Shown here: positions 1 to 64,000 of the stretch, one piece after another
How positions within the stretch are numbered: the stretch's first letter is position 1
Layout of the letters: each line of letters starts with the position of its first letter
Assembly (NCBI GenBank): GCA_964429035.1
Contig: CAYSAT010000002.1
Coordinates: forward strand, 26,626-90,625
Length of the DNA: 64,000 nucleotides
From: an uncultured Candidatus Cloacimonadota bacterium
Lineage (GTDB): Bacteria > Cloacimonadota > Cloacimonadia > Cloacimonadales > Cloacimonadaceae
Direction: 5' to 3'
The notes under the pieces: model-generated
The model's input: only the letters and a program-made list of their open reading frames with translations
Told to the model about the DNA's origin: nothing
The model's database searches: none
Position numbers and translations under genes: made by a program

Positions 1-667
1 GTGATCCTTCTCTGAAAGAAGTCAATAGTACTAAATCCGCCGATCTGATATAATCAGGGACCCTTTCGGGATCAATTCCCTCCACTTGCCGAAGTCCAAC
101 ATTGCGTCCTTTTATCAAATCGACGGCCTGCCGGGCAAGTGAGAAATTCTTTTCTTTTCTCTGGATCCCCGCCAAAAAAAGCACATTGTCTACGTCACGG
201 GGAAAGACCGTTGCTTGTGGCTCATCATTCCAAGGACGAAAACGCTCTATATTAACTCCATTGGGAATGACAAAGATTTTTCCCCTTGTTTTCAAGGCTT
301 GCAACATATCGTTCGATTTAACTATAGTTCTCTTCCAGATATATTTAGCGAAAAACCTGGCCATCGAGGCTCTAGTGCGGGTGGACAAATCCGACCCCAT
401 CAGCGAGCATATTATTGGCAGGCCAGTCATAGCCAGCGCTGCGCTGTAACCGCAGAGAGAATAGTGGGCATGTATCAGGTCATAGTTTTTATTTCTACTT
501 GCAGCCTTTATCTTGGGTATCGCTTCCAGATAACCCCTGTAACTCGGTCTTGAAATCAATAAGTAATCAAAGTCAACACCGAGTTCCTTGATCGATTCCA
601 TTTGATTGGCTACAACAGCGGAGGCTCTGTGCAACCTGGCACCTGAAGCAATAACCAGTACCCTCAC
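1..667 (-). CDS. Glycosyltransferase family 4 (GT-B, group 1), N-terminal ~222 aa; 3' end lies beyond the window start
   Basis: Absent from the ORF track because it runs off the window. My own minus-strand translation from GTG 667-665 gives VRVLVIASGARLHRASAVVANQMESIKELGVDFDYLLISRPSYRGYLEAIPKIKAASRNKNYDLIHAHYSLCGYSAALAMTGLPIICSLMGSDL...LFLAGIQRKEKNFSLARQAVDLIKGRNVGLRQVEGIDPERVPDYIRSADLVLLTSFREGS. There is no stop down to position 1, and an in-frame TAA lies upstream at 694-692. The layout is typical of GT4 enzymes. Plus-strand ORFs 102..449 and 215..553 are its antisense shadows. Confidence 0.75.
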   Translation of the reverse strand, partial: MRVLVIASGARLHRASAVVANQMESIKELGVDFDYLLISRPSYRGYLEAIPKIKAASRNKNYDLIHAHYSLCGYSAALAMTGLPIICSLMGSDLSTRTRASMARFFAKYIWKRTIVKSNDMLQALKTRGKIFVIPNGVNIERFRPWNDEPQATVFPRDVDNVLFLAGIQRKEKNFSLARQAVDLIKGRNVGLRQVEGIDPERVPDYIRSADLVLLTSFREGS

Positions 668-753
668 AGGGCTGTCATTCCAAATCTCAGATTATGGACA
701 TGATCTGGTGCGTGAAAGCCTAATCAATGTCGATAGCATAACGAGATACTTTG

Positions 754-2517
754 TTATTTGCTTCTATTGAAGTACAAAGCATGATTTAATGGATTTGAGA
801 ATTTATGAAAGTAGCCTTCGTTTCTTTCAGCACCATTAATATCTTGAAGATTAGATTTCAATTTGTTAATATCATACAAGTAACATACGGGTTCCATTTT
901 CTGTAGTGCTTCATGTAGATACTGGACAAACCACTTATCGTAAGGAAAATTAGGCTCAGGAGGTACAATTTTATCATATAAATATACTATGCCTCTTTTC
1001 AGGAAATACATCTTTCTGTTGTGCAAAAAATCGTTTCCTGAGTATCCATTTGCGTAGTTGTATCCAAGCAACTCGGGATAAAGCTTATGGACAATGTACA
1101 TTTGAAGACTGTGTGTCCGCAATTGGTCTCTAAAACTTGGCGAGGTTCTATTGCAGAAAAACAAATTCATCTCGGACCCAAATAGCGCTTCAATAAAATC
1201 GATGTCGAAGAATGGCACCATACATCTTCCGAAGACTTTACTAAACAAAAAGATATCCTGATAATCGTGAAACGAGCCGATTAAACGAACAGCGAAATCA
1301 AACTCTGTCTGCTTCCTGCTTGACCCGGCGAATGACGTTGCTTCAATAGCAGACAAAACCTGTTGTTGATCTATCGGGTCAGGGATAAAAAACCTGTCGT
1401 TAAGCATTGAAGAGAAGACACTGCTTAAGCGCTCATTTTCGAAGTAATGCCGTCTCACATACTCGGAAATTATATAATCATTTAAGTGCACTCCTTTTAT
1501 CAAATCACCACCCATACAGCCCATAAACACCATGCTCTGATCAGAGCGCTGCTCGCGTTCTCGCTTTGCTGACTCCAGTCTATGAGCCCTATGAAGATGA
1601 ATCAACGGATTACCTAGATTTATCACATTATCCACCATTTGGGAATATTGTGCCGCAGTAATATTATTATATGTGTGATTTTTATAATTCAGTTTTAGAC
1701 CATAGGCTATTCTGGACGATGCTTCAACATCCCTGCTTCTAGATGAACCGAAGGTAAAGCAATTAGGTCTAATACCTAGGCTTAAAAGCGCAGCCAGTAT
1801 AGCTCTGGTATCCCCTCCGCCTGTTAGGGTCATTGTCACTGCATCCGTGTCGAAAAACATCAAATAGTTTTTTATTGTTTGTAGGAATACTTCGACTAAA
1901 TGATCAGAAGAACATCGGTGGTTGGAACTCAAACCATAAAATCGTTCTGGTGACAAATCGTATGTATACTTTTCAATGATTTTATCCCCAACTAAGGCAT
2001 ATGATGTTCCCATCTTCAATACGGAGATCCCCTTATAGGGTGTCGTGCCGATGAAATGCTGGAAGAAATCATGTTGAGCCAAAGCTTCCGCATCTATAGT
2101 AAAGCCCCCGTGACTAATCAAAGTCAAATCATTCGTAATAATCCCATTCTGGGCCGAGTAAAACACTTTGTACAAACCAAGATGGTCAGTTAGAACCGAT
2201 AAAGAACCCTCAAACATCAAAATAATCACATATATGCCTTTTATCCTCCTATAGATATCTTCTATGCCATTATGAAAGAATTCACCTATCAAACCTGTAA
2301 TATCCCGGTTTTGATCCAGTTCGAAATAACCGTTCCTAGGCAATAGATACCCATCAGTAAAAATAAATATGTCATTCTGATCGTCATCACTTGATAATTC
2401 TGACTCACCTTGATAGAGTAATACATAATCTCCAAATCTCTTAACCTGAAATTCAAATAGACTTTGGCACATTCTACGATAATAACCTTCATTGCATATC
2501 AGCCATCGATTATTCAT
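754..2517 (-). CDS. Asparagine-synthetase-like (PP-loop ATP-pyrophosphatase) amidoligase lacking the N-terminal Cys nucleophile
   Basis: ORF 754..2673. I place the start at ATG 2517 (MNNRWLICNEGYY), which is preceded by GAGGAAAGA and overlaps the upstream stop by 8 nt. The TTG at 2673 would overlap the upstream CDS by 164 nt. AsnB-like layout with the PP-loop variant LTGGGDTRAIL (SGGxDS-like). Residue 2 is Asn, not Cys. Confidence 0.65.
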   Translation of the reverse strand: MNNRWLICNEGYYRRMCQSLFEFQVKRFGDYVLLYQGESELSSDDDQNDIFIFTDGYLLPRNGYFELDQNRDITGLIGEFFHNGIEDIYRRIKGIYVIILMFEGSLSVLTDHLGLYKVFYSAQNGIITNDLTLISHGGFTIDAEALAQHDFFQHFIGTTPYKGISVLKMGTSYALVGDKIIEKYTYDLSPERFYGLSSNHRCSSDHLVEVFLQTIKNYLMFFDTDAVTMTLTGGGDTRAILAALLSLGIRPNCFTFGSSRSRDVEASSRIAYGLKLNYKNHTYNNITAAQYSQMVDNVINLGNPLIHLHRAHRLESAKREREQRSDQSMVFMGCMGGDLIKGVHLNDYIISEYVRRHYFENERLSSVFSSMLNDRFFIPDPIDQQQVLSAIEATSFAGSSRKQTEFDFAVRLIGSFHDYQDIFLFSKVFGRCMVPFFDIDFIEALFGSEMNLFFCNRTSPSFRDQLRTHSLQMYIVHKLYPELLGYNYANGYSGNDFLHNRKMYFLKRGIVYLYDKIVPPEPNFPYDKWFVQYLHEALQKMEPVCYLYDINKLKSNLQDINGAERNEGYFHKFSNPLNHALYFNRSK

Positions 2518-3559
2518 TCTTTCCTCTTGACAAAGATAGGGCATCTTCCAAGCGTAGGGAAAATGATAAATTTTTATTGAAACTACCTTCCTCATACAGC
2601 CACATACCATCGAAAAAAAGCAACCTTCCTGGCGTTCCGTTTTTCTCGCAGATATGATCCTGAACATGGCCAAAAACAGTTTGAAGCTCGTTCACAAGGT
2701 ATCTTCCGTCATGTTCAAAGCAATCCATAGACATACAACGAAAACTATGCTCATCGCAGATAGATTTAAAGAAATCCATAAGTTCCAGGGGGGGTAGGTC
2801 ATACCGAATGAGCTTTGTTCCGCTGGCCTTGGTTCCGGTTTTCATCTTTTTATGACCAAAATAACTGTCCCCGATCCTAACAAGCCTCCATTCATAATCG
2901 TGAGCGATAAATTCTTGAAGAATTATAAAACGTCTTTCTTTATCACGAGAAATCCGTAAATACTTTTTGGCTTTATCCACTCTCTGATCTTTGCTTCTTA
3001 AAACCCTATATGCTCTCTTCAACAAAGACCCCATCCGTAAGTTAGGCCCCGAATATCTTGTAACTCCCCGGTTAAAAGAGTTATTTATATACTTAACAAG
3101 ATTATGCTTCGTCTTGATGAATTTAACCCCAGATCCAGAAGCACCAATATTGGATTTCGCTACTATAGGAAACTTTGTTAAGCTATCTGCGAATTGCAGC
3201 GCTTCGTCGTTCCTATAAAAGACATAGGTTTCTGCGTGAGGGATATCGTTGACTGTCAACCAATCCGACAAATACCGCTTATTTTCATGAAGTCTGATTT
3301 CATTCATAGTCGGATAGATATACCGCTTTAATTCCCTGTCAATAAAACTCAGTTTTTCATCGTATAATTGCTTAGCTACTGATATTTCTCCCGATGGACA
3401 TGCTAATAAGATATCGTACATGGGACTCACCTGAAGTTGCTTAAGCCACTCATTAGAGGAAAGATCTATTGTGTCAACTGCCAGGCCTTTATCAGCACAG
3501 GCAATTAGCCACATTCTATAAGCAGTATCATTATCACTTTTTAGTACAGCTATTCTCAT
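2510..3559 (-). CDS. ATP-grasp domain protein (RimK/Ddl-like carboxylate-amine ligase)
   Basis: 349 aa; ATG 3559 preceded by GAGGAG. FPIVAKSNIGASGSGVKFIK and IILQEFI..DYEWRLVRIGDSYFGHKK resemble the ATP-grasp nucleotide-binding subdomains. Confidence 0.7.
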   Translation of the reverse strand: MRIAVLKSDNDTAYRMWLIACADKGLAVDTIDLSSNEWLKQLQVSPMYDILLACPSGEISVAKQLYDEKLSFIDRELKRYIYPTMNEIRLHENKRYLSDWLTVNDIPHAETYVFYRNDEALQFADSLTKFPIVAKSNIGASGSGVKFIKTKHNLVKYINNSFNRGVTRYSGPNLRMGSLLKRAYRVLRSKDQRVDKAKKYLRISRDKERRFIILQEFIAHDYEWRLVRIGDSYFGHKKMKTGTKASGTKLIRYDLPPLELMDFFKSICDEHSFRCMSMDCFEHDGRYLVNELQTVFGHVQDHICEKNGTPGRLLFFDGMWLYEEGSFNKNLSFSLRLEDALSLSRGKNE

Positions 3560-3769
3560 ATATTCTCCTCTATTCCCTTAAAAACGATAAAAAGGTACAT
3601 GAAGCCTACATTTATTGTATCAAGTCACTAAGATGTTTGATAGACTGAGTATTATATCTGACTAGCGTCTAATCTCTGTGCTAGACGAACCAATCTCATG
3701 ATAGGGAGATAAACCCATAACATTTATATTCAAAAGGAGGATTTACTCGTACATTCTGATCAACAAATA

Positions 3770-4921
3770 TCATTTCCTTTGTTTAACATCTTCTACTAAT
3801 TCAATACTCTCCAGTGTTGAGGTAGCCCAATAATTCAAAGACATACATCTCAGCAGATTCAAGAGAACTCTTTGCTTCATTCTAGGCAATGTCCTTTGCG
3901 TAATTTTCAGTCTTTTCAATATCGCATATTCAATCCTGTGCCGTGATTGAAGTAACCGGATAAGGTACTCTTGTCTATTCTGGAAGATCTTCTGCCAAAG
4001 AGATTCTAGTATCACTGGATTTTGCACCTGACATGCCAACTCTTGTTGATGCTTCTGAAAGTCAATCTGCTCGATTTGATTCGCTAACCGAACTTGTGAG
4101 TAATCGCTATGAGTTATTATGGGTTGTAGTGTAAACTCACTGTGCTCAGGATAAAAATCTATAACAGCTAATGCGCCTGTAAACCAATCGTATTTTTTTT
4201 GTTTGACCATAGATAAAGCATACAGATTACCAAGTCCATAGAACAACGCTTTGCCTTGTCTAATCTCGTAACTGCTATAAGCATGGGAATGATGTGCAAT
4301 TATTGCGTCTACCCCTAAGTCTGCCAGAAAGCGAAAGAGTTTTACCATCGGTGGAGTGGGATAATGCACATACTCAATGCCGCCATGATATATTACGATC
4401 AGTTTATCTACTTGCGAGCGTATTTTTTGTATCTGATTGAATGAGTCAATGAAATCAAAAGGATTTGCACCAGGTAGATCAGTATTTGCTATATTGAATT
4501 CCCTCTCACAGTAATTTAAAAAAACAATCTTCCAGCCTCCTATATCCGTTCTCAAGGGAGCAGCAGCAATTTCTGAGTCTCTTCCAGCTCCGACTGTATC
4601 CAATCCGGATTCATGACAGACCTGTAGAGTGTCTCTTACACCTTGTCCGCCGAAATCACGTATATGATTGTTGGCTAAGGTAACACAATTAATCCCAGCA
4701 TCTTTAAGAACCTGAGCTTGCTTAGGATTGATTTTAAAGTTTCGGCCTGTTTTTTTTATGCATTTATCATACATTGTCAAAGGTGCCTCTAGATTTACTA
4801 TAGCGTAGTCTGCGCTATGTAGATAGTTACTAATCTGCTCTGAAAAGGGATTGCGTATTGAACCAGGACTTGGGAAATAATCACCCCCGATTACTATTCT
4901 TATACGCTCTTTTTTTTTCAT
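3770..4921 (-). CDS. CapA-family (PGA_cap) metallophosphatase-fold protein
   Basis: 383 aa. IVIGGDYFP, NLEAPLT, TLANNHIRDFG, VIYHGGIEY and IIAHHSHAY match the CapA/poly-gamma-glutamate capsule family pattern. Confidence 0.75.
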   Translation of the reverse strand: MKKKERIRIVIGGDYFPSPGSIRNPFSEQISNYLHSADYAIVNLEAPLTMYDKCIKKTGRNFKINPKQAQVLKDAGINCVTLANNHIRDFGGQGVRDTLQVCHESGLDTVGAGRDSEIAAAPLRTDIGGWKIVFLNYCEREFNIANTDLPGANPFDFIDSFNQIQKIRSQVDKLIVIYHGGIEYVHYPTPPMVKLFRFLADLGVDAIIAHHSHAYSSYEIRQGKALFYGLGNLYALSMVKQKKYDWFTGALAVIDFYPEHSEFTLQPIITHSDYSQVRLANQIEQIDFQKHQQELACQVQNPVILESLWQKIFQNRQEYLIRLLQSRHRIEYAILKRLKITQRTLPRMKQRVLLNLLRCMSLNYWATSTLESIELVEDVKQRK

Positions 4922-4935
4922 TATTGTAAAATTAA

Positions 4936-5577
4936 TTACCTTTTAACGACCTTAACGGCATCAAAAGCTTCAGCATAATCTGCGTTACATTGGCACCCTC
5001 TATACTGAGCTAATGCCCTTGTACCGTAGATGATTTGATTATTGTACTTCGTAATTACCTGACTCTTATGTTGTTGGCAGGCAAGTTCTTTCTGTTCATA
5101 GTAGTTACTAATATCCACATAGTAATTGACTTCGGCAGATATGTTCCCAACTCGTGGTAAAGGGATTTGCTCGAATAAGAAAATTCTATCTATATGTCTG
5201 GCTGCTGCAAGTACAGTTCTAAGTGTATTAATATGGTCCTGATGAGAATCTCCACTCCAATGTGTATAAACAGTATCTATCCGTAAGTTAACGATTAACT
5301 TTTCTACTTCGAATACAGATTCCTTGTTAAATGGTATCTCTTGATCTATAAAATGTAATATTTTTAAATTTGCCCCAATAATATCTGCAGATTGTTTGGC
5401 TTCTCTCAGGCTTTCTTGAGCTTTTCTAATCAGTTTACCATTAATATTTTTACAGTCAGAGCAACTCATATGTAAGATTGTAACATTATCACCTTGGTGA
5501 ACATGTTTTATCAAGGTTCCTCCGCATCCAAATTCAACATCATCCGGATGCGCACCAATTGCCAGTATTCTATTCAT
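4936..5577 (-). CDS. PIG-L/LmbE-family N-acetylglucosaminyl deacetylase
   Basis: 213 aa. ILAIGAHPDDVEFGCGGTLIKH and SHQDH are the AHPDD / HxDH zinc-deacetylase signatures. Confidence 0.85.
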   Translation of the reverse strand: MNRILAIGAHPDDVEFGCGGTLIKHVHQGDNVTILHMSCSDCKNINGKLIRKAQESLREAKQSADIIGANLKILHFIDQEIPFNKESVFEVEKLIVNLRIDTVYTHWSGDSHQDHINTLRTVLAAARHIDRIFLFEQIPLPRVGNISAEVNYYVDISNYYEQKELACQQHKSQVITKYNNQIIYGTRALAQYRGCQCNADYAEAFDAVKVVKR

Positions 5578-5597
5578 ACAGCCTTATCCATCAATAT

Positions 5598-6515
5598 TCA
5601 AAAGTTGTAAGGTTTTTCGTTTGTTGCAACTATTCTTGCAGGATTCCCGTAAACAGTAACATTATCTGGAAAGGATTTAGTAACCACTGAACCCATTCCA
5701 ATAACAACGTTCTTTCCAATTTTACATTCGTTTCTTACAACTGAGTGTGCTCCGACATAGGTATTCTCTCCCAAACAAACGCTCCCACATATTACGCTAT
5801 TTGCTGTAATCACCACATTTTTTCCAATATCTGAATTATGTCCTATCTGACACATTGCATCTATTTTACAACCAGTCCGTATTATCGTACTTGATAAAGT
5901 TCCTCTTCCTACAATCGTCGCCGCATAAATCTCGACATTATCTTCAATGATTACATTCCCAATCTGCGGAAACATTTCAACTGAGTTGTCATTTCTTCGA
6001 ATCGGACCGAAGTCCTCGGAACCAATAATACATAACTGGTGTATTTTTACATTCTGACCAATAACTGTTCTATCACCAATAATCGCGCTGGATTCGATTC
6101 TGCTGTTTTCTCCTATCTGGCAATCGCCAACTATACATCTTTCCCCAATATGCACTGATGGATGTATTCTCGCATCTTTGTCCAGTATAGCTGACTCAGC
6201 TATTAACTCATCATTTCCAGGAATGCTGAAAAAGTGTTTCACTGTGTGGACAAAATCCAATTTTGCTTGAGAAGAAAATATCATCATTTTACTTTTATGG
6301 CCTGCTGTATATTCTTTCAAACTGTCATTGATGATGAATAAAGTCTCATCTCCAAAAAGGTCTATATAAGATAAAAGAGTTTTGTCATTCTTATATATGT
6401 ATGTTAGGGTATTGTTGCCCGGGTCGAAAATCGAACTAACACGCAAGATCTGAAATGCTTTTTTATTCGTTGTATCTAAATCGAGGTAATCGCTAACATC
6501 AGTACTGCACACCAT
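5598..6515 (-). CDS. Left-handed beta-helix N-acyltransferase, LpxD-like
   Basis: 305 aa; ATG 6515 preceded by AGGAG. It has a non-repeat N-terminal domain, then many hexapeptide repeats (IGERCIVGDCQIGENSRIESSAIIGDRTVIGQNVKI...) with QIGHNSDIGKNVVI (catalytic-His context as in LpxD). It ends in VYGNPARIV. Confidence 0.7.
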   Translation of the reverse strand: MVCSTDVSDYLDLDTTNKKAFQILRVSSIFDPGNNTLTYIYKNDKTLLSYIDLFGDETLFIINDSLKEYTAGHKSKMMIFSSQAKLDFVHTVKHFFSIPGNDELIAESAILDKDARIHPSVHIGERCIVGDCQIGENSRIESSAIIGDRTVIGQNVKIHQLCIIGSEDFGPIRRNDNSVEMFPQIGNVIIEDNVEIYAATIVGRGTLSSTIIRTGCKIDAMCQIGHNSDIGKNVVITANSVICGSVCLGENTYVGAHSVVRNECKIGKNVVIGMGSVVTKSFPDNVTVYGNPARIVATNEKPYNF

Positions 6516-6523
6516 GTTTTCTC

Positions 6524-7723
6524 CTATACAATGTTATGGTAAATTCTGGACATAGATTGCATATATGTATATATAGAGTACTTTCTTATTGCCTTTTCTG
6601 CTGCAGTTTTTGCTTTATCAAGATAATACTGGTAATCACGGTATATTTTGTAAACTGCATTACTTAAATCAGCTGTGTCTTTTGTTTTAAATATGTTGGT
6701 CAGGTTTTCTTGATCCGATAACTCCTGAAACACCTCCAAGTCATTGACTAGTGTAACCGTGCCACTAATAATGGATTCTATCACAGCAATTCCAAATGTC
6801 TCATCTAGTGAACTGTAAACAAATAAGTCCAAACTGGCCAGTATATCAGGAATATCCGTCCTTGAGCCTAAAAAGAAGACTTTGTCTGACATATGCTTAC
6901 TTACTATAAACTCCTTGCATTGCTCAAACACTTTATCATCAGTTTTTCCAATGAATACAAAATACGCTCGGGGAATCTGCATTAAGATATATGGTAAACT
7001 ATAACATATCGTTAATTGGTCGCGTCCAGAAGAAATGCTATCTCCTCTACCGACAAAGTTCCCTACCATACCCATTAGAAAAGAATCATTAGGTAGTCCA
7101 AGTTCTTTTTTTAAAACTGATTTACCTGAATTGAGGTAATCAACGTCGATACCATTATACACAATTATAGGATTTTGTATTTCTTCAATCTTTGAATCTT
7201 TTACGAATCGTCTCTTATATGAGTTGCTCACAAAAATATTAACCTGTGCATATTTGGATGCGACCCAGTAATAGAACGTTTTGTAATGGTGTTTGATTAG
7301 TCCCATCATACCAATATATGATCCTAGATATCCATGGTTTGTGTAAACGACCTTCACCTTCGTAAATAGAGAGGTAAGAATGGCACAAACACACAGTAAG
7401 GGATTATGGGCGTGTATTATTTGTATATGGTTATCTTTTGTGAATTTAATTAACTTAATAATATAGATTATGCTAGCACTTTTTCTTGGAATAAGCCCCA
7501 TTTGCACGCTTGATTGTTTAAATTGACCGCCCAGATTACCATCTTGGTTATAAACAACGAAGTATTTGATACCGAACTGCTTAGCATATTTCAGACTGTT
7601 TAGAACCAGTATTTCATATCCTCCTGTAGATAAACTGCCTATGAGTTGCAAAACACGCATGTAATTAGTCTGATCTAAAAATGTATGGTCGCCGCAGCTT
7701 GCAATGTTATTGATTAACTCCAT
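6524..7723 (-). CDS. Glycosyltransferase family 4
   Basis: 399 aa; GT-B layout with an E-x7-E motif (DETFGIAVIESIISG) in the C-terminal half. Confidence 0.8.
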   Translation of the reverse strand: MELINNIASCGDHTFLDQTNYMRVLQLIGSLSTGGYEILVLNSLKYAKQFGIKYFVVYNQDGNLGGQFKQSSVQMGLIPRKSASIIYIIKLIKFTKDNHIQIIHAHNPLLCVCAILTSLFTKVKVVYTNHGYLGSYIGMMGLIKHHYKTFYYWVASKYAQVNIFVSNSYKRRFVKDSKIEEIQNPIIVYNGIDVDYLNSGKSVLKKELGLPNDSFLMGMVGNFVGRGDSISSGRDQLTICYSLPYILMQIPRAYFVFIGKTDDKVFEQCKEFIVSKHMSDKVFFLGSRTDIPDILASLDLFVYSSLDETFGIAVIESIISGTVTLVNDLEVFQELSDQENLTNIFKTKDTADLSNAVYKIYRDYQYYLDKAKTAAEKAIRKYSIYTYMQSMSRIYHNIV

Positions 7724-7765
7724 CTATCATATTACCATATTAGGCATTAATGTAACACCTATAAC

Positions 7766-9220
7766 TTAAACCTTTAGCAATTGGTTTGTATCAGTTGACA
7801 TCCTAGACTCATCATCTTGGACAGATAAAATATGTATTAGATAGAAGAATATGGATAAAGACAATGCTTCGTCGACCGGAAAGGAGTATAAAAACACCGT
7901 TGTGCTCGTACCGACAAGTATGAAAGATATGATGCCAAACATACAAGGATACAAATAAGTTTTCTTCTTCGCTCGTATGACAGATATGATATGTATTATG
8001 GCACCTAAGAGAAAGACAATATAGAATATAAAACCAACTACACCGCCATTTAGCAATAGGGTCGGTATTCCCACGTGATCGTTGGCATACTGGTAATATT
8101 CGGGTGAAAATCCAAATCCTATGACCGGACTTTCGTAGAATTTTGCCATCACTGCCGGAGTATACTCCGTAATTCTGGCCAGTGTTCCTCCTGCTGTTAG
8201 ATCACCTTCCAACAGCAATTGAACGGTCATTATTCGACCATAAGAACGGAACACTTGATTACGAACAAAGGGTATTGAAAACAAGATGATTGTCATAATG
8301 CCCAAGTACGATACTGTTTTGAAAATGGTGGACCTGAAATAGAAAGCTGAAAAACCTAACAAAAAAGCTGCAGCTACGGTCCAACCCCTGCTTGCACTGA
8401 GGATTAATCCAAATACACTCACGAATACGATTACACTTAGATAGAAGCGGGAAAACGGTGATCGACCCTTGATCAGCATGGACAGTGACATTGTTAACGT
8501 AATCAGCAAGGTATAGACTCCATAAACCGATCGCGAATAACCGGTACTGGTAACGAATATATTCATCATGGAATACTCGTCACCTCTTTTTGTCATTCTC
8601 ATATCACCCAAATACGATGCAATTGGGCTACCTGTGAAGCGATCGAATAGTTGTGAGATGAATAGGATCAGGATAGAAACGAAAAGTAGATTCATCAACG
8701 AATATAACGATTCTTTCGTCATTATCTTGGGAATGGCAACAAAGAGGAATATCGGAAAAAGATAACGAGTTGATTTCAACACGCCAATTAGTGAGGATCC
8801 AAACAATAATCCCTGCAGCAATAAAAATATAGTATAAATGATGATTAACCATATCGAAGTATGATAGAAAACATGTGACCTCCTCCCATATATTAAAGCA
8901 TAGACTAAAAGAGCCACAGTCATGATCTCAGAATATCTAACGTCCCGGCCGAAAAAGGGCAGATTAATCTGTGGCAGACAAAAATTGGTCATAGCATGAA
9001 GTAGGTATCCAGGGCTGTTTAACACCAGTAAAAATAGAGCCAGCCAAAAATACATTTTATTTAATTTAACAAAAAACAAACATGGAATCAGAGCCCAGAA
9101 AAACATATTACCTAAGATAGAGGGTATATAATACCTTACTAGGACCAACACAAAGAATGCAGCAATGAACTTGAATGCATCGTTGCGAAGAGCTAAACTC
9201 ATTGTCTGCCAATCAATCAC
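7766..9220 (-). CDS. O-antigen polymerase/ligase-family (Wzy-like) polytopic membrane protein
   Basis: 484 aa, almost entirely hydrophobic segments (>=10 predicted TM helices) with a larger loop around SASRGWTVAAAF. It sits between glycosyltransferases. GTG 9220 overlaps the upstream stop (GTGA); ATG 9202 (MSLALRND) is an alternative start. Confidence 0.6.
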   Translation of the reverse strand: MIDWQTMSLALRNDAFKFIAAFFVLVLVRYYIPSILGNMFFWALIPCLFFVKLNKMYFWLALFLLVLNSPGYLLHAMTNFCLPQINLPFFGRDVRYSEIMTVALLVYALIYGRRSHVFYHTSIWLIIIYTIFLLLQGLLFGSSLIGVLKSTRYLFPIFLFVAIPKIMTKESLYSLMNLLFVSILILFISQLFDRFTGSPIASYLGDMRMTKRGDEYSMMNIFVTSTGYSRSVYGVYTLLITLTMSLSMLIKGRSPFSRFYLSVIVFVSVFGLILSASRGWTVAAAFLLGFSAFYFRSTIFKTVSYLGIMTIILFSIPFVRNQVFRSYGRIMTVQLLLEGDLTAGGTLARITEYTPAVMAKFYESPVIGFGFSPEYYQYANDHVGIPTLLLNGGVVGFIFYIVFLLGAIIHIISVIRAKKKTYLYPCMFGIISFILVGTSTTVFLYSFPVDEALSLSIFFYLIHILSVQDDESRMSTDTNQLLKV

Positions 9221-10263
9221 GAGTATGTTCCTTTGATCAGACGGCCGATTGTCTCCCTTGGTGCATAGAGATCATTCACTCTCATTTGTAAAGACTCAAC
9301 AATTGACCGACTGGCGTTTTCATCCTGAAGTATTTTCTGAGCAATATCGTCGGCATCACTGAATTTTTTAATATACTGCAACTCACTGCCGAATATACTT
9401 TCTAGATCAGCGGTCCATTCCACCAATGGGTACGCACCCGCAGATATGGCTTCAAACACGCGTAAGTGGATCCCATTTTGAATGCCCGGATTGATGTCTA
9501 TTGGGTATATCTTACAGCAGTTCATTGCATAATTGTACTCACTATCCGAAAGCCTTTGCGTGAGAAGATGGAATTTTCTGGCTAATTCTGGAAAAAACGG
9601 TAGCCAGCGATGCCACTCTCTGGAGCCGTAGATTTTTAGATCGTTTGAGGCAAATTTACTGAGAAATAAAGTCCTTTTGTAACCAGCGGAGTCAGAGTAT
9701 GATCGTCCGATGAACAATATATCCGACTTATATCTGGATATCATATCTGAAGGGATATCCGGAGTCTGATAGAAATACTTTCTGGTAGCTGCAATAAAAT
9801 CAAGACAGATGTTGGGAATTCCTATCCTATCTAAACTTTCGCTCCATCCGCTGTCAGGGCATACTGTATAATCTGAGAGTTCCAGGATCTTCAAGTTGAA
9901 ATCTGAAGTGTGGCTATACAAAGGATTATCGCCTAAAACAAAACAGATTTTTGCCCCTGTACGCTTAAATGCCGCAATAGTATCCGGATGGATCATCTGG
10001 TTATTATAAATCATTATAAGGTCAGGATGTTCTGTACAAAATCTATTATGATATTCCTTGTTAACCCAGTCCACCAATTCTTGGGTTCTTAATTTTGCCA
10101 GTCTCCTTGGTAATGCCGCAGTTTTCTTATAAACCCTGTATGCTAGCCTGGGAAGCATTGCTTCCCAATCCAGGGAAAAAACCTGCCAACCGTTATCTAA
10201 AAAACCCTCCTCCAGAGTAGCTTTTAAAGAATAGTAGTCTGGGATTAGAATCATTGCTTTCAT
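9217..10263 (-). CDS. CgeB-family / DUF3880-type glycosyltransferase-like protein
   Basis: ORF 9217..10275 starts at a TTG. I prefer ATG 10263 (MKAMILIPDYY). The C-terminal IHLRVFEAISAGAYPLVEW resembles the CgeB-type GT-B C-terminal domain. Confidence 0.55.
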   Translation of the reverse strand: MKAMILIPDYYSLKATLEEGFLDNGWQVFSLDWEAMLPRLAYRVYKKTAALPRRLAKLRTQELVDWVNKEYHNRFCTEHPDLIMIYNNQMIHPDTIAAFKRTGAKICFVLGDNPLYSHTSDFNLKILELSDYTVCPDSGWSESLDRIGIPNICLDFIAATRKYFYQTPDIPSDMISRYKSDILFIGRSYSDSAGYKRTLFLSKFASNDLKIYGSREWHRWLPFFPELARKFHLLTQRLSDSEYNYAMNCCKIYPIDINPGIQNGIHLRVFEAISAGAYPLVEWTADLESIFGSELQYIKKFSDADDIAQKILQDENASRSIVESLQMRVNDLYAPRETIGRLIKGTYS

Positions 10264-10290
10264 AGAATTGTACAATCTCGATGTTATATT

Positions 10291-10860
10291 TTATAGATGT
10301 CTAATCAATTTTACCGGGATTCCCGCATAGAAGCCATAGGAGGGGAGATTTGAAGTAATAACGCTGCCAGCTCCGATTCTTGTATACTCGCCGACTACAA
10401 CACCAGGCGACAGGATAACACCTGAATAGATAACAGTTTTATTTTTTACAGTGATAGACTCGATTCTTTCATGATAATCATTTTCCCTGTCCGTTAGCTT
10501 CTCCTTGTAGTCTCCTACATGTGTCCAAAACTGGCAAGCAGCGCCTATACCAACATCATGTTCTATGTGTATGGTATCTGTCAGATCAAATAGTATATTA
10601 TGCCCAATATAGCAGTTATCGTCAATTATCAGGTTCTTGAACGGTTTTTTTTTATCAGGACGGTGGATGATCATACCAGTGTCAATCACACACTTTGAAC
10701 CTATTCTTGCACCATATAGTTTTAGAACTGGCTGGATAAATGGAAATGGGGCAGTTTTTAATAGGTCTGACACGCCATATGGTCCAAATATCCAGAATCT
10801 AAGCCTACAGCGGCATAAAAATACACATAGTAGAATTTTAATAATAGCCTTTCTAGCCAT
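10291..10860 (-). CDS. Hexapeptide-repeat O-acetyltransferase (MAT/LacA-like)
   Basis: 189 aa. N-terminal hydrophobic segment, then LbH repeats (IGSKCVIDTGMII...IGHNILF...IGAACQFW...IGAGSVITSNLPSYGFYAGIPVKLI). Confidence 0.75.
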   Translation of the reverse strand: MARKAIIKILLCVFLCRCRLRFWIFGPYGVSDLLKTAPFPFIQPVLKLYGARIGSKCVIDTGMIIHRPDKKKPFKNLIIDDNCYIGHNILFDLTDTIHIEHDVGIGAACQFWTHVGDYKEKLTDRENDYHERIESITVKNKTVIYSGVILSPGVVVGEYTRIGAGSVITSNLPSYGFYAGIPVKLIRHL

Positions 10861-12034
10861 AACAAAGCACTTTTTTTACCGCCTTCACAACCAAAGCCAT
10901 TTCGGCATTTGTCAAATCGGGGTATATCGGCAGCCTCAGTAGGCGTTGGAAAAACTGCATGGCTCCCGGAAAATCTTCATCACGGCCGTAGGACTTATAA
11001 TACTCATTGCGATGCAGTGGAGTGTAGTGCACATTGGCATGAACGCCTTCAGCCCGCAGAGCATCCATCACCCAGTACTTATGTTCCGGCGGCACCAGAA
11101 TCCCGAAAATGTGCCAATTTGTACTGGCATCCTCGGTAAGCCGGACAAATTCCAAATTCTTGATTCCGCTCAGTTCCGTGAGATAGTATTCCGCAATAGC
11201 GCGCCTTTTACCGTTGATCTCATCTATCTTGCGTAACTGGTTTGCCCCCAGAGCTCCAAGAATGTTTGATTGGACATAGGAATTTCCTATGTCCACGTAT
11301 TCGTAGAAACCCTTGGTACGGTTATCAGTCAGGAAAGAGTGCTTGTTAGTACCCTTTTCTCTGAGTATCTTAACCCGATCGGCAATTATGTCGTCGTTCG
11401 TAGTTATTGCTCCGCCCTCCCCGGTGGTGACATTCTTTGTGCCATGAAAACTAAACGTAGAGACATCGGCCAAAGAACCGGTTTTGTGTCCTTTGTATTC
11501 CGAACCCAATGACTGGGCGGTATCGTGAACCAAATACAAGTTATGTTTGTGAGCTATCCGGATCACTTCATCCATTTCAGCGGGATTTCCTGTGTAATCG
11601 ACCGGTACTATCGCCACAGTTTTCCTGGTTATGTAAGACTCGAGCTTGTTAACATCAATATTGCCATTGTCTGGATTCACATCGCAGAGCACAACTTTGA
11701 GGTTATTATACAAGGGTCCCAACGCAGATGAAGTGTAAGTGAAATCGGGCACTATCACTTCAGAACCTGGGGAAAAACCCTTTACCCTGAATGCGAGTTC
11801 CAGGGCATTAGTCGCCGACCCAAGATACAGCGCGTGCTTGACTCCAACGTACTCAGCCAGAAGGGTTTCAAATTCCCGGCAGGCTGGACCGTCGCCAGAT
11901 ATGAAAGTAGTTCTAATAGCCTTATCCACTGCTACAAAATCGGATTCGTCAAGATAAGGTTTGTGGATGATTACGGGATCTTGCGTAACCGGATTACCAC
12001 CGTTTATGGCCAGTTCTTTCCTAGTTTTGTCCAA
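10853..12034 (-). CDS. DegT/DnrJ/EryC1/StrS-family PLP-dependent sugar aminotransferase
   Basis: ORF 10853..12073 (TTG). A second TTG at 12034 is preceded by GAGAAGGAGAATATC (strong SD, 6-nt spacer) and gives MDKTRKELAINGGNPV. The PLP-lysine context is FSFHGTKNVTTGEGGAI. Confidence 0.85.
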   Translation of the reverse strand: MDKTRKELAINGGNPVTQDPVIIHKPYLDESDFVAVDKAIRTTFISGDGPACREFETLLAEYVGVKHALYLGSATNALELAFRVKGFSPGSEVIVPDFTYTSSALGPLYNNLKVVLCDVNPDNGNIDVNKLESYITRKTVAIVPVDYTGNPAEMDEVIRIAHKHNLYLVHDTAQSLGSEYKGHKTGSLADVSTFSFHGTKNVTTGEGGAITTNDDIIADRVKILREKGTNKHSFLTDNRTKGFYEYVDIGNSYVQSNILGALGANQLRKIDEINGKRRAIAEYYLTELSGIKNLEFVRLTEDASTNWHIFGILVPPEHKYWVMDALRAEGVHANVHYTPLHRNEYYKSYGRDEDFPGAMQFFQRLLRLPIYPDLTNAEMALVVKAVKKVLCYG

Positions 12035-12069
12035 GATATTCTCCTTCTCTAAAACTACGTAACAACTTG

Positions 12070-12996
12070 TCAAGCGTTGCTGTAGGGGGACCGGTAATCA
12101 ATCGCTTTCAAGGCGCGGACCAATTCTGCTATTCCTTCTTCCACGGAAATAGTAGTATGATAACCCATCTTTTCTATCTTCTCGTAACTGACCACGTAAT
12201 TGCGCTTATCCGCGTCTTCCCCGATATCGGCGAAATGCACATAGGCATTGGTATTGGCCTTGATCAAGTTACATATGTCTTCTTTACTGTAATTCATTTT
12301 CTCATTTCCGACATTGTACACGTTTTTGATCATTTTATCCTGATTGGCGATGCCAAACAAAAACACCCTTCCCATGTCGTGGACATGAATAAAAGTCCGC
12401 ATGAAGTGTTTCTCATAGACCACAAGGTAACCCTGAGTCATGGCCCTGTAAGTGAAATCATTGATCAACAGGTCGAGGCGAAGCCGCGATGAAACACCAA
12501 ACGCAGTTGCAAAGCGCCAGGCGATCGTCTTTCTCTCTTCCAGCAGCATTTTTTCTGCCATGGTCTTGGTCTGGCCATATAAACTCAGCGGGTTGAGAGG
12601 CGTTTCTTCCGTGCAAATGTCCTCCACAGCGCCGTAATTCGATCCTGTCGAACCATAGATGATCAATTGGTCATTGGAGGTTACATCGATCAGATTTCTG
12701 GTGCCATCTACATTGACCGCCTTGGCTAGATCCGGTTCTCTGCGGCAAGCTGGAAATCCCACGATCGCTGCCAGGTGGATGATAATGTCTGCCTCTTTGG
12801 CAGCTTTGCCGAGATCTTCCTTGTTGCGGATATCGCCTTTAATAAAGCAAAATTTCGGATTGCGGAAAAAAGGCAGGATGGAATCCCCGCCAAACATCAA
12901 GATATCATAACATACTACTTCATGCCCGGCAGCGAGCAATTGAGGGATGAGCGAAGTGCCGACATAGCCGGCTCCACCAGTTACCAGTACTTTCAT
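12070..12996 (-). CDS. NAD-dependent sugar epimerase/dehydratase (extended SDR)
   Basis: 308 aa; MKVLVTGGAGYVGTSL Rossmann motif and YGQTK (YxxxK). ATG preceded by AGGAG. Confidence 0.85.
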   Translation of the reverse strand: MKVLVTGGAGYVGTSLIPQLLAAGHEVVCYDILMFGGDSILPFFRNPKFCFIKGDIRNKEDLGKAAKEADIIIHLAAIVGFPACRREPDLAKAVNVDGTRNLIDVTSNDQLIIYGSTGSNYGAVEDICTEETPLNPLSLYGQTKTMAEKMLLEERKTIAWRFATAFGVSSRLRLDLLINDFTYRAMTQGYLVVYEKHFMRTFIHVHDMGRVFLFGIANQDKMIKNVYNVGNEKMNYSKEDICNLIKANTNAYVHFADIGEDADKRNYVVSYEKIEKMGYHTTISVEEGIAELVRALKAIDYRSPYSNA

Positions 12997-13005
12997 TGTT
13001 TCTCC

Positions 13006-13509
13006 TTATCGTCCTATTACTTCCCATTTATCTTTACCGATCACATAAGGATCGATGCGAATGTCGTCGTGTTTAGCTTTGTCAAAGGGTAGATTGCTGA
13101 GCGAAAACAAAGTCGTGTTATCCTCCAATCCGACCCATCCGTTGGCGTAGCGAGGCGGTATTACCAGCAGGGCATGGTGCCTGGAACTCATTACCCATGA
13201 CTTTAACACGTCAGGCTGTTTGTCAATGAAATCCTTTATTTCCTCATTGTTGTTGCGTTGAGCAAGCTCAAGGGGTAGTTTTAAAGTAATGAACTTGGCG
13301 GCGCCCCAGCCGATAATGAACATTTTCATTTCTTCCAGATGGTAGTGCAGCCCTCTGATTACGCCCCTGCTGTAGTTTTGTACGTAGTATGACCTTTGCA
13401 TTACAGCTGGATCGATATCATCCCCAAAGGGGACCAACAGCCCCCGGTCGTCATTATAGGACTGAATTGGTATCATGATGGGTTCTTGCAGATCCATGGT
13501 GATCTTCAT
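13006..13509 (-). CDS. RmlC-like cupin (dTDP-4-dehydrorhamnose 3,5-epimerase-related) sugar epimerase/isomerase
   Basis: 167 aa; DDRGLLVPF and IRGLHYH resemble the RmlC/cupin sugar-epimerase motifs. AGGAG before the ATG. Confidence 0.6.
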   Translation of the reverse strand: MKITMDLQEPIMIPIQSYNDDRGLLVPFGDDIDPAVMQRSYYVQNYSRGVIRGLHYHLEEMKMFIIGWGAAKFITLKLPLELAQRNNNEEIKDFIDKQPDVLKSWVMSSRHHALLVIPPRYANGWVGLEDNTTLFSLSNLPFDKAKHDDIRIDPYVIGKDKWEVIGR

Positions 13510-13541
13510 TGTTATACTCCTTGTTAATCAGATTTTTTATC

Positions 13542-14639
13542 TTAACATATCAGGCTGCTGACTTGCCGGGCAATTGCCAAACTGGCGGTCAGGCCTGGAG
13601 ATTCAATACCGATAAGATTTACGAGGCCGGGCAAACCATTATCGCTTTCCTCACGGATATAAAAGTCCTGGACTGAATCTCCCGGACCTTGCAACTTGGG
13701 GCGAATCCCGGTATCATCGGGAACCAGTTCTTCCCTGCTTACATCTAGATAGCGATTGATCGACTGGTAGAAATCCTCAAAAAACTCGTCCTCAAACTTA
13801 TAGTTGATGTCATCCACGTAAAACGCGTTGGGGCCGAAGCGCACTTCTCCGTTTAGATTGATCGTCAAATGGATTCCCAAGAACACCCCAGAGGGATCAG
13901 CTACCGGATAGATCAGGTGTTCTACTCCCTTGATGCGGGAACTCTTATAATACTCGGCCTTGCAGGGATATTGCCTGATGTGCAATGTTTGCACATCCAT
14001 GCCGCATAATGCGGCAATCTGATCTGCCCAAAGCCCAGCTGAATTGACAAGATACTCAGTTTCATATTGCTCGCCATTGGCAAACTCCACCAGATAGCCA
14101 TTGGCAGATGGATTGATGGCGGTGACCTCTGATTGATAAATCAAAAAACCATCGTTGTTTTCGATGTGTCTGGCCAGTGATTCCATGTACCGATGTGTGT
14201 CGAAAATTCCAGTGGTTGGCACCCACAATCCGCATACACATTTAGCCAGAGGCTCTAGATCCCTCACTTCTTCTGAAGTTATCAGTTTCAACCCCTCGCA
14301 TCCATTGGCCGTTCCCTGTTCCAAATACTTATGCAGAACTTTTTCTTCTTCCGCATTGGTAGCCAGTATGATCTTGCCGGTATTCCTGTGTGGAATTCCG
14401 TTATCGGCCAGGTACCCGTAAAGCAATTCATTGCCTTCCACGCAAAGCCTGGCTTTCAAAGTGTCTTTCGGGTAGTATAGCCCGGCATGGATGACTTCGC
14501 TGTTCCGGCTGCTGGTGTGCTGGCCAAAGCTCTTTTCTTTATCCACAACCACCACTTCCGGATGTTTTTTTGCTAGTTCATATCCTATGGCAAGCCCCAC
14601 AGCTCCGGCGCCAATCACCAATATCTTCACTCGTTCCAT
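13542..14639 (-). CDS. FAD-dependent oxidoreductase (DAO family, L-2-hydroxyglutarate-oxidase-like)
   Basis: 365 aa; VKILVIGAGAVGLAIGYELAK dinucleotide-binding motif with DAO-like length and C-terminal GIESPGLT. Confidence 0.75.
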   Translation of the reverse strand: MERVKILVIGAGAVGLAIGYELAKKHPEVVVVDKEKSFGQHTSSRNSEVIHAGLYYPKDTLKARLCVEGNELLYGYLADNGIPHRNTGKIILATNAEEEKVLHKYLEQGTANGCEGLKLITSEEVRDLEPLAKCVCGLWVPTTGIFDTHRYMESLARHIENNDGFLIYQSEVTAINPSANGYLVEFANGEQYETEYLVNSAGLWADQIAALCGMDVQTLHIRQYPCKAEYYKSSRIKGVEHLIYPVADPSGVFLGIHLTINLNGEVRFGPNAFYVDDINYKFEDEFFEDFYQSINRYLDVSREELVPDDTGIRPKLQGPGDSVQDFYIREESDNGLPGLVNLIGIESPGLTASLAIARQVSSLIC

Positions 14640-14655
14640 AATCGCTCTGCGTCCC

Positions 14656-15603
14656 CTAACTTCTACTTGATGTAAGGATGTCAGCGCTTAATTTCTTACT
14701 CAATACAACAGCCCCTTTCTGATTTAAATGCTGGCAATCATAAAAATCTGAGTCAGGCAGAGCTAACTGAGAATAATTGATATAATGGGTAGTGGCATTT
14801 TCCAGCGATTCCGCCGCCGAATCCACTTCTCTGATGAATTTTTCGGGGATCTTGCGATAATAGGAGTCATGTACAGGCGTATTGACCAAATATAGGTTTA
14901 TCCCTGACGCTCCGCATAGATCACTGATTCTCTCCAGATAAGCTATCTTCATTGCCGAGATATCCTTGATCCCGTGGTTTTTATGGTAATGGTTTTGAAT
15001 GGTCTTGTCCAATTCAGCAGCCTCCCTCACGACAGATGTGCCGGCACTTATAAATGATCCAATGTACGGAGCGTTGAGGGTCCCCCGATATTTTCTGAAA
15101 TTCAGGCACTCAGCAAAATCGTTGGCTACACCAAAAGGTATTTTGTATACATCCGCCAAATACCTGATAACGAAATTGAAAAAAACGCCCTCATCAATAA
15201 AAAAGTCCCGGTAAAAAGCCTCGTCAAGCAGCATATGATACCTTTTCAGCATCTCCGAACTCCCGCTACTGCCGTATTTGCTGAGGGAATGATAGGAATA
15301 GGTAAGGACTACGTTCTCAATGCCATTATCGCTCTGCAGTATTTTGGCCAACTTATAATAGGAGTACATGAGAAATTCGGAAGATTGTGATATGTTAACA
15401 CTTGCTTCAAGATAATCAGGATTAATGCCCTGCTGCGCGTGCGAATCCCCGAGAATCAGTGTTTTAATGCCGCCGGGCAACGTGACCTGATATGACTTGT
15501 TGTGATTGAACAACTTCGCCTTCACTATCGACGCGACAAACAATATGGCGAATGCCAGTATAATCATGGCGCCTGCGGTTGCGTGTTTCTTAGAAATTGG
15601 CAT
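14656..15603 (-). CDS. Membrane-anchored SGNH/DltD-like acyl-transfer protein (module A)
   Basis: 315 aa. One N-terminal TM segment (AGAMIILAFAILFVASIV), block-I-like LILGDSHAQQG and a C-terminal YDCQHLNQKG (DxxH). It overlaps the stop of the upstream MBOAT gene by 14 nt. Confidence 0.5.
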   Translation of the reverse strand: MPISKKHATAGAMIILAFAILFVASIVKAKLFNHNKSYQVTLPGGIKTLILGDSHAQQGINPDYLEASVNISQSSEFLMYSYYKLAKILQSDNGIENVVLTYSYHSLSKYGSSGSSEMLKRYHMLLDEAFYRDFFIDEGVFFNFVIRYLADVYKIPFGVANDFAECLNFRKYRGTLNAPYIGSFISAGTSVVREAAELDKTIQNHYHKNHGIKDISAMKIAYLERISDLCGASGINLYLVNTPVHDSYYRKIPEKFIREVDSAAESLENATTHYINYSQLALPDSDFYDCQHLNQKGAVVLSKKLSADILTSSRS

Positions 15604-16945
15604 AGATAAAACCCGTATCCATCATGCTGAATGACAGCATGACGGCCAACATGGCAAGCGCCACCGCGAAACGGTTGTTGGTGCGGGGCGCAACCCGCTT
15701 GACATAGATGCCGTGTGTGATGATGAAAAAGATCGACGCACAGGCCATAATCAACAGCCAGCCCAGTCCGAAAGTGTGGTTGATGAGCTTCAATCCGCCT
15801 CTGAACGCAAGCCAGCCACACGTCACAAACACGAAAGTACAACACATACTTAAATAATTGAATACAGGCGATCTTAAAGTTTGAGCCAGGTTTTTATGTT
15901 CGCGTTTATAATTGCTCCAGATCTTGAATGCCGCCAAACCCATCCCATGCCATACGCCCCAAACCACATAATTCCATCCAGCGCCGTGCCATAAACCGCA
16001 AATGGCCATGGCAATCACCGGAACAGCGACTATTTTCCATAAATTCCAGGATAGAATCCCTGAAAGCGGGAAGAATATGTAGTCACGGATCCAGTCCGAG
16101 AGGGAAATATGCCAGCGCCTCCAAAACTGGCTGATATTGGGCGCGAGATAGGGGTTGTCGAAATTTTCCATGATCCTGATGCCAAATAGCCGCGAAGAAC
16201 CGATGGCAATGTCGCTGTAACCCGCAAAATCGAAGTAGATCTGCAGGGAATAGCCCAATAATGCCAGAGAACCCGCCCATACGCTGTAAGCACCAGGATC
16301 GTCCCAGATGGGTTTGACAATATAAGCCAGCCAGTCGGCTATCACTAGTTTTTGAAACATGCCAAATGCGATCCGCTTTAGCCCATACTTGAAATCTGCC
16401 CTGACAAACAGCAAGCGTTTATTTTCCACTTGAGGTTTGAAGCGCTCGAAGCGCTCGATCGGTCCAGCCACGAAAATGGTAAACAGGCTGCTATACAAAA
16501 GGAAATCGCTGAGTTTGCCCGGCTTGACTATCCGCCACTTGATGTCGGTAATGTAACTCAAGTGCTTGAATACGATGTAGGAAATTCCCAAGGGCAGCAG
16601 CAATTTCGTAAACCTGAACTGCGGCAAGCCACCTACGAACTCACTCAGGTTGTTGATGACACCCGTTAGAAAGCCTAAGTATTTAAAGGTAACCAAAATT
16701 GCCAGAATGCCCAAGACGCCCAGCAGATGTATGTATCCCCGGCGCGGATACTTATAGATCAGCAGGCCCAAGCCATAAGTAAACAAGGATAATCCGACAA
16801 CTACCGCGATGCTCCACTTATCAGTAAAGTACAAAAACACGAAACTGGACAGAATGAGCAACACATTGCGCCATGCTTGCCTACGTATCAACCAGTAACA
16901 AATAAGCGATACGAGCAGGACGCTGAAATAGGGCAGCGATATCAA
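15590..16945 (-). CDS. MBOAT-family membrane O-acyltransferase (DltB/AlgI-like, module A)
   Basis: 451 aa polytopic. FWRRWHISLSDWIRDY and ICGLWHGAGWNYVVWG carry the conserved MBOAT His. TTG start at 16945. Confidence 0.85.
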   Translation of the reverse strand: MISLPYFSVLLVSLICYWLIRRQAWRNVLLILSSFVFLYFTDKWSIAVVVGLSLFTYGLGLLIYKYPRRGYIHLLGVLGILAILVTFKYLGFLTGVINNLSEFVGGLPQFRFTKLLLPLGISYIVFKHLSYITDIKWRIVKPGKLSDFLLYSSLFTIFVAGPIERFERFKPQVENKRLLFVRADFKYGLKRIAFGMFQKLVIADWLAYIVKPIWDDPGAYSVWAGSLALLGYSLQIYFDFAGYSDIAIGSSRLFGIRIMENFDNPYLAPNISQFWRRWHISLSDWIRDYIFFPLSGILSWNLWKIVAVPVIAMAICGLWHGAGWNYVVWGVWHGMGLAAFKIWSNYKREHKNLAQTLRSPVFNYLSMCCTFVFVTCGWLAFRGGLKLINHTFGLGWLLIMACASIFFIITHGIYVKRVAPRTNNRFAVALAMLAVMLSFSMMDTGFIYANF

Positions 16946-16993
16946 TGTGTAGTACCTTCTTGGGACTTAACGAGTCATTCAGGAGTAGTTCAC

Positions 16994-17224
16994 TTAAAAC
17001 TGGTTGATGACCTCGATCATCTGCCGGACAGTATCGAAGGACTGAGCTGTGATCTTGGGCGCAGGGATGCGCTTGCCGAACTCTTTTTCAATGAATGCTT
17101 GTAGTGAAACCAGGGAAAACGAGTCGATCAAGCCGCTGGAAATTAGTGGGGTTCCCGCATCCAGTGCGACCTCCGGATCATCCAGGAATTCTTCCTTGAT
17201 AAAATCAAGCAATTTGTCTTCCAT
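16994..17224 (-). CDS. Acyl/aminoacyl carrier protein, DltC-like (module A)
   Basis: 76 aa, acidic. SSGLIDSFSLVSLQAFIEKEFG is a phosphopantetheine-Ser context resembling D-alanyl carrier proteins. Confidence 0.75.
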   Translation of the reverse strand: MEDKLLDFIKEEFLDDPEVALDAGTPLISSGLIDSFSLVSLQAFIEKEFGKRIPAPKITAQSFDTVRQMIEVINQF

Positions 17225-17271
17225 CTTTATACCTCACATATGTATCTGATACATTGATCTTTGCATAATTG

Positions 17272-18519
17272 TCACGCCAGTTGCAGGCGCAGCAGGTCTT
17301 CTTTCGATTTACCCAAAACATCGTATTTTTTTCCGATTTTCACAAACACTTCCAGAGCCCGGTCCAGGTGGACTTGATCATGGGCGGCCGATAATTGCGT
17401 CCTGATCCTGGCCTGGCCCTGGGCTACGACCGGGAAAAAGAAGCCCACGGCATACACTCCCTCTTGATAGAGATCATGGGAGAAGTTTTGGGCCAGTTTG
17501 GCGTCGTAAAACATAATGGGAACTATCGGCGAATCTCCGTTCACAATGATAAATCCCGCATCGTCCAGGCTGCGGCGCCACCATTGGGTGTTTTTTTCCA
17601 ATTTATCCCTGCGTTCGGTGGTTTCTTCCAGGAGGTCAAGTACTTTCATGGTGGATAACGTGATCATCGGCGCCAGCGTATTGGAAAACAGGTAAGGCCG
17701 CCCTCTTTGCCGCAGCATGTCTATCAGCTCTTTCCTGCCGGAAACGCAGCCGCCGGATGCTCCGCCCAGGGCTTTGCCAAAAGTAGTGGTTATAATATCT
17801 ATCCTGCCCAGTACATCATGCAATTCAGGCGTGCCCCTGCCCTGTTTTCCCATAAAACCAGTGGCATGAGAATCATCGACAAAGACCAGGGCATCGAATT
17901 CATCCGCCAATTGCACTATTTGGCCAAGTCTGGCGATGTCGCCATCCATCGAAAACACACCGTCGGTAATGATCACTTTACGGGGACAATTCTGATATTG
18001 CTCAAGTTTCTTCCTCAGATGCTCCATATCGCTGTGTTTGTAAGTGTCTCTTTGAGCTTTGGCAAGCCTCATCCCATCGATAATCGAAGCATGCACCAAA
18101 CGATCGGAGATCATGACGTCATTTTCGTCCAGCAAGGTTTCAAACACCGCGCCGTTGGCGTCAAAACAGGAGCTGAAAAGAATGGTATCCTCAGTGCCCA
18201 GAAACTGGCTTAGCCTGGCTTCCAGTTGTTTGTGGATATCCTGAGTGCCGCAGATAAATCGCACCGACGACAAGCCATAACCCCTGTATTCGAGAGCTGC
18301 GTGAGCAGCTGCCACGACTGCAGGATGGTTGGACAGCCCCAAGTAATTATTGGAACACATATTGATCAACTTTTTCTGGGTACTGCCCGCAGGATACTCG
18401 ACCGTGATCTCAGCTCCCTGCACATCGCAGATGATACGTTCGTTTTTGTAGAGTCCGTTCTCGGAGATGGACCTGAGGGTCTCCTGGTATGATCCTTGTA
18501 CCTTTGCGGAATAGGCCAT
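17272..18519 (-). CDS. kbl: Glycine C-acetyltransferase / 2-amino-3-ketobutyrate CoA ligase (alpha-oxoamine synthase family)
   Basis: 415 aa, colinear with E. coli Kbl as I recall it: NNYLGLSNHP, VRFICGTQDIHKQLE, SSCFDANG, HASIIDG, TDGVFSMDGDIA, VDDSHATGF, FGKALGGASGG (PLP Lys), RPYLFSN. Confidence 0.85.
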   Translation of the reverse strand: MAYSAKVQGSYQETLRSISENGLYKNERIICDVQGAEITVEYPAGSTQKKLINMCSNNYLGLSNHPAVVAAAHAALEYRGYGLSSVRFICGTQDIHKQLEARLSQFLGTEDTILFSSCFDANGAVFETLLDENDVMISDRLVHASIIDGMRLAKAQRDTYKHSDMEHLRKKLEQYQNCPRKVIITDGVFSMDGDIARLGQIVQLADEFDALVFVDDSHATGFMGKQGRGTPELHDVLGRIDIITTTFGKALGGASGGCVSGRKELIDMLRQRGRPYLFSNTLAPMITLSTMKVLDLLEETTERRDKLEKNTQWWRRSLDDAGFIIVNGDSPIVPIMFYDAKLAQNFSHDLYQEGVYAVGFFFPVVAQGQARIRTQLSAAHDQVHLDRALEVFVKIGKKYDVLGKSKEDLLRLQLA

Positions 18520-18620
18520 GATTTACTCCTTATCTGTTGTGGTGGCATCCGGCGAAAAACATCCACTGAACTGGCCAGTGATGTGGCTTCAGTTCCAGAA
18601 TGCCACCTGTGTTCGTTTGC

Positions 18621-19067
18621 TTAGATCAGTTTATCCAGCGATTCATGCCCCGGAACCTGTTCCAGATAACCGGCATTCACTGAGGCGGCTATGCTCCGGC
18701 AGGGCAAGCCCTGCTCCCGGATTTCCTCCCTGGTGAGGACTTTGTAGTCCAGGCCGGGATTGGCTTTTTGCTGCGCCCGCATCAGCTTCAAAAACACGTT
18801 GGGCCAGGTGCTGAGCGCCCTGCCCTGCCTGCGGTTTTTTTGGTTGAACCGGCGGATATACTCGTCGCAATCGGCGTGGTAATCCTCCGAAATCCTGATC
18901 CGGCGCGCCAGTGCGAATATATCCTTCATGTCCTGGTTGGAGGGGACGAAGCTGGGCTTCACTTTACGCCGGGCAATGTATTTATTCAGCTTGGCATTGT
19001 AATAGATCACTACATCGTCCATATTGCCGGTAAAACCAGGCAAGAGGACTTTAAGTTTGGCCTTCAT
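18621..19067 (-). CDS. Hypothetical protein (basic, 148 aa), no recognisable domain
   Basis: ATG 19067 preceded by GAGGAG. The ORF is intact with coding-like composition; I recognise no motif. Confidence 0.45.
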   Translation of the reverse strand: MKAKLKVLLPGFTGNMDDVVIYYNAKLNKYIARRKVKPSFVPSNQDMKDIFALARRIRISEDYHADCDEYIRRFNQKNRRQGRALSTWPNVFLKLMRAQQKANPGLDYKVLTREEIREQGLPCRSIAASVNAGYLEQVPGHESLDKLI

Positions 19068-19239
19068 GGGTGCTCCTCAAGAGAGTTTATAAGTGATCGG
19101 GACCCTGGTCATACTCAATTAATCCCTTGCCTATATATGGTGATGATGTGGCGGCAATACCCCGCGAAGCGCGGAGAGAGGCAACGGCATTGCGACCGAT
19201 GGTAACCAAGGGCGATCCAGGAAATGGAAGCAACGTACA

Positions 19240-19278
19240 GGGCTATGCTTCATTGGCAATGATGCAGAAGCATAGCCC
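19240..19278 (-). terminator. Possible stem-loop downstream of the GT2 gene
   Basis: GGGCTATGCTTC (19240-19251) and GAAGCATAGCCC (19267-19278) form a 12-bp perfect stem with a 15-nt loop, 29 nt after the stop at 19307. There is no clean U-tract, so this is weak. Confidence 0.25.
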
Positions 19279-19306
19279 AGGTCATCACGTGCAATTGAAT
19301 TTGCCA

Positions 19307-20257
19307 TTAGTTATTGTAGATAAGCCGATGCTCCACCATGAGGGGGTTCTGTTCCGGTATTAGCCTGGCAGCCAGCTTCGAGCCGTAGAAGCCGGTTTTG
19401 GATATGGCGCAGAGTCCCGCGATAACCAGGAAGATGGGCTTCAACCGCCTGTAACCGGAACAGGATGCAGACGCTTGCTGATAATAATGCAGCGCTTTTC
19501 GCTGTTGATTGTTCCTGAGATACCACAGCGCAACCGAATAAGCCCAGAATGCCTTCTCCTCCGGAAACATCAGGTGCCCCACCTCCCCGAGCAACTGGAT
19601 CTTGCCCAGGGCTCCGTTTTCACCCTTGCTGGTGGATTCTTCGCTGTGGTACATGGTGGTCACCACGTCGGCATGGTGGGCATAGGTGTACTTCGCGGCC
19701 AGGCGGTAGCTTAGTTCAATCTCCTGCATGGCCCTCATTTTGGGATTGAAGCCTCCCACCTCTTCCAGGAGCGTTTTTTCGATCATCCAGCGGCTGGGAA
19801 AACCGGCGCCGGAGCCCCTGAGCACAGTCTTATCCGTTCTTTTCAAAGCGCCGCTCTGGCGATCCCTAACCTCATGCCAGGATACAATGAACCGGGAACC
19901 CGAGCTTTGCATGGCCCGCAGCTGGCTGGCAAAGCGGTGCGGCAAACTGACATCGTCATCGTCCAGAAAGGCTATGTATTTCCCAGACGCTTGCCCGATG
20001 CCCAGGTTGCGGGCATAGTTCGCGCCTTTGTTCGGATTCCGGAAACACTTGATGCGTTGATCTGCCGCGGCATATTCCGAAATAACCTCCCAAGTGTCAT
20101 CTGTGGACTGGTCGTCGACCAGGATCAACTCCCAGTTGGCATAGCTTTGGGCTAGGGTGCTCTCGATCGCCTGCCTGACTATTTGAGCGCGGTTGAAAGT
20201 GGCGATCACGCAGGATACTAAAATGGGATCAGCATCGGACGTGAATACCTCACTCAT
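19307..20257 (-). CDS. Glycosyltransferase family 2
   Basis: 316 aa; VSCVIATFNRAQIVRQAIESTLAQSY..ELILVDDQSTDDT and FLDDDDV (DxD). Confidence 0.85.
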   Translation of the reverse strand: MSEVFTSDADPILVSCVIATFNRAQIVRQAIESTLAQSYANWELILVDDQSTDDTWEVISEYAAADQRIKCFRNPNKGANYARNLGIGQASGKYIAFLDDDDVSLPHRFASQLRAMQSSGSRFIVSWHEVRDRQSGALKRTDKTVLRGSGAGFPSRWMIEKTLLEEVGGFNPKMRAMQEIELSYRLAAKYTYAHHADVVTTMYHSEESTSKGENGALGKIQLLGEVGHLMFPEEKAFWAYSVALWYLRNNQQRKALHYYQQASASCSGYRRLKPIFLVIAGLCAISKTGFYGSKLAARLIPEQNPLMVEHRLIYNN

Positions 20258-20374
20258 TTATGGTTATATCCCTCAAATGCAAGCTCCGCGCAGGCATGGC
20301 GAGCAGAATCCAGACACCAGCGCTAATTGAACAGGGGGCGGAACATCAAGACCGCGAACCGCAGACGCCAATTT

Positions 20375-21463
20375 TTACCCAGTCGCTCCGGCGTACTTGC
20401 CGAGCTTCTTCAACGCAAGGGACCTGAACGCCTTATGCAACAATGGAGCAGTGGCAATGGTAGAATACATCCGGTTTTTCCTGGAAATGCCCTGGCTTCC
20501 AGCCGCGTCGATGATCTTCTGCTTCGCCACTTTCAAAAGGGCGGTATCGCCGGTTAAAAAAGCCGAAGACATGATGCTGTTATTGAAGCTCACATGGAGT
20601 TGCCTTTCCGTCTCCGGAGCGCAGCCGTATTTATCTACGAAATACTGGTAAAGCTCATATTCCTTTTGCCGGAACCGCAGTTTCTTCGCCACATCAGAGC
20701 TTTGCGTCGCCGATTCCGTGATGATCCTGCGGACAGCCGTGGATTCAGGCAAATAATGGAATTTCGTGATCCGGGAGAGGCTGAGCCAGATGTAGGTATC
20801 CCAGCTGATGAAGCCCTTGGCTGGTTCCATGTCTACTTTATACTTGTCTTCCAGGCGGGTCAGGGCAGTGCAGTTAAAAACATGGTACTCTCTCTTCAGC
20901 AAACTATCATAGACAGGGTCTTCAGGCATCGGTAATCTTTGCGATCTGTGGTAGTTATGCACCATTTTGTTACTGGCTTCATACAGTATATCAGCGTCTG
21001 TATGCACCATGCCGCAGTCAGGATGCTCCTCCATGTAATCGACCTGTTTCTGCAGTTTGTAGGGATCCGTCCAGTAATCGTCCCCCTCGCAGGATGCGTA
21101 GTATCTCCCTCTAACAAGCGGGCCTAGGATTCTTTTAATAAACTGGAAGCCAAGTTTGCTATACTGGTTTTCCTTTTGGTAAATTGCCATAATAATATGG
21201 GGATGCTGTTGTTCATATTCTCTGATAATTTTGGCAGTTCCATCAGTCGAGGCATCATCGTGGATGAGAACCACAAATGGAAAATCCGTCACTTGCAACA
21301 AAAAACTCTCTATAGCTTGCGCAATATAGGTCTCATGATTGTAAGCAAGGCATACGATGCTGACCAAAGGATTGGCATTCTGAACTCGGTCCGTCAGTTC
21401 ATCTAGTACAGCCGGTTTTTTCTGCATTACGCTGCTGGCTCTAGCACCTTTATCGGGATTCAT
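20375..21463 (-). CDS. Glycosyltransferase family 2
   Basis: 362 aa; VSIVCLAYNHETYIAQAIESFLLQ...VLIHDDASTDGT. ATG 21463 has AGGAA upstream; ATG 21427 is an alternative. Confidence 0.85.
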   Translation of the reverse strand: MNPDKGARASSVMQKKPAVLDELTDRVQNANPLVSIVCLAYNHETYIAQAIESFLLQVTDFPFVVLIHDDASTDGTAKIIREYEQQHPHIIMAIYQKENQYSKLGFQFIKRILGPLVRGRYYASCEGDDYWTDPYKLQKQVDYMEEHPDCGMVHTDADILYEASNKMVHNYHRSQRLPMPEDPVYDSLLKREYHVFNCTALTRLEDKYKVDMEPAKGFISWDTYIWLSLSRITKFHYLPESTAVRRIITESATQSSDVAKKLRFRQKEYELYQYFVDKYGCAPETERQLHVSFNNSIMSSAFLTGDTALLKVAKQKIIDAAGSQGISRKNRMYSTIATAPLLHKAFRSLALKKLGKYAGATG

Positions 21464-22055
21464 TCACATTTCCTGGGTCATTGATTTTGACCACTTTTGC
21501 CGGTATCCCAACAACGGTTGCATAATCCGGAACGTCTTTGGTTACAACCGCTCCAGCGCCTATTCTTGAAAATTTGCCGATGTAATTGCATGATGAGAGA
21601 ATGATGGCCCTTAGGCCTATGTATGCCCCCTCTTCTATTACCAATCTGGTTGGGATGTTTTTATCCTCTCCCAAAGCATAGGCCTCAAGATCCCGGTGAT
21701 GGCTCTCAATAATCACACCGGAAGCAAGTCTAACGTCAGATTTGATGATCACTTCACCGCTATAGTCGATGAAAACGTCCCGGGTAAGCACCACATTATC
21801 TCCCAGTGACAGTTTTCCGATAAAACCATGAACTCTTTGTAAAATTACATTGTGCTCGATATAGGGCTTTTCCCCAAATCTAAAGTGCTTTTTATACGCC
21901 CTTAAGCGATATTTATACGTTTGCGGGAAACTGAACCATTTGGACCCGTAAAATGTGAAACACCACCGCCGTTTAATCTGTTCTTTTCTGTATTGTTTGT
22001 ATCCTTCCTTGGTCACTACTTGAGAGTCCGGAGTCGATACGCCTTGAACATTCAT
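21450..22055 (-). CDS. Hexapeptide-repeat acetyltransferase
   Basis: 201 aa; LbH repeats (LGDNVVLTRDVFIDYSGEVIIKSDVRLASGVII...IGLRAIILSSCNYIGKFSRIGAGAVVTKDVPDYATVVGIPAKVV). Confidence 0.75.
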   Translation of the reverse strand: MNVQGVSTPDSQVVTKEGYKQYRKEQIKRRWCFTFYGSKWFSFPQTYKYRLRAYKKHFRFGEKPYIEHNVILQRVHGFIGKLSLGDNVVLTRDVFIDYSGEVIIKSDVRLASGVIIESHHRDLEAYALGEDKNIPTRLVIEEGAYIGLRAIILSSCNYIGKFSRIGAGAVVTKDVPDYATVVGIPAKVVKINDPGNVNESR

Positions 22056-22155
22056 GATTTAATTCCTTTTGTATCTGCGATAACTAGTTAGTAGTTGATA
22101 TGGAGATAGCCCGTTTAAAATGCATTGTAAGATAGTACGTATCCTGTGTCAACTG

Positions 22156-22797
22156 CTATACGGTTTTCGCTGGATTCCCAAAAACCGTCACGCCCGGTTT
22201 GACATCACGGATAACCACGCTGCCAGTGCCTACCGTTGCGCCGTCCCCGATCTTAATTCCCGGAATCAAAACAGCGCATGAGCCGATGGTAACGTTTTCG
22301 CCGATGATACAACCGCCTCCTACCTGGACCCGAGCAAATAGGGTTGTATAGTCTCCGATCACCGTATCATGCCCAACCTGTGTGCCACCGTTCACAAAGA
22401 CCAGAATCCCCAGTTTCACATTAGCAGACAAGACGCTATAGGCGGCCACGATGGATCCTTCACCGATCTGGTTGAATTTCCCGATCCTGGCGGTAGCGTT
22501 GACATAGGTCACAATGTTGGTTTTGGCCTTCAGATGCCTGTAGATCTTCAGTTTCCAGTCCGCCTGAGTTACCGCTATCAGGCAATGGTCATCTTTGGTA
22601 AGTGGGTAATCCTCCCAACTGCCAAGTATGTTGTAATCGCTTGGATATCCTTCCAGGGGGGATTTTCCGCTATTTGTATGCAGATAACCTTGAATATTCC
22701 AAAGCAACGCATCCGCAGGAGTAATTTCAATGGCAGATTCCAGTTCCCGACCAAAGTTCGCTGCACCCACGATGAAGAGTTTTTTCCTAATGGGCAT
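22156..22797 (-). CDS. NeuD/PglD/VioB-family amino-sugar N-acyltransferase
   Basis: 213 aa. N-terminal Rossmann-like KLFIVGAANFGRELE, then an LbH domain with VGHDTVIG (general-base His context) and a VFGNPAKTV end. Confidence 0.8.
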   Translation of the reverse strand: MPIRKKLFIVGAANFGRELESAIEITPADALLWNIQGYLHTNSGKSPLEGYPSDYNILGSWEDYPLTKDDHCLIAVTQADWKLKIYRHLKAKTNIVTYVNATARIGKFNQIGEGSIVAAYSVLSANVKLGILVFVNGGTQVGHDTVIGDYTTLFARVQVGGGCIIGENVTIGSCAVLIPGIKIGDGATVGTGSVVIRDVKPGVTVFGNPAKTV

Positions 22798-23551
22798 TCA
22801 AGCCACCGTCCACGATCAGATTGGTCCCAGTGATCCACCGCGAAGCATCGGCCATAAGGTACACGCAGGCATTTGCCACATCCTGAGGTTCGCCCAAACC
22901 CAAAAGAAATTCCCCGGTTCTTTGAGCCAACTGCTCGCTGTTCAATTGCGCTAAAACATCCCGGACTATATCGGTCATTATTAAACCTGGAGAAACACAA
23001 TTAACTCGCACTTTCTTCTTTGCCAGTTCGATCGCCATTGAGCGAACCGCAGAGATCAATGCCCCTTTGGTCGAGGCATAGCCTGTGACTCCCGCCCTGC
23101 CTTTGATCCCACTTATAGAGCTGATAAAGACGATACTGGAACCTTCCGGGGGAATGTGCCTGGGGTTGGTGACCAACTTAGCAATTTCCAAAGCAGGATA
23201 CAGGTTTACCTCAAACAGTTTCCTGTAATTGTCTATTTTCATTTGCCTGAAGGCCATCGTCAATTGGATACCTGCTGAATGTATAAAGCCGTGGATCTGA
23301 TTGAATCTATCCAATACCAGTACCAACGCGTCATGCAGATCCCCCTCTGAAGTGATATCAACCGGTACAATGAGATGGTTCCCCTCTTTCATTAAGCCCA
23401 AGGTCTCTTTCAGACGCATGCTATCTCTAGACATAAGCGTTACATTAGAACCCCTGTTACTGCACTCGATGGCACACTGCCGACCTATTCCGGAGGAAGC
23501 GCCGGTAATGATTACATTTTTTCCATCTAGTCTGAATTGATCGTGATTCAA
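22787..23551 (-). CDS. Short-chain dehydrogenase/reductase, FabG-like ketoreductase (SDR-3)
   Basis: 254 aa; VIITGASSGIGRQCAIE, YASTK (YxxxK), VNCVSPGLI. The TTG start lies 2 nt after the upstream stop. Confidence 0.85.
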   Translation of the reverse strand: MNHDQFRLDGKNVIITGASSGIGRQCAIECSNRGSNVTLMSRDSMRLKETLGLMKEGNHLIVPVDITSEGDLHDALVLVLDRFNQIHGFIHSAGIQLTMAFRQMKIDNYRKLFEVNLYPALEIAKLVTNPRHIPPEGSSIVFISSISGIKGRAGVTGYASTKGALISAVRSMAIELAKKKVRVNCVSPGLIMTDIVRDVLAQLNSEQLAQRTGEFLLGLGEPQDVANACVYLMADASRWITGTNLIVDGGLNAH

Positions 23552-23552
23552 T

Positions 23553-24614
23553 TCAGATCTCCACCAGATCGCTTATTTTAGGATTGTCCAAACGGATTAT
23601 GGCGCTGGCCCAAGAAAGTCCCACTCCAAAAGCGGATAAAAGTAAGGTGCTTTTCCGGTTTGGTAAGTTCCCCGCGAGTTCGGTGACCATGGTGAGCGGC
23701 AGCGAAACGGAGCTAAGGTTGCCAAAACGGTCCAGTGAAAGGGGTATCTTCTCCATCGGAATCTTCATCTTCCTGGAGATGTGCTTGATGATGAACAGAT
23801 TCGCCTGATGGAAAATGAAATGGTCAATATCCTCCACTCCGATATGTGTACGCTCCATTAATTCCCTGATATCTTTAGGCACTTCAGTTATCGTGAAATC
23901 AAAAACGGCCGGGCCGTCCATTCTGGCCTGTTCGTCACTGCGAATGCTGCCGTCCTCGCGTAGTAAAGGTTCCAGTGTCGCGGCAGAAGTGGGATTGCGA
24001 TAAGCACCACCGTCCTTGATTATCGCCTGGTATCCTGATCCGTCTGTGTTAAGGCTGAAGCCTGATTTTAGCTCGGCATCACCCAATCTTTCAACTAGTG
24101 CGGCCGTAGCCCCGTCCCCGAAAAGCAAGGAAGTGGCTCTATCTGTTTTGGATATGTAATTGACAATCACATGTCCATTCACCAGCAGAATCCTGTTCAT
24201 TGATTTGTTCTGCAACAGGCTATAGGCCATGTTCAAGGCGTAAACGAAGCCGCTGCAGCCCATGCTGATATCATAACACATAGTGGACTCAGGAAGCCTG
24301 AGTTTATCATGTAGAATGAATGAGGTTGGGGGCACCCTGTAATCTGGAGTGGCGTTACAGAATATCATAGCATCAATGCTTCTCGCATCGATGTCATTAT
24401 CGCTAAGCAATTTGGCGGTTGCGGAAAAAGCCATATCCGAAGCAACAATATCAGCACTGGACCAGCGCCTGAATTCAATGCCGGTCATCTTGATAACCTT
24501 GTCAGCTTCTTCATCCGAAAAGAAATCCGAGAAGGATTTGTTGTCGGCCACACGCTTGGGGGTGCATGCACTCATGGCTGTTATGGCCACGTTATCATAT
24601 TCGAAATATGCCAT
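23553..24614 (-). CDS. 3-oxoacyl-ACP synthase III (FabH-like), catalytic triad intact (KAS-4)
   Basis: 353 aa; YDISMGCSGF (Cys), FIFHQANLF (His), FGNLSSVSLP (Asn). GAGGAG before the ATG. Confidence 0.85.
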   Translation of the reverse strand: MAYFEYDNVAITAMSACTPKRVADNKSFSDFFSDEEADKVIKMTGIEFRRWSSADIVASDMAFSATAKLLSDNDIDARSIDAMIFCNATPDYRVPPTSFILHDKLRLPESTMCYDISMGCSGFVYALNMAYSLLQNKSMNRILLVNGHVIVNYISKTDRATSLLFGDGATAALVERLGDAELKSGFSLNTDGSGYQAIIKDGGAYRNPTSAATLEPLLREDGSIRSDEQARMDGPAVFDFTITEVPKDIRELMERTHIGVEDIDHFIFHQANLFIIKHISRKMKIPMEKIPLSLDRFGNLSSVSLPLTMVTELAGNLPNRKSTLLLSAFGVGLSWASAIIRLDNPKISDLVEI

Positions 24615-24623
24615 ATTAACTCC

Positions 24624-25394
24624 TCAGTGAGCTGTGTAGCCGCCGTCCACGATCATATTGGTACCGGTGACGAAGGATGCAGCGCGAGAAATCAGATAAA
24701 CGCATGCCAGAGCCACGTCAGTAGGTTTGCCCAGCCCTAAAACCTGATTTTTCAACATGTTTTCCATCGCGTTGGCGGGAACCTTGTCTTCATATCTGTC
24801 GTTCATCTCTGTATCGATGATACCTGGAGAGATAGCATTGACCCGGATCTTTTTCCTGCCCAGTTCCATGGCCATAGACCTGACTCCGGATATCAACGCC
24901 CCTTTGCTGCTGCAATAGGCCGTTTTCAAACCTTCGCCAACCACTGACATAACAGAAGAAATGAACACATAACTGGCTCCGGTTTCTGGATAAGATCCTT
25001 TTTTGGAAAGCAGGCGTACAAACTCAAAACCTGAAATGACATTAATCCGGAACTCTCTTTCGTATATCTCCGGTTTGGTTAAATGTATCGGAAACGTGCC
25101 GCCAATGCCCGCAGAATGGATGAAGCCTGCCATAGCGCCCAGTTTATCGACGGAGTCCCGCACGATGTTTTGGATATTAACATAATCCGAGATGTCGGCA
25201 GCGTAGCTCAGATGTGATCCCGGTTTGAGCAGGGACAGAGTCTGTTCCAGCCGATCCCTGTTTCTTCCGATCAAGACAACGTTGGCGCCATAGCGGCTGC
25301 ACTGGATGGCGCATTCCCTGCCGATTCCGGATGACGCTCCGGTGATCATCACGTTCAGACCTGCCAGGCCAAAGTTGCTTTTTTCGATGTCCAT
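24624..25394 (-). CDS. Short-chain dehydrogenase/reductase, FabG-like ketoreductase (SDR-2)
   Basis: 256 aa; VMITGASSGIGRECAIQ, YCSSK, VNAISPGII. Clear paralog of 22787..23551. Confidence 0.85.
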   Translation of the reverse strand: MDIEKSNFGLAGLNVMITGASSGIGRECAIQCSRYGANVVLIGRNRDRLEQTLSLLKPGSHLSYAADISDYVNIQNIVRDSVDKLGAMAGFIHSAGIGGTFPIHLTKPEIYEREFRINVISGFEFVRLLSKKGSYPETGASYVFISSVMSVVGEGLKTAYCSSKGALISGVRSMAMELGRKKIRVNAISPGIIDTEMNDRYEDKVPANAMENMLKNQVLGLGKPTDVALACVYLISRAASFVTGTNMIVDGGYTAH

Positions 25395-25397
25395 TAT

Positions 25398-26453
25398 TCA
25401 GATTTCCATCAGTTCGGAGCGATAAGTGTTTTCCAGGACTACCAGAGCCGAAGCCAGGGATAACCCGGCGCCGGCAGCGCATAGCATCACTACCTGCTTT
25501 TCCGTGCGGCCCATGCCAATATCTTTAAGCAAACTCAGAACAAAGGCTGCGGAGCCAGTGTCTCCAAAGCGTTCTACAGCATTAAGCGCTTTCTCGGCTG
25601 GGAATCCGGCCGAGTTCACGATGAGGTCGTTAGTTTTCTTGTCAAAGGCGTGAGGAATGATCCGGGAAACCTCATCCGCCTGCATCCCCGCCGCATCAAA
25701 TAACGACATGATTTGCGGTTGCACAGCTGTCTGCACATAGCGCTGCAGGGCCTCGATATCCACATGGCACTGCTCGTCCGAGCGGACGCTGCCGTCAGGA
25801 TAGTTCTTTTCCCGCAGGCTTTCCAAGCTGCTGGGGTTCCGGTAGCCACCCGCGGGGATCATGACGCTGGCGTTTTGGCCCGCGTTGGTGGAAAATAGAA
25901 AGTGGGACCTCTCCGCTGTTTCCGATTTTCCCAACAAGCAAGCGGTGCCGGCATCGCCAAACACCAGGCCGGTGGTCCGGTCTTTGAATGAATACGCCTT
26001 GGAGGCTGTTTCCCCGCAGAGCAGCAAGACATGCCTGACGTTTTTGCTCTGCAGGAGTGAAAAGCCCAGGCTCAGGCCCAGCAAAAAGCCCGGAGGGCCA
26101 AGATTGATATCGTAGGTGGCACAGCTTTTAGCAAAGCCCAGCTTGTGCTGCAGCACATTGCTGGTTCCGGGCGTCTTGTAATCCGGGGTTTGGGTGTTCA
26201 CGATCAAGACGTCGATCTGACTGCGCTCGATGCCCATTTCGCCCAGAAGCTTTTCCGCGGCAGCCTGGCAAAGGTCGGAAGCACAGATTTCCGGGGGCGC
26301 AAGGCGTCTCTGCAGCACCCCAGTCCGTTCAACGATCTCCCTCGCTTCATCCGGGCTGAAGAAACTGCTGTCCGTCAGATTGTTGAAAATCTTGCGGGGA
26401 ACAGCCCCGGCCACTCCCAGGATCGCGGTCCCGTCAAACTGTAGGTATGCCAT
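25398..26453 (-). CDS. KASIII-fold protein with degenerate active site (KAS-3; Cys->Pro, Asn->Asp)
   Basis: 351 aa, full-length paralog of 23553..24614 (GGYRNPSS, DGSVRSDEQ, C-terminal SELMEI). It reads YDINLGPPGF, IIPHAFDKK and FGDTGSAAF at the three catalytic positions. Confidence 0.8.
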   Translation of the reverse strand: MAYLQFDGTAILGVAGAVPRKIFNNLTDSSFFSPDEAREIVERTGVLQRRLAPPEICASDLCQAAAEKLLGEMGIERSQIDVLIVNTQTPDYKTPGTSNVLQHKLGFAKSCATYDINLGPPGFLLGLSLGFSLLQSKNVRHVLLLCGETASKAYSFKDRTTGLVFGDAGTACLLGKSETAERSHFLFSTNAGQNASVMIPAGGYRNPSSLESLREKNYPDGSVRSDEQCHVDIEALQRYVQTAVQPQIMSLFDAAGMQADEVSRIIPHAFDKKTNDLIVNSAGFPAEKALNAVERFGDTGSAAFVLSLLKDIGMGRTEKQVVMLCAAGAGLSLASALVVLENTYRSELMEI

Positions 26454-26465
26454 TGTCTATCCCAG

Positions 26466-26687
26466 TCAGGAATTTTGCGAGATATAGGCGTAAACTTCGC
26501 CCAGAGTTAGCATTTGCTTGAACTCGTCTCTGGGAATGACCAGCCCGTATTCCTCATCAATCAGAGAAATAAAGGTCAAGTGTGCCAGAGAGTCCCATTC
26601 GGGGTAATCCCTGAAGATGTCCTCGGGTTTCACGGTGCCTTCATCCCTTTCCAGGGCTTCTGTGATGAGATTGATGAATTTCTCCAT
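26466..26687 (-). CDS. Acyl carrier protein (ACP-2)
   Basis: 73 aa, acidic; YPEWDSLAHLTFISLIDEEYG Ser attachment context. AGGAG before the ATG. Confidence 0.8.
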   Translation of the reverse strand: MEKFINLITEALERDEGTVKPEDIFRDYPEWDSLAHLTFISLIDEEYGLVIPRDEFKQMLTLGEVYAYISQNS

Positions 26688-26722
26688 TTTATGCTCCTTA
26701 TGCTTACTTGTTTTGGCAATTT

Positions 26723-28108
26723 TTAGGTATAGAGTACCTTACCAAATTCGTTCCGCGGAATCTCGGCCTGGCAGGATATCTCCACAGCCAAAGACTGGAT
26801 CCCGGTTTTGTCAATAATATGTTTGCGGACCGCATCGACAGAGTCAGCCTTCGTAATAACCAGTTGCAGTTTGTCGTCCCTGCCGGCGCACAGGCATTCA
26901 ATGCCAAACTTTTCCCTGACCATAGTTTCAATTTCATCGAGGCTGACCCTGAGCCCGTAGATCTTGAGAAACCTGCTTTTCCTGCCAACGATATAGTAGC
27001 AGCCATCGGAATCCCTGCGGGCAATGTCCCCGGTGGGCAAAACCCCTTCGCGCTCGTCGCCTTTTATCAGGTCTTCGCCGCCATAGGCATAGCCCCAGGT
27101 AACGTTGGGACCCCGGTAAACCATCTCGCCTGTCGCCGCCATTTCCTTTATCTCACCGCCTGATTCGTCAATCAGGGCGAGTTCGCCGCCAGGAATGGCG
27201 CGACCGATGCTGCAGGTTTTTGTAACCGCCAATTCTGGAGGTAAGTATGCCATCCTGGCTGTCCCTTCGGTTTGTCCGTAGGTGGCATAGAACTTTCTGC
27301 CGCTCTGCTGGCAAAAATCCGCCAGTTTTTGGAACAAGGCAGCAGGGAGTTTTCCACCGCCCTGGCTCAAGGTGTTCAAGTGAGGTAAGTTCATCCTATA
27401 GAAACGCAATTTGTCCAGCACTTCGTAGCTGTAAGGCACTCCGGTAAAACTGCTGGCCTGGCACTCTCTCGCATAAGTCCAGAAAGAACTTTCCGTGAGG
27501 GCGGATGCGGCCAAAAGAACCGTGGCGCCGCTGCAGAGGTGGCTGTTGATAACTGAGAGCCCCATGGTGTATTGCATGGGCAGCGCAGCGAGGGAGCGCT
27601 CTCGTTCCTGAATGTCAAAAAACTCAGCCACGCTGCGGGCGCTGAATTCCAGGTTGGCATAGCTGTGCCGCACCAGTTTCGGGCTGCCGGTCGAACCCGA
27701 GGTCGTCAGCAGCAATGCCAGCTGCGGGTGCAGGGAAAACCCCGGCAAGCCTGTTTTGAGCAGCGCATAACCGCAGTGTTGAAGAACGCTCCGGAAGGGA
27801 AACTCAGCTTTGCACCAATCCGGCGCCCACAGATATCCAGGTTGATAAAGTTCGATCAGTTTTTGCAGCAGCTGGCGGTCCAGGTCCGCGCTAACAAGCA
27901 GAGGGACCAGTCCAGAGGCAAGGCTGGCAATGTAGCCGCTCAGCGAACCAACCGTGTTACTGGCCAGGATGAAGAGCAAAGACCTGGAGCCCACAGCATC
28001 AGCGAAACTTCCGGAAAAGTTGGCCAGATCACCATAACTTAGCTCGCATCCAGTCTCATCGACTGCCGCAATCGCTCCAGGATCTTTTTGCTCAAGATCT
28101 AAGTACAT
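26723..28108 (-). CDS. Adenylate-forming (ANL superfamily) acyl-CoA/acyl-ACP ligase
   Basis: ORF 26723..28228. The start is set at ATG 28108 (MYLDLEQKDPGAIAAVD), 5 nt after the upstream stop. LLLTTSGSTGSPKLV (A3 motif), YGQTEG, GDIARRDSDGCYYIVGR, FGKVLY. Confidence 0.85.
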   Translation of the reverse strand: MYLDLEQKDPGAIAAVDETGCELSYGDLANFSGSFADAVGSRSLLFILASNTVGSLSGYIASLASGLVPLLVSADLDRQLLQKLIELYQPGYLWAPDWCKAEFPFRSVLQHCGYALLKTGLPGFSLHPQLALLLTTSGSTGSPKLVRHSYANLEFSARSVAEFFDIQERERSLAALPMQYTMGLSVINSHLCSGATVLLAASALTESSFWTYARECQASSFTGVPYSYEVLDKLRFYRMNLPHLNTLSQGGGKLPAALFQKLADFCQQSGRKFYATYGQTEGTARMAYLPPELAVTKTCSIGRAIPGGELALIDESGGEIKEMAATGEMVYRGPNVTWGYAYGGEDLIKGDEREGVLPTGDIARRDSDGCYYIVGRKSRFLKIYGLRVSLDEIETMVREKFGIECLCAGRDDKLQLVITKADSVDAVRKHIIDKTGIQSLAVEISCQAEIPRNEFGKVLYT

Positions 28109-28112
28109 TCTT

Positions 28113-28868
28113 TTACAGGACCGTACAGCCGTCCACCCCGATGATCTGCCCTGAGATATAACTTGAGAGGTCGGAAGCCAGGAACACGCAGGCGTTGGCG
28201 ATTTCCTCCGGCTCTGCCAAACGGCCAAACCCGATGTTCGAGACCTTGTCCGAAAAATTGTCCTCCATAACTTGTTTCAGTCTCTCTGTAGCCACCATAC
28301 CCGGAGCTAGGGCATTTACCCTGATGTTGGCGGCAGCCAATTCCTTTGCGGCTGACTTCGTTATAGACACAACCGCCCCTTTGGAAGCGGAATATGCCAG
28401 CTGGCCACCAACGCCATTTACGCCCACGATACTAGACATGTTGATGATAGAGCCTGATTTGTTGCGCGCCATGACTCTGGATACCATTTGTATTAGATCA
28501 ATCATAGCAAACACATTTACATCGAACATGGCACGGAGGTTGTCTTTAGTGATCAAACTCATGAATTCGTAAGTGACAATACCCGCATTATTAACCAGTA
28601 CATCAATGCGGGATTGTTGCTTTCTGATACCGGCCAACGTTTCCTTGACTGCTACGGAGTCAGTGATATTAAAGTAACTGGGTATGATCGTGCCCGGCAA
28701 ATCAGCTGGCAATTCACCCAGCCAGGCATCGACTGAACCCGACACCACATCATTAGCGTAAACAACCGCCCCCTCCTCCGCAAAGCGCTGCGCAATGGCG
28801 CGGCCGATACCTCTTCCACATCCGGTCACCAGGGCGATCTTTCCTTCCAGAAGCCGTGTGCCGTTCAT
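28113..28868 (-). CDS. Short-chain dehydrogenase/reductase, FabG-like ketoreductase (SDR-1)
   Basis: 251 aa; IALVTGCGRGIGRAIA, NNAGI, YSASKGAV, VNALAPGMV. Confidence 0.85.
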   Translation of the reverse strand: MNGTRLLEGKIALVTGCGRGIGRAIAQRFAEEGAVVYANDVVSGSVDAWLGELPADLPGTIIPSYFNITDSVAVKETLAGIRKQQSRIDVLVNNAGIVTYEFMSLITKDNLRAMFDVNVFAMIDLIQMVSRVMARNKSGSIINMSSIVGVNGVGGQLAYSASKGAVVSITKSAAKELAAANIRVNALAPGMVATERLKQVMEDNFSDKVSNIGFGRLAEPEEIANACVFLASDLSSYISGQIIGVDGCTVL

Positions 28869-28880
28869 ATTATCTCTGCT

Positions 28881-29123
28881 CTAATCTACTGTAATGCCGT
28901 ATTTGGCCAGGATATCCTTGCCCACCACATATGATCTGAAGCCCAAAATATCCTCCGGATCCAGCATAATGTCAAACACATCCTCAAGCTGGCTGACCAG
29001 GCTCAAGTGTACGATCGAATCCCAGCGGGGAAAAGTCCTGATCGCCAGGTTTTCATTGAGCAAGCTCTTATCGATCTCAAAAAGTTCCGTAAATACTTTA
29101 TTGTATGTCTCAGTGTGCGTCAT
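28881..29123 (-). CDS. Acyl carrier protein (ACP-1)
   Basis: ORF 28881..29147. I prefer the third ATG (29123, MTHTETYNKVF) because GAAGGA lies 7 nt upstream. FPRWDSIVHLSLVSQLEDVF is the Ser context. Confidence 0.75.
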   Translation of the reverse strand: MTHTETYNKVFTELFEIDKSLLNENLAIRTFPRWDSIVHLSLVSQLEDVFDIMLDPEDILGFRSYVVGKDILAKYGITVD

Positions 29124-29219
29124 CGTCATTCCTTCGTAAAAAAACATCCTGTTCTGGAGTAACCGTCCGATTTACATTTTCCGATGTTTCCAGTGCCTTT
29201 ATCCAAGGCATCCGGCTGA

Positions 29220-30296
29220 TCATAGAACTCCTTCTGCATAGAAGGCATCTGTTCGGATCGGTGGTAACATGGCTCCGGTGTTGATCACAAGATCGGCGCA
29301 AGCCCAGGACAGCCCGGCTCCGAAGCCGCACATCAGCAGCCTGATGTCCCGTTTTTCTTTGCCAGCATAGGTTTCCGACAAGGTCATGGGTATGGAATTG
29401 CTGCTGGTGTTGCCGTAAAGATCCAACGAGACCGGCATTTTTTCGGGCGGGATCTTGATCTTGCGGGCTATTTGCTTCAGGATGTAGATATTGGCCTGGT
29501 GCAAGGCGAAACAGTCATAATCATCTGATGTGGCGGCCAAATGATCCATGAATTCCTTGATCAGTTTGGGCACATCCGTGATAGAAAAACCGAACACCTC
29601 CATGCCCTTCATATTGATGTCGTAGTCTGAGCGCAGAATGCCGTCAGACCACAGCACTCTCTCATGTGATGCTCCCATGTTTCGGTATGCCCCCGACGGA
29701 GTTATTATGGCTTTGAACCGGTTTCCGTCGGTGCGGTGAGTAAAATGTGTGTGACTGTTCTGGTCAGATTTCTCGATGAGAGTAGCCGAACCGCAATCCC
29801 CGAACAGCATGATCATTGTGCGGTCGTGAGGAGAGATCGTTCTAACTGATGTGTCGCCGGTTATGAGAAGGGCAGTAGTGGCGTCGGAACTCGCCAGCAT
29901 CGAATAGACCAGATTCAGCCCGTAGATGAAGCCAGAGCAGGCCAGGTTGATATCGAAACACATGCAGTTGCGGCTGAGACCCAACCTTTTGTGTATGACA
30001 AAAGCGGTGGAGGGAGCCCGGTAATCAGGTTTTTGAGTCACGAAAACCAATAAGCCGATTTTCTCCGGATCAACTTCTTTTTGGGTGATCAGATGCCTGG
30101 CAGCCTCATAACCCAGATCGCCCGCTGTTTGTTCAGGGATGGCCCGGCATACGCTTTTAACTCCGGTCATTTCGGAAAACTTATCCACAGTCTCTGCCCC
30201 GAACGAATCCTTGTAGAAATCAACCGAAAGATCGGTGGTTGGCATGGCCACGGACATTCCAGAGACAGACAGCCCTTGAAAACTACTGATTAACAT
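29220..30296 (-). CDS. 3-oxoacyl-ACP synthase III (FabH-like), catalytic triad intact (KAS-2)
   Basis: 358 aa; FDINLACSGF (Cys), FALHQANIY (His), YGNTSSNSIP (Asn). Confidence 0.85.
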   Translation of the reverse strand: MLISSFQGLSVSGMSVAMPTTDLSVDFYKDSFGAETVDKFSEMTGVKSVCRAIPEQTAGDLGYEAARHLITQKEVDPEKIGLLVFVTQKPDYRAPSTAFVIHKRLGLSRNCMCFDINLACSGFIYGLNLVYSMLASSDATTALLITGDTSVRTISPHDRTMIMLFGDCGSATLIEKSDQNSHTHFTHRTDGNRFKAIITPSGAYRNMGASHERVLWSDGILRSDYDINMKGMEVFGFSITDVPKLIKEFMDHLAATSDDYDCFALHQANIYILKQIARKIKIPPEKMPVSLDLYGNTSSNSIPMTLSETYAGKEKRDIRLLMCGFGAGLSWACADLVINTGAMLPPIRTDAFYAEGVL

Positions 30297-30335
30297 ATAG
30301 ATCCACTCAACAGAAACCCCTGATCCTGTCTGAGT

Positions 30336-31364
30336 CTAAATATCATGGCTAACTGCCCCTTCCGTGTAGAAGTCATCAGTCTCAATCACGGGCAATACGG
30401 CATCGGCGCAGATCGTAAAATCGGCAAATCCCCAGGATAATCCCTCACCCAAACCACAAGCCAGCACCCGCGAGCATTTATTGCCTTTGACATGCCCGTA
30501 ATGATCAGATATTAGCAGAGGTATTGATCCTGCTCCTGCATACCCCATTTGCCTGCTGTTTTTCAATACTTTCTCTGCTGGAATGCGTAATCTGTGGGCT
30601 AGTTCCTGGACCAATCCTTCACTGAATTGAGTCAGGGCAAAACTATCAAAATCTGCAGTCTCTGAGCCACAACTTGCTACATACTCCTGAAATGCCTGCG
30701 GAATTTCATTGCTAAAGAAATCATGTAGCCCCTGAACGTCGACGCGGAGAGAATCTTCCTGATCCGACCCTGCATCTTCTGCTTTTATAAAGCCATTGGA
30801 CGGATGCTGCATTCTGAAAGCTCCAGATGGAAGGATCATTGAGTTGATAGCATTTCCATCTGTGCCAGTAAAAACATGAAGATCATCAGAAATCTGCGCA
30901 CTTTCTAGTAGAAGCGCTGAAGTACTGTCTCCCACTTTCCAATCTGGATACAATTCAGAGGGGGCCATCTGCTTGCTTAGGGTGTCGCCCGTGATCAATA
31001 ATCCATAACGGCAATTGATTCGACTTAGAAGTGATCCTACAATGGCAATACCATAAATGAAACCTGCACCACTAAGATTGATATCAAAAACAATACAATC
31101 TACTGGTAACCCTAACCGACTCTGCAGCACGCACGCGGTTGCAGGGCTGCGATAATCTGGGGTTTGTGAAACAAAAACCAATATTCCGATCTCAGCAACC
31201 GAAACTCCCAGTTCTTCAATCGCACATTGCGCGGCGCTAAAACCAAGGTCTCCTGCCGTCTGGAATTCTGAAACCCAGTATGCGCCTGTTTCACTTGATC
31301 TTTTTTTGGGGATTGCTGAAGCCAGGGCAGCAATTTTTACGTCTGAAATACTGAATTTATTCAT
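30336..31364 (-). CDS. KASIII-fold protein lacking all three catalytic residues (KAS-1)
   Basis: ORF 30336..31466 (TTG). The start is set at ATG 31364 (MNKFSISDVKIAALASAIPKK), which aligns with the N-termini of the other KASIII paralogs. It reads FDINLSGAGF, FALTQFSEG and MGYAGAGSIP at the Cys/His/Asn positions. Confidence 0.8.
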   Translation of the reverse strand: MNKFSISDVKIAALASAIPKKRSSETGAYWVSEFQTAGDLGFSAAQCAIEELGVSVAEIGILVFVSQTPDYRSPATACVLQSRLGLPVDCIVFDINLSGAGFIYGIAIVGSLLSRINCRYGLLITGDTLSKQMAPSELYPDWKVGDSTSALLLESAQISDDLHVFTGTDGNAINSMILPSGAFRMQHPSNGFIKAEDAGSDQEDSLRVDVQGLHDFFSNEIPQAFQEYVASCGSETADFDSFALTQFSEGLVQELAHRLRIPAEKVLKNSRQMGYAGAGSIPLLISDHYGHVKGNKCSRVLACGLGEGLSWGFADFTICADAVLPVIETDDFYTEGAVSHDI

Positions 31365-31478
31365 CCGGTCTATCGCATACCATAATACAGATGTAAATAG
31401 GGTCAACCTTGTTTTCAAAGTTGGACATATGCATTCGCTTCCGCATTCAATATCGAGTCCATACAACCTATCGCTGCG

Positions 31479-33065
31479 TCATATAATTCCGGCATTGGAG
31501 ACACGGGATCCCCGGCGAGGATTGAAAGATACTGTATATGAGAAGGTTGCCATGCCAGGATAGTTGTGATCGACAACATGCATCAGTAGATCTGGCGCAA
31601 CCAGGTAATTGTTGGGAAATATATGGTCGCTGCTGATCCCAGGAAAATTATGGGCGCCGTCAGCGTAATACGAGTTTGTCCCAAAGCAATGGACATAGAT
31701 GCCATTGCCGAAGAAGTTGTTATTTTCAGCTGAGGGGATACAGCTAATAACGCCAATCCCATCTTCATAAAAACCATTTAGCTCAATATCAATATCGTTA
31801 GCATAGAATTCATTGTATTCAATTTCGATTTCTGAAGCGCTGGGTGATACTGCGCTGGAATTGCGGTCAAAGCAATTGTGGGTAATTGATACCGTGCCAA
31901 TGATCGGCCTGACGCCGAACAAATTCTCGCAGAAATAGTTATTGTTGACATTGCCAACAGTTACCAATAACTGTAGAGGATCCCTATTTGCGTAGAAAAC
32001 AGATTCTTCCACTGTGATGCTATTCATAAGGGAGTGGATGCCTCTCAGCCCGTTTCCGGTCATCATAATATTACTGATGTTGCATTGAGTGGTTTGTACA
32101 AGCAAAGCCATAGAACTGGTATTTTTGAGGATAGAATAGCTAAGTTGCAGAGAACTGCCCGCTATTTTAATGCCTTCAACAGCAGAATCCATGATCATGC
32201 CAGAAATGCTGACATTATTGTTCGGATTCAGTACGCCTACAGAATTGTAGGGCATAATAGAATCGATATCTGCAATCAAGTCAATATTATGCGATGATGT
32301 TAGTCGCCACCAGCCTCCATCATTACTGGTTGTCACTGCTCCCTGGAAATTCAACCTGGTGTTTGGTGCCACAGCAATTACTGAACCTGCTTCAACTGTT
32401 GCGGTGCCGAGCACAGTGGTGTCAGTCGTAATAAGATATGTCCTGCCCTGGGCAAAGGTTATATTGTTAGAAACAAGCGCAGGTACTTGCCTGGTTGGAT
32501 ACAAAGTGACGCTTCCCTTATGAATTGGAGGCTGCACTTTAGTGATAAGTGATTTATCAAGAGATCTGGCACTATGGTAGTTGCTGGCTTTTTTAAGATC
32601 ATTATCTCCTTGTTCTACTTCAAATTCCAATATATACAGCTGTCCCCAACCCTGTTTCAAAAACACGAGATTATATGTTCCAACCTCAATATCATTAAGT
32701 GTAAAGACACCGGCCGCGTCAGTAACAGAATGTTTCATGGGGTCCTCTTTACGGTGGTCGAATTCAGTCTCCTGGCTGACGGACACTCCGATCTCGGGAT
32801 ACTTTTGATTGATACGCACAAGGGTTGTATCGAGTTCAGCCAGTTTATATAAGGCTACCGTAACACCGGAAAAATCGCCAGGATCATTGGCGGGATATCC
32901 TGTATCATTGACCAATTGTACATTTCCAGCCAGTGAACCAAATTCCGGCTTGTGGGAGTTACAACTGAAAAGCAATGCAAATGCCACCAGAGTAAAGAAA
33001 AGGGTGGCAAAGGCTGACGCGCGGCGGTGCGTGATGCTACGCTGGATATCTATCCTAGTGTTCAT
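31479..33065 (-). CDS. Probable lipoprotein with CarboxypepD_reg-like domain and right-handed parallel beta-helix repeats
   Basis: 528 aa. Signal peptide with LFSC lipobox-like site (FTLVAFALLFSCNSHK). DAAGVFTLNDIEVGTYNLVFLKQGW resembles a carboxypeptidase-regulatory-like fold. The C-terminal half is repetitive N/G/I-rich, beta-helix-like. Confidence 0.5.
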   Translation of the reverse strand: MNTRIDIQRSITHRRASAFATLFFTLVAFALLFSCNSHKPEFGSLAGNVQLVNDTGYPANDPGDFSGVTVALYKLAELDTTLVRINQKYPEIGVSVSQETEFDHRKEDPMKHSVTDAAGVFTLNDIEVGTYNLVFLKQGWGQLYILEFEVEQGDNDLKKASNYHSARSLDKSLITKVQPPIHKGSVTLYPTRQVPALVSNNITFAQGRTYLITTDTTVLGTATVEAGSVIAVAPNTRLNFQGAVTTSNDGGWWRLTSSHNIDLIADIDSIMPYNSVGVLNPNNNVSISGMIMDSAVEGIKIAGSSLQLSYSILKNTSSMALLVQTTQCNISNIMMTGNGLRGIHSLMNSITVEESVFYANRDPLQLLVTVGNVNNNYFCENLFGVRPIIGTVSITHNCFDRNSSAVSPSASEIEIEYNEFYANDIDIELNGFYEDGIGVISCIPSAENNNFFGNGIYVHCFGTNSYYADGAHNFPGISSDHIFPNNYLVAPDLLMHVVDHNYPGMATFSYTVSFNPRRGSRVSNAGII

Positions 33066-33196
33066 AGCTCTGGCTACCTCACTCTTTTTGTATAAATCTG
33101 ACCTGATGCAACAACATAATTCGGTTTTCTCATGTGTTATGAAAAACTAATCTATCTTCGTCACAGTATATAGGACAAAGCAAATCCGCCATCAAG

Positions 33197-34066
33197 TCAA
33201 TCCAATTTCACAATCAGATTCAACAGGTATTCCCCATATCCGCTTTTTCTGATCGGTTCTGCAATGCGGCAAAGTTGATCCTTGTCTATATAGCCTTTAC
33301 GGTATGCTATCTCTTCTATACAGCCAATTTTAAATCCCTGCCGTTGTTCAATGATCTCCACGAATTGGGAAGCCTGCAGAAGTGATTCAAAGGTACCAGT
33401 ATCCAGCCAGGCAGTGCCGCGGCCAAAGACCATAACTTTAAGTTTGCCTGCTTCCAGGTAAACCCTGTTCACATCCGTAATTTCATACTCGCCACGGGAC
33501 GAAGGTTTGATCTCGCGGGCGATCCGGAGTACGCTGTTATCATAGAAATACAAACCAGGTACGGCAAAATTGGATTTGGGGTTCGCCGGTTTTTCTTCGA
33601 GTGATATCGCATTAAAACTCTTATCAAACTCCACCACTCCGAAAGATTTGGGGTCACGGACTGGATAGGCTGTTATTATCGCACCCTCTGGATCTATGCA
33701 GTTGCTCAATCGAGACTGGATATCGGCACCATAAAAAATATTGTCTCCCAAGATCAGGCAGACATTATCTGAGCCCACAAAATCTGCTCCGATCACCAGC
33801 GCTTGTGCCAGGCCGTTTGGTACGCTCTGGATTGCGTATACGAATCTCATACCCAGGTCAGAGCCGTCCTTAAGTAATTTCTTGAATGATGCTTGATCTT
33901 CCGGCGTGGTGATGATCAGCACATCTTTGATACCGGTAAGCATCAATATTGAAAGAGGATAGTAGATCATGGGCTTGTCATAAACCGGCATCAGCTGTTT
34001 ACTGACCGCAATTGTCAGCGGATGAAGACGGCTTCCGGCTCCTCCGGCTAAAATGATACCTTTCAT
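33197..34066 (-). CDS. rfbA: Glucose-1-phosphate thymidylyltransferase
   Basis: [55 protein letters not shown] is the classic RmlA N-terminus. ATG 34066 is preceded by GGAG; the TTG at 34078 in the ORF track is less likely. Confidence 0.9.
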
Positions 34067-34112
34067 TGTGCGCTCCAATTCGTTTTATTGATTTTTGATA
34101 GGCTCATCTAAA

Positions 34113-35198
34113 CTATTTAGTAACATTTAAAAGGATTGCGCAGATTCTGTCAATATCATTGTGGGTAAGGGTATAATAGAGAGGCAAGCAAAGAATCCGC
34201 CTGGAGATATCTTCGGACACTGGGCAGGGCATATATGGTGTTATCTTGATAAAAGTATTGACTGAAGGATAGAAATACCGTCTGGCATAGATCTCGTGTT
34301 GGGCCAAGGCTTCAAGCACATTCAAGGTTATTTTTTCGGTAGGAAACATCACTGGAAAATAGGAATAATTACTGGTCCCGTGTACAATTCTTTGGAATTT
34401 TAGGGAAGAGGAACGGCTCAGCAAAGCATTATATAGGTGATGTTTTTCTTTGCGGTCATTCAGAATACTTTGGAAAGAATCTAGATTAAGTATTCCCAGG
34501 GCAGCATGAACCTCGGTCATTTTGCCGTTGAATCCGTCTTCAACTACCTCCTTGGCAGAGTCAAATCCAAAGAACCTGATTCTATTCAGTTTTTCATATA
34601 CATCCGGGTCATTGGTTACACAGGCACCACCCTCAGCAGTGTTGATGATTTTGGTTGCGTGAAAGCTTGTTGCAGAAATATCTCCATAACTAAGTAAGCT
34701 TTCTCCGTTGACAACTGATCCAACTGCATGGGCGGCATCATAAATCACTTTGAGATTATACTCACGAGCGATCATGTCTATTGTCTCGATATCACAGGGG
34801 TTGCCAAATACATGTACGGGCATTATGGCGACCGTTTTTTCTGTTATGAGTTCCTCTATTTTTCGGACATCAAGGTTCAGGGTGTTTGGATCAATATCAC
34901 AGAAGACTGGAGTGCAAGACTCCCATTTTATTGCGCTGATTGAGGCTACCCACGTAAAAGGTGTCGTGATGATCTCGCCTCTTAAACCCATCGCTTTGAT
35001 GGCCATCTGCAGTGCTACAGTCCCGTTAGTAACTGCTATGATATGTTTTAAACCTAGCACAGAGCATAAAGACCGCTCAAATCTCTGGACCACTGGGCCG
35101 TTATGGGTTAATATTCCGGTTCCCCATATGTCAGCAAGGATTTTATCCAGCCTACTAATATCCGGCAAATATGGTTTGATCACTGGTATCTTAGCCAT
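34113..35198 (-). CDS. DegT/DnrJ/EryC1/StrS-family sugar aminotransferase
   Basis: Start at ATG 35198 (MAKIPVIKPYLP), an 8-nt overlap with the upstream stop. The PLP-Lys context is TSFHATKIINTAEGG. Confidence 0.85.
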   Translation of the reverse strand: MAKIPVIKPYLPDISRLDKILADIWGTGILTHNGPVVQRFERSLCSVLGLKHIIAVTNGTVALQMAIKAMGLRGEIITTPFTWVASISAIKWESCTPVFCDIDPNTLNLDVRKIEELITEKTVAIMPVHVFGNPCDIETIDMIAREYNLKVIYDAAHAVGSVVNGESLLSYGDISATSFHATKIINTAEGGACVTNDPDVYEKLNRIRFFGFDSAKEVVEDGFNGKMTEVHAALGILNLDSFQSILNDRKEKHHLYNALLSRSSSLKFQRIVHGTSNYSYFPVMFPTEKITLNVLEALAQHEIYARRYFYPSVNTFIKITPYMPCPVSEDISRRILCLPLYYTLTHNDIDRICAILLNVTK

Positions 35199-36156
35199 TT
35201 GCAACTCTTAAGAATTCTTCGATCAGCTCAGCTTGTCTAATATTCTGAGCGTACTCAGGAGGCAATAAGCCCATGACAGTGTCATGAAAATATAACAGCA
35301 TATTTCTGAAATGATTGTCGGGAGGAAGAGATATCTCCTTAATCCCATAATCGGTCTCCAGTACGATTGTCGGAACATAACCGGGTGGTGCGGTGAAAAT
35401 GCGATTTGTAAAGATCTTACCTTTACTACCCCATAATTCCAACGAACACTGGTAATGGCAATCAAAACCAAATGCTATTTCCGAAAACAAATCACCTGAT
35501 TTCTGTTTAATAAAACCTCCACCCCAAAGGTCTACACCCGTAATCTCATCCCAATGGAGGCTTGCAGATCCCACACAGATATCTTCCCCCATCAAGATCT
35601 GTGAAATCTTGATCGGATATGCCCCTACATCGAGGAGAGCGCCGCCACCTAATTCTTTTTTATACCTGATATTATTGGTATCCTTGAAGGGTGGGAAGCC
35701 AAACGAACTCCTAATACACCGTAAGTCTCCTATTATCCCTGACTTCACCATATCCAGTATCAACATTAACTGGCTATGGTATTGAAATTGAAAATTCTCC
35801 AACAACACCAGATTCCTGGCCTGGGCTGAATTGTTTAGCCTTCTAACTGCGGATGCCGTGGTTGCCAAAGATTTCTCTACAATGACATGTAATCCCCGCT
35901 CGAGAGCCCGTTCGACCCACTCTTCATGTAGAGAATTCGGCAAAGGAATATATACTGCGTCCAGATCAGAGACATCAAACAGGGCGTCGTAGGGATACAT
36001 TGGATTCGTTTGGAAACGTTCAGCCATATTTCGCGCCTTACTATATGACCTGCTTGCGATTCCTACTAATGTAAACTCCTCTCCTAAGGCAACTAAATTG
36101 GGGAGCATATATCTCTCAGCTATATTGGCACATCCAATTACACCAATGTTGACCAT
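35191..36156 (-). CDS. Gfo/Idh/MocA-family NAD(P)-dependent oxidoreductase (candidate NDP-hexose C-3 ketoreductase)
   Basis: 321 aa; MVNIGVIGCANIAERYMLPNL Rossmann N-terminus and EKSLATT. It lies directly downstream of a 2,3-dehydratase, as in deoxysugar pathways. Confidence 0.75.
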   Translation of the reverse strand: MVNIGVIGCANIAERYMLPNLVALGEEFTLVGIASRSYSKARNMAERFQTNPMYPYDALFDVSDLDAVYIPLPNSLHEEWVERALERGLHVIVEKSLATTASAVRRLNNSAQARNLVLLENFQFQYHSQLMLILDMVKSGIIGDLRCIRSSFGFPPFKDTNNIRYKKELGGGALLDVGAYPIKISQILMGEDICVGSASLHWDEITGVDLWGGGFIKQKSGDLFSEIAFGFDCHYQCSLELWGSKGKIFTNRIFTAPPGYVPTIVLETDYGIKEISLPPDNHFRNMLLYFHDTVMGLLPPEYAQNIRQAELIEEFLRVANG

Positions 36157-36160
36157 ATCC

Positions 36161-37510
36161 CTAATCCCCCGAGTGAAATGGCAATACCGATATCAGACTG
36201 CGCGCTTGAACATTAAAGTGATTACCGTGAATTAACAGCTCATGTATTTGACTCAGAGACATCCACAAATAAAAATCCGGTACTTCCTCTGGAAAATCTG
36301 ATGTAGCCTCAACAATCATATATCTGTTTTGATCTCTGAAGAAACGTCCGCCTTCCTCTGACAGTAGTGCATCATAGACAGGCTTGTTTTTCTTTCCGTG
36401 AAGTATCTCTTCTAAGAAAGGGTAGTCCGCCACATTGCACTTTGAATAGTCTTCATCCAGGCACTGAACTGTTGGGGCAAACTCGACTGTATCCAAGTTC
36501 CCGCACTCGACTAACATTTGTACCAGGAAATGTATTAGACCAGAAATTCTTTTGTAAACAAAACAACATAAACCCTGGCATACTGGCTGTAACATAGGCT
36601 GGCACCAAGATACAACCTCCCGGTTTCCAATTTCAACTCGAGTACCTATGATACTGAAGTATTTGGATTCACAATAATGAATAACATTATCATCACACTG
36701 CCATTTTTCAAGATGATGTAGAGGTATGATTTTTCTTTCAAGATCAATCCGGCATTTGATATTCGTTAATGATGAGACTATGCTTTCTATCGACTCTCTC
36801 CCTATATTTGAAGACAGAGATTCTAGTAAGAACTCGGAGTATTGCTTTAATGATGTTGCAGGATTTACTACCTTAGAATATAAGCTCGGGCTAAGTCCGG
36901 ACAAAACTGATCTGGTATCCATGTTGACAATATTGTCATATTTCATAAGTGATTTAAGATCTCTAAGACTTATCCAGGCAAAATTATCCCTCAATGGTAT
37001 TTCGGTCTCTCTATCAACCATAACGATCATATTACGGTTGCGCTTAGCTAAAAACCTCGAGCCCTGCTCGGACTGCAGGGAGTCATATAATATGGAATGC
37101 TTTCCTGCATTGATAAAATACTCGATATAGGTCGGTTTACGCCCCTTGTGAATCTGAGTATAATTACTCTTTGTTGCCTGAACAGTTGGAGAAAGTTGGA
37201 CATAATTTACATTACCAGGCTCAACTTTTGCCTGCATCAGCAAATAGAGGTCACCATGTTGTTTCATTGCTAAGATGCCTAGTACTCCATATTCGTTTTG
37301 CTGGATAATAGGCTGTTCCCATCTTGTGTTTCCATTGACTGAGGCACTAATACCTTCAATAGAATAGAAACCTCCAGAACAGTGGTATATTCTCCCTCTG
37401 GATCTGTCGTAGATCCAGTCAGCCATTTCTGAGAGTTGAACTTGTTCCACTGAAATGGTTACCAATTTATTCTGCTGATCAACCCACTCAAGGACGTTGT
37501 TTACATCCAT
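36161..37510 (-). CDS. NDP-hexose 2,3-dehydratase (EvaA/TylX3/OleV family)
   Basis: 449 aa with two internally repeated Nudix-like halves (WEQPIIQQNEYGVLGILAMKQHGDLYLLMQAKVEPGN...SPTVQATKSNY and WCQPMLQPVCQGLCCFVYKRISGLIHFLVQMLVECGN...APTVQC). This is the hallmark architecture of the hexose 2,3-dehydratase family. Confidence 0.8.
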   Translation of the reverse strand: MDVNNVLEWVDQQNKLVTISVEQVQLSEMADWIYDRSRGRIYHCSGGFYSIEGISASVNGNTRWEQPIIQQNEYGVLGILAMKQHGDLYLLMQAKVEPGNVNYVQLSPTVQATKSNYTQIHKGRKPTYIEYFINAGKHSILYDSLQSEQGSRFLAKRNRNMIVMVDRETEIPLRDNFAWISLRDLKSLMKYDNIVNMDTRSVLSGLSPSLYSKVVNPATSLKQYSEFLLESLSSNIGRESIESIVSSLTNIKCRIDLERKIIPLHHLEKWQCDDNVIHYCESKYFSIIGTRVEIGNREVVSWCQPMLQPVCQGLCCFVYKRISGLIHFLVQMLVECGNLDTVEFAPTVQCLDEDYSKCNVADYPFLEEILHGKKNKPVYDALLSEEGGRFFRDQNRYMIVEATSDFPEEVPDFYLWMSLSQIHELLIHGNHFNVQARSLISVLPFHSGD

Positions 37511-37622
37511 CTTGTCTCAATTCTAAGTCTCATTTGGGTTATTGATTGATTACTCAACAACTAGAATTCTGACACTACTCATTGGTAGCGTTGCATTTTT
37601 TTACTAAAGTATTTATCATTAT

Positions 37623-39095
37623 CTATTGGATCAATTTTTTCTGCAAGATATGCCGATGATGCACAATCTGCTCTCTAATGATGGCTTTGAGCTCGAGATA
37701 TTCAATTCTTTTCAATACTTGGCCAGTCAGTATTATAAAAGCGAAGGCGGTAGTTATCTTGAGCACAAAAGATATCACGATACTATGTGGCGCAAGAAGG
37801 CCTGCTAACCATACTACAATAACCATTGGTATAGACAGTATTGCTGTGGGCATTATATCGAGTAGCTGTTCACTTGTAGGGTAGTTGACCAATTTGGCTG
37901 ACCACATTGAATTTAGCAGATAAGCAATAAATGAGTTAAATACCATTCCCCACAGCATTACAATCATGCCGAATTTAATACCGACTACTATTATTGGAAT
38001 AACAAGTATTTTCTTAATGATTTCCAGTTTGAGATAGAGGTCAGGCCGGTTTCTAGCATTCAACATATTCAGGTTCAAAGAATGGAGCGGATAAAGCGTT
38101 GCAGAAATACACATGATCCGTAAGTATGGAATCGCGGGTATCCACTTATCACCAACTAAAAGTTGAATGATTTCCTTCGATGTCGACATCATTAGCAACA
38201 TAAGGGTGCAGGTGATATAAAATGATAATTTAATCAACTTTTTATAGCCTGCCTTGAGTTTTACGTCATCACTGGCAATTGAGGCTAGGACAGGATAAGT
38301 CACTTGCTGAGTTGTCATTTCCAGATTTCGGGAAGGTAGGTTTTTGAACTGGTCAGCACGGGTAAAAAAACCTAGTTCTTGGGCAGAAAAGTATTTCCCG
38401 ATGATAAGTTTGTATATGTTTTTATAGACCGCGCCTATAAGATTGGCAGTTAGTATTTTCAGCCCAAAACCAAACAACTCTTTTAGTGAGTTTTTGCTGA
38501 ATTGAAATCTAGGATGCCAGCTAGACCATATGTGAAGCAATAAGACTCTTAGTACATTTTGTGTAATTGTCTTGATCGCCAAGCTCCAATATCCCAGTCC
38601 CATAAAAGCGAGGGTAATACCGACAACTCCTGAGCTAGTTGAAGAAATCAAAGATATCTTAGTTTGCAATTTAAAGTCAATATTCTTTGTCAGAATAGCT
38701 GTTTCAATCAACCCAAAGGAATTGACTATCAGATTTACAGCCATTATTTTAATTAAAAGATTGAGATCAGGCATCTTATAAAAGGACGATATAAAACCTG
38801 ATGCAAGGTATATTATCGTAAACATCAGCAAACCCATTGCAAGGTTTGTAAAAAACATTGTGTTATAGTCTTCGTCTGTGCAATTCTGTTTTCGGATCAG
38901 AGCCGATGTTAATCCCATTTCCACTAAAGAATCAGATATAGCAATGAAAACCGTAATCATGCCTATGGTCCCATATTCTTGGGGACTCAATAGTCGTGCA
39001 AGAATTACACCTACAATAAACTGCAGTAATTGATTAGCAGTTTTATCTGCAAAACTCCATTTCAAGCCACCAATTGTTTTATTCTTCAAACCCAT
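37623..39095 (-). CDS. wzx: Wzx-type oligosaccharide flippase (polysaccharide biosynthesis protein, MOP superfamily)
   Basis: 490 aa, ~12-14 TM segments. The N-terminus KNKTIGGLKWSFADKTANQLLQFIVGVILARLLSPQEYG is typical of Wzx/PST proteins. Confidence 0.8.
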   Translation of the reverse strand: MGLKNKTIGGLKWSFADKTANQLLQFIVGVILARLLSPQEYGTIGMITVFIAISDSLVEMGLTSALIRKQNCTDEDYNTMFFTNLAMGLLMFTIIYLASGFISSFYKMPDLNLLIKIMAVNLIVNSFGLIETAILTKNIDFKLQTKISLISSTSSGVVGITLAFMGLGYWSLAIKTITQNVLRVLLLHIWSSWHPRFQFSKNSLKELFGFGLKILTANLIGAVYKNIYKLIIGKYFSAQELGFFTRADQFKNLPSRNLEMTTQQVTYPVLASIASDDVKLKAGYKKLIKLSFYITCTLMLLMMSTSKEIIQLLVGDKWIPAIPYLRIMCISATLYPLHSLNLNMLNARNRPDLYLKLEIIKKILVIPIIVVGIKFGMIVMLWGMVFNSFIAYLLNSMWSAKLVNYPTSEQLLDIMPTAILSIPMVIVVWLAGLLAPHSIVISFVLKITTAFAFIILTGQVLKRIEYLELKAIIREQIVHHRHILQKKLIQ

Positions 39096-39146
39096 CGACG
39101 CATAACCGTATCATTTCAATCTGTTATAAATAACATATATAAACAT

Positions 39147-40142
39147 TTATGGCCGCATAACACCATGATCACTTGTCATAATAGAAGATTTCAGTATCTC
39201 ACCAACAATTCTACTGTAAACTTGAGCACCCTGGTGATTCAAATGACTAAGATCTTTATACAGATTACAATCATTCAATTCTGGATATGAGGCAGGGATG
39301 ATGATGTGTAAGGGTACTCCCTTTTTTTGTAATGCGGCTATAAGCTCTTCAGATATGAAAGTTGTCGAAGCAATGGCAGTATTGGCTGGACATCTTGGTG
39401 AAACGAAAGCAATTAAAAAAATGCCATTAACCCTGCACTCATCAATAAATAAGTTAAAGTATTGTTTCGCCAATAAGTCCCGTCTTCGGTCGGTCCTAGT
39501 GATTACTGTATTAGTGATTAAATTTTCAGAAAGATACTTATCAAAATCGTTAGCATTATATTTCCTTAAGTCTACGGTATCATGTAAGGGTATATACCCT
39601 CGGTCTGTGAGGTCTCGTTCACTAGGAGATTTAAGCAACTCAGCAATAATTGCCGCTACCTTCTGATTATAGGGAAGCATACGAAATGTATTTGTTAAAG
39701 AATTTGTAAAATCAATATCCACCAATAATCTGTTGATATGCGGGGTTTTTCTATATGGTCGCAATAAGTTTACTTTAGTATAGTGTTTATCGAAAAAATA
39801 GTCTATGTCCGATATGTCCCATAAAATAACTTTCGGCTTGTTCCGCTTGAGTATCAGTTGCAGTATTGCATACTTGTAAAAAATACTGGTTGCATCCTCT
39901 CCGGCATTATAAGTTGGCATTCCAACTTCAGCCTCGATAATGTCCGGTACATAGCCATGTTGGGCTGCTGAAGCTCCCATTATATAAACATCATAGTTGA
40001 TTTCTGCCAGATGGTTTATCAGAGCCCCTGAGGTCCCGGTATCTAAATCAAAATACCAATTCTCCAGTACTCTGCCAATCAATTGATCGAATAGCACCAA
40101 TATACTGAGAAAAATCATCACTTTTGTCAGTAGTTTCTTCAT
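39147..40142 (-). CDS. Membrane-anchored SGNH/DltD-like acyl-transfer protein (module B)
   Basis: ORF 39147..40175. The start is set at ATG 40142 (MKKLLTKVMIFLSILVLF), 5 nt after the MBOAT stop. VYIMGASAAQHG (Ser block) and KDLSHLNHQGAQ (DxxH block) are present. Same architecture as 14656..15603. Confidence 0.5.
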   Translation of the reverse strand: MKKLLTKVMIFLSILVLFDQLIGRVLENWYFDLDTGTSGALINHLAEINYDVYIMGASAAQHGYVPDIIEAEVGMPTYNAGEDATSIFYKYAILQLILKRNKPKVILWDISDIDYFFDKHYTKVNLLRPYRKTPHINRLLVDIDFTNSLTNTFRMLPYNQKVAAIIAELLKSPSERDLTDRGYIPLHDTVDLRKYNANDFDKYLSENLITNTVITRTDRRRDLLAKQYFNLFIDECRVNGIFLIAFVSPRCPANTAIASTTFISEELIAALQKKGVPLHIIIPASYPELNDCNLYKDLSHLNHQGAQVYSRIVGEILKSSIMTSDHGVMRP

Positions 40143-40146
40143 ATCT

Positions 40147-41538
40147 CTAGAACTGGAAATAGATAAAATTCTCACTGTTTAGGGAACCAATTAGCACTAT
40201 CAGTAGCGTGCAGACTATGTAAAAGGACCACCTAATCATTAACCTTTTACTGGCAATAAAGGAGGGAAGCAACTCGTCTCCCTTGATAACTTCCAGAAGC
40301 CAGATCATCCCTGTGCCGATCAAAGAATATATCAGCAGTTGCTTGGAGCCCCAATAAAATCCAGATGGGCTCAAACCAAGATGAGATACTATGTATACAA
40401 CATCATTGATATTTCTGGCTCGGAACAAGATGAAGCAAAAGACGAAAAACCCCATCACTAAAATGTTGGATATTGCGTTACCCAGAATGCCCGGAAAATA
40501 CTTCCTTACTCGAGATCTCAGATTCGTAGTAGATAACTCCCAAAGTATTGCTGCAGCCTGTAGTAGCCCGAAAACCACAAAATTCCAGTTGGCGCCATGC
40601 CAGATGCCGATGATCTGAAAGGTAACCAGGGCTGCCAACAAAATTCCAACCCGGCCTATTCCCCGCAATTTGTACTGCAGAGGGGTATTCACGTAATCTC
40701 TGACCCAGGAAGAAAGTGAAATATGCCAGCGTCGCCAGAAATCTGTCACGCTTTTGGCAAAGAAAGGGATTCGGAAATTCTCAATCAGATTGAAGCCGAA
40801 CATTTTTGCCGAGCCAATCGCGATCTCCGAATACCCGGAAAAATCAGCGTAAATTTGAATAGTGTACGCAATTGCCGCGACAGTAAGGGTCAATCCATGG
40901 TGCATGTGGACATTGTTGAACACAGCGTCCGTATAGGGAGCCAAATTATTCGCCACAACCAGCTTTTTGAACAAACCCCAAAGAATAAGTGTGGCACCCC
41001 CTACCAGGTTGTTATATTCAAAACGTTTGACCTTGTCTATCTGGGGAAGGAACAATTTGCTGCGGGCAATAGGTCCGGCCAGCAGCTGAGGGAAAAAAGA
41101 CATATAGAGCGAGAACCGGCTAAAAGATGCCTGGCGATTACTGTTCTGCCAGTAAAGATCCAAAACATATCCGATCGCCTGGAAACTGAAAAATGAAATA
41201 CCAATCGGCAGTAGCAGCCTGGACCACAGAGAGTCATCAGGTATGTTTTGACCAAACAGGAGGATGGGGATGTATTTAAAAAATGCCAGTATCAGCACAT
41301 TGTAAGTTATAGCAGCGTAGATCAGCCATGTTTTTCTAAATCTGAGCCACAGCGCGCAAATGACGTAGTTGATGACAATTGCAGAGGCCAGGAAAACAAC
41401 ATACCAGCTTTGATTGACGTAATAGAAAACGAAACTTGCAGCCAGTAGCAGATAGATCCTGTACTTGTGCTGGAGCGTATAGTACAGAGCAACTATAGCA
41501 GTCAGGTAAATCAAATAGTAAAGGGACGTTAAGGACAT
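40147..41538 (-). CDS. MBOAT-family membrane O-acyltransferase (DltB/AlgI-like, module B)
   Basis: 463 aa polytopic; FWRRWHISLSSWVRDY and IIGIWHGANWNFVVFG (conserved His). Confidence 0.85.
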   Translation of the reverse strand: MSLTSLYYLIYLTAIVALYYTLQHKYRIYLLLAASFVFYYVNQSWYVVFLASAIVINYVICALWLRFRKTWLIYAAITYNVLILAFFKYIPILLFGQNIPDDSLWSRLLLPIGISFFSFQAIGYVLDLYWQNSNRQASFSRFSLYMSFFPQLLAGPIARSKLFLPQIDKVKRFEYNNLVGGATLILWGLFKKLVVANNLAPYTDAVFNNVHMHHGLTLTVAAIAYTIQIYADFSGYSEIAIGSAKMFGFNLIENFRIPFFAKSVTDFWRRWHISLSSWVRDYVNTPLQYKLRGIGRVGILLAALVTFQIIGIWHGANWNFVVFGLLQAAAILWELSTTNLRSRVRKYFPGILGNAISNILVMGFFVFCFILFRARNINDVVYIVSHLGLSPSGFYWGSKQLLIYSLIGTGMIWLLEVIKGDELLPSFIASKRLMIRWSFYIVCTLLIVLIGSLNSENFIYFQF

Positions 41539-41658
41539 CTGGCTAAATGGGTCTCCTCGATATAATCTGCTCTTTCATAGGCTACAGGTGTTGAGTGATA
41601 CCCCCTCATTACAATACTGTTAAGTCGCCCGATTCTGTACAATCCTCGCGCAAATACC

Positions 41659-41904
41659 TTAAGGCGTGATTTTTGACAGTATGCAGATATAAAGGTCTGC
41701 CATAGTGTTAAAGTTTATCACTTCCACGAAGCTGAATTTCACATTAAAATGCTTCTCGATCTCGGTGATTATAACCATATGTGAAAGAGAATCCCAACCC
41801 TTAATGTCTCCGGCAGTAGTATCATCTGTTAAATCAAAATCGCTGTGTTTCAAGACATCTTGCACAATTGCTGACACATTTTGTTTTACTTGTTCTTTAG
41901 TCAT
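41659..41904 (-). CDS. Acyl/aminoacyl carrier protein (module B)
   Basis: ORF 41659..41937. Start at ATG 41904 (MTKEQVKQNV), preceded by AGGAGATAGT and lying downstream of the GNAT stop at 41913. DIKGWDSLSHMVIITEIE is the Ser context. Confidence 0.75.
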   Translation of the reverse strand: MTKEQVKQNVSAIVQDVLKHSDFDLTDDTTAGDIKGWDSLSHMVIITEIEKHFNVKFSFVEVINFNTMADLYICILSKITP

Positions 41905-41912
41905 ACTATCTC

Positions 41913-42686
41913 CTATCTTGCGTGACCAACTTTCCAAAATATGTCAAAGTAGCCACTTATTTGAAAGCCTAAATCCAACCAAGGTTTTCTGCCCATTTTT
42001 GACGCTTGCGAAAACACAAATTTGTACCCATTATCTAGACACAGTTGCAGTGCTTTAGTAAAAATCGATTTTCCAATCCCTTGTCTTCTAAATTCGGGAT
42101 CTACTGCCACCATATGTACACTAGCACCTGTAGAGCCCAAGAAAACCAGGGTTGTAGCCACTGGTTTGTTATCGAGATACCCAAGCAAAAGAACATACTT
42201 TTGAGACAAGAATCCTAGGACTGGTAACTCCTTGTTAGAGAATAGTACCTTTCTAGCGATTTCATGCCACAAATCCAAAGTTGGATTGTCTGATACAATC
42301 CTAACCTGTAGTTCCAATGACTCTTGATTTTCCGGTATGCCTTGTGTGAGATCGTAGAAAATGGCCGGCCACACCTCAATTTGCCTGATGCCCAGATTTT
42401 CCATTTCTGCAGTCAGATTTCCGTTTTCCAGTAACTCGTGCCTTATGAGAAATATCGGTGATATTGTGTTAGTCAACACACTGTCATTAAGAGCGCTAAG
42501 GTATCCTTCAGCTTCTGCAATCCTATCCGAGACTATCGTGAAATTCGGCCAACAGAAACGACTTGAAAAGATACTGAGATCAGGTTCATCAACTTTGATT
42601 ATGTCTGTTGATTGATAAAACACATCTTCATACATCTCTATCAGATTCTTCCAGTTTAGTTCATTCAACTGTGATGATCGGTCCAT
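41913..42686 (-). CDS. GNAT-family N-acetyltransferase
   Basis: ORF 41913..42695 (GTG); ATG 42686 (MDRSSQLNELNW) preferred. VHMVAVDPEFRRQGIGKSIFTKAL is the acetyl-CoA-binding motif A (Q/RxxGxG). Confidence 0.65.
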   Translation of the reverse strand: MDRSSQLNELNWKNLIEMYEDVFYQSTDIIKVDEPDLSIFSSRFCWPNFTIVSDRIAEAEGYLSALNDSVLTNTISPIFLIRHELLENGNLTAEMENLGIRQIEVWPAIFYDLTQGIPENQESLELQVRIVSDNPTLDLWHEIARKVLFSNKELPVLGFLSQKYVLLLGYLDNKPVATTLVFLGSTGASVHMVAVDPEFRRQGIGKSIFTKALQLCLDNGYKFVFSQASKMGRKPWLDLGFQISGYFDIFWKVGHAR

Positions 42687-42700
42687 ACCTAACACGAAAC

Positions 42701-44170
42701 CTAGGTTAATCCTGATAACTTGTTTCGATCAATTTTATCGTTTACATTCAAGGGAAATTGATCTATGTTAACAATGTTTTTGGGAACCATGTAGGGTGGC
42801 AATTTCAACCCAAGGTATCCAACAACATCTTCGTGCGACCCTTGATAATTTTCAATGAACAGAAACAACTGCTGGTTTCCATCTACCGTCTTGACGATGG
42901 CAATGGAGCGCTTACCAGTGAATTTGCTTGTGTGATATTCGATTTCATTTAGTTCGATGCGGAGACCCTGGATCTTGGCTTGAAAATCTTTCCGTTCACA
43001 ATATGAATAGTCGCCCTTTTCATTCATAAACACAATATCTCCGCTAGCGTAAAAGCGCTCGACCTGCCCGTTGTAATTTAAATAATGAAAGGATTCTGTA
43101 TTCTTTTCTTCGTCATTTAGGTAGCCTTCCGATACTTGGGGACCACCGATCAGCAATTCTCCTTTCTGACCAATTTCCGTGACCACTCTGTTATCATCCA
43201 ATATCAGGTGCTTAACTCCCGGCATAGGTTTTCCAATTGGAATTATATCATTGTAGAGTTCATCTGTACGAATCACATCCAACTGTTTTGTAAAAACGAT
43301 CACAGTTGTTTCGGTAGGACCGTATATGTTCCAAATTTTTGCATTGGGAATTGAAGGTTTAAACATATCAACCAAGGTTTTTGTAACAGGTTCAGCTCCA
43401 ATTAGAAGTGTTTTAACACTGGGCAGATGAAGTGACGATATGTACGATTTCAGTAAAGAAATAACTGACGGAACGAGAAATATAAACGTGATCGGATAAG
43501 TCGTAAGCACTCTAGCTATGTCAATTATCTTAATGCTTGCTGGATTAATAGTATAGATTGTGGCTCCAACGCAAAGTGAAGGAAGAAGCATGAGAATCGA
43601 AGCATCAAATGTTAGGTCGAACATCTGTAAAACACTGTCAGTTTCACGATACTCTATGGTGGTTCCAAATAGTGACTGAAGAAAAGCTTCTAGGTTTTTC
43701 TTTGTGATTTTAACGCCTTTAGGTTTTCCTGTACTGCCAGATGTATATACAATATATGCTGTAGAAAGAGGTTCCAGACTTCTAAAATGCATATCAGTAA
43801 GTGGTTCAGGTATAGAATCCATACCAATAAAAGACAGGAAATCTGGTACCTTTTCTGAATCTGCCTTGATGCTGCTAACTACATGACTAATGTTCGAACT
43901 GGTAGATATTTGTATTAAACGATCAGGAGGATACGCCAGATTGAGAATTACATATCCACAATTACTCAGGAACGTGGCAATTATGAAAGCATAAGTTTCA
44001 ATATCATCATGCATGACTATGCCTAGTAAGTCATTGTCATGATGCTCATACAAATATTGGCAGTATTTTTTTACCCGCAAGCCCAGATCTTTATAACTGT
44101 GTGATTTATCACTAATCACAAAAGCTGTGTTATCTGAATGGAGCAAGTGTTCTATGATTTGTTCGATCAT
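42701..44170 (-). CDS. Adenylation enzyme, DltA-like (amino acid/carboxylate--carrier protein ligase)
   Basis: ORF 42701..44233. ATG 44170 (MIEQIIEHLL) is preferred because GGAGATAAT lies upstream. YIVYTSGSTGKPKGVKITKKNL, NIYGPTETT, YASGDIV, and a stand-alone ~490-aa size match DltA/NRPS A domains. Confidence 0.85.
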   Translation of the reverse strand: MIEQIIEHLLHSDNTAFVISDKSHSYKDLGLRVKKYCQYLYEHHDNDLLGIVMHDDIETYAFIIATFLSNCGYVILNLAYPPDRLIQISTSSNISHVVSSIKADSEKVPDFLSFIGMDSIPEPLTDMHFRSLEPLSTAYIVYTSGSTGKPKGVKITKKNLEAFLQSLFGTTIEYRETDSVLQMFDLTFDASILMLLPSLCVGATIYTINPASIKIIDIARVLTTYPITFIFLVPSVISLLKSYISSLHLPSVKTLLIGAEPVTKTLVDMFKPSIPNAKIWNIYGPTETTVIVFTKQLDVIRTDELYNDIIPIGKPMPGVKHLILDDNRVVTEIGQKGELLIGGPQVSEGYLNDEEKNTESFHYLNYNGQVERFYASGDIVFMNEKGDYSYCERKDFQAKIQGLRIELNEIEYHTSKFTGKRSIAIVKTVDGNQQLFLFIENYQGSHEDVVGYLGLKLPPYMVPKNIVNIDQFPLNVNDKIDRNKLSGLT

Positions 44171-44280
44171 ATTATCTCCGTTTTGGTTTTTAGCAAATAT
44201 CTGCCATAGAATTTGTAAGCGAATTTTTTCCATTCTTCATTTCGATACCTCATCAATTCTCACGAGATGACATTGTAAAG

Positions 44281-45660
44281 TCATTTATGGTATCTACGAA
44301 TAAATTCTTCCACCTCAGGTATCCCGCCCTGGAAGATGAGGTAGCCGTTGTAGGGTTCGCCGGCGGTGATATCTCCGGCGATGGGAGTGAGCATCAATTC
44401 GCGGACTTTCTCAGGATCGGTGGTTTGCCCCAAAGCCCAGCCCAGCTTGATGTAGGCGACTTCGGGGAGGAGGTTTTCACCGGGGACCACGCCCATGCTC
44501 ATGAGGTCGCGGCCGGTGTCGTAAACGAACATATGGACGAAGCCCCAGAGGGTTTGCACGGTCATAAAGATCTGGACGCCTTTGGCGACGGCGCGCTGGA
44601 TGGCGGGATACAGGGGCTTGTTGACGTGCCCGAGTCCCGTTCCGGCGATCACGATGCCCTTGTAGCCGTTCTCCGTGAGGGAATCGATGATGTCCGGATG
44701 CATGTTGGGATAGTAATAAACGATCGCCACCCGTTCCTCGAAGAAGGGCAGCACTTTCACAGTTTTGTCCTTGCGCCGCTGGTTGTAATCCTTCATCGGG
44801 ATCACGGAATCCCGCGTCACACGGGCGATCGGGATATCTCCGACGGTGCGGAAGGTGCTGCGGTAGGAGGAGTGCATCTTGCGCACACGTGTGCCCCGGT
44901 GGAGCAAACCATATTCATCGCTGGTGGGGCCAAACATGCAGACCATCACCTCCGCGATATCGGAATGTCCGGCGGCATAGGCGGCGTGCATCAGATTCAG
45001 CGCGGCGTCGGAAGACGGGCGGTCGCTGGAACGTTGCGAACCCACCATCACCACAGGGACCGGCAGGTCCTGCAGCATGAAGGAAAGCGCCGCGGCGGTG
45101 TGATGCATGGTATCGGTGCCGTGGCCGATGATGATGCCTTGGGTGCCCGCGTTGATCTCGTGGCCGATGGAAACCGCCAGTTTCTTGTACTGGTCGGGCC
45201 CCATGTTTTCGGAAAAAACGGCGAAAAGTTTTTCGGTGTCGAGGTTGCAGATCTCCGCCAATTCTGGCACCGCGCCATAGAGTTCGCCGGGAGAGAAAGC
45301 AGGAATCACGGCTCCGGTGCGGTAATCCAGACGCGAGGCGATGGTCCCGCCGGTGCCGAGCAGCTTGACTTTCGGCAAGCCCGGGGTGAAGGGAAATTCC
45401 TTCTCCGGAATCTTGTAATGCGCCTCTTTGTAGCCGATCTCCTGCATGCCGCGGATCGTGTCCACATCAATGCCGACGTTGTAACCGGTGGCCAGTTTGA
45501 TCACGATGTGACGGTCGTCGTCATTTTCGCTGCGGGGCAGGATGATGCCCTGAAAATCCCCGCGCGAAGTCTGGATATTCGTCTCTCCCCAGACTCTGGC
45601 TTGAAAGTGTTTCAACACTTCAAGCGCTCGCCCTTTGTAGCCCTTGAAGAGATCAAGCAT
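44281..45660 (-). CDS. gatD: Glutamyl-tRNA(Gln) amidotransferase subunit D (archaeal-type, asparaginase-like)
   Basis: 459 aa. A ~90-aa N-terminal extension precedes the asparaginase core with LLGTGGTIASRLDYRTG and IIGHGTDTM motifs. Encoded next to a GatE homolog. Confidence 0.85.
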   Translation of the reverse strand: MLDLFKGYKGRALEVLKHFQARVWGETNIQTSRGDFQGIILPRSENDDDRHIVIKLATGYNVGIDVDTIRGMQEIGYKEAHYKIPEKEFPFTPGLPKVKLLGTGGTIASRLDYRTGAVIPAFSPGELYGAVPELAEICNLDTEKLFAVFSENMGPDQYKKLAVSIGHEINAGTQGIIIGHGTDTMHHTAAALSFMLQDLPVPVVMVGSQRSSDRPSSDAALNLMHAAYAAGHSDIAEVMVCMFGPTSDEYGLLHRGTRVRKMHSSYRSTFRTVGDIPIARVTRDSVIPMKDYNQRRKDKTVKVLPFFEERVAIVYYYPNMHPDIIDSLTENGYKGIVIAGTGLGHVNKPLYPAIQRAVAKGVQIFMTVQTLWGFVHMFVYDTGRDLMSMGVVPGENLLPEVAYIKLGWALGQTTDPEKVRELMLTPIAGDITAGEPYNGYLIFQGGIPEVEEFIRRYHK

Positions 45661-45671
45661 TTTCTGATCTG

Positions 45672-45708
45672 TTCACGAATTTCACGAATTTACACGAATT
45701 ACAGGAAT
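45672..45708 (+). repeat. Tandem CACGAAT array (left flank of the GxxExxY gene, 5' leader of gatD)
   Basis: gtTCACGAATtTCACGAATttaCACGAATtaCAGGAATg: four units at 9-10-nt spacing (45674, 45683, 45693, 45702). Confidence 0.85.
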
Positions 45709-45717
45709 GCAAAATAT

Positions 45718-46101
45718 CTAGAGGACTATACGTTCATGCTGAAGACTTGGGGTACCAAAATTGACCAGAATACCCAATTTTAGCTGAGCTGCTTTCAGGT
45801 AATTGAGAACCTGTGCGAAATGATCACTGGTGAATTGGCTCAAGGCTTTCAATTCGACGATAATCTGTCCGTAGCATAGGAAGTCAACTTTGTAGGTCTT
45901 CGATATGATAGCACCTTTATAGGCGATCTCAAATTCTTTTTCGCGCTCAAAGGGAATCCCTCTAGTCTGGAGTTCCAAGGCTAACGCTTCCTGATAAACT
46001 GGTTCCAGAAAACCACATCCCAAGGTTCTGTGTACTTCCATGCATGCGCCAACAATAGCGTAACTCTCGTCTTTGAAAAGTAGATCCTGGCTATTGTCCA
46101 T
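45718..46101 (-). CDS. GxxExxY protein (PD-(D/E)XK-like, PDDEXK_3 family)
   Basis: 127 aa; the name-giving motif is present (GCGFLEPVYQEAL). Typical size and a C-terminal LVNFG motif. Confidence 0.85.
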   Translation of the reverse strand: MDNSQDLLFKDESYAIVGACMEVHRTLGCGFLEPVYQEALALELQTRGIPFEREKEFEIAYKGAIISKTYKVDFLCYGQIIVELKALSQFTSDHFAQVLNYLKAAQLKLGILVNFGTPSLQHERIVL

Positions 46102-46107
46102 TAGTTG

Positions 46108-46138
46108 TCCACGAATTGCACGAATTCACACGAATTTT
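46108..46138 (+). repeat. Tandem CACGAAT array (right flank of the GxxExxY gene)
   Basis: tcCACGAATtgCACGAATtcaCACGAATttt: three units (46110, 46119, 46129), same orientation as the 45672..45708 array. Confidence 0.85.
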
Positions 46139-46266
46139 AGGTTTTACCGGTTACCTAGTGTTGAGATGGTTGCAGAACCCTGGGGCTACCACTATTGTTC
46201 ACAGGTTCCCATGTAGCTTTCATGCGCAGGTACCCAGGAAACTTTGTCATTGCAGATCTGGCGGTC

Positions 46267-46295
46267 ATTATATAAGTTGAGGTAATTCGTGTCAA
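46267..46295 (-). promoter_or_regulatory. Perfect sigma70-consensus promoter (TTGACA-N17-TATAAT) facing the GxxExxY gene and gatD
   Basis: Minus strand 46295->46267 reads TTGACA cgaattacctcaactta TATAAT. The -35 lies inside the inverted CACGAAT array, and its internal TGA is the gatE stop codon (46294-46292). Confidence 0.45.
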
Positions 46296-46310
46296 TTCGT
46301 GTAATTCGTG
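46285..46310 (-). repeat. Tandem CACGAAT array in inverted orientation, overlapping the gatE 3' end
   Basis: Plus strand ATTCGTGtcaATTCGTGtaATTCGTG (46285, 46295, 46304) is the reverse complement of CACGAAT x3. It encodes the last gatE residues ...STNYTN and the stop. Confidence 0.85.
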
Positions 46311-48346
46311 GACAGCTCTTCTTCCACAGCCTGCCGTAACTCCGCCAGCGGAATGTTACCCAAGGCAAGGTAACGCAAACGGCCCATCATCCAGTTGGAT
46401 TGGGCGTCCGGGCGCTTCAAGCCGTGCGTTTTGGCGCGCGCCCACATATTGCGTAACAGGGGTATTTGCGCCAGGATTTCCTCCCGCGCTACGTCCTTAT
46501 AATTCAGAACTGAAAGTACGGAAGAGAACTGCATATTGGGGCTGGCAAAAAGCACTCTCAGCATTTCCGGCAGGATGTCCGGCGCCAGTTTCTTCTTGGC
46601 GGCATAGATCAGCAAATCTTCCACCCGCTGATTGTCGAAGGGCAGCGGATCGCGTCCCTGCAGGCTTTTGAGCAGGTGCGCGTAGTACAGGCCCAGGCGT
46701 TTGGGCGGCACACCATGTTTGGTTGAAAAATCCTCGAGTACCGGCAGCAGATTGTTGCGCAGCAAGTAGGTATGCGCGTCGTCTGGGATACCCCACTCCG
46801 CAAGTTGTTCCAGCCGCTTCTGCAAACCAACTGGAAGCAAGGCGCGGGCTGCCTCGATCTCCTCGTCAGTTACGGGAATAGGAGCGGAATCGGTGTCCGG
46901 ATACATTCTGTCCGCGCCCGGCAACACCCGTTCAAACAGCGTCGTGCCGTCTGGCAGGGATTTCCGCGTTTCGTTGGGCACGCCCTGGAAAGCCAGCTGG
47001 CAGCGCTCGGAAATGGTCTCCAGAGCGGTTTTGATATCTTCGTCAGAAGCCCAAAAAAGCATCTGCGCGTCGGCATTTGTGGACTTCAGTTCTTTGCGGA
47101 TCTTGCCCCAATCCGTGGAGTGTAGCGAAGAATGAGCCTGGGTTATTGAATCTATATTCGCCGACGGGGACGTCGGCGCTCCCAGTTCCTCCGAATGGAA
47201 CATGTTCGGTTTTTCCAGGCAGGCAATGACTTTCAGGCGGTCGGAAATCTCGTCGGCGAAGCAGCGTCCGGGCTGATTAAAGTAACTCAGGATGCCTGCG
47301 AACCCCGGAAGGTTCACCGCTACAAGTTTCCAGCCTTCCGCGCCGGCTTGTTTCAGCAGCGGAATATGGCGCCAATCTGCGGGATCCAGAACTGCGTGTT
47401 GGATACTCCATTCAGCCTGGTCCTTGATCCTGGCAGCCAGTTCATCCCGGATCAACAGCAGCGATTTCTGACGGAAAGCCTCGTTATGAGTGAGTTTAGG
47501 AATCCAGGCGATGTGCGCCACGCCCTTGATTTCTACCCGCGTCCCACCTGTGATGGAAACGTTCACATCCTGGCGCGCGGCTCCAATGCCAACCCTCACC
47601 AATCCAGAGCTGCGGGCGATGAAGCGGATGTTCTGCGCGGCTTCCGCTGCCTCCCAAGGTGTGAGCATATCCGGATAGGTAACCGTTTCGATGAGCGGCA
47701 TGCCCAAGCGGTCAGCGTAGTATACCCTGGTGTGGCGTACGTCGGACACTTCGCGGCAGCTGTCTTCCTCGATGGAAAACTGGATCACGCGGATTTTTTT
47801 GGTGGAGATGGGAAACTCGCCCTCGATACCCAGGATCGCCGTGCGTTGGAAACCGGTGGGGATGCTGCCGTCCAGATACTGTTTGCGCGTGATATGCAGT
47901 TCGCCCACGATCTTCATGTTCAGGAGCAGGGCGATCCGCAGCGCGTGGGACAGCGCTTCGCGGCTCAGGGCAAAGGGCGGAGTGTCGTCCACTTCGTAGG
48001 TGCAGGCGCTGTCGTTCTTGATGCGGTACAGTATCTTTTTCCGCGTCTTGAATTCCATCAGCGCGGTGCCGTCGTACTCACCGAGTTCGGAAAGAGTGGG
48101 CCGCATATGCCGCACGATTTCCGCGTCGTAATCGGCGAAATCGTGGTAGATACCTGCGGCGCAGCGGCAAAATAGTTTGCGCTGGGTGAGGAGCTGTTGG
48201 TGAACTTCCAGGCCGCACTTGAACCCAAGCGTTCGCCAGGTCGCTTGCACGGCGTCCGAAAGGCTCACCCAGCCTGTGTTTGAGCGGCTGAGCAGCCAGT
48301 TTTGCCGGTGGGGATTAGCCTCCGGCAAGTGTATATACTCTGACAT
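46292..48346 (-). CDS. gatE: Glutamyl-tRNA(Gln) amidotransferase subunit E (archaeal-type)
   Basis: ORF 46292..48361 (GTG); ATG 48346 (MSEYIHLPEANP) is slightly preferred. FKCGLEVHQQLLTQRKLFCRC and ITRKQYLDGSIPTGFQRTAILG are the GatE versions of the GatB/E cradle-domain motifs. Paired with gatD. Confidence 0.85.
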   Translation of the reverse strand: MSEYIHLPEANPHRQNWLLSRSNTGWVSLSDAVQATWRTLGFKCGLEVHQQLLTQRKLFCRCAAGIYHDFADYDAEIVRHMRPTLSELGEYDGTALMEFKTRKKILYRIKNDSACTYEVDDTPPFALSREALSHALRIALLLNMKIVGELHITRKQYLDGSIPTGFQRTAILGIEGEFPISTKKIRVIQFSIEEDSCREVSDVRHTRVYYADRLGMPLIETVTYPDMLTPWEAAEAAQNIRFIARSSGLVRVGIGAARQDVNVSITGGTRVEIKGVAHIAWIPKLTHNEAFRQKSLLLIRDELAARIKDQAEWSIQHAVLDPADWRHIPLLKQAGAEGWKLVAVNLPGFAGILSYFNQPGRCFADEISDRLKVIACLEKPNMFHSEELGAPTSPSANIDSITQAHSSLHSTDWGKIRKELKSTNADAQMLFWASDEDIKTALETISERCQLAFQGVPNETRKSLPDGTTLFERVLPGADRMYPDTDSAPIPVTDEEIEAARALLPVGLQKRLEQLAEWGIPDDAHTYLLRNNLLPVLEDFSTKHGVPPKRLGLYYAHLLKSLQGRDPLPFDNQRVEDLLIYAAKKKLAPDILPEMLRVLFASPNMQFSSVLSVLNYKDVAREEILAQIPLLRNMWARAKTHGLKRPDAQSNWMMGRLRYLALGNIPLAELRQAVEEELSTNYTN

Positions 48347-48504
48347 TGGGGACAAATCCACTCATAGTGCGGATTTTGTCCAGCTTTAATTTTATCCCTG
48401 AGGGGCAGGTTCCAAATCGCCTGGCGACGTTTTGGGCGCAGTTTCGCGAAGCAATTGTTTCATTGTGAAATCATTGCCTTTGTTTATAAGCAATTACTGA
48501 GAGG

Positions 48505-48600
48505 CTCCCACGATCATTACGCGCTGATTGCGGGCTCATTGCGCGCTAAGCCCGCAGTGAGCGCGCAATGACCGCGCAATGATAACGGGAACGGTCTGGG
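48505..48600. repeat. Imperfect palindromic repeat element built from CATT(A/G)CGCG-type units (family copy A)
   Basis: ctcccacgatCATTACGCGctgATTGCGGGctCATTGCGCGct-aagcccgcagtg-aGCGCGCAATGacCGCGCAATGataacGGGAACGGTCTGgg. The core 12-bp stem is 48536-48547/48560-48571. It shares an identical 18-mer (48561-48578 = 60251-60268) and the 12-mer GGGAACGGTCTG (48587-48598 = 60186-60197) with the element at 60186..60292. Confidence 0.7.
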
Positions 48601-48624
48601 CATTCTCCTAAAAACATATCCGGC

Positions 48625-50532
48625 TCAGAGTATCACGTCGCCCATAACGACCAGTTCCTCCAAATCCACATCGGCGATCACCAGTTTGACTGGAGTTTGC
48701 AGGGGCGGACGGTCTTCGCAGCGCAGCACGATGCGCTTGTCCCAAGCGGTGAGTTCCGTCAGGAAACCGTGTTTCAGCCGCTTGAGCAAAACGGCGTCAA
48801 GAGGGGAATTCAGGTGCTTTTTTCGCAGGAAGCGCAGCAGCCAGTAACGCTCGCTCCGATGGGCTATGGCGCGCAGCTGGAGCAGCCGCTTTTCGATAAC
48901 GGGGATCATTTCATCCAAATCATTGCGGGAAAAAGGCTGGGGCGATCCCGCCAGCAGCGATTCAAACTGCGCCTGGTTGACGATATCGGCGAATCTGCGG
49001 ATGGGCGAAGTGGCGTGCAGATAGGCCTGCGAGCCGATCCCGGGATGGAATTTGCCCTCGGTGGAAAGATAGGCCTGGATGCCCGGAAACTTGGCCTCTT
49101 CTTCATCTTCCGGCTCGAAATACTGCGCGATGTTGCGGTAGATGAGGGGCAAATCCTGGCTGCTGGCCTGTTCCGCCATAATCCGGTTGTAGAGGATCAT
49201 CAGTTCTTCCACGATGAACCGGGCAGGGCTTAGGTTATCGATGCGCTGCATCAGCATATCTCCATCCGCCACCTTCAAGTTCCAACTATAACGCTGCCGG
49301 TGGTCGTTCGCGCCGCCAGTCCGCTCCAGCTGCAGTTTGCGGCAAACGCGCAGCAGATCCGCGTAAGGCTTGGCAGCGATTTGGGCGTCCACCTCGTCAT
49401 AAGTGAGATTGCGCGCCAATCGAATGGTTGCGCGGCGAAACTCATAGCGATGCGGACGCAGATCCTGATCCAAACTAACGAAAAGCGAGAGGACGGCACG
49501 CGGTGCGGACTCTAGCAAACTGAAAGCCTGAGAGGAAAGTTCAGAAGGCAGCAGGGGAATGCTCCCGGAGGGTAGATACAAGGAGGAGACGCGGTTTTGG
49601 GCTTCCCGGAAAAGGTCAGAACCAAGCGCTAATTGAGCCGCCACGTCGCTGATGTGGATCCCCACTTCCCAGCCGTCGGGCAAAGCCTGCAGGGAGATGG
49701 CGTCATCGTGGTCGGGAGAATCGGCGGCGTCGATGCTGAAAGCCTCGACAGCGATCGGTTCCCCGGTCACCGATGGCCTGGCCTCACGCCACAAATCAGG
49801 CGTAAAAAGGACCGGAATCCCGCTACCTGCGGCCATGGGATCGGTCTCTAAATCCAAATCGCCCAGGAGGGCTCGCAGATCCAGGATCTGACGCGCTGTC
49901 TCGGCACCATCGGACGCTTTGCGGAGCAACCGCGCCAAGTCCCTATGACCTTCCGCAACCTGCAATTCCCGCAGTTCAGCCAGAAACCTGTTCCGGGTTT
50001 GCGCAGAAAGGGATGGCGCTTTGCCTGCTGCAACGCCAGCCAGGAATTCCGCGAGTTCTTGCAGATACGCGGCGCGTTCGTTCTCCAGATTGCGCTGCTC
50101 GAGGAAAACAGCGCGTTCCTCTTCAGTGCGGCGTTTGAACAACCCTTTCTTATACAGGAAAAGGTCAGCGCGGTCTTTCAGCAGCAGAAACAGCGCGAAG
50201 CGGTGCAGATCGTCCGTGTAACCCAGTTCTGAGCAGGCTGCGTCGATCTCGAACGGAGTGGATAGGCCTGCCAGTTTAGCGAGCATGGGTTCGGTGTCCA
50301 GGGCGTCTCGGCAATCCTGCAATTCCTGCGACCAGCTGTTCAGAGCAGCTGGCGTGACCGATGCCAGGGCAACACGCGAAACCAGGATAAAGCGGTCGGT
50401 GGAAAGGTTTAGCGATTGGCCGGAGCCGTCCAGAACTTGGCAGTAACGCTCGCCAACAGAGGCAAGCAATCCCGGGCGGAGCTGCGCCTGAGAGTAAAAG
50501 AGCACGATTTGGCCTGGCTCGAAGTGCTTCAT
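48625..50532 (-). CDS. RNB-domain 3'-5' exoribonuclease (RNase II/R family)
   Basis: 635 aa; DSPDHDDAISL and YLHATSPIRRFADIVNQ are RNB catalytic-domain motifs. Confidence 0.85.
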   Translation of the reverse strand: MKHFEPGQIVLFYSQAQLRPGLLASVGERYCQVLDGSGQSLNLSTDRFILVSRVALASVTPAALNSWSQELQDCRDALDTEPMLAKLAGLSTPFEIDAACSELGYTDDLHRFALFLLLKDRADLFLYKKGLFKRRTEEERAVFLEQRNLENERAAYLQELAEFLAGVAAGKAPSLSAQTRNRFLAELRELQVAEGHRDLARLLRKASDGAETARQILDLRALLGDLDLETDPMAAGSGIPVLFTPDLWREARPSVTGEPIAVEAFSIDAADSPDHDDAISLQALPDGWEVGIHISDVAAQLALGSDLFREAQNRVSSLYLPSGSIPLLPSELSSQAFSLLESAPRAVLSLFVSLDQDLRPHRYEFRRATIRLARNLTYDEVDAQIAAKPYADLLRVCRKLQLERTGGANDHRQRYSWNLKVADGDMLMQRIDNLSPARFIVEELMILYNRIMAEQASSQDLPLIYRNIAQYFEPEDEEEAKFPGIQAYLSTEGKFHPGIGSQAYLHATSPIRRFADIVNQAQFESLLAGSPQPFSRNDLDEMIPVIEKRLLQLRAIAHRSERYWLLRFLRKKHLNSPLDAVLLKRLKHGFLTELTAWDKRIVLRCEDRPPLQTPVKLVIADVDLEELVVMGDVIL

Positions 50533-50547
50533 GTAGTCCTTTAGAAA

Positions 50548-50623
50548 TGGCGCCCCAGAGATGAATCGAACATCCGACCAACGGTTTAGGAAACCGCTGC
50601 TCTATCCCCTGAGCTACTGGGGC
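50548..50623 (-). tRNA. tRNA-Arg (anticodon CCT), CCA encoded
   Basis: Reverse complement folds by hand into a cloverleaf: GCCCCAG-TA-GCTC-AGGGGATA-GAGC-A-GCGGT-TTCCTAA-ACCGT-TGGTC-GGATG-TTCGATT-CATCT-CTGGGGC-G-CCA (76 nt). It has a 7-bp acceptor stem, a TTCGATT T-loop and anticodon CCT. Confidence 0.85.
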
Positions 50624-50674
50624 GCAAGATCACGGGCTAAAAATCTCTGGAGCCCCTTTTTGTCAAGTTTTGCA

Positions 50675-50703
50675 TTGACAAAAGGCGGCGCTCGCTATAT
50701 AAG
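50675..50703 (+). promoter_or_regulatory. Candidate sigma70-type promoter for asd
   Basis: TTGACA (50675-50680), a 17-nt spacer, then TATAAG (50698-50703), 34 nt upstream of the asd ATG. The -35 is the right arm of a 9-bp inverted repeat (TTTTGTCAA 50658-50666 / TTGACAAAA 50675-50683). Confidence 0.4.
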
Positions 50704-50736
50704 GCGCAATCTGGAACTCATGGAAAAGGACTATAT

Positions 50737-51717
50737 ATGAAGATTGCAGTTGTCGGTGCCACCGGTGAAGTGGGCAGAATGATGCTCACTTGTTTGGAAG
50801 AATTCCGCGTTCCCATCACGGAATTGGATCTCTACGCTTCAGAGCGGTCGCAGGGAAGTTCGCTGGAATTTGGCGGCCAGCCCGTTCCAGTGCAGGTTCT
50901 AAAGAAAGATTCCCTGCTCCGGCCTTACGATTATGTGCTCTTCTCCGCTGGAGGAAGCGTGGCGAAGCAATTCGCGCCTGGTGCAGCCTCAGCTGGTGCT
51001 GTAGTGATCGACAACTCGTCGGCTTTCCGCCGGGATGATAACATTCCGCTGGTCGTGCCGGAAATCAATGGCAGCCTGCTTGAGGGCTACATAGGCATCG
51101 TCGCCAATCCCAATTGCACCACGATCCAAATGGTGCTGCCCCTGGCTATCCTGGACCGCATGTTCGGATTGCAAAAAGTGGTGGTGAGCACCTATCAAGC
51201 GGTTTCGGGCAGCGGCCACAAGGGCATCAGCGCCCTGCAAAGCCAGCGCAAGGGAGGAACCGATCCCGGGATTTATCCTGATCTGATCGACCTCAACGTG
51301 ATTCCGCAGATCGGCGATTTCCTGGACGGCGGCTATTGCCTGGAAGAGGAAAAAATCCACCAGGAAACCCGCAAGATCCTGGCTCTGCCAGGCCTGGAAG
51401 TCTGCGCCACAACGGTGCGCGTCCCGGTGATCTTTGGCCATAGCGAGAGCATTTACGCGGAGTTCCAGAAACCGGTCGACCTGGCCAAAGCCGCTCAGGA
51501 ACTGGTCCGCGGCGAATCCATTGCTTATGCAGATCATGCGTATGCCACGCCCCGGAACCTCGGCTCTTCCAACTCCAGCCATGTTTCCAGATTGAGGAAA
51601 GGCACCGGTCCAGGCAGCCTCTGTTTCTGGTGCGTTGGGCACAACGTCAGGCTCGGCGCGGCGACCAATGCCGTCCGCATCTTGCTAAAACACGCCCAAA
51701 TGGCAGGCCGGTTATGA
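50737..51717 (+). CDS. asd: Aspartate-semialdehyde dehydrogenase
   Basis: 326 aa; MKIAVVGATGEVGR, VANPNCTTIQMV (active-site Cys), STYQAVSGSG, RVPVIFGHSES, GHNVRLGAATNAVRI. Confidence 0.9.
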   Translation: MKIAVVGATGEVGRMMLTCLEEFRVPITELDLYASERSQGSSLEFGGQPVPVQVLKKDSLLRPYDYVLFSAGGSVAKQFAPGAASAGAVVIDNSSAFRRDDNIPLVVPEINGSLLEGYIGIVANPNCTTIQMVLPLAILDRMFGLQKVVVSTYQAVSGSGHKGISALQSQRKGGTDPGIYPDLIDLNVIPQIGDFLDGGYCLEEEKIHQETRKILALPGLEVCATTVRVPVIFGHSESIYAEFQKPVDLAKAAQELVRGESIAYADHAYATPRNLGSSNSSHVSRLRKGTGPGSLCFWCVGHNVRLGAATNAVRILLKHAQMAGRL

Positions 51718-52817
51718 GCTGGGACTTGGGACAGATCCGCCGGGAATTGCACCAGATACCGGAGCTTGCCTTTGCCGAGAACGCCACCAAAGCCTTGCTG
51801 CTGCGGTATCTGCGGACCCTGGAAGGCATCCGGATCCATACTTTCGAACGGAGCACCGGCATCCTGGTGGAACACAGCCATGGAGAAGATGCCTACAGGC
51901 TGTTCCGGGCTGACATGGACGCCCTGCCGGTTTCCGAAAATACCGGCTGCGGTTTCACGTCCCAAAATCCTGGCATGATGCATGCCTGCGGACACGACGT
52001 GCATATGACGGTGCTGCTGGGTCTGATCGAACGCGTTGTGGCGCTGCGGCCAGAGCGGAACCTGCTGTTTCTGTTTCAGCCCGCGGAAGAAGGCCAGGGC
52101 GGCGCGGAATCCATACTGGGCGAGGGACTGATCCAGCAGTTTCCTATCCGCGGAGTTTTCGCACTGCATGTGGCCAGCGGATTGCCTGTGGGCAAGGTGG
52201 CCAGCCGGAGCGGTGTTTTCTTTGGCATTCCGCAGGAATTCGACGTCGTCTTCAAAGGCGTCAGCTCGCACGCCGCCTATCCGGAACAAGGCGTCAACGC
52301 GCTACTCACCGCCCTGGATTTCATGCGCCTGATGCAGCGCGAGATCGCGGACCTGGCCCAAAAAGAAAGGGTGATCTGGCATGTGGGGAAAATGAGCTCC
52401 GGGACCGTGCGCAACGTGGTTCCCGGCCTCTGCAAGCTGGAAGGGACGCAGCGCAGCCTGGCTAAAGCTGTGAAAGAGCAGGTGAACACCCTGACGCTCA
52501 AGAATTGCGCCCTGGCCGCAGCTAAAACCGGCGCGGAATACGAGGTCAACTTCCTGGGCACTTACGATCCCGTGGTCAATGACGCGGAACTGGTGGAAGA
52601 ACTGCAGAAGGTGTGCGCTGAAACGGGCATCGCTTTCGAAGAGGCGGAAACGGCCTTGACCGGAGAGGATTTCGGCTTTTTCACTTCACTATATCCGGGC
52701 TTGCTGTTTTGGCTGGGCTCGGGGTGCGGGCATCCCCTACACTCGGACAAGTATCTGGCCGAAGAGGCTTGCATCCCTGTGGGGATCAGGATCTTTGAGC
52801 GTCTGGCACTAAACTAG
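51714..52817 (+). CDS. M20D-family amidohydrolase (N-acetyldiaminopimelate deacetylase / aminoacylase-like)
   Basis: ORF 51630..52817. Start set at ATG 51714 (MSWDLGQIRRELHQIPELAFAE), an ATGA overlap with the asd stop. MHACGHDVHMTVLLG and FQPAEEGQGGA are metal-ligand motifs. The specific DAP-pathway role is only suggested by linkage to asd. Confidence 0.8.
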   Translation: MSWDLGQIRRELHQIPELAFAENATKALLLRYLRTLEGIRIHTFERSTGILVEHSHGEDAYRLFRADMDALPVSENTGCGFTSQNPGMMHACGHDVHMTVLLGLIERVVALRPERNLLFLFQPAEEGQGGAESILGEGLIQQFPIRGVFALHVASGLPVGKVASRSGVFFGIPQEFDVVFKGVSSHAAYPEQGVNALLTALDFMRLMQREIADLAQKERVIWHVGKMSSGTVRNVVPGLCKLEGTQRSLAKAVKEQVNTLTLKNCALAAAKTGAEYEVNFLGTYDPVVNDAELVEELQKVCAETGIAFEEAETALTGEDFGFFTSLYPGLLFWLGSGCGHPLHSDKYLAEEACIPVGIRIFERLALN

Positions 52818-52819
52818 GC

Positions 52820-55333
52820 TCAGCGCAGCAGGGCGATCTTGCCAGACCGGCGCTGGCCTTTGGCGTCGTTCACCACCACGTAGTAAACACCGCTGCCGCA
52901 CTTCTTCCCTTTAGCGTTCTGGCCGTTCCATTCAAAACGCGAAAATTCGTTCTCATCCAAAATGATCACCAACGCTCCGGAAGCGTCGTAAATCCGGCAC
53001 TGATTGGTGCCGCGGGGCATGATTTCGCTGGGGAAATTGCTGATGACCAAGGTGCTTTTGCCATCCGGACGGAAGGGATTGGGGTAGATCTTGAGAGTCT
53101 CCAGAGCGGTTTCCGGCTTGATCGTCCGGCCGATGGTTAGCGTATTCAAGCCATCCGGAGTGCCGATCAACAGCAAGCCCTCGGTGGGTTGGTAACCCAG
53201 GGCGGTGATATAGTTGGAAAGCAGGGGCGAGTTGTCCTGATAGTAGTTCGTAAACCGTTCAGTCTGGGGGTCATACATGCTGATCCCGTGCTCCAAACTG
53301 CCGATCCAGACGCGGTTGAAAGGATCGAGGAAGATCGCCGTGGGTGTGGTGCGCACCGACCCGTAGAGCCGTTCTTCGTCCACGTAATAGAGTAGGTCGT
53401 TGTTCCAAAGGTTGGTGGAGGTGTTATAGATGAAGCGTTTGACCGAGGTGTCCCACTTATACCAGAAAGCCTCGTCCCACATGAACAATCCGGTGCTGGC
53501 GGCGATCCAATGCTGCGTTCCCTCATAGGGGCTTTCCACAGAAACCACGCCGTAAACCTCGCAATTGTTCAGGTCTGAAGGCGGCGGAACGATCCAATGG
53601 TCGCCATTGGTGGCAGGGATGGAGTCGTCGTTCCAGATCACGAGGCCGCGGTCGCTTTCCGTGCCGATAAAGTATTGTCGCCCGTTGTGGAAACTGAAGG
53701 TGGAACGCTGAAACACGCTGTTGGGGATCGTGAATGTGCCCACCAGGCTGTCCGCCGCGTTGAACACGCTGAAACCGTCGTCGTAGCAGGCCACAAGCAT
53801 GTTGCCGTGTGAATCGCGGGACACATGCGTCGAGGTGTCGCCCAAAAGGGTTGGCGAGCCTGGAATGACGTCTCCCCACTCTGTGGTCTCCGCGTCCCAA
53901 ACCCTTATCCCATCGCTGTCGAGGAGTTTCCAGGCCCCGGTGGTTTCATCATAGATGGTCAGGCCGTTGTCCCAGTCCAGAGGGCTGCCTGTGGTTACGT
54001 CGTAGGTGCCGAACCATTTGCGGTTGTGGCTGTCCACGGTCACGCTAAGTACGTTATCCGTATGGATGGGGCTGTTGCCGGTGGTGAAGGTTTGCCATTC
54101 CCCGTCCAGATAGCGGCTGGTTCCCAGCGCGCTTTTCTTGAGCGGCAGATGGTTGATGTTCCCGCTGGAAAACCAGGCGGCGTGGTTGGCGTCCGTGGTG
54201 ATCTGGCGGATCTTGGGAAAGCCGATGGAATTGGGCTGAAAGCGCACCCACATATCCAATTGCCGCTTGTTTGTGTTGTCGGCCCAAAGGTCCTGATAGG
54301 TATAGATTCCGTCGCCCCAGGTGCAAAGATAGACGACGCGTCCGTTGGGAGAAGGGACGATGCGGCTGACGCTTTTGCTTCCGAGTCCGGACTCGCCGGC
54401 ACTCCAATGCTTGATGTAGCCGCTGGTATCGATGCTGGTGAGCAGCGTGTCGGAACTGCGTGAATATGCCAGGAAATCCTCGTTCCACAGGCCATAGGAA
54501 ACCCACACGGTGTTCCAGTGATCCACGCAAGCGCTGGATATCACGTCGCCGAGCAGGCCCTGGCTGGAAGAAATGGTCTGCCAGCCATCGCTCCAGGGAT
54601 CGCTGGAATGCAGATACACCGCGGAGGATGTGGCAACCACCAGTTTCTGCTCGTTGATGGCGAGTTTGTTCTGGAAACCAATGGGAATCGGCGCGCCCTG
54701 GAACCGGTGCCAGGCGGAATCGACGTCCAGGGAATCCACATGCACGAAATTCACGCCCGCTGTGCTGCTCAGAAACAGGTAATCGTTTTCAGCCAGGGCG
54801 AGGGCGTCGATCTGGTTGTTAAGCAGGCCCCCGTTGGTGTTTTCCGCGCTGTAAAGATGCAGCAGCAGAGGGAAGTTTACGCCTTCCAGGTAATAGTAGG
54901 AAGCCAAACCGTTGGCTGTGGCCACCAGGATGTTGGATCCGTGCTCCACGATGCCGGTCACACGGTTGGAAGGCAGGCCCAGCTCCGTGTTCAATTGCTG
55001 GATGCCCAAAGGGCTAACGATGCTGATGCCGTCGAAAGCGCTGCCCAGCCACAGACTTTGGGAAGCGCTGATGTATTCGATATTGCGCACGTCGTTGGAA
55101 GCCAGGCCGTCTGCCGTGGTCCAGATCCTCTTTTGCTCCAGGGCGCTCTGGTTATCGATGCTGGATGGCGTAAGGCCGAGCTGCAGCACTCCGCCCCAAG
55201 TGGAAAAATAAACGTCTTCGCCCTGAACCATCAGGTCATAAACGTGGCTGGTATTGGTCACGGTCTGCCATTTCGCGGCATGCAAGGCCAGGCAGCAGAT
55301 TCCCGCCGCCAAAAGCGTCAAAACTCTCTTCAT
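52820..55333 (-). CDS. Secreted beta-propeller-repeat protein with T9SS-type C-terminal sorting domain
   Basis: 837 aa. Signal peptide MKRVLTLLAAGICCLALHA. Repeated W/G/D-rich blades resemble two-component-regulator propeller repeats. The C-terminus is LKIYPNPFRPDGKSTLVISNFP...GSGVYYVVVNDAKGQRRSGKIALLR (Por_Secre_tail/FlgD-Ig-like). Confidence 0.65.
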   Translation of the reverse strand: MKRVLTLLAAGICCLALHAAKWQTVTNTSHVYDLMVQGEDVYFSTWGGVLQLGLTPSSIDNQSALEQKRIWTTADGLASNDVRNIEYISASQSLWLGSAFDGISIVSPLGIQQLNTELGLPSNRVTGIVEHGSNILVATANGLASYYYLEGVNFPLLLHLYSAENTNGGLLNNQIDALALAENDYLFLSSTAGVNFVHVDSLDVDSAWHRFQGAPIPIGFQNKLAINEQKLVVATSSAVYLHSSDPWSDGWQTISSSQGLLGDVISSACVDHWNTVWVSYGLWNEDFLAYSRSSDTLLTSIDTSGYIKHWSAGESGLGSKSVSRIVPSPNGRVVYLCTWGDGIYTYQDLWADNTNKRQLDMWVRFQPNSIGFPKIRQITTDANHAAWFSSGNINHLPLKKSALGTSRYLDGEWQTFTTGNSPIHTDNVLSVTVDSHNRKWFGTYDVTTGSPLDWDNGLTIYDETTGAWKLLDSDGIRVWDAETTEWGDVIPGSPTLLGDTSTHVSRDSHGNMLVACYDDGFSVFNAADSLVGTFTIPNSVFQRSTFSFHNGRQYFIGTESDRGLVIWNDDSIPATNGDHWIVPPPSDLNNCEVYGVVSVESPYEGTQHWIAASTGLFMWDEAFWYKWDTSVKRFIYNTSTNLWNNDLLYYVDEERLYGSVRTTPTAIFLDPFNRVWIGSLEHGISMYDPQTERFTNYYQDNSPLLSNYITALGYQPTEGLLLIGTPDGLNTLTIGRTIKPETALETLKIYPNPFRPDGKSTLVISNFPSEIMPRGTNQCRIYDASGALVIILDENEFSRFEWNGQNAKGKKCGSGVYYVVVNDAKGQRRSGKIALLR

Positions 55334-56379
55334 TTTTTTCTCCCCTGCCGCATCAAAATGTATGCCACCACCACCATCAGCATCAACAGCCCCAGCAGCA
55401 CCAGGAACAGGATCTTTTTGGAGGAAAAGGAAAAGCCGATGGCGATGAGGCCAAACAGCAGCGTCACAATATACACGATAAGCGAAATCGCCCTTTGGGA
55501 AAGGCCGAGGGCCAGCATGGCGTGATGCAGGTGCGCTTTGTCGGCGGCGAATATGCTGCCCACGCGAAAACGCCGGAACACCGCCAGCGCCATGTCGATC
55601 AAGGGAATGGAAAGCACCGCCAGCGGAATGAGCAGGGTCATGGAGGTGATGCCCTTGAATTGCGTGGTCCCCGCAGTGGCAATGGCGGCGATGACCAGGC
55701 CGTTGAATTGCGCTCCGGTGTCGCCCAAAAAGATCCTGGCCGGATAGAAATTGAAGCGCAGGAAGGCCAGGTTTCCCGCCAGCAGAAAGGCGGAAAGCGC
55801 GCTCACCACGATATTCTGTTCCTTGATCCCCACGATCAGCAGCACCGCGCAGACGATCACGCAGATACCGGTGGCCAGGCCGTCGATGCCGTCGATCAGG
55901 TTGATCGCGTTCAGCACCACCAGATACCAGATCAAGGTGGCCGGAAAGGACAGCCAGCCGAGCACGAACTCCGCCCCGAAAGGATTGGTGAGGGTATTCA
56001 CGCGGAAGCCGATCACATACATGATCACGCCCACAGCCAGTTGCCAGACCAGTTTGTAGCGCACCCGGCTTTCATAGCGGTCGTCCAGCACGCCGAAAAC
56101 CAGGGTCAGGCAGCCCACTCCCGCTAGTAGCATCAGCATGCGGCCCAGTACGTCCGGCAGCAAACCCAGCCCCAAGCCCAGCATTGCCAAAACGGCAGGC
56201 ACAGCGAAGGAAAGTCCGCCCGCTTCAGGCCTGGCCTGGGCATGGATCTTGCGCTCGCTGGGTTGGGCTATGATGCCGTGCTTGTTGGACCAGCGGATAT
56301 TGATGGGCGCCAGCAAGTGCGTGAGCAGGTGGATACCCGCGGCGTAAAGGACTATCTGCAGAACCACGCTGTGCGTCAC
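55330..56379 (-). CDS. Polyprenyl-phosphate HexNAc-1-phosphate transferase (MraY/WecA/WbpL family, GT4 of the PNPT superfamily)
   Basis: 349 aa polytopic; FGVLDDRY and NAINLIDGIDGLATG motifs. GTGA overlap with the upstream gene and ATGA overlap with the downstream gene. Confidence 0.85.
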   Translation of the reverse strand: MTHSVVLQIVLYAAGIHLLTHLLAPINIRWSNKHGIIAQPSERKIHAQARPEAGGLSFAVPAVLAMLGLGLGLLPDVLGRMLMLLAGVGCLTLVFGVLDDRYESRVRYKLVWQLAVGVIMYVIGFRVNTLTNPFGAEFVLGWLSFPATLIWYLVVLNAINLIDGIDGLATGICVIVCAVLLIVGIKEQNIVVSALSAFLLAGNLAFLRFNFYPARIFLGDTGAQFNGLVIAAIATAGTTQFKGITSMTLLIPLAVLSIPLIDMALAVFRRFRVGSIFAADKAHLHHAMLALGLSQRAISLIVYIVTLLFGLIAIGFSFSSKKILFLVLLGLLMLMVVVAYILMRQGRKK

Positions 56380-57518
56380 GAGCCTTCCCCCGCTTGGGAA
56401 AAATCCTGCCTGTAGATGCCCAGATAGCCTTGCACCATCTGTTCATAATCGCAGAGGGAACTGATGCGCTGCGCCGCGTACTGCCCTTTGGCGAAGGTTT
56501 CGCTGGCTTGCCGCGCCATCAGCTGCAGCGTTTGAATGAGGGCCTTGTGATCTTCCAGGGCCACCAGCCAGCCGCTGCCCTCATCCACCAATTCCGCGAT
56601 GGATGGTATGCGCGAGCCCAGCACAGCAAGGCCCGAGCGCATCGCTTCGATGATGCTGAAAGGTTGGGCTTCCCAGCGCGAATAGAGCACAAAGGCGTCA
56701 AACCTGGCCAGCCAGGGCAAAACGTCCGTATCCCAACCCGGTAGAAGCACGCGCTCGTTCAAGCCATGCGAATGCACGATCTGCCGGCAAAGGTCCAGAT
56801 ATTCGCCTTCGCCCAACAGGATGAAGCGCAGGCGCGGATCCTGTGTGCAAGCCCGGCAAGCAGCGCTGACCAGGTTTACCACGTTCTTTTGCCGGGAAAA
56901 ACGCAAGGTGGAACCGAACACGAAATCCGGCTTGCGCGCATCGAAAACGCGGCTTTCAGAAATCCCGGCAAGCCGGGCTGCAAGAGGGCCGGGCAGGGCG
57001 TTGTAGAATGTCAGGGCTTTCTGGGACTCCAGCAAACCCAGTTCAACGCACTTGATCCGGTCGGAGTTATTCACGAAAACCACGCGATCGCACAATGTGT
57101 TGCCCAGGCGTTCCATGGCCCGGTAAAACGCCTGCGTAAGCATGCCCTGGCCATCCTGAAAAGCTGTTCCGTGCACCGTGTGCAGGATGGTGGGCACCCG
57201 GCAGAGTCTGGCCGCCAGGCGTCCCAAGAGGCCGGGCTTGGAAGAATTGGTGTGCACGATGTCGAAGCGGTGGCGCCGCATGATCCACAGCAATTCCAGG
57301 AAGGCGAGGATGTCGCGCGGCGAAACCGGATGACGCAGATTCCGCACCGGAATGTAGTTGTAACCCCGGGCTCGGACCGCCTCCACAAATTCCCCTCCGG
57401 GCTGGCAAGCCACCCAGATCTCGAATTCTCCTTCCGGAAGCCCTTCCAGCAAGCGCAGGCTGAAATTCTGCACACCGGTGAGCAGAGGCAAAAGTTGCAA
57501 ATGGAGGAGTTTTTTCAC
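56376..57518 (-). CDS. Glycosyltransferase family 4
   Basis: 380 aa; E-x7-E motif (WEAQPFSIIEAMRSG). GTG start overlapping the upstream stop (GTGA). Confidence 0.85.
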   Translation of the reverse strand: MKKLLHLQLLPLLTGVQNFSLRLLEGLPEGEFEIWVACQPGGEFVEAVRARGYNYIPVRNLRHPVSPRDILAFLELLWIMRRHRFDIVHTNSSKPGLLGRLAARLCRVPTILHTVHGTAFQDGQGMLTQAFYRAMERLGNTLCDRVVFVNNSDRIKCVELGLLESQKALTFYNALPGPLAARLAGISESRVFDARKPDFVFGSTLRFSRQKNVVNLVSAACRACTQDPRLRFILLGEGEYLDLCRQIVHSHGLNERVLLPGWDTDVLPWLARFDAFVLYSRWEAQPFSIIEAMRSGLAVLGSRIPSIAELVDEGSGWLVALEDHKALIQTLQLMARQASETFAKGQYAAQRISSLCDYEQMVQGYLGIYRQDFSQAGEGS

Positions 57519-59182
57519 GCGTCCTTGTTCAGCCGGATCACCGCTATGGAGCCGGCTTTGACGTTGCTGAAGCGGATCAAACTGCCGTCCAGTTTTCCGG
57601 GCACGCCTTCGATTTCCTTGATTTTGGCGTCGTTATAGATCTGCAGGCTCAGCTGGTCCAGGTCGTCGGGAAAATACACGCTGATCTCGAATTCGCCCTC
57701 GTCGATCGTCACCCGGCTGCGTTTTTCCCACCAGGAGGTGATTTCCTGCGCGGTCGCCACCCACAGTTTGCTGGCTTTGATGAGGGCGAGGATGTAGGCA
57801 TACAGCTTGTGGCAGTAATGGATGTCGGTATAGCTGGCCAGGCTGAAATCCAGCCCGAAAACGCCTCTCGTCCGGATCGTGCTTTGCAAAAACTTCTTCA
57901 GCAGATGCTTGGCGGCGTCCAATTGCAGATATTTGTAGCGGCTCACTTTCAGCTGCCCGTCGTGGAACACCGTCGGCAATTCCCAGTAGCCGGCATTCAA
58001 ACCCGCTATCCATGGCTGCCAGGGCACGGACAGCCCATTGGGATACCCCGGCGTTTCCTTGCGGGCGGTGCTTTGGCTGAAAGCGGGCGCCAGCTTGGCG
58101 TGCAGGTCGCGCAGCGTGCCGCTGGCCTGGAAGTTCAGTTGCCGGATTCCCAGTTGCTCCTTGTGCAGTTGGTGCAGCATGATCTGTTTGCGGGTCACGA
58201 ACTCGTCGCGGCTAAGTTTGGCGGAAGATAGGAGCAGCCCCACGTCGAAGCCGCCGCGCAGAAGTTGCTGGATCTCCTCTTGCAGGTCGGGATCGTCGAG
58301 GTTGTAGGGTATGAATTCATCCTTGTCCGCCGCGATGTAAAAGGTGCTGCGGCAGTTTGCGTCCTTCTCCAGTTCGCGGAATTCCTCGAAATTCCAGTAT
58401 AGTTCTTCGTTGGTGAACAGGTAGCGGAACTTGCCTTTCAGCGTATGCAGCAATTGCTTGAAGTTCAGGCTGAACAGCAGCACCAGATCGCTGGCCACGG
58501 AAAGGATCAGCGAGGAATAGTTCCATTTCTGCAGATTGTCCACGGTATGGGAAAGCGTCGCCGCGGCTTGCTGAGCGTCCGGCCAGTAGTGCTTCTGGAC
58601 GATGTAGATGCCCTTGGCTCGCGTATGTTCCTTGATCATGCTGTCGATCAGCCACAGCAGGTTGTCCACGTAGGGGGTTTCCCGGAAGGGGTGGAAAACG
58701 CTGGATTCTTCGGGGTACAATCCCTCCGCATTCCGGGTTCCGTCGATCTGGGGCTCCAGCTCCGCCAGATGGAAAAACACGTTGCCCACCAGGTCGAAAT
58801 TGATCTTGCCGGCGTGGATGCTGCTGTCGGAATAGCTCTCCGCGGGATAATCGAATTTGCGGACGCTGATCACCGGAGTGGGCGAAAGCAGCTTGATCGT
58901 CCGCAACGACCGCCGCAGCTTTTCCACGTTGTAGGCCTTGGGGTCAAACAGGTCGGGATCGCTTTGGATGAAGATGGTGGTGTAATGCTGCGCGATGCCC
59001 TTCAATTCCTCCACCGTGGGATCGGTGTACCCGTAGATGAAGAGGATGTCGTTTTCCTTCAGCTGGCCGGTTTCTGCGATGAAGCAGAAACTGTAGCCCA
59101 GCGTCTGGAAAATGTAGCTGAAAGCATACTTTATCTCGTGCTGAAACCGGGTCAGCTTATAGTCTATGAAGATCGAGATCAT
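57515..59182 (-). CDS. Hypothetical protein, first gene of the GT4/WecA-like operon (possible carbohydrate-esterase-like fold, unverified)
   Basis: 555 aa with coding-like composition, translationally coupled to the GT4 gene. ATLSHTVDNL faintly resembles the (T/S)HD(V/I)D motif of some polysaccharide deacetylase-like families. This is not enough for a call. Confidence 0.45.
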   Translation of the reverse strand: MISIFIDYKLTRFQHEIKYAFSYIFQTLGYSFCFIAETGQLKENDILFIYGYTDPTVEELKGIAQHYTTIFIQSDPDLFDPKAYNVEKLRRSLRTIKLLSPTPVISVRKFDYPAESYSDSSIHAGKINFDLVGNVFFHLAELEPQIDGTRNAEGLYPEESSVFHPFRETPYVDNLLWLIDSMIKEHTRAKGIYIVQKHYWPDAQQAAATLSHTVDNLQKWNYSSLILSVASDLVLLFSLNFKQLLHTLKGKFRYLFTNEELYWNFEEFRELEKDANCRSTFYIAADKDEFIPYNLDDPDLQEEIQQLLRGGFDVGLLLSSAKLSRDEFVTRKQIMLHQLHKEQLGIRQLNFQASGTLRDLHAKLAPAFSQSTARKETPGYPNGLSVPWQPWIAGLNAGYWELPTVFHDGQLKVSRYKYLQLDAAKHLLKKFLQSTIRTRGVFGLDFSLASYTDIHYCHKLYAYILALIKASKLWVATAQEITSWWEKRSRVTIDEGEFEISVYFPDDLDQLSLQIYNDAKIKEIEGVPGKLDGSLIRFSNVKAGSIAVIRLNKDA

Positions 59183-59400
59183 GCTGTGACATTACCACCA
59201 ATTTAGTTTTTACCCTTCAATTTGGATTTTTGCCCTGTGTCAAGGAAAATCGTCATCCTGGGCAAAGCACTCCACTTTCCGGTGTTCTGGGCAAACTTTC
59301 CTGACACAAGGCGCGTGGTGTGGAAATGTTCATCCGATGTGAATAAAGACACTGCATTGCACCTGGGTTAACCCAAAAATAGTTCAGTAATGAGAGAAGC

Positions 59401-60129
59401 ATGGATGACAAGTTGATGAGCGCATACGAATGGCGAAGACTCAAGCCAGCTGGCAAAATCGGCAGTAGATCCCTCTGCCTGCTTGTCTTGATAAGTATTA
59501 TTCTGCTGTGCGGTTCTTGCGAAAAGGACCAGATCACGGGGCTGGATCTGACCTCCAACGACTATACGGACGCATTCACCTATGTCCTCAGCATTTCCAT
59601 CAACGACGCAAGGCTACGCTGCCCCCTCGGCGAACTTCCCGGCATTTTGACGATCAATGGCAGAACCTTTGGCGAAGAGTATTGGTGGCTTTCCTCTCAA
59701 ACTGCACATCACGTGTATTACGAATACCCGAATATCTACGGCGGCGAGTCCGTTTTCCGGGATACGACGGACTACACGCTAACCAAAGATGGCAAGACCT
59801 ATTCCGGCAGGATCATCCAGCCCGGAGCCCCCATCATGAACATGCCCGAATTCGAGCTGGGGGAGGATTACTCATTCAGCTGGACTGCCGATCCCCAACC
59901 CCTATATTTTCGGCTCAACCTCTATTTCCTGGACGAGCATCCGGACAGAATTATCCAACTGCCGGGCCGGAAACGCAGCTATACCGTGGACAGATCGCCT
60001 TGGGTAGGCGCAGATTGGTACATCTTCAACGTTGTGATGGAATCAATCACCTATAATGCCCACGCCAAAGACCTTCTGGTGATCCAAAGCAGCGGCACGG
60101 TCGGGAACTGGGTAATGCCGCCGGAATAG
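59401..60129 (+). CDS. Hypothetical secreted protein or lipoprotein
   Basis: 242 aa. The N-terminal SRSLCLLVLISIILLCGSCEKDQ looks like a signal peptide with a Cys-containing cleavage region. No recognisable domain. The overlapping ORF 59508..60056 in another frame is Arg/Pro-rich and rejected. Confidence 0.5.
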   Translation: MDDKLMSAYEWRRLKPAGKIGSRSLCLLVLISIILLCGSCEKDQITGLDLTSNDYTDAFTYVLSISINDARLRCPLGELPGILTINGRTFGEEYWWLSSQTAHHVYYEYPNIYGGESVFRDTTDYTLTKDGKTYSGRIIQPGAPIMNMPEFELGEDYSFSWTADPQPLYFRLNLYFLDEHPDRIIQLPGRKRSYTVDRSPWVGADWYIFNVVMESITYNAHAKDLLVIQSSGTVGNWVMPPE

Positions 60130-60205
60130 CAGCCCGGCCGGAAACCCTTGGTGGCCAAAAGTCTGTAGTCAGATTACAAGTATTTGGGAACGGTCTGACG
60201 TGATT

Positions 60206-60292
60206 CTCCCGCGACCATTACGCGATCAATGCGCGGTCATTACGGGCAAAGCGCGCAATGACCGCGCATTGATCGCGTAATGGTCGCGGGAG
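60206..60292. repeat. Perfect 36-bp inverted repeat (87-bp palindromic element, family copy B)
   Basis: Left arm 60206-60241 (ctcccgcgaccattacgcgatcaatgcgcggtcatt) is the exact reverse complement of right arm 60257-60292. The 15-nt loop is acgggcaaagcgcgc. It is built from the same CATTACGCG/CAATGCGCG units as 48505..48600. Confidence 0.9.
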
Positions 60293-60481
60293 CGGAATTC
60301 ATAAAGGCTCTCTTTCAAACCGAGTGGGTAACTGGGGAATCTAGCATGCTGGCAAACCCGCTTCAGCGGGTGCAGGACGGTAGGCGGGTGATTTATCGCC
60401 CGTGCCAACCGTGACGCCAATTCAATAATAAACCGGTTTCAACCGGTGCAGGACTTCACACGCTTCGACCATGAAAGAGAG

Positions 60482-60822
60482 GGCTCAAGTTCAATTATGG
60501 TGGGTTAAGTATTGGAACAGGTCAATACGGATATTCTGGCTGGATAAGCCCCTCGGGGGCGAAAAAACTTAGCCCACAGTGGAGCGACCGGGTCCTCATC
60601 ATCATGCGCAGCATGGTGATGGGGTGGTCTGCGGAACTGTGGGATATGGGCAAACAATGAATCTAGCCCCTTGTGGGCGACACAAAGATAAGTCTGATTG
60701 TGTCGCCCACAAGGGGCTTCGCTGGGGATATTGGTATCACGAGTCCCACAGTTCCGCTGCGCTCCACTGTGGGCTAAGTTTTTTCGCCCTCCGGGCTTAC
60801 CCACCATAATTGAACTTGAGCC
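60482..60822. repeat. 341-bp nested palindromic element with 24-bp perfect terminal inverted repeats (MITE-like or structured RNA)
   Basis: TIR GGCTCAAGTTCAATTATGGTGGGT 60482-60505 pairs with 60799-60822. Inner arms are 60546-60586/60760-60798 (near-perfect) and 60631-60643/60745-60757 (13/13). The central hairpin is 60665-60685/60698-60718 (21/21) with a 12-nt loop. Confidence 0.8.
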
Positions 60823-60916
60823 AAAATCTGTTACCGATGCCTCCGGTCTAAAGTGTTACCGATGTCTAGTCTGAACATTCTGTAGTTATCCGAATAGCGC
60901 ACTCTGGTCGTACTTA

Positions 60917-60951
60917 CCCAAAACAACAACCCCGGAATCGCTTCCGGGGTT
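60917..60951 (-). terminator. Rho-independent terminator of the large surface-protein gene
   Basis: AACCCCGGAA (60928-60937), loop tcgc, TTCCGGGGTT (60942-60951) form a 10-bp GC-rich stem. On the minus strand it is followed by GTTGTTGTTTTGGG, ~50 nt after the stop at 61003. Confidence 0.6.
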
Positions 60952-61002
60952 GCCAGACATTCTATCCGCCCAAAAGATTGGACGGTGCGCGCGTACAGCG
61001 CT

Positions 61003-64000
61003 TTATTTCATGAGCAGCATCTTGCGCGTGGAGTTGTATCCGCTGGTCTCCAGGCGGTAGAAATAGACACCCGAAGCCACATTGCGGCCCGCTCTGTCCT
61101 TTCCGTCCCAAACCAGGCTGTGCGATCCGGAAAGCAGTGACTGATGGGCAAGCTGCTTCACCAGCTGTCCGCGGATGTTATAGATGCTTAGATCCACATT
61201 CCCGGACTTGGCCAGATCGAAGGAAATGGTGGTGCTGGGATTGAAGGGGTTGGGGTAGTTGCTCTTAAGTTTGGTCACCAATCCCGGCGCGGCATCCTCT
61301 TCGCCGGAAACATAGGGGAAGGTAAAGGCCAGGGTATCGGAAGGGCTGCCTTCGGTGTTGAGGAAGACGGCACAGATCAGATACTTGTAGTTTCCTTCCA
61401 GCACGATGTTTTCGTTGAAGGTGGTGCCGGTGGTTTCCTGGATCATGGTGAAGGGGCCGGTGTCGAACTTCTTGTACACGTGGTAGCTCATCACTGGCAG
61501 CACCGGATCGTAGGGCGGGCTCCAGGTCAGGGTCACCAATCCGGTGGGATTGTCCACCGTGAAGCTGGCGCCTTCCGGTTTGGGCAGGTTGATGAGGGTG
61601 AAATCGGCCAGGTGGATGGGATCGGCTGGCGAAACGGCGACGTTGTTTACCGTTGACGACTGGTGATATTGCAGGGACGCCGTGGCGGAAAAAGTCCCAT
61701 TGGGCAAATAGAGCCGGTAGGAGCCGTCGGCAGCCGGTTGCGTGGCGAAGTAGTTGTTGGCCATCACCAGGGCTTGCGTGGCGGGCGTCGAAGAGGTGGG
61801 GATCACCGTTCCGTGAATGTAGCCGGTCTTCTGGTTAACGTTGCTGAGCTCGAAGTTGTCGATGAACCAGCCGATGTTGGTGGTGCCGCCGTCGGAGCCC
61901 ATGCGGAAACGGAGCATGACCTGCTGTCCGGTATAGGCAGCCAGGTTCACGGTTACGGTTTCCCAGCTGCCGATGCTTCCGGTGTAGCCAGGCTGGCCGT
62001 TCAAACCGCTGAGGCTGCCGTAGGGATAGCCGCCCGTCGGAGTCAACACAGTCCAGGTGTTGCCGTTGTCCGTCGAAATCCCGATGTTGCCGCCGTCGTA
62101 GCCATTCTCGAAACCGTATCTGTGCCTGAAAGTGAGCGTGCTGCCCGGTTCCAGGTTATACAACGGCGTTACCAGGTGATAGGTAACCAGGTCCGGATAA
62201 TTGCCGGAGAGGTTGGTGGCCCAGAGTTTCGTGCCGGAATAGGGCGTCACCTGAGTAGGCGTACCCCAGGTCCAGCCGGTCTCGGAGTAGAAGTTGCCGT
62301 TGTTGGTTTCGAAATCGTTGAAGATGTTGGCCATGTTGTAGGGGATCATGAGGTTCGTATTCACGGGCGTCCCATTGGCCATGGAAACGTTGAACTGGAA
62401 GGGGACGTAGTTACCTACGCCGGCGGTTCCGATGAACTGCAATTCGTACACGAACTGCATCACCGCGTTGGCCTCGATCGCATCCAGCATGATGATCGGC
62501 TCGGCGATCATTACGTCCGCACTGGAAGTGCTGAGCGTGGCCAGAACATTGCGGGCCTGGACATCGGCATGGTTGTTCAGGTTAACGATCAGTTTCACGG
62601 TTTCCAGGGGGTCGATGATCCCGTTGTAGTTGGTATCCGCGTCATTGATCAGGAAGGAGTTGTATTCCATCACCGAAGCGTCCACGCGGATGCTGAAGGG
62701 ACGCGACCAGAGATAATCGCCAGACACCACTTCCAATACGAAATTGACCACGGTGCCGTTGGGGCAGGTAGGAGACACGGTGAAGATGAAGGGGGTGCGG
62801 TTGACGCCAAACGCGTCTCCGGCCAGCGGAAAATACTGCGAGACCGCGTTGACGATCGTGATGTTGGGGTCGTCGGTGGAAAGGGTGGCTACGATTCCGG
62901 TGGCCACCATGTTGCCGATGTTTTGCAGTTGGATGCCCAGTTCGACCGTTTCGCCTGGTTCGCAGACGTGGTTGCCGTTGGGATCGTTGACATAGGTTTC
63001 GCCCAGGATCACGTGGGCTTCCTCGTGATAGATGGGCACGTTGGTGATGTAGATGGCGCGCGAGTTGCCCAATTGCGCTGCAGCTGTGGGATACTGGTTG
63101 TTGAAGGTGTATTCCAGGCCCACCATTCCGCTGTGGTCCTCGATGCCGATGGTGGCGAAACAGCCGTGGTTGCTGGTGCTGGCGGAAGCGGAAACGTTGT
63201 TGAAGGTGTGGTACTGGATCTTGATCGGCCCGTCACCCAAGGATGTGGAATGCACCGACTGGTCGTAGAGGATGATCTGGAAGGTTTCGGGGCTGGTGCC
63301 GTTGTAGCCGTTCTTGAGGTTGTACCATTCGATCACGAAAGCGTGGTTGTTGCGGTCAAACCAGGAATAGATTCCGCTGCCGGTGGTCGTGCCCAGGTCA
63401 TCCCAGAACGCGGCGATCATGGGATTGGGACCCATGGGGCCGGGAATGCGGTAGTTGCGGAATTCGGCGTTGGAGGTGGCGCCAAAGGCGATGAAGCCGT
63501 TGGAGCACACGGTGATCTGGTTGTACATGATGCCGTAGAACTGGAAGGGGAAAGGCAGGTCGATAGTTTCCAGGGCGTCGGCGCCAACCTGGTCGCCTTC
63601 GTCGCCGCTGGAATAGGCGTCGGTGATCGTCAGGGGCGTTCCCACACCGCCTTCAGCCGGCGCGATGCCCACCCAGTCGTAAACCGGGCATTCGGCATAA
63701 GCGGTGTCCTGATCGTCGTAGATCACGTATCCATAGGCGTCCGGACCCACGGGATCGTTGACTGTGACCACACCGACCGTGAGCGTGAAATCCAGCCACT
63801 GGACGAATCCGGCGTCGTTGTAAAGTTTGAGTTGCATGGGGATCAGCATCCCGGGCAGCAGCATCGGCCTGCCGAATAGCTCAAAAGCGTCGGCGGACGG
63901 AGTCACCTGCACGTTTTGCAGCAGGTCTCCGTAATAGGCCGTGTTGTCGGTGATCGAGACCAGGTCGTTGAGGCTGTAGAGGCGGCCATAGACGTTGCTT
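61003..64000 (-). CDS. Very large secreted surface protein with T9SS type-A C-terminal sorting domain (5' end beyond window)
   Basis: The track ORF starts at GTG 63912, but the same frame stays open to position 64000 (...SNVYGRLYSLNDLVSITDNTAYYGDLLQN-VQVTPSAD), so the gene is truncated by the window. The C-terminus is NYPNPFNPSTTISFDL..GNVDLSIYNIRGQLVKQL...SGVYFYRLETSGYNSTRKMLLMK. An internal jelly-roll-like segment (GWTWGTP...GISTDNGNTW...MLRFRMGSDGGTTNIGWFIDNFEL) resembles MAM/choice-of-anchor-type domains. Confidence 0.75.
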   Translation of the reverse strand, partial: SNVYGRLYSLNDLVSITDNTAYYGDLLQNVQVTPSADAFELFGRPMLLPGMLIPMQLKLYNDAGFVQWLDFTLTVGVVTVNDPVGPDAYGYVIYDDQDTAYAECPVYDWVGIAPAEGGVGTPLTITDAYSSGDEGDQVGADALETIDLPFPFQFYGIMYNQITVCSNGFIAFGATSNAEFRNYRIPGPMGPNPMIAAFWDDLGTTTGSGIYSWFDRNNHAFVIEWYNLKNGYNGTSPETFQIILYDQSVHSTSLGDGPIKIQYHTFNNVSASASTSNHGCFATIGIEDHSGMVGLEYTFNNQYPTAAAQLGNSRAIYITNVPIYHEEAHVILGETYVNDPNGNHVCEPGETVELGIQLQNIGNMVATGIVATLSTDDPNITIVNAVSQYFPLAGDAFGVNRTPFIFTVSPTCPNGTVVNFVLEVVSGDYLWSRPFSIRVDASVMEYNSFLINDADTNYNGIIDPLETVKLIVNLNNHADVQARNVLATLSTSSADVMIAEPIIMLDAIEANAVMQFVYELQFIGTAGVGNYVPFQFNVSMANGTPVNTNLMIPYNMANIFNDFETNNGNFYSETGWTWGTPTQVTPYSGTKLWATNLSGNYPDLVTYHLVTPLYNLEPGSTLTFRHRYGFENGYDGGNIGISTDNGNTWTVLTPTGGYPYGSLSGLNGQPGYTGSIGSWETVTVNLAAYTGQQVMLRFRMGSDGGTTNIGWFIDNFELSNVNQKTGYIHGTVIPTSSTPATQALVMANNYFATQPAADGSYRLYLPNGTFSATASLQYHQSSTVNNVAVSPADPIHLADFTLINLPKPEGASFTVDNPTGLVTLTWSPPYDPVLPVMSYHVYKKFDTGPFTMIQETTGTTFNENIVLEGNYKYLICAVFLNTEGSPSDTLAFTFPYVSGEEDAAPGLVTKLKSNYPNPFNPSTTISFDLAKSGNVDLSIYNIRGQLVKQLAHQSLLSGSHSLVWDGKDRAGRNVASGVYFYRLETSGYNSTRKMLLMK

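Follow-up and report, generated by a model that had tools for sequence, protein, structure and literature searches.

The whole stretch of DNA that was analysed (64,000 nt), hereafter referred to as the window, carries on its minus strand, between 31364 and 22156, a block of 11 co-directional genes (Table 1), which were annotated with Pfam and TIGR profiles and by reading of the sequences. In minus-strand order, these genes encode a dead KASIII (dKAS-1), an active KASIII (KAS-2), an ACP (ACP-1), a FabG-like SDR (SDR-1), an ANL ligase and a further ACP (ACP-2), followed in the second half of the block by a dead KASIII (dKAS-3), an SDR (SDR-2), an active KASIII (KAS-4), an SDR (SDR-3) and a NeuD/PglD/VioB-type transferase, and all the gene types listed in the original prediction are recovered. 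The successive gaps are 39, 72 (96 with the shorter ACP-1 of 80 aa given in Table 1), 12, 4, 35, 12, 3, 9 and 1 nt, the last gene pair (SDR-3 and the transferase) overlaps by 11 nt, and the next gene lies 100 nt further. The tight packing predicted earlier is therefore observed, with a measured range of 1-96 nt and this one overlap in place of the 2-90 nt given before. On the 3' side of the transferase gene, a hexapeptide acyltransferase (201 aa, directly after it) and two GT2 genes are found, and two DegT genes flank the block, as had also been anticipated.

Table 1. Positions of the block genes and of the sugar-nucleotide and export genes of the same locus.
Feature	Position	Strand	Basis of assignment
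dKAS-1, KASIII fold without catalytic triad	30336..31364	-	Pfam ACP_syn_III + ACP_syn_III_C
KAS-2, active KASIII (C-H-N), proposed condensing enzyme of the ligase-primed module	29220..30296	-	
ACP-1, small carrier with WDS serine	28881..29123	-	profile matches to solved ACPs
SDR-1, FabG-like 3-oxoacyl-ACP reductase	28113..28868	-	TIGR01830, NF009466
ANL adenylate-forming ligase, ~461 aa	26723..28108	-	Pfam AMP-binding
ACP-2, carrier	26466..26687	-	PP-binding
dKAS-3, KASIII fold, P-H-D	25398..26453	-	triad reading and homologue tally
SDR-2, ketoreductase-type SDR	24624..25394	-	profile matches
KAS-4, active KASIII (C-H-N), proposed second condensing enzyme	23553..24614	-	
SDR-3, ketoreductase-type SDR	22787..23551	-	profile matches
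NeuD/PglD/VioB-type left-handed beta-helix N-acyltransferase	22156..22797	-	TIGR03570
RmlA	33197-34078	-	Pfam
DesI-like C4 aminotransferase (DegT)	34113-35204	-	TIGR04427 DesI best family match; 2po3, E 4.5e-64
KijD10-like sugar 3-ketoreductase	35191-36156	-	PDB 3rbv, E 1e-63
NDP-hexose 2,3-dehydratase	36161-37510	-	Pfam, 445 bits
Wzx	37623-39095		profile match

The residues at the positions of the E. coli FabH triad (Cys112/His244/Asn274) are C-H-N in KAS-2 and KAS-4, G-T-Y in dKAS-1 and P-H-D in dKAS-3, in agreement with the predicted division into two active and two dead proteins. On the fabH profile TIGR00747 (cut-off 292.1), KAS-2 scores 191.8 and KAS-4 scores 210.6, and the equivalent of FabH Phe87 is a small residue (S, A, T, V). 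KAS-2 shares 55-67% identity with the partner KAS in related loci, and among solved structures 4efi (E 3.8e-63) is closest to it.

As judged from its homologues, dKAS-1 falls in a widely distributed clade, whose members are degenerate partners encoded directly upstream of an active KASIII. In the recurrent module referred to as kKaRL (dead KAS, KAS, ACP, SDR, ligase), the upstream KAS lacks the Cys in 12 complete and 4 cut cassettes, the exception being the cut locus L005 (C-H-N). The triads of these proteins have drifted (GQN, SQD, GND, GPD, AQD, AHD, GSS, GNY, GTH, GHN, SNQ, SQE, GSN), and their full length and the adjoining C-H-N partner are kept. The loop equivalent to residues 84-91 of FabH (P-D-Y-R-x-P-A), which in FabH extends into the primer pocket of the partner subunit, is invariant across 31 dead homologues; this interface motif is in line with pairing, and dKAS-1 and KAS-2 may form a heterodimer. 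Condensing enzymes with an adjacent, catalytically lost paralogue are known from P. aeruginosa PqsBC, where PqsB and PqsC are FabH-like, and from the KS/CLF pairs of type II PKS. The KAS proteins of the window are also FabH-like, and a dead paralogue is encoded beside an active one, a likeness that is seen here at the level of the genes. A dead paralogue adjoining an intact KAS and kept across species is found for dKAS-1/KAS-2; dKAS-3, in contrast, is unique and is encoded apart from KAS-4. In addition, CLF has a conserved Gln, whereas the triads of the dead partners of the window type drift freely, and, unlike in PqsBC and KS/CLF, many of the sister ligase cassettes (the ARRLaKM forms) are without any dead KAS. 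In view of these forms, and of L016, where the upstream KAS is broken up over two ORFs, the cassettes may be able to do without a dead partner.

The history of dKAS-3 appears to be different. Among its 120 listed homologues, 116 have the C-H-N triad, one is dKAS-3 itself, one is C-P-D, one is a fragment and one lies outside the tally, and the next-best of the matches listed is 44% identical. The ACP-KAS-SDR order around dKAS-3 is shared with L030 and L029. On these comparisons, dKAS-3 corresponds to the KAS that comes first in ligase-free cassettes, in a copy inactivated specifically in this lineage, and it could be just a decaying gene.

The two carriers are of different types. ACP-1 (database record of 80 aa) has zero Pfam matches; a profile built from 10 orthologues finds solved ACPs, the best being 2lml (E 2e-6), and its WDS serine is invariant among the orthologues. 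Carriers of this type alone make up 2,268 protein clusters. ACP-2 matches PP-binding, its orthologues head related cassettes, and carriers of its type adjoin the transferase in every form of the cassette; ACP-2 is proposed to carry the extender and the product. The ACPs reach 29-36 bits against cut-offs of 66-84 (29.1 against 70.45 for TIGR00517). All three SDRs are read as retaining the TGxxxGIG and Ser...YxxxK motifs. SDR-1 scores below cut-off both with TIGR01830 (210.3 bits, cut-off 297.75) and with NF009466 (202.4 bits), and shares 54-66% identity with the SDR in related modules; the identity of SDR-2 is 45% with SDR-3 and 32% with SDR-1. The ligase (Pfam AMP-binding, 132 bits; best solved relatives oxalate-CoA ligase and MenE, ~90 bits) has the motifs TSGSTGSPK, YGQTE, TGD, GRxxxxxK and a C-terminal GK; the ANL core motifs A3, A5, A7 and A8 and the A10 lysine are all present, and the A4-position Asp used by alpha-amino-acid activators is absent. 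It is proposed to be an acyl-ACP-1 synthetase that loads a starter acid. Its most likely start is the ATG at 28108, 4 nt past the SDR-1 stop; a TTG at 28228 was set aside in favour of it.

The transferase is covered end to end by the NeuD/PglB/VioB profile TIGR03570, with 155.4 bits just below the cut-off of 160.8, and its catalytic His143 (GHD motif) is conserved with respect to VioB, WeeI and PerB. Among solved relatives, VioB (7txp, E 6e-22), a dTDP-4-amino-sugar N-acetyltransferase, ranks first. A left-handed beta-helix enzyme that delivers 3-hydroxyacyl-ACP to a sugar amine is known in LpxD; the window transferase, with 72 on the LpxD profile against a cut-off of 242.5, falls in the NeuD/PglD/VioB branch, not with LpxD. 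It is proposed to move the finished acyl group onto a 4-amino sugar. The acceptor route in this locus is of the 2-deoxy type (2,3-dehydratase and 3-ketoreductase), and since KijD10-like, DesI-like and 2,3-dehydratase genes lie upstream of the block, the acceptor is most likely a dTDP-4-amino-2,4,6-trideoxyhexose, in line with the dTDP substrate of VioB. RmlB is not recognised in the window, where the gene at 12070-12996 reaches a score of 87 (cut-off 365), and neither Polysacc_synt_2 nor Bac_transf genes are found in the window.

Cassettes of this kind have been described before. In the fish pathogen F. psychrophilum, Cisar et al. (2019) identified wfpC and wfpE as KASIII, wfpD as ACP, wfpF as KR and wfpG as PglD homologue genes; wfpG was assigned to the transfer of the acyl group from ACP to UDP-Qui2NAc4N, and wfpC-G to the formation of a 3,5-dihydroxyhexanoyl group (PMC6519341). 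These assignments are based on a correlation between locus and structure, not on enzymology; the N-3,5-dihydroxyhexanoyl group itself has been shown chemically in the R1-group O-antigen (PMC6519341), and the earlier mention of such a Flavobacterium O-antigen was correct. The interpretation in the original prediction is only partly right: the block had also been called the best candidate for an undescribed system, which is not supported, because wfpC-G had already been assigned (PMC6519341) and cassettes related to the block occur commonly among public genomes and metagenomes. Judged from gene content, both loci have dedicated KASIII enzymes beside a small private ACP and a FabG-type reductase, and a PglD/NeuD transferase within the cassette, in a Wzx-type glycan locus (Wzx/Wzy for wfpC-G; Wzx with sugar 4-aminotransferases, as predicted, in the window). 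The proposed logic is also alike, with an undehydrated hydroxyacyl-ACP that would be used for N-acylation of a 4-amino-6-deoxy sugar. The wfp cassette has five genes, with one ACP, one KR and no ligase, whereas the window block has 11 genes, with two ACPs, an ANL ligase, three SDRs, two dead KAS and a dTDP 2-deoxy route. Genes of the PglF and PglE types, as used for UDP-Qui2NAc4N, and of the PglC type (initiating transferase) are found in the Flavobacterium relatives, unlike in the window. By this analogy, the block is an enlarged relative of wfpC-G. In V. cholerae O1, rfbK-O provide the tetronate N-acyl group of perosamine by means of an ACP that belongs to the O-antigen locus, together with an adenylate-forming ligase and a transferase of the hexapeptide type; a 4-amino-4,6-dideoxy sugar thereby receives a short, hydroxylated N-acyl group, a logic like that proposed for the window. 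To our knowledge, rfbK-O include no KASIII and no condensation, an activated C4 acid being reduced instead of a chain being extended.

In the sample of public genomes and metagenomes, in which complete cassettes were counted apart from cut loci, 42 related complete cassettes with 22 other gene orders are found in Flavobacterium, gut Bacteroidales, Planctomycetes and others. They are located in glycan loci beside DegT, PglC-like and PglF-like genes, and most include a NeuD/PglD-type gene; an MBL-fold hydrolase, common among them, is missing from the window block. The architectures are graded, from ACP-KAS-SDR-NeuD (L029) through ACP with two KAS, two SDR and NeuD (L018-L023) to forms with a ligase. 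Both ACP types are present in 26/26 complete ligase cassettes, and among the loci fetched with the KAS query the ACP-1 type does not occur in ligase-free cassettes. The kKaRL module is accompanied elsewhere by its own ACP-2/SDR/NeuD trio (12/12 complete cassettes). As read from these sequences, two recurrent modules are fused in the block: the ligase-primed kKaRL, and a complete set of the kind without ligase (ACP, two KAS, two SDR, NeuD), in which Cys and Asn of the first KAS are lost. The 11-gene order and composition has no second instance in the sample; the cassette type is widespread and already predicted in F. psychrophilum, and this composition is new. The 2-deoxy acceptor route, the fusion of two modules and the constant association of the ligase with a second ACP are points that the original prediction had missed. 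No biochemical characterisation of any cassette member was found in the literature or is known to us.

Taken together, the gene content points to a glycan-tailoring cassette, which would build a short beta-hydroxylated acyl group on its own ACPs and transfer it to the amino group of a nucleotide-linked sugar; we assign this reading a probability of roughly 0.6. Each step is inferred from the gene content. The ligase would adenylate a small carboxylic acid other than an alpha-amino acid and load it on ACP-1. KAS-2, with dKAS-1 as its probable non-catalytic partner, would then condense this primer with malonyl-ACP-2, the malonyl group being supplied by the FabD of the cell, and an SDR would reduce the 3-keto group. 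A second C2 unit may be added by KAS-4 and reduced by another SDR; the third SDR may reduce a keto group of the starter or share the work. The SDR:KAS ratio varies across cassettes (2:1, 2:2, 2:3, 1:1; here 3:2), and therefore gene counting does not fix the product. The hydroxyls would be retained because the block is without dehydratase and enoyl reductase. The Pfam scan, which covered the long ORFs of the minus strand between 754 and 44233 and three short ORFs, detected no FabZ/FabA, FabI, FabF/B, FabD or thioesterase, and no KASI/II, MCAT, enoyl reductase or dehydratase is found in the window. These absences had been predicted, and the restriction of the chemistry to activation, loading, condensation and keto-reduction is consistent with the gene content. 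It is conceivable that housekeeping FabZ and FabI could act in trans on the ACPs of the block, which counts against hydroxyl retention. Finally, the NeuD/VioB-type enzyme would move the chain from ACP-2 to the amino sugar that is most likely made by the upstream 2,3-dehydratase, 3-ketoreductase and C4 aminotransferase. The characterised PglD/VioB/PerB-type enzymes use, as far as we know, acyl-CoA, not acyl-ACP, and the lack in the window of an enzyme that shifts the chain from ACP to CoA counts against this last step. The unrecognised RmlB and the missing MBL-fold hydrolase likewise speak against the tailoring reading.

A more specific version of this tailoring pathway is tentative and, taken as a whole, rather doubtful. 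It combines a non-iterative, ligase-primed two-module line of stand-alone KASIIIs, each paired with a degenerate KASIII that would shape the primer pocket or set the chain length (among KASIIIs, an equivalent of CLF in type II PKS), an acyl product of at least C7 with three hydroxyls, and a PglD-type transfer straight from ACP to the 4-amino-2,4,6-trideoxyhexose. We know of no report of either this sugar or a trihydroxy acyl group of at least C7 in a bacterial surface glycan. If this version is true, the combinatorial shuffling of parts among cassettes would quite generally diversify the N-acyl groups of glycans, those in the capsules of human gut Bacteroidales included.

Two independent tailoring systems, in which the genes from dKAS-1 to the ligase make one acyl group and those from ACP-2 to NeuD another (for example, 3-hydroxybutanoyl from KAS-4 alone), destined for different amino sugars or positions through different transferases of the locus, are an improbable alternative. 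In its favour, the locus encodes at least four acyltransferases of the hexapeptide type, one of them the 201-aa protein directly after NeuD, besides two aminotransferases of the DegT family, and the ACP-2-to-NeuD set matches ligase-free cassettes that stand alone elsewhere. However, the 12/12 association of kKaRL with the trio, no self-sufficient kKaRL being known, the single NeuD-type gene and the tight packing of the 11 genes argue for one system, and the Cys loss of dKAS-3, unique among the listed homologues, is explained most simply if another module took over priming.

It is less probable still that the cassette only primes, and that the housekeeping FAS-II extends and fully reduces the 3-hydroxyacyl-ACP to a long-chain (3-hydroxy) acyl group serving the glycan as an anchor or lipid modification, for which LpxD in lipid A and NodE/NodF in Nod factors are precedents. 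The small equivalents of FabH Phe87 are compatible with larger primers, the transferase is weakly similar to LpxD and LpxA, and a chain-terminating enzyme is absent; on the other hand, the one product of related cassettes that has been solved chemically is a dihydroxy acyl group of C6, the block ACPs are far from AcpP, and the varying KAS and SDR counts suggest one gene per step. In addition, KASI/II is not encoded here, and KASIII is not known to elongate long chains.

A small polyketide or lipid cluster unrelated to polysaccharide, or the FAS-II initiation set of the cell, is very unlikely: although KASIII, ACP, KR and ANL ligase are likewise known from the priming modules of type II PKS and from FAS-II, and FabH, FabG, AcpP and LpxD/LpxA share folds and reaction types with the block, the window has no cyclase, aromatase, FabD, FabF, FabZ or FabI, the KAS, SDR and ACP scores all stay under the FabH, FabG and AcpP equivalog cut-offs, two of the four KAS are dead (an accessory rather than housekeeping character, as predicted), the genes share a strand with sugar-nucleotide, Wzx and GT genes, the NeuD-type sugar N-acyltransferase belongs to the cassette in most relatives, and the many gene orders of these relatives are unlike a conserved housekeeping set.

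The region 22156-31364 of the window contains eleven tightly packed minus-strand ORFs, as found by ORF reading, with intergenic gaps of 1 to 96 nt and a single overlap of 11 nt. The Pfam and NCBIfam matches agree with the original prediction of an eleven-gene block of these types, and the fold assignments of its proteins are unambiguous. The description of the four KASIII-fold proteins as alternately dead (catalytic triad lost) and active is also correct, as shown by the triads at the positions of E. coli FabH Cys112/His244/Asn274. The ORF labeled ACP-1 has no Pfam match and is assigned from sequence as an ACP, because the profile of its ten orthologues retrieves solved ACPs (top match 2lml, E = 2e-6) and because the WDS serine is invariant in these orthologues. 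A Pfam search of three short ORFs and of the long ORFs on the minus strand of the glycan locus (754-44233) finds no dehydratase (FabZ/FabA), enoyl reductase, KASI/II, malonyl transacylase or thioesterase, in accord with the earlier, accurate description of the block. A promoter and terminator scan gives counts at chance level, with a promoter model that does not cover Bacteroidota-type promoters.

Features of the window, with their positions, strands and identifying evidence
Feature	Position	Strand	Evidence
dKAS-1, KASIII fold	30336-31364	-	Pfam, NCBIfam; triad G-T-Y
KAS-2, KASIII fold	29220-30296	-	Pfam, NCBIfam; triad C-H-N
ACP-1, 80-88-aa ORF	28881-29147	-	profile of ten orthologues
SDR-1, classical, FabG/KR type	28113-28868	-	Pfam, NCBIfam
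AMP-binding ligase	26723-28108	-	Pfam, NCBIfam
ACP-2, PP-binding	26466-26687	-	Pfam, NCBIfam
dKAS-3, KASIII fold	25398-26453	-	Pfam, NCBIfam; triad P-H-D
SDR-2, classical, FabG/KR type	24624-25394	-	Pfam, NCBIfam
KAS-4, KASIII fold	23553-24614	-	Pfam, NCBIfam; triad C-H-N
SDR-3, classical, FabG/KR type	22787-23551	-	Pfam, NCBIfam
NeuD/PglB/VioB-type hexapeptide transferase	22156-22797	-	Pfam, NCBIfam
RmlA, upstream of block	in 33197-37510	-	
NDP-hexose 2,3-dehydratase, upstream	in 33197-37510	-	445 bits
GFO/IDH/MocA protein, upstream	in 33197-37510	-	top solved relative sugar 3-ketoreductase KijD10, 3rbv, E 1e-63
Aminotransferase, upstream	in 33197-37510	-	closest C4 aminotransferase DesI, 2po3, E 4.5e-64; TIGR04427 best family
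DltA-like amino-acid adenylation enzyme	42701-44233	-	TIGR01733 291.6 bits
GNAT	41913-42695	-	
Third small ACP	41659-41937	-	GWDSLSH
MBOAT	40147-41538	-	
342-aa protein in DltD position	39147-40175	-	no family match
Glycine C-acetyltransferase (Kbl)	in 14656-18519	-	581.8 vs equivalog cut-off 460
Fourth ACP, after Kbl	16994-17224	-	PP-binding
Second MBOAT	15590-16945	-	
DUF1574-like protein	14656-15603	-	
GatD	in 44281-48361	-	512.5 bits vs cut-off 324
GatE	in 44281-48361	-	456 bits, equal to NF003107 cut-off; TIGR00134 394.6 vs 319.55
528-aa predicted lipoprotein	31479-33065	-	signal peptide ending in Cys; weak CarboxypepD_reg match only
PGA_cap (CapA-like) protein, PIG-L-type de-N-acetylase, weak ATP-grasp match	2510-5577	-	

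A housekeeping FAS-II role of these genes is rejected on the basis of sub-cut-off scores, dead enzymes and the glycan-locus context. The NCBIfam cut-offs of FabH are missed by KAS-2 and KAS-4 and those of FabG by SDR-1, and the ACP scores are less than half of the AcpP cut-offs. On the same strand as the block are found a Wzx flippase, glycosyltransferases, sugar-nucleotide enzymes and several acyltransferases. The flank beyond 44.3 kb (G+C 52-59%) has housekeeping genes and type IX secretion proteins; the host thus has a type IX secretion system, pointing to Bacteroidota and their allies. The glycan locus (G+C 35-54%) is compositionally mosaic. The G+C content changes in steps, being 35-46% at 2-16 kb, 46-54% at 16-32 kb (where the acyl block forms the peak of 54%), 37-44% at 32-44 kb and 52-59% from 44 kb, and the locus looks to have been put together from pieces of differing origin. 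The genome that encodes the archaeal-type Glu-tRNA(Gln) amidotransferase subunits GatD and GatE, unusual among bacteria, also has, at 52820-55333 and 61003-63912, a PorZ-like protein (112.5 bits, cut-off 260) and a type IX secretion sorting domain.

The claim that the block is an undescribed system does not hold, because its central idea has already been published as a prediction, with the assignment of wfpC-G to an N-acyl group (PMC6519341, 2019). In that study the O-antigen of F. psychrophilum bears N-3,5-dihydroxyhexanoyl on Qui2NAc4N, and the five genes assigned to this acyl are wfpC and wfpE (KASIII), wfpD (ACP), wfpF (KR) and wfpG, the latter being a PglD homologue proposed to receive the acyl group from the ACP; serotype is altered by the R-group genes (PMC6519341). 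A 2026 preprint, which builds serotyping markers on the wfp genes, also refers to another ACP/KASIII set of four genes. When considering the enzymology of any such cassette, or a characterised KASIII/ACP/ligase route to N-acyl sugars, literature searches yield only the F. psychrophilum papers; there is a single published prediction of what the cassette family does, and no test of it is known. The block thus belongs to a kind of system already described, as a fusion variant, unusually large, within a cassette family that is widespread.

This family was surveyed in species-representative genomes, using the dead-KAS homologues as seeds (24 loci), and in metagenomes, using the ACP-1 orthologues as seeds (286 relatives, 80 loci kept). 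Further contexts came from metagenomes and one Flavobacterium genome, and from the loci for a capsule in Parabacteroides distasonis and for pseudaminic acid in Azospirillum. The loci were annotated with the proteins of the window as queries, the triad was read for every KAS, and gene orders were written in letters (A, ACP-2 type; a, ACP-1 type; K, active KAS; k, dead KAS; R, SDR; L, ligase; N, NeuD type; M, MBL-fold hydrolase). There are 23 gene orders among the 43 complete cassettes, window included. The commonest is A-R-N-k-K-a-R-L(-M), with 12 cassettes from Flavobacterium, Psychroflexus, Muribaculaceae and Bacteroidota MAGs; culturable carriers of this form include Flavobacterium buctense JCM 30750, F. 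cheonhonense JCM 17064 and Psychroflexus montanilacus, and an N-A-a-L-K-R form is present in Parabacteroides distasonis. The order (N-)A-R-R-L-a-K(-M) is found in human-gut and other metagenomes, A-K-R-R-L-a-K and A-K-A-K-R-R-L-a-K-M are multi-KAS ligase forms, and A-K-R-N and A-K-R-N-K-R(-M) are ligase-free. The order of the block, k-K-a-R-L-A-k-R-K-R-N, is so far unique, being found once only among these 43, and the species-representative scan contains no locus identical to it. In a collection of ~15 billion proteins, the proteins of the window are singletons at 90% identity, and their nearest homologues are 44-67% identical. At E <= 1e-5 there are 2,268 clusters of ACP-1-type carriers, with no Pfam assignment among the 120 clusters listed, and the family ranges from fish pathogens and environmental Bacteroidota to human gut metagenomes. 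An MBL-fold (Lactamase_B) hydrolase, absent from the window, closes many related cassettes with or without ligase (for example at 14626-15246 of locus L001 and 14762-15451 of locus L018) and may be an editing or releasing thioesterase. On Azospirillum brasilense Sp7 plasmid p3 (NZ_CP033315.1, 322150-341172), a KASIII-SDR pair lies between pseG and pseI of the pseudaminic-acid locus, which suggests that the same logic provides a hydroxyacyl group for a nonulosonic acid.

The block is a fusion of a k-K-a-R-L module with a complete set that lacks a ligase (A, N and two each of KAS and SDR). The parts of the former (KAS, ACP, SDR and ligase) are 46-67% identical to their counterparts in A-R-N-k-K-a-R-L cassettes. 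The ligase is accompanied by both ACP types in all 26 complete ligase cassettes, and no ACP-1 type is found in ligase-free cassettes among the KAS-seeded loci; in one ACP-1-seeded architecture (L037-L039) both ACPs occur with no ligase within the cluster. These co-occurrences are most simply explained if ACP-1 serves as acceptor of the ligase and bears the starter. An alpha-amino-acid (DltA-like) substrate of this ligase is rejected since the A4 Asp is missing; this, and the activity of its closest solved relatives on oxalate, succinylbenzoate and malonate, all of them small acids, gives no more than a hint of a small non-amino acid as substrate.

In all 12 complete k-K cassettes, and in four cut ones, the upstream KAS lacks the Cys, the replacement residues varying by locus. 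This dead KAS is full length, adjoins a C-H-N partner and has an invariant P-D-Y-R-x-P-A loop, which we take to align with FabH residues 84-91, lining the primer pocket of the partner subunit. Such a pattern is as expected for a non-catalytic partner in a putative heterodimer, by analogy with PqsB or CLF. A KSQ-like decarboxylase role is unlikely, as G, S, A, N or P replaces the Cys, and in no case a conserved Gln. There are two exceptions: in locus L005 both the upstream KAS (95-1180) and its partner have C-H-N, and in L016, the closest genome relative (47% identity), two overlapping ORFs (2852-3942) stand in place of a single upstream KAS, through either a frameshift or an assembly error. 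Because of these two loci, the dead partner is neither ancestral nor clearly indispensable. At the position of FabH Phe87, the four KAS of the window have S, A, T or V. For dKAS-3, the 120 homologues listed include 116 with C-H-N, one with C-P-D and one fragment, and its ACP-KAS-SDR surroundings match those of two loci (L029 and L030) in which this KAS is active. We read dKAS-3 as a priming KAS, originally from a cassette without ligase, that was probably inactivated recently, once priming had passed to the ligase module. It may now be the partner of KAS-4 or may be decaying.

As to the acceptor, it is established deoxysugar chemistry that RmlA, a 2,3-dehydratase, a 3-ketoreductase and a C4 aminotransferase give dTDP-4-amino-2,4,6-trideoxyhexose. 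The upstream genes thus predict a 2-deoxy amino sugar in a polysaccharide; no RmlB is recognised within the window. The top solved relative of the transferase is VioB, which acetylates dTDP-4-amino-4,6-dideoxyglucose, and the catalytic His is conserved. The 2,3-dehydratase, KijD10-like 3-ketoreductase and DesI-like aminotransferase typify actinomycete antibiotic deoxysugar routes, but the present host is a bacterium that has type IX secretion, and its copies belong to a surface-glycan locus. In the best-supported reading of the mechanism, a starter would be loaded onto ACP-1 by the ligase, two KASIII condensations would use malonyl-ACP-2, the keto groups would be reduced with retention of the hydroxyls, and the acyl chain would be passed from ACP-2 to the 4-amino sugar by the PglD-type enzyme. 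What the analysis establishes is the gene content, the catalytic residues, the recurrence of the cassettes and the co-occurrence rules; the substrates, the roles given to the two carriers, the heterodimers and the acceptance of acyl-ACP by a PglD-type enzyme are predictions. A fixed rule that the SDR count equals the KAS count plus one holds in the window and in the k-K-a-R-L form and fails in other cassettes. Chain length and hydroxyl number are not derivable by gene counting, because the SDR:KAS ratio differs among cassettes.

Amino sugars with unusual N-acyl groups form dominant epitopes and, to our knowledge, acetyl-CoA-type transfer is the only route to such groups for which the enzymology is established. 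The cassette family revealed by the survey is large and modular and for the most part lacks annotation. What is of value here is the set of rules that apply across the family, and the unusual acceptor pathway, rather than the existence of the block. Two rules, the ligase with a second carrier and the degenerate partner of an active KASIII in one form, are concrete hypotheses for biochemistry; should gene content turn out to be predictive, sequence could serve to forecast serotype and the acyl chemistry of glycans.

The gene of the predicted lipoprotein separates the acyl block from the sugar-nucleotide genes, and the CapA-like and de-N-acetylase genes are at the far end of the glycan locus. 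Two other sets that include a carrier protein are present on the same strand. The set at 39147-44233 is a Dlt-like O-acylation set, having the second ligase of the locus. In the set at 14656-18519, in the middle of the glycan locus, an alpha-oxoamine synthase adjoins a carrier protein and an MBOAT.

What the first reader, a model, noticed from the sequence alone, without database searches (positions are those of the whole stretch)
23553..26453. Active/dead KASIII pair 2, created by tandem duplication of a [KASIII-SDR] unit
Gene 23553..24614 is intact (YDISMGCSGF, FIFHQANLF, FGNLSSVSLP). Gene 25398..26453 reads YDINLGPPGF (Cys->Pro), IIPHAFDKK (His kept, QAN lost) and FGDTGSAAF (Asn->Asp). The two share GGYRNPSS/GAYRNPTS, DGSVRSDEQ/DGSIRSDEQ and near-identical C-termini SELMEI/SDLVEI. 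Each is followed by a paralogous SDR (24624..25394 and 22787..23551, both ITGASSGIGR-CAI-CS ... FIHSAGI). A two-gene unit was therefore duplicated, and one KAS copy then lost its nucleophile. Pair 1 shows the same active/dead outcome in a different paralog lineage, with different C-terminal signatures. That convergence argues the dead copies are functional rather than decaying.
Basis: seen in the sequence. Interest (0 to 1): 0.65.

Follow-up and report, generated by a model that had tools for sequence, protein, structure and literature searches.

The report
Lone dead ketosynthase in glycan-acyl cassette
One of two neighbouring fatty-acid-type condensing enzymes in a sugar-coat gene cluster of an uncultured sludge bacterium has lost its whole active site, although the same gene is active in every relative found. 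It is probably kept as a non-working partner protein, which makes it a modest, lineage-specific variant of a known theme.

Summary
Gene 25398-26453 (D2) is a full-length KASIII-fold protein with Cys→Pro, HQAN→HAFD and Asn→Asp. Gene 23553-24614 (A2) keeps Cys-His-Asn. Each is followed by an intact SDR; the two SDRs are 44% identical.

- **Not a local duplication.** D2 and A2 are 34% identical and sit in separate, well-supported clades.
- **The cassette is old.** ACP–KASup–SDR–KASdn–SDR(–N-acyltransferase) recurs in five distinct metagenomic loci, and the upstream KAS is active in all of them.
- **D2 is a singleton.** About 340 other family sequences hold just two sporadic triad variants (P0192, P0070), and none is a D2-like dead orthologue.

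D2 evolves about 2.5 times faster than its orthologues, mostly in the C-terminal half. It is nevertheless intact, its N-terminal half is conserved at near-normal rate, and a second strain shows 5 synonymous versus 1 non-synonymous difference. I read it as a retained non-catalytic subunit, with slow decay as the main rival.

Pair 1's dead copy is different. It belongs to a conserved clade of dead KASIII inside a recurrent five-gene module.

The parts
25398..26453 (-). D2: KASIII-fold protein, 351 aa, catalytically dead (Pro120/His268/Asp298). It is the positional orthologue of the active upstream KAS of the cassette.
24624..25394 (-). SDR1: ketoreductase-type SDR, motifs intact; 53-57% identical to the SDR that follows the upstream KAS in L004 and L091-93.
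23553..24614 (-). A2: active KASIII (Cys-His-Asn) of the downstream-KAS clade, which carries GNLSS in place of GNTSS; 60-61% identical to its orthologues and evolving at a clock-like rate.
22787..23551 (-). SDR2: ketoreductase-type SDR paired with the downstream KAS; 46-52% identical to its orthologues.
26466..26687 (-). ACP2: 73-aa acyl carrier protein with the WDSLAHL motif, heading the cassette. It is 63-77% identical to the ACPs of the syntenic cassettes.
22156..22797 (-). NeuD/PglB/VioB-type hexapeptide N-acyltransferase that closes the cassette; 59% identical to the L004 counterpart.
26723..28108 (-). AMP-forming acyl ligase of the upstream five-gene module. The start is probably the ATG at 28108, not the TTG at 28228.
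28113..28868 (-). SDR3: FabG-like reductase of the upstream module; 65% identical to the Flavobacterium L089 counterpart.
28881..29147 (-). ACP1: carrier protein of the upstream module; 55-70% identical to its counterparts in L089 and L090.
29220..30296 (-). A1: active KASIII of pair 1; 60-74% identical to the KAS of L089 and L090.
30336..31364 (-). D1: dead KASIII of pair 1 (Gly/Thr/Tyr at the triad), a member of a conserved clade of dead KASIII.
31479..33065 (-). 528-aa predicted lipoprotein. It serves as a synteny marker, because its homologue sits directly upstream of the ACP in L004/L005.
33197..37510 (-). Genes for the likely acceptor sugar: RmlA, DegT aminotransferase, GFO/IDH/MocA oxidoreductase and NDP-hexose 2,3-dehydratase.

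Best explanation
**What it is (shown).** The region is the core of an acyl-chain-building cassette inside a polysaccharide (O-antigen or capsule) locus of an uncultured bacterium from sludge. Its gene order is ACP2 (26466-26687), D2, SDR1, A2, SDR2, then a PglD/NeuD-type N-acyltransferase (22156-22797).
- The cassette is old and recurs in other metagenomic genomes, where both KASIII enzymes are active.
- A similar two-KAS set in Flavobacterium psychrophilum was proposed (predicted, not tested) to build the 3,5-dihydroxyhexanoyl group that is amide-linked to an amino sugar.
- D2 is the positional orthologue of the upstream KAS.
- In this lineage alone it lost the nucleophile (C120P) and almost every other active-site motif: MDG, VFxF, HQAN, GNTSS and GFGVG.
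- It therefore cannot form an acyl-enzyme or catalyse a Claisen condensation.
- It is not a recent duplicate of A2.

**How it most likely works (inferred).**
- D2 is kept as a folded, non-catalytic subunit. The most plausible role is dimer partner of an active KASIII, either A2 or A1. Its N-terminal half, which in FabH carries much of the dimer interface (my knowledge of FabH structures, not tested here), is still under purifying selection.
- The condensation D2 used to perform is now supplied by the five-gene module inserted directly upstream (D1, A1, ACP1, SDR3, AMP-ligase). In that scheme a ligase-loaded starter is extended by A1 and reduced by SDR3.
- A2 with SDR1 and SDR2 then carries out the further extension and reduction.
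- The N-acyltransferase moves the finished acyl chain onto a dTDP-amino-deoxyhexose made by the RmlA, 2,3-dehydratase, oxidoreductase and DegT genes upstream.

**Confidence.** The figure given applies to the whole statement, including the inferred partner role. The descriptive part alone (a dead, lineage-specific orthologue of an active upstream KAS in an ancient cassette) I hold at about 0.85.
For: **Dead triad and fold**
- Triad assignment.
- AlphaFold2 model of D2: mean pLDDT 95.3, pTM 0.93. Its best structural matches are the KASIII entries 3GWA and 4EFI.

**Synteny with active orthologues**
- L004/L005. L006/L007. L091-L093.
- Identity to these orthologues: ACP2 63-77%, SDR1 53-57%, A2 60-61%, SDR2 46-52%, acyltransferase 59%, but D2 only 43-45%.
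- All 104 other KAS ORFs in the 88 fetched loci have Cys-His-Asn. So do all but two full-length proteins among the roughly 240 best database homologues of D2 and A2.

**Phylogeny and rates**
- Clade support is 98% for D2's clade and 100% for A2's clade.
- D2's terminal branch is 0.675, against about 0.28 for its orthologues. Tajima relative-rate chi-square is 17-30 with close outgroups, while A2 is clock-like.

**Signs of retained constraint**
- Over residues 1-180, D2 is 59% identical to its nearest orthologue. Orthologue-to-orthologue identity is 52-73% across 60-residue blocks there.
- Over residues 181-351, D2 is 23-34% identical per block, against 46-59%.
- A variant strain in a run from a separate study shows 5 synonymous and 1 non-synonymous listed difference over 100 codons. 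No listed change falls at the Pro120-Pro121 codons.
- No stop codon and almost no indels. Neutral simulations give P(no stop) of about 0.002-0.18 for the C-terminal half, depending on how the excess divergence is counted.
- Codon-position GC periodicity is kept in both halves.

**Parallel with a stable dead family**
- 17 of the 30 conserved sites lost in D2 are also lost in the D1 clade (odds ratio 5.2, p = 0.002).

**Context**
- The upstream module is conserved in Flavobacterium L089 and in L090.
- The F. psychrophilum proposal comes from PMC6519341.
Against: - D2 is a singleton. No dead orthologue exists in 5.8 billion clustered proteins, in 185,579 species-representative genomes or in the JGI metagenome collection. 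Long-term retention of the dead state is therefore not demonstrated.
- D2 has lost 13 conserved sites that even the long-lived dead D1 clade keeps. The N-terminal half is also mildly accelerated, with about 1.6 times as many unique changes. This fits general relaxation of constraint.
- The Fisher test for N-half versus C-half rate heterogeneity is significant for only some of the orthologue and outgroup combinations (p = 0.01-0.4).
- The synonymous excess rests on six listed differences in low-depth 151-nt contigs, and these cover only the N-terminal half.
- Selection against polar effects on the downstream genes could keep the ORF open without any function for the protein.
- Heterodimer formation, the hand-over between the two modules and the product are all untested. 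Loci L077 and L059 combine a partial, ligase-containing form of the module (no dead KAS) with an active standard KAS, so co-occurrence does not force inactivation.
- The high AlphaFold confidence is driven by the alignment and does not prove that D2 folds.
Confidence: 0.5

Rival explanations
1. D2 is a relic in slow decay. Once the upstream module (or a ligase-supplied starter) made the first condensation redundant, selection on D2 relaxed. The active site went first, and the gene has simply not yet acquired a stop codon or a deletion.
For: - D2 is unique among roughly 340 family members.
- Its rate is about 2.5 times that of its orthologues.
- It has changed at 33% of the most conserved sites, against 2-4% in active orthologues.
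- It has lost 13 sites that the stable dead clade retains.
- Under the smaller estimates of excess divergence, the chance of seeing no stop is 0.05-0.18, which does not exclude neutrality.
- Sporadic single-site triad variants occur elsewhere in the family: P0192 (Cys to Phe) and P0070.
Against: - The N-terminal half evolves at a near-normal rate.
- Changes are still rarer at conserved sites: 0.62 of sites changed in the least conserved class with adequate counts, falling to 0.33 in the most conserved.
- Two strains differ by 5 synonymous and 1 non-synonymous listed change.
- D2 has the same length as its orthologues, with almost no indels, despite very deep divergence in the C-terminal half.
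- From general knowledge, bacterial pseudogenes are usually deleted quickly.
Confidence: 0.3
2. D2 has a new catalytic activity that uses the retained His268 and the new Asp298. Examples would be decarboxylating malonyl-ACP to prime the chain, as KSQ or chain-length-factor proteins do, or acting as a hydrolase or acyltransferase.
For: - His268 is kept while the D1 clade mostly loses this His.
- From general knowledge, His-Asp pairs occur in KASIII-like acyltransferases of the CerJ and DpsC type.
- P0070 in the same family also has Asn to Asp.
Against: - No nucleophile remains, because Pro-Pro replaces Cys-Ser.
- The residues around the His and the pocket are also lost: HQAN to HAFD, Phe213 to Gln, Phe304 to Ala, and GNTSS to GDTGS.
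- No conserved family shares the Pro-His-Asp pattern, which a new enzyme activity under selection would be expected to produce.
Confidence: 0.08
3. One reading: a [KASIII-SDR] unit was duplicated in tandem in this lineage, and one KAS copy then lost its nucleophile.
For: - The gene order is KAS-SDR-KAS-SDR.
- SDR1 and SDR2 are 44% identical and closer to each other than to SDR3.
- D2's best match within the window is A2.
Against: - D2 and A2 are 34% identical. Each has closer relatives in other genomes: 44-45% for D2 and 60-62% for A2.
- They fall in separate clades with 98% and 100% bootstrap support, and each clade includes members from other loci.
- The same four-gene order, with both KAS active, is present in L004/L005 and L091-L093.
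- The SDR tree shows the same orthologue pairing.
Confidence: 0.05

Closest known systems
Flavobacterium psychrophilum O-polysaccharide side-chain genes wfpC-wfpG (two 3-ketoacyl-ACP synthases, ACP, ketoreductase, PglD homologue), proposed to make 3,5-dihydroxyhexanoyl on Qui2NAc4N (PMC6519341)
   Same: - A dedicated ACP, two KASIII-type synthases, SDR reductase(s) and a PglD/NeuD-type N-acyltransferase, all inside a polysaccharide locus with a DegT aminotransferase.
- The family is overwhelmingly from Bacteroidota and allied groups.
   Different: - Here the upstream synthase is catalytically dead.
- There are two reductases in the cassette plus a third in an added ligase-containing module.
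- The acceptor-sugar genes point to a dTDP 2,3-dehydratase pathway rather than UDP-bacillosamine.
- The product is unknown. The wfp pathway is itself a prediction, not a tested function.
PqsB/PqsC heterodimer of Pseudomonas aeruginosa (FabH-like pair; PqsB lacks the catalytic residues; PDB 5DWZ, 6ESZ)
   Same: - A dead KASIII-fold protein is encoded next to an active one in the same operon.
- PqsC appears among the sequence matches of A2.
   Different: - PqsB is conserved as a dead subunit wherever the system occurs, whereas D2 is a one-off.
- No evidence for a heterodimer here.
- Sequence similarity to PqsC is only at family level.
- The properties of PqsB are cited from my own knowledge.
Ketosynthase / chain-length-factor (KSα/KSβ) heterodimers of type II polyketide synthases
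   Same: The logic is the same: an active condensing enzyme is paired with a paralogue that lacks the Cys, together with a discrete ACP and ketoreductases.
   Different: - These belong to the KASI/II branch of the thiolase superfamily, not KASIII.
- The chain-length factor has a conserved Gln and a defined role in decarboxylation and chain-length control.
- D2 has Pro and no conserved signature.
The D1-type clade of dead KASIII in the module dead-KAS, KAS, ACP, SDR, AMP-ligase (window 26723-31364; Flavobacterium L089; L090)
   Same: - Same fold and same locus.
- The sets of lost active-site positions overlap: 17 of the 30 sites lost in D2.
   Different: - D1-type proteins form a 100%-bootstrap clade and are conserved with their active partner across genera.
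- D2 belongs to a different sub-family and has no dead relatives.
Burkholderia KASIII-like proteins 4EFI and 3GWA (structural-genomics entries)
   Same: - Best sequence matches for D2: E = 3e-43 and 6e-40.
- Best structural matches for D2: TM-scores 0.87-0.92.
   Different: They keep the Cys-His-Asn triad. Their physiological roles are not stated in the entries.

Membership tests
Catalytically competent KASIII / FabH | Thiolase-type KASIII fold (Pfam ACP_syn_III plus ACP_syn_III_C) | tested here: met
   Pfam scores are 54.9 and 49.6 bits, both above the cut-offs. The AlphaFold2 model has pLDDT 95.3 and its top Foldseek hits are KASIII structures.
Catalytically competent KASIII / FabH | Nucleophilic Cys at the FabH Cys112 position | tested here: not met
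   Pro120, encoded by CCT, followed by Pro121.
Catalytically competent KASIII / FabH | His244 and Asn274 equivalents for decarboxylation and condensation | tested here: not met
   The His is kept, but Asn is replaced by Asp. The flanking HQAN and GNTSS motifs have become HAFD and GDTGS.
Catalytically competent KASIII / FabH | Score above the curated NCBIfam FabH cut-offs | tested here: not met
   D2 scores 165.4 bits against a cut-off of 249 (NF006829). A2 scores 241.8, just under the cut-off.
Non-catalytic KASIII-like partner subunit (PqsB-like pseudo-ketosynthase) | Loss of catalytic residues with the fold retained | tested here: met
Non-catalytic KASIII-like partner subunit (PqsB-like pseudo-ketosynthase) | Encoded in the same operon as an active paralogue | tested here: met
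   D2 and A2 are separated only by SDR1, with gaps of 3 and 9 nt. All genes are on the minus strand.
Non-catalytic KASIII-like partner subunit (PqsB-like pseudo-ketosynthase) | Dead state conserved among orthologues (long-term retention) | tested here: not met
   All orthologues found are active. The only support is a closely related strain variant that appears to keep Pro120-Pro121.
Non-catalytic KASIII-like partner subunit (PqsB-like pseudo-ketosynthase) | Physical heterodimer with the active enzyme | not testable with these tools
   Only single chains from the window can be modelled here. This needs multimer modelling or co-purification.
Glycan N-acyl side-chain cassette (wfpC-G type) | Dedicated ACP with the phosphopantetheine-site DSL motif | tested here: met
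   ACP2 at 26466-26687 has WDSLAHL and is 63-77% identical to the ACPs of the syntenic cassettes.
Glycan N-acyl side-chain cassette (wfpC-G type) | KASIII plus SDR ketoreductase genes adjacent to the ACP | tested here: met
Glycan N-acyl side-chain cassette (wfpC-G type) | PglD/NeuD-family N-acyltransferase and a sugar aminotransferase in the same polysaccharide locus | tested here: met
   TIGR03570 matches at E = 1.4e-45, scoring 155.4 bits against a cut-off of 160.8, so just under it. DegT aminotransferases, a flippase and glycosyltransferases are present.
Glycan N-acyl side-chain cassette (wfpC-G type) | Product is a short hydroxyacyl group amide-linked to an amino sugar | not testable with these tools
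   This needs the chemical structure of the glycan.
KASIII-like acyltransferases with a Cys/Ser-His-Asp triad (CerJ / DpsC type) | Cys or Ser nucleophile together with His and Asp | tested here: not met
   His and Asp are present, but the nucleophile position is Pro. The family definition comes from my own knowledge.

The most novel reading that the evidence does not exclude
Dead KASIII proteins are obligate non-catalytic partners of active KASIII enzymes in glycan side-chain synthesis. They would set starter choice or chain length much as chain-length factors do in type II polyketide synthases. D2 would then be a newly arisen second example, caught soon after an active subunit of a native KASup-KASdn heterodimer turned into a pseudo-enzyme. 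The conserved D1 clade would be the established example.
Probability: 0.2. Interest if true: 0.6.

Novelty: new variant of a known kind. Interest (0 to 1): 0.35.

Why it matters
Dedicated ACP, KASIII and ketoreductase cassettes decorate bacterial surface sugars with short hydroxyacyl groups that shape serotype and antigenicity. They are common in Bacteroidota and allied groups, yet almost unstudied biochemically.

This locus is a natural experiment. The same cassette exists with an active upstream synthase in at least five other loci and with a dead one here, next to an added module that carries its own conserved dead synthase. If D2 proves to be a needed partner, it would show how a pseudo-enzyme arises from an active subunit. 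It would also suggest that KASIII enzymes in these cassettes work as heterodimers.

If D2 is merely decaying, the finding is an ordinary case of redundancy after module gain. The more general lead is the conserved D1-type clade of dead KASIII, for which I found no published description.

Tried and rejected
1. **Recent tandem duplication.** Rejected by pairwise identities, NJ trees with bootstrap, and synteny.
2. **Assembly or sequencing error at the Cys codon.** Rejected. D2 is identical in two runs, and the change needs at least two substitutions.
3. **D2 as a chimera whose C-terminal half came from another family.**
   - BLAST of each half against all fetched sequences found nothing closer than about 35% identity for the C-terminal half.
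   - An exhaustive HMMER search of the C-terminal half against 1.84 billion representatives found nothing closer than about 32%.
   - The one strong hit, P0361, is a spurious tandem-repeat ORF.
4. **Search for dead orthologues of D2.** None was found in the protein database, the species-representative genomes, the JGI metagenome collection or public sequencing runs. Only the same strain and one close variant turned up.
5. **ORF intactness as proof of selection.** Simulation shows it is only suggestive: P = 0.002-0.18, with indels not modelled.
6. **N-half versus C-half rate heterogeneity.** The trend is strong, but the Fisher test is not consistently significant.
7. **GC3 as a sign of foreign origin.**
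   - D2 has the highest GC3 among the cassette and upstream-module genes (0.68) and is closest to the flanking core genes.
   - The signal is not decisive.
8. **Literature on dead KASIII in glycan loci.** Two searches found nothing specific.
10. **Codon-based dN/dS against orthologues.** Not attempted, because synonymous sites are saturated at 44% amino-acid identity.


Full report
**1. What is in the sequence**

All genes from about 38 kb down to 13 kb lie on the minus strand and are tightly packed. In transcription order the relevant block is as follows.

| Coordinates | Label | Gene |
|---|---|---|
| 31479-33065 | – | 528-aa predicted lipoprotein |
| 30336-31364/31466 | D1 | dead KASIII |
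| 29220-30296 | A1 | active KASIII |
| 28881-29147 | ACP1 | acyl carrier protein |
| 28113-28868 | SDR3 | FabG-like reductase |
| 26723-28108/28228 | – | AMP-forming ligase |
| 25398-26453 | D2 | dead KASIII |
| 24624-25394 | SDR1 | reductase |
| 23553-24614 | A2 | active KASIII |
| 22787-23551 | SDR2 | reductase |
| 22156-22797 | – | NeuD/PglB/VioB-type hexapeptide acyltransferase |

These assignments rest. Upstream lie RmlA, a DegT aminotransferase, a GFO/IDH/MocA oxidoreductase, an NDP-hexose 2,3-dehydratase and a flippase. Downstream lie glycosyltransferases, MBOAT acyltransferases and further sugar-modifying genes. This is a polysaccharide locus. Its G+C content (35-54%) is lower than that of the flanking core genes (55-58%). 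The source is a sludge metagenome.

**2.

- Alignment to solved KASIII structures and to E. coli FabH puts D2 Pro120, His268 and Asp298 at Cys112, His244 and Asn274. A2 has Cys, His and Asn there.
- D2 also differs from the family at almost every other active-site motif. MDG becomes VDI, VFxF becomes LQRY, HQAN becomes HAFD, GNTSSVSIP becomes GDTGSAAFV, and GFGVGLS becomes AAGAGLS.
- The Pro-Pro codons are CCT CCG, and the gene is identical in two independent runs. This is not an error.
- Both SDRs keep their cofactor-binding and YxxxK motifs and are 44% identical.

**3. The pair was not created here**

- D2 and A2 are 34% identical. A2 is actually closer to A1, at 40%.
- D2's best database relatives are active enzymes at 43-45% identity. 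A2 has relatives at 56-62%.
- Context look-ups and a metagenome scan recovered five distinct loci with the same cassette.
  - L004/L005 and L091, L092, L093 have ACP, KASup, SDR1, KASdn, SDR2. In L004/L005 the same 213-aa acyltransferase follows.
  - L006/L007 has ACP, KASup, KASdn, SDR2.
- Identity to the window genes is ACP2 63-77%, SDR1 53-57%, A2 60-61%, SDR2 46-52% and acyltransferase 59%, but D2 only 43-45%.
- In every one of these loci the upstream KAS has the intact DxNLGCSGF, HQAN and GNTSS motifs.
- NJ trees with 100 bootstraps place D2 in a 98% clade of upstream and single-cassette KAS. They place A2 in a 100% clade of downstream KAS, which carries a GNLSS signature. The SDR tree pairs SDR1 with L004-SDR1 (100%) and SDR2 with the L004 and L006 SDR2 (88%).
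- Any [KAS-SDR] unit duplication therefore predates the divergence of these genomes. Only the inactivation is lineage-specific.
- The common form of the family is a single ACP, KAS, SDR, PglD-like acyltransferase and DegT cassette. It was found in most of the 80 species-representative loci, nearly all from Bacteroidota and allied groups.
- Two-KAS loci are frequent, and both copies were always active.

**4. D2 is a singleton**

- All 104 other KAS ORFs in the 88 fetched loci have Cys-His-Asn. Among roughly 240 database homologues of D2 and A2, only two full-length proteins depart from it.
- These two are P0192 (Cys to Phe) and P0070 (Cys-Pro-Asp). Neither resembles D2.
- An exhaustive search with the C-terminal half alone found nothing closer than about 32% identity, which rules out a donor family for that half.

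**5. Decaying or retained?**

D2's terminal branch is 0.675 substitutions per site, against about 0.28 for its orthologues. With close outgroups, Tajima tests give 79-91 unique changes in D2 against 31-37 in the orthologue (chi-square 17-30). A2 is clock-like.

The acceleration is concentrated in residues 181-351. There, identity to the nearest orthologue is 23-34% per block, where orthologues share 46-59%. Residues 1-180 are 59% identical overall, within the orthologue range of 52-73%. The N-terminal half still shows a mild excess of unique changes (about 1.6 times), and the heterogeneity test is significant only in some comparisons.

At sites conserved in at least 90% of the family, D2 has changed at 33%, against 2-4% in active orthologues. 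Changes are nevertheless still rarer at conserved than at variable sites (0.33 against 0.62).

Of 70 sites conserved across both active sub-families, D2 has lost 30. Seventeen of these are also lost in the D1 clade (odds ratio 5.2, p = 0.002). Thirteen are lost in D2 only.

The ORF has the orthologues' length with almost no indels. Under strict neutrality, the chance that the C-terminal half stays free of stops is about 0.15-0.18 for 40 excess replacements. It falls to 0.05 for 60, 0.01 for 80 and about 0.002 for 95.

A low-depth variant in a run from a separate study covers codons 31-81 and 107-157. It shows five synonymous and one non-synonymous (K137E) listed difference, with no listed change at codons 120-121. 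By my own binomial estimate, if about a quarter of random changes were synonymous, five or more of six would occur with a probability of about 0.005.

AlphaFold2 predicts a confident KASIII fold (pLDDT 95.3), though that confidence comes from the alignment.

Taken together, the evidence favours continued purifying selection on at least the N-terminal half, and so a retained protein. It does not exclude slow decay.

**6. Pair 1 is a different kind of case**

- D1 sits in a 100%-bootstrap clade made up of dead KASIII with Gly, Ala, Ser or Asn at the Cys position.
- The module dead-KAS, KAS, ACP, SDR, AMP-ligase recurs in a Flavobacterium genome (L089). Identities to the window there are KAS 60%, ACP 55%, SDR 65%, ligase 53% and dead KAS 38%.
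- It also recurs in L090: KAS 74%, ACP 70%, dead KAS 47%.
- That is long-term retention of a pseudo-enzyme. It does not transfer automatically to D2.
- Relative to L004, where the lipoprotein gene abuts the ACP, the window carries this five-gene module as an insertion between the lipoprotein gene and ACP2.

**7. Mechanism proposed**

Shown:
- D2 cannot catalyse acyl transfer or condensation.
- It is embedded in an otherwise conserved, intact cassette that is transcribed with an added module.

Inferred:
- The added module now supplies the first extension and reduction. A ligase-loaded starter would be extended by A1 (with D1) and reduced by SDR3.
- D2 persists as a non-catalytic partner or scaffold, most plausibly of A2.
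- A2 with SDR1 and SDR2 extends and reduces the chain.
- The acyltransferase moves the chain onto an amino-deoxyhexose.
- The F. psychrophilum precedent is itself a prediction: two KAS, an ACP, a reductase and a PglD homologue proposed to make 3,5-dihydroxyhexanoyl (PMC6519341).
- Loci L077 and L059 show that a ligase-containing module can coexist with an active standard KAS. Redundancy is therefore a plausible cause of D2's death, not a proven one.

**8. Comparison with known systems, and novelty**

D2 works like the dead subunits of PqsBC or the KS-CLF pairs. It fails the membership feature of a conserved dead state, and heterodimer formation cannot be tested here. It is not a CerJ or DpsC-type acyltransferase, because it has no nucleophile.

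The cassette belongs to the known but little-studied glycan N-acyl side-chain kind. I rate the finding a new variant of a known kind, of moderate interest. The broader lead is the D1-type clade of dead KASIII, for which two literature searches found no description.

Noticed in passing
It is 63-77% identical to the ACPs that head the syntenic cassettes, so the cassette has its own carrier protein separate from ACP1.
   Followed up: yes
window 26723-31364; L089 8001-12559; L090 57-2699: D1 belongs to a 100%-bootstrap clade of dead KASIII. The five-gene module dead-KAS, KAS, ACP, SDR, AMP-ligase is conserved in a Flavobacterium genome and in another metagenomic contig. I found no published description of it.
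   Followed up: partly
window 44281-45660 and 46292-48361: GatD-like (asparaginase plus GatD_N domains) and GatE/GatB_N-like genes, which from my own knowledge are typical of archaea. They sit beside proteins with type IX secretion C-terminal sorting domains (52820-55333, 61003-63912). This is an unusual combination and a hint about the host lineage.
   Followed up: no
window 28108-28228, 31364-31466, 28881-29147: Several mechanical ORF starts are probably too far upstream.
- The ligase TTG at 28228 overlaps SDR3; an ATG at 28108 gives 461 aa, matching the 463-aa orthologues.
- D1 may start at the ATG at 31364.
- ACP1 is 88 aa, against 79-80 aa in its orthologues.
   Followed up: partly
proteins P0192 and P0070 (homologues): There are sporadic triad variants elsewhere in the family. 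P0192 has Cys to Phe with everything else intact. P0070 keeps the Cys but has His to Pro and Asn to Asp (FGDTGGST, reminiscent of D2's FGDTGSAA).
   Followed up: no
window 23553-24614; L004 10001-11068; L006 10001-11068; L091-L093: The downstream-KAS clade, including A2, carries GNLSS instead of the family's GNTSS next to the catalytic Asn. This may be a marker of a different primer specificity.
   Followed up: no
window 29516-29952 (A1), run X2: The second sludge run holds contigs of a co-existing strain that differs from the window in A1. Many of the differences are spaced three bases apart, the pattern expected of third codon positions, though I did not check the reading frame.
   Followed up: no
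window 40147-44233: A second acyl-activating set lies upstream of the flippase: an AMP-binding enzyme (42701-44233), a GNAT acetyltransferase (41913-42695) and an MBOAT (40147-41538). A further MBOAT and a DUF1574-like pair lie at 14656-16945. The latter arrangement is also seen next to the module in Flavobacterium L089.
   Followed up: no
window 25398-26453 compared with neighbouring genes: D2 has the highest third-position G+C among the cassette and upstream-module genes (0.68, against 0.53-0.58 for SDR1, A2 and SDR2). It is close to the flanking core genes (0.67-0.80). The reason is unexplained.
   Followed up: partly
L077 7783-9767 (Alistipes sp. CAG:831): Two tandem paralogous 328-aa ORFs of unknown family sit between the ligase-module KAS and a second ACP-KAS-SDR cassette. 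They are not KASIII-like by BLAST.
   Followed up: no

Follow-up and report, generated by a model that had tools for sequence, protein, structure and literature searches.

A triad-less KASIII paralog heads a conserved five-gene module of bacterial polysaccharide loci and is a probable partner of its catalytic neighbor

Results

The KASIII pair and its domains

The window, a 64,000-nucleotide stretch of DNA from an uncultured Cloacimonadota bacterium, carries on its minus strand two adjacent genes for proteins of the KASIII/FabH thiolase-fold family (Table 1). Both ORFs are present where the original prediction had placed them, and the paralog devoid of the catalytic triad (hereinafter the dead copy) is indeed the upstream one along the direction of transcription, its intact neighbor (the live copy) starting 39 nt downstream. 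The start of the dead copy at 31364 is backed by the N-termini of its homologs, though its ORF has no stop codon back to a TTG at 31466. In BLASTP searches the two proteins are 39% identical (E = 4e-69; residues 56-358 of the live copy against 35-338 of the dead one), the local alignment leaving out roughly the N-terminal 34 residues of the dead copy. The shared PSGAYRNM/PSGAFRMQ motif and both quoted C-termini were recovered too.

Alignments to the KASIII of structure 4efi and to E. coli FabH (a reference sequence 100% identical to 1hn9_A) agree in placing Gly99, Thr245 and Tyr275 of the dead copy at C112, H244 and N274 of the E. coli enzyme, bearing out the predicted replacements Cys to Gly, His to Thr and Asn to Tyr. 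The corresponding motifs read FDINLSGAGF, FALTQFSEG and MGYAGAGSIP, as against FDINLACSGF, FALHQANIY and YGNTSSNSIP in the live copy, which has the complete Cys-His-Asn triad (Cys120, His266 and Asn296) and keeps every CoA/ACP-contact position. The Pfam matches of both proteins are to KASIII models only; for the dead copy these are PF08541 (50.6 bits; cutoff 26.6) and PF08545 (30.8 bits; cutoff 24), and it scores 122 bits with the NCBIfam FabH models, below their cutoff of 249 bits. Its AF2 model (pLDDT 85.7) displays the full-length two-lobe fold with a TM-score of 0.83 to 4efi. Hence, it has the domains and the fold of the KASIII/FabH family but not the triad and, judged from its sequence and predicted structure, is a folded KASIII paralog without condensing activity, having lost all three catalytic residues. 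It bears two further hallmarks: Ser73 in a PDYRSP loop, equivalent to Phe87 of E. coli FabH, and Glu307 in a G-E-G motif, at E. coli position 306, which is the oxyanion-hole glycine in that enzyme and Ala in the live copy.

Table 1. Genes of the module and of its polysaccharide locus in the window
Feature	Coordinates	Strand	Size	Remarks
Non-catalytic KASIII paralog (dead copy)	30336..31364	-	342 aa	PF08545 and PF08541; alignments to 4efi and E. coli FabH; AF2
Intact KASIII (live copy), presumed catalytic subunit	29220..30296	-	358 aa	C120/H266/N296
Small carrier protein	28881..29147	-	88-aa ORF	WDS(I) phosphopantetheine-type Ser motif; weak ACP match, E 9e-4
SDR, FabG-like 3-ketoacyl reductase	28113..28868	-	251 aa	
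Adenylate-forming (AMP-binding) ligase	26723..28108	-	461 aa	Counted from Met at 28108
Second elongation/reduction set	22787..26453	-		The four genes below
KASIII with Pro/His/Asp	25398-26453	-		Second set
SDR	24624-25394	-		Second set
Intact KASIII	23553-24614	-		Second set
SDR	22787-23551	-		Second set
Two hexapeptide-repeat acyltransferases	22156-22797 and 21450-22055	-		
Amino-deoxysugar and export genes	33197..39095	-		RmlA, DegT aminotransferase, GFO/IDH/MocA oxidoreductase, NDP-hexose 2,3-dehydratase, Wzx-type flippase

A five-gene module embedded in polysaccharide loci

The pair stands at the head of a module with the order dead KAS, KAS, ~80-aa carrier protein, SDR ketoreductase and adenylating ligase, which in the window runs from 31364 down to 26723 just as in the other complete loci. 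We collected 22 loci from Flavobacterium, other Bacteroidota, Kiritimatiellae and the Cloacimonadota host of the window, and in all of them a Cys-less KASIII immediately precedes a Cys/His/Asn KAS on the same strand, with a gap of -11 to 82 nt. Flavobacterium buctense JCM 30750 and F. cheonhonense JCM 17064 are cultivable carriers. The complete module is present in 19 (contig ends interrupt the remaining 3), and across phyla its gene order is invariant in every one of these. The downstream partners in the other loci all have Cys/His/Asn and are 60-74% identical to the live copy. The pairing is conserved far past chance and is not a local accident.

The carrier protein occupies the same slot in 19/19 complete modules; the true start of the one in the window may be an internal Met, its homologs being 79-86 aa long. 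The ligase ORF has no stop back to a TTG at 28228, a start that would overlap the SDR gene; most of its homologs from the other modules have 461-474 aa. The original prediction had overlooked the module, with its carrier protein, reductase and adenylating ligase, as well as its glycan-decoration setting.

Among the best 145 representatives, the lineage of the dead copy accounts for no fewer than 67 clusters (50% identity) without Cys/His/Asn, spanning Bacteroidota, Cloacimonadota, Kiritimatiellae and others; 63 of these have Glu at position 306 and 49 have Ser at position 87. Two apparent Rosetta-stone fusions were set aside: P0227 joins a KAS to a FabD-like transacylase and is not a fusion of the dead lineage, and P0250, in which half of a second, degenerate KAS trails a live one, comes from a different clade. 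A literature search, partial in its coverage, for the module or for other FabH-like heterodimers returned PqsBC-related papers only, and the dead/live pair is apparently undescribed so far.

Across several bacterial phyla the module is embedded in polysaccharide loci, where a PglD-like hexapeptide acyltransferase adjoins it in loci other than that of the window. In the window, genes for amino-deoxysugar synthesis and export, a second elongation/reduction set and two hexapeptide-repeat acyltransferases surround it, the last being candidates for transferring the finished acyl chain to the amino sugar. One KASIII of the second set has a Pro/His/Asp state that is unique among 120 homologs, 117 of which are Cys/His/Asn. 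No FabD-like malonyl transferase was seen within the window. The same contig also has archaeal-type GatDE genes, which at first pointed to an archaeal host, and T9SS markers. An archaeal host was rejected on account of these markers and because GatDE is normal for Cloacimonadota, the phylum in which GatD homologs place the host.

An old lineage under purifying selection

The upstream copies all fall in one clade of a neighbor-joining tree. They are 35-56% identical among themselves, the live partners 60-79%, and dead and live copies 29-38% to each other. The two co-diverge strongly (r = 0.91; Mantel p about 2e-4), as adjacent genes do with or without binding between their products, and the dead copies evolve 1.7 times faster. 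The one unsaturated pair (dS 0.27) yields a dN/dS of 0.18 for the dead copy vs 0.08 for the live one, and 29 positions are invariant among 31 diverse sequences. The dead lineage is, accordingly, an old, fast-evolving lineage under purifying selection, separate from that of its live neighbor.

These data bear directly on whether the upstream gene is just a decaying, functionless duplicate held in place by linkage to its neighbor. The faster evolution would agree with such decay, as would the fact that the exact dead-copy protein was not found in a large protein collection in which its same-contig neighbors are present. However, an ORF that stays intact in 22 loci from several phyla, the invariant positions, the low dN/dS, the confidently predicted fold and the breadth of the lineage already contradict this reading, to which we accord next to no probability.

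Loss of the catalytic apparatus in the dead lineage

In the dead lineage (n = 41) the equivalents of C112, H244, N274, R151, G209, N210, F213, A246, N247, R249 and K256 are scrambled, whereas the live partners, a small sample of 14 sequences, conserve these 11 catalytic and CoA/ACP-contact sites at 86-100%, with a single site short of invariance. The triad positions of the 41 sequences show 22 residue combinations, with a nucleophile, His and Asn/Asp retained in only two; the Cys position is hypervariable (G/S/A/N/C) and the Asn position is Asp in many members. Some orthologs grouped with the dead lineage may be active, because one member from the loci (L009/P0004) and one of the representatives (P0122) keep Cys/His/Asn.

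A different possibility is that the upstream protein is not dead but neo-functionalized, using other residues, such as Glu307 and the Tyr71/Arg72/Ser73 loop, on its own or within a dimer. It could then decarboxylate malonyl groups for priming, shuttle acyl groups between the two carrier proteins or hydrolyze thioesters. Position 306 is Glu in 40 of the 41 lineage sequences, as it is in most of the non-Cys/His/Asn representatives, and this Glu predates the loss of the triad, since members with an extant Cys/His/Asn or Ser/His/Asn have it as well; near-invariant as it is, Glu307 could mark a new activity instead of a dead pocket. Moreover, an altered triad does not prevent a KSIII relative from being a genuine acyltransferase, as DpsC with its Ser-His-Asp illustrates (PMC12664062). 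Against this stand the hypervariability of the triad, in which Ser-His-Asp occurs in 0/41 sequences, and the Gly/Thr/Tyr of the window protein; we therefore rejected a DpsC-like acyltransferase, and likewise a CLF-like decarboxylase, as Gln is never seen at the Cys position. The only well-conserved Cys (E. coli 103), which we considered as an alternative nucleophile, is common to the live partners and E. coli FabH. Substrate delivery to the protein's own pocket also looks lost because the CoA/ACP-contact positions are scrambled. On balance, we regard neo-functionalization as distinctly unlikely.

Constraint at a cross-subunit position

Conservation in the dead lineage is instead concentrated elsewhere. 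The equivalent of E. coli 82-90 is its most conserved segment (0.96), and in an unbiased scan of 288 sites position 87 is the one at which constraint in the dead lineage most exceeds that in the live one (0.17 vs 1.92 bits), with Ser in 40/41 dead copies and V/S/L/I/A in the live partners. The window protein displays both lineage hallmarks, Ser at 87 and Glu at 306, along with the expected place in the module. The N-terminal half, which is expected, as in thiolase-fold dimers in general, to form most of the dimer contacts, is preferentially conserved in the dead lineage (0.60 vs 0.43), with no such bias in the live partners (0.76 vs 0.77).

It is conceivable that the dead copy is non-catalytic and functional without being the dimer partner of the live KAS, acting on its own, say as a homodimeric scaffold or carrier-protein chaperone serving the ligase/carrier pair, or as a regulator of the module. 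Any conserved role in the module would go equally well with the synteny, the purifying selection and the complete fold. Yet such a role leaves unexplained why the top constraint of the dead lineage falls on a cross-subunit position that is variable in the live one, when separate homodimers should show the reverse pattern, and why the half with the most conserved motifs of the lineage is the one preferentially retained; we hold it to be improbable. The asymmetry at position 87, near-invariant in the dead lineage and variable in the live one, favors a heterodimer, and the conserved adjacency of the genes, the co-divergence of the two lineages and the purifying selection on the dead copy lend the idea further, indirect support; the association of the two proteins is what we infer from these patterns.

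Discussion

A proposed heterodimer for hydroxyacyl decoration of glycans

Taken together, we consider it fairly probable that the dead KAS is the conserved head of the module and joins the live KAS in a FabH-like heterodimer, in which it shapes the pocket used in making a hydroxyacyl decoration of glycans. In this proposal, whose interface and pocket contacts are those of E. coli FabH transferred to the dead/live family, the heterodimer would have one working active site. The PDYRSP loop of the dead subunit, with Ser73, would cross the interface, line the acyl pocket of the live subunit and set the primer or chain that the latter accepts. The dead subunit's own pocket would have been abandoned, given the scrambling of its contact residues and the presence of Glu307 at the oxyanion-hole glycine.

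The carrier protein would receive a carboxylate from the ligase, after which the heterodimer would extend the carrier-bound acyl group by a malonyl unit and the SDR would reduce the resulting 3-keto group; the second KAS/SDR set would contribute additional rounds. Hydroxyls would stay on the acyl chain, because no candidate dehydratase or enoyl reductase was found among the cluster genes scanned. The product, likely a short hydroxyacyl chain, would then be joined by a hexapeptide acyltransferase to an amino-deoxysugar within the glycan to be exported.

A bolder version of these ideas, which we offer as a tentative and rather doubtful one, is that the upstream protein, far from being a passive scaffold, completes a composite active site. 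Here, the live subunit would draw groups for specificity or catalysis from the invariant Tyr-Arg-Ser loop, and possibly from Glu307, enabling it to use carrier-tethered or hydroxylated primers that are closed to an ordinary FabH. The module would then represent a class of miniature polyketide-like synthases for surface glycans that spans phyla and is as yet undescribed, with a split between donor and catalyst that is independent of PqsBC and KS/CLF.

In type II PKS (KS/CLF) and in the synthesis of the quinolone signal (PqsBC), the identity of the product is known to be controlled by a dead partner of the condensing enzyme. Within the literature searched, PqsBC was the sole FabH-type heterodimer on record; the evidence for the favored one points to a second case, independently evolved, far more widely spread than PqsBC and tied to a fixed five-gene module within surface-polysaccharide loci. 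If confirmed, it would explain how bacteria come to decorate O-antigens and capsules with unusual hydroxyacyl amides, decorations that in Flavobacterium psychrophilum and Vibrio cholerae O100 act as serotype and vaccine epitopes. Ser87 and Glu306 would moreover become annotation markers for splitting non-catalytic from catalytic 'ketoacyl-ACP synthase III', and the division of a symmetric homodimer into donor and catalyst subunits could be followed in a natural experiment.

Comparison with known systems

The closest parallel is PqsBC of Pseudomonas aeruginosa, a FabH-like heterodimer (PDB 5dwz/6esz) in the pathway to the alkylquinolone signals (PMC4807248). Its PqsB subunit lacks all three FabH triad residues and has a structural support role in a complex that mimics the FabH homodimer, with an active-site cavity reaching toward and into the dead subunit (PMC4807248). 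The window pair resembles it in the FabH fold, the adjacency of the genes, the absence of all three triad residues from one subunit and the more degenerate C-terminal half of the dead subunit. It differs in that PqsB has a shortened C-terminal subdomain and PqsC a Cys-His dyad without Asn (PMC4807248), whereas the dead copy of the window keeps the whole fold and its partner the complete triad. The settings differ as well, a quinolone pathway as opposed to a glycan locus, and the PqsBC dimer is proven while that of the window is predicted. PqsB appears neither among the 49 PDB sequence matches of the dead copy nor among its 50 best structural matches. The origin of the dead/live pair is independent of PqsBC, and the pair is analogous to both PqsBC and KS/CLF while being a member of neither; the original invocation of their logic thus survives as an analogy and not as an assignment.

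With KS/CLF the pair shares adjacent genes and a catalytic subunit accompanied by a Cys-less paralog that influences the pocket or chain length. KS/CLF proteins are, however, of the KASI/II type, in contrast to the purely KASIII-type matches in the window. CLFs have a conserved Gln at the position of the active-site Cys, which is Gly in the window copy and variable across its lineage.

The hallmark positions of the dead lineage find their counterparts in homodimeric enzymes. In E. coli FabH and BioZ, Phe87' of the adjacent monomer packs on the substrate, and residue 306 contacts the acyl group and tunes specificity (PMC12625853); priming KSIII enzymes, too, receive a cap residue from the other monomer (PMC12664062). 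The fold and both positions are thus common to these enzymes and the dead lineage, which has Ser and Glu there, and BioZ has Ala at 306 like the live partner. FabH and BioZ, however, each form a symmetric homodimer in which both active sites work, whereas here the donor and catalyst roles appear to be divided between two genes. DpsC resembles the dead lineage in being a KSIII fold without a Cys nucleophile and, as regards many members, in the Asp at the Asn position; its Ser-His-Asp (PMC12664062) sets it apart from the lineage and from the window protein.

With regard to the product, the nearest parallel is the O-antigen of F. psychrophilum, whose N-linked 3,5-dihydroxyhexanoyl group has been attributed to KAS, ACP, KR and PglD-like genes of its locus (PMC6519341). 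These genes, wfpC-wfpG, differ from the module in their order (KAS, ACP, KAS, KR, PglD), in being without an adenylating ligase and in that no dead KAS was noted (PMC6519341). They nevertheless parallel the window in combining KASIII genes, an ACP, a ketoreductase and a PglD-like acyltransferase within a glycan locus, and the product proposed for them on bioinformatic grounds is an amide-linked 3,5-dihydroxyhexanoyl on an amino sugar (PMC6519341).

The paired KASIII genes

The window encodes an upstream KASIII lacking the catalytic Cys (the dead copy) and, after a 39-nt gap on the same strand, an intact KASIII (the live copy; together pair 1). All the motifs quoted for both genes in the original prediction are present in the respective minus-strand ORFs, and the kinship it had proposed over their full length is borne out by BLASTP (39% identity, E = 4e-69, about 90% of each protein covered). 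Its reading of the dead copy as having replaced Cys by Gly, His by Thr and Asn by Tyr likewise stands: in an alignment with the solved KASIII 4efi these Gly, Thr and Tyr residues face the Cys, His and Asn of the catalytic triad, and in an alignment numbered on E. coli FabH (reference sequence identical to 1hn9_A) G99, T245 and Y275 of the dead copy correspond to C112, H244 and N274, with the live-copy triad at C120, H266 and N296. Both proteins contain two Pfam KASIII domains above cutoff; against the NCBIfam FabH models, whose curated cutoffs both miss, the dead copy scores about half as high as the live copy. From 31 lineage sequences, AlphaFold2 gives a confident model of the dead copy (pLDDT 85.7, pTM 0.88), which matches KASIII structures along its whole length, the best being 4efi (TM 0.83). 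The sole long disordered stretch of the model is an acidic insertion (residues 186-202), which on alignment would fall roughly, as an approximate placement, in the FabH substrate-tunnel loop.

The exact dead-copy protein, with either possible start, has no self-match in a 15-billion-protein collection, where three other proteins of the same 107,843-bp contig (live KAS, second KASIII and GatD) do occur; gene calling apparently missed it in that resource.

Coordinates of the features discussed in the text
Feature	Position	Strand	Remarks
Dead KASIII	30336-31364	-	342 aa from ATG; FDINLSGAGF, FALTQFSEG, MGYAGAGSIP
Glu307 of dead copy	about 30444-30446	-	Glu in place of oxyanion-hole glycine (position 306)
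Live KASIII	29220-30296	-	358 aa; FDINLACSGF, FALHQANIY, YGNTSSNSIP
Second Cys-less KASIII	25398-26453	-	Pro/His/Asp; same operon as pair 1
Intact KASIII near second Cys-less KASIII	23553-24614	-	SDR in between
Set 1 AMP-binding ligase	42701-44233	-	
Set 1 GNAT	41913-42695	-	
Set 1 carrier	41659-41937	-	92 aa
Set 1 MBOAT	40147-41538	-	
Set 1 342-aa protein		-	without family match
Set 2 alpha-oxoamine-synthase-like aminotransferase	17272-18519	-	
Set 2 carrier	16994-17224	-	76 aa
Set 2 MBOAT	15590-16945	-	
Set 2 DUF1574	14656-15603	-	weak match
Set 2 FAD oxidoreductase	13542-14639	-	
Archaeal-type GatD	44281-45660	-	NCBIfam cutoff reached or exceeded
Archaeal-type GatE	46292-48361	-	NCBIfam cutoff reached or exceeded

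A conserved five-gene module

No homolog in our homology search exceeds 47% identity to the dead copy, and 33 of its 120 best homologs lack the Cys/His/Asn triad, with many and varied residue combinations in its stead. In all nine homolog contexts looked up, which took in the deepest branches of the clade of Cys-less homologs, the Cys-less gene lies immediately upstream of a second same-strand KASIII, and a scan of species-representative genomes recovered further loci in several Flavobacterium species, other Bacteroidota, Muribaculaceae, Psychroflexus and Kiritimatiellae. A scripted survey of all 22 loci holding a Cys-less copy, the window included, revealed a downstream neighbour with the intact triad in every case (gap -11 to 82 nt). 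In 19 of the 22 the pair precedes genes for a carrier protein (79-88 aa, with the exception of one gene call), an SDR of about 250 aa and an AMP-binding ligase of about 461-474 aa; the remaining three stop at a contig edge. The window itself follows exactly this order, between positions 31364 and 26723; the unit thus extends beyond the gene pair to a five-gene module. Real and of ancient origin, the pairing is part of this fixed module, whose closest relatives are from Bacteroidota and a JGI metagenome contig (L001). Searching 1.84 billion representatives with a profile yielded 13,390 matches at E <= 1e-3, and the best 145 full-length representatives among these include at least 67 clusters (at 50% identity) without the triad.

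The second Cys-less KASIII has homologs that retain the triad in 117 of 120 cases, and in the Bacteroidales loci L022-L027 both KASIIIs of the orthologous pairs are intact. It is a singleton and looks like a recent lineage-specific inactivation, unlike the ancient pair-1 lineage.

Divergent evolution of the two lineages

Across loci, the live partners share 60-79% identity among themselves; the dead copies share 35-56%, and 29-38% with any live copy, their own neighbours included. A neighbour-joining tree unites every upstream copy in a single long-branched clade and groups the downstream partners in a compact one, where all keep the triad. Pairwise distances in the two lineages are correlated (r = 0.91, Mantel p about 2e-4), with the dead lineage evolving 1.7 times as fast as the live one. 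Only one pair of closely related loci has an unsaturated dS (0.27), and in it dN/dS comes to 0.18 in the dead and 0.08 in the live gene; the former is under relaxed constraint yet clearly maintained. The 41 dead-clade sequences show 22 residue combinations at the triad positions; in some the loss is incomplete (Ser/His/Asn, Gly/His/Asn, Cys/Asn/Tyr), and a single sequence still keeps Cys/His/Asn. Loss of the catalytic residues was therefore piecemeal and repeated.

Two dead-lineage members located upstream of a second KASIII, namely L009 from a Bdellovibrionales MAG (95-1180; the same as P0004) and P0122, combine the full triad with Ser87 and Glu306 (FabH numbering), and may represent a transitional state. 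The representative search also returned P0250 (557 aa), a fusion of an intact KASIII with a degenerate second KASIII half that has DINLGADG instead of the Cys motif; P0250 comes from another clade and may be an independent live-plus-dead KASIII in one chain. In P0227 (671 aa), from the same search, a KASIII is fused to a FabD-like malonyl transacylase.

Constraint in the dead lineage and a proposed donated pocket residue

Besides the triad, the dead lineage has scrambled the equivalents of R151, G209, N210, F213, A246, N247, R249 and K256, which are CoA and ACP contact positions of FabH; in the 14 live partners these are invariant save for the R249 equivalent (Tyr in 12, Phe in two). Conservation in the dead lineage is 0.60 in the N-terminal versus 0.43 in the C-terminal half; in the live partners it is even (0.76 versus 0.77). 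The best-conserved stretch of the dead lineage, TPDYRSPAT, aligns with E. coli residues 82-90; its Ser falls on position 87 and is shared by 40 of the 41 sequences. When 288 comparable sites are ranked by excess constraint in the dead lineage over the live partners, only 41 are more constrained in the former, and position 87 comes first (0.17 versus 1.92 bits, with V, S, L, I or A in the live partners). Besides Ser87, the lineage has as a hallmark a Glu on the oxyanion-hole glycine (position 306), within a G-E-G motif; this Glu occurs in 40 of 41 dead-lineage sequences and in 63 of the 67 triad-less representatives among the best 145 matches; the live partners have Ala. Since both hallmarks are present in members that are still Cys/His/Asn or Ser/His/Asn, they are older than the loss of the triad and define the lineage. 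The residue (Glu307 of the dead copy) may plug the pocket, form a salt bridge with the invariant Arg of the partner or supply a new catalytic group.

Phe87', which packs on the substrate in E. coli FabH, belongs to the adjacent monomer, and position 306 is a further contributor to primer specificity (PMC12625853); for priming KSIII enzymes, too, a cap residue donated by the other monomer has been described (PMC12664062). In a heterodimer, residue 87 of the dead subunit would line the sole working pocket, and that of the live subunit would point into the abandoned one. The tight constraint on position 87 in the dead lineage and its freedom in the live partners is the pattern expected of such a heterodimer, whereas two separate homodimers predict the reverse. 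A heterodimer in which the dead subunit would act as pocket donor, with interface contacts transferred from FabH, is the best-supported explanation and in our estimate a fairly probable one.

A glycan island and the likely chemistry

The first ~44 kb of the window form a lower-GC glycan island; GC is 35-54% here (1-44000) versus 54-59% in the flanking core genes (44000-64000), which is consistent with horizontal acquisition. The island encodes RmlA, an NDP-hexose 2,3-dehydratase, two DegT aminotransferases, a GFO-type oxidoreductase and a Wzx flippase, along with GT2 and GT4 glycosyltransferases, several hexapeptide acyltransferases, two MBOAT proteins and three small carrier proteins. To the 3' side of the module lie the Pro/His/Asp KASIII, an SDR, the intact KASIII, another SDR and two hexapeptide acyltransferases; no dehydratase or enoyl reductase candidates were found among the cluster genes scanned. 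In Flavobacterium loci the module adjoins a second carrier protein, an SDR and a PglD-like N-acyltransferase, and is accompanied by PglF/DegT-type amino-sugar genes. A published precedent is the O-antigen of F. psychrophilum, in which a 3,5-dihydroxyhexanoyl group is amide-linked to Qui2NAc4N and ascribed to KAS, ACP, KR and PglD-like genes of its locus (PMC6519341), a cassette simpler than, and distinct from, the five-gene module; the same group occurs in V. cholerae O100 (PMC12024518). From the cluster genes and these precedents we infer a hydroxyacyl-decoration route: the ligase would charge the carrier protein with an acid, which the KAS pair would extend, the reductases would keep the hydroxyls and an acyltransferase would attach the short hydroxyacyl chain to an amino-deoxysugar.

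Two more carrier-protein sets, resembling acylation systems of the Dlt type, are seen in the window at 39147-44233 (set 1) and 13542-18519 (set 2), both on the minus strand. Separately, the archaeal-type GatD and GatE on the flank share their contig with an Asd of bacterial type and with bacterial T9SS markers. GatD homologs at 79-87% identity that bear the name Cloacimonadota place the host in this phylum, for which the two proteins are normal and where GatD is routinely annotated.

Comparison with known dead/live condensing pairs

The KS/CLF pairs, with a conserved Gln at the Cys position, have a logic in common with pair 1 but differ in type, being KASI/II. The closest analogue is PqsBC, a FabH-like heterodimer in which PqsB, devoid of the triad, structurally supports PqsC and borders an enlarged pocket (PMC4807248). 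However, PqsB shows no specific sequence or structural similarity to the dead copy, is not found among the top 50 structural matches of its model, and has a shortened C-terminal subdomain, unlike the dead copy; PqsC has only a Cys-His dyad, whereas the live copy has the full triad. Thus, the likeness to the PqsBC and KS/CLF logic drawn in the original prediction holds as an analogy, while fold type, residues and similarity speak against membership in either. The residues present also exclude the dead copy as a DpsC-like Ser-His-Asp acyltransferase. Within the searchable literature, 'FabH-like' together with 'heterodimer' retrieves only PqsBC-related work, and the pair-1 system is apparently a hitherto undescribed variation on the known theme of dead/live condensing pairs.
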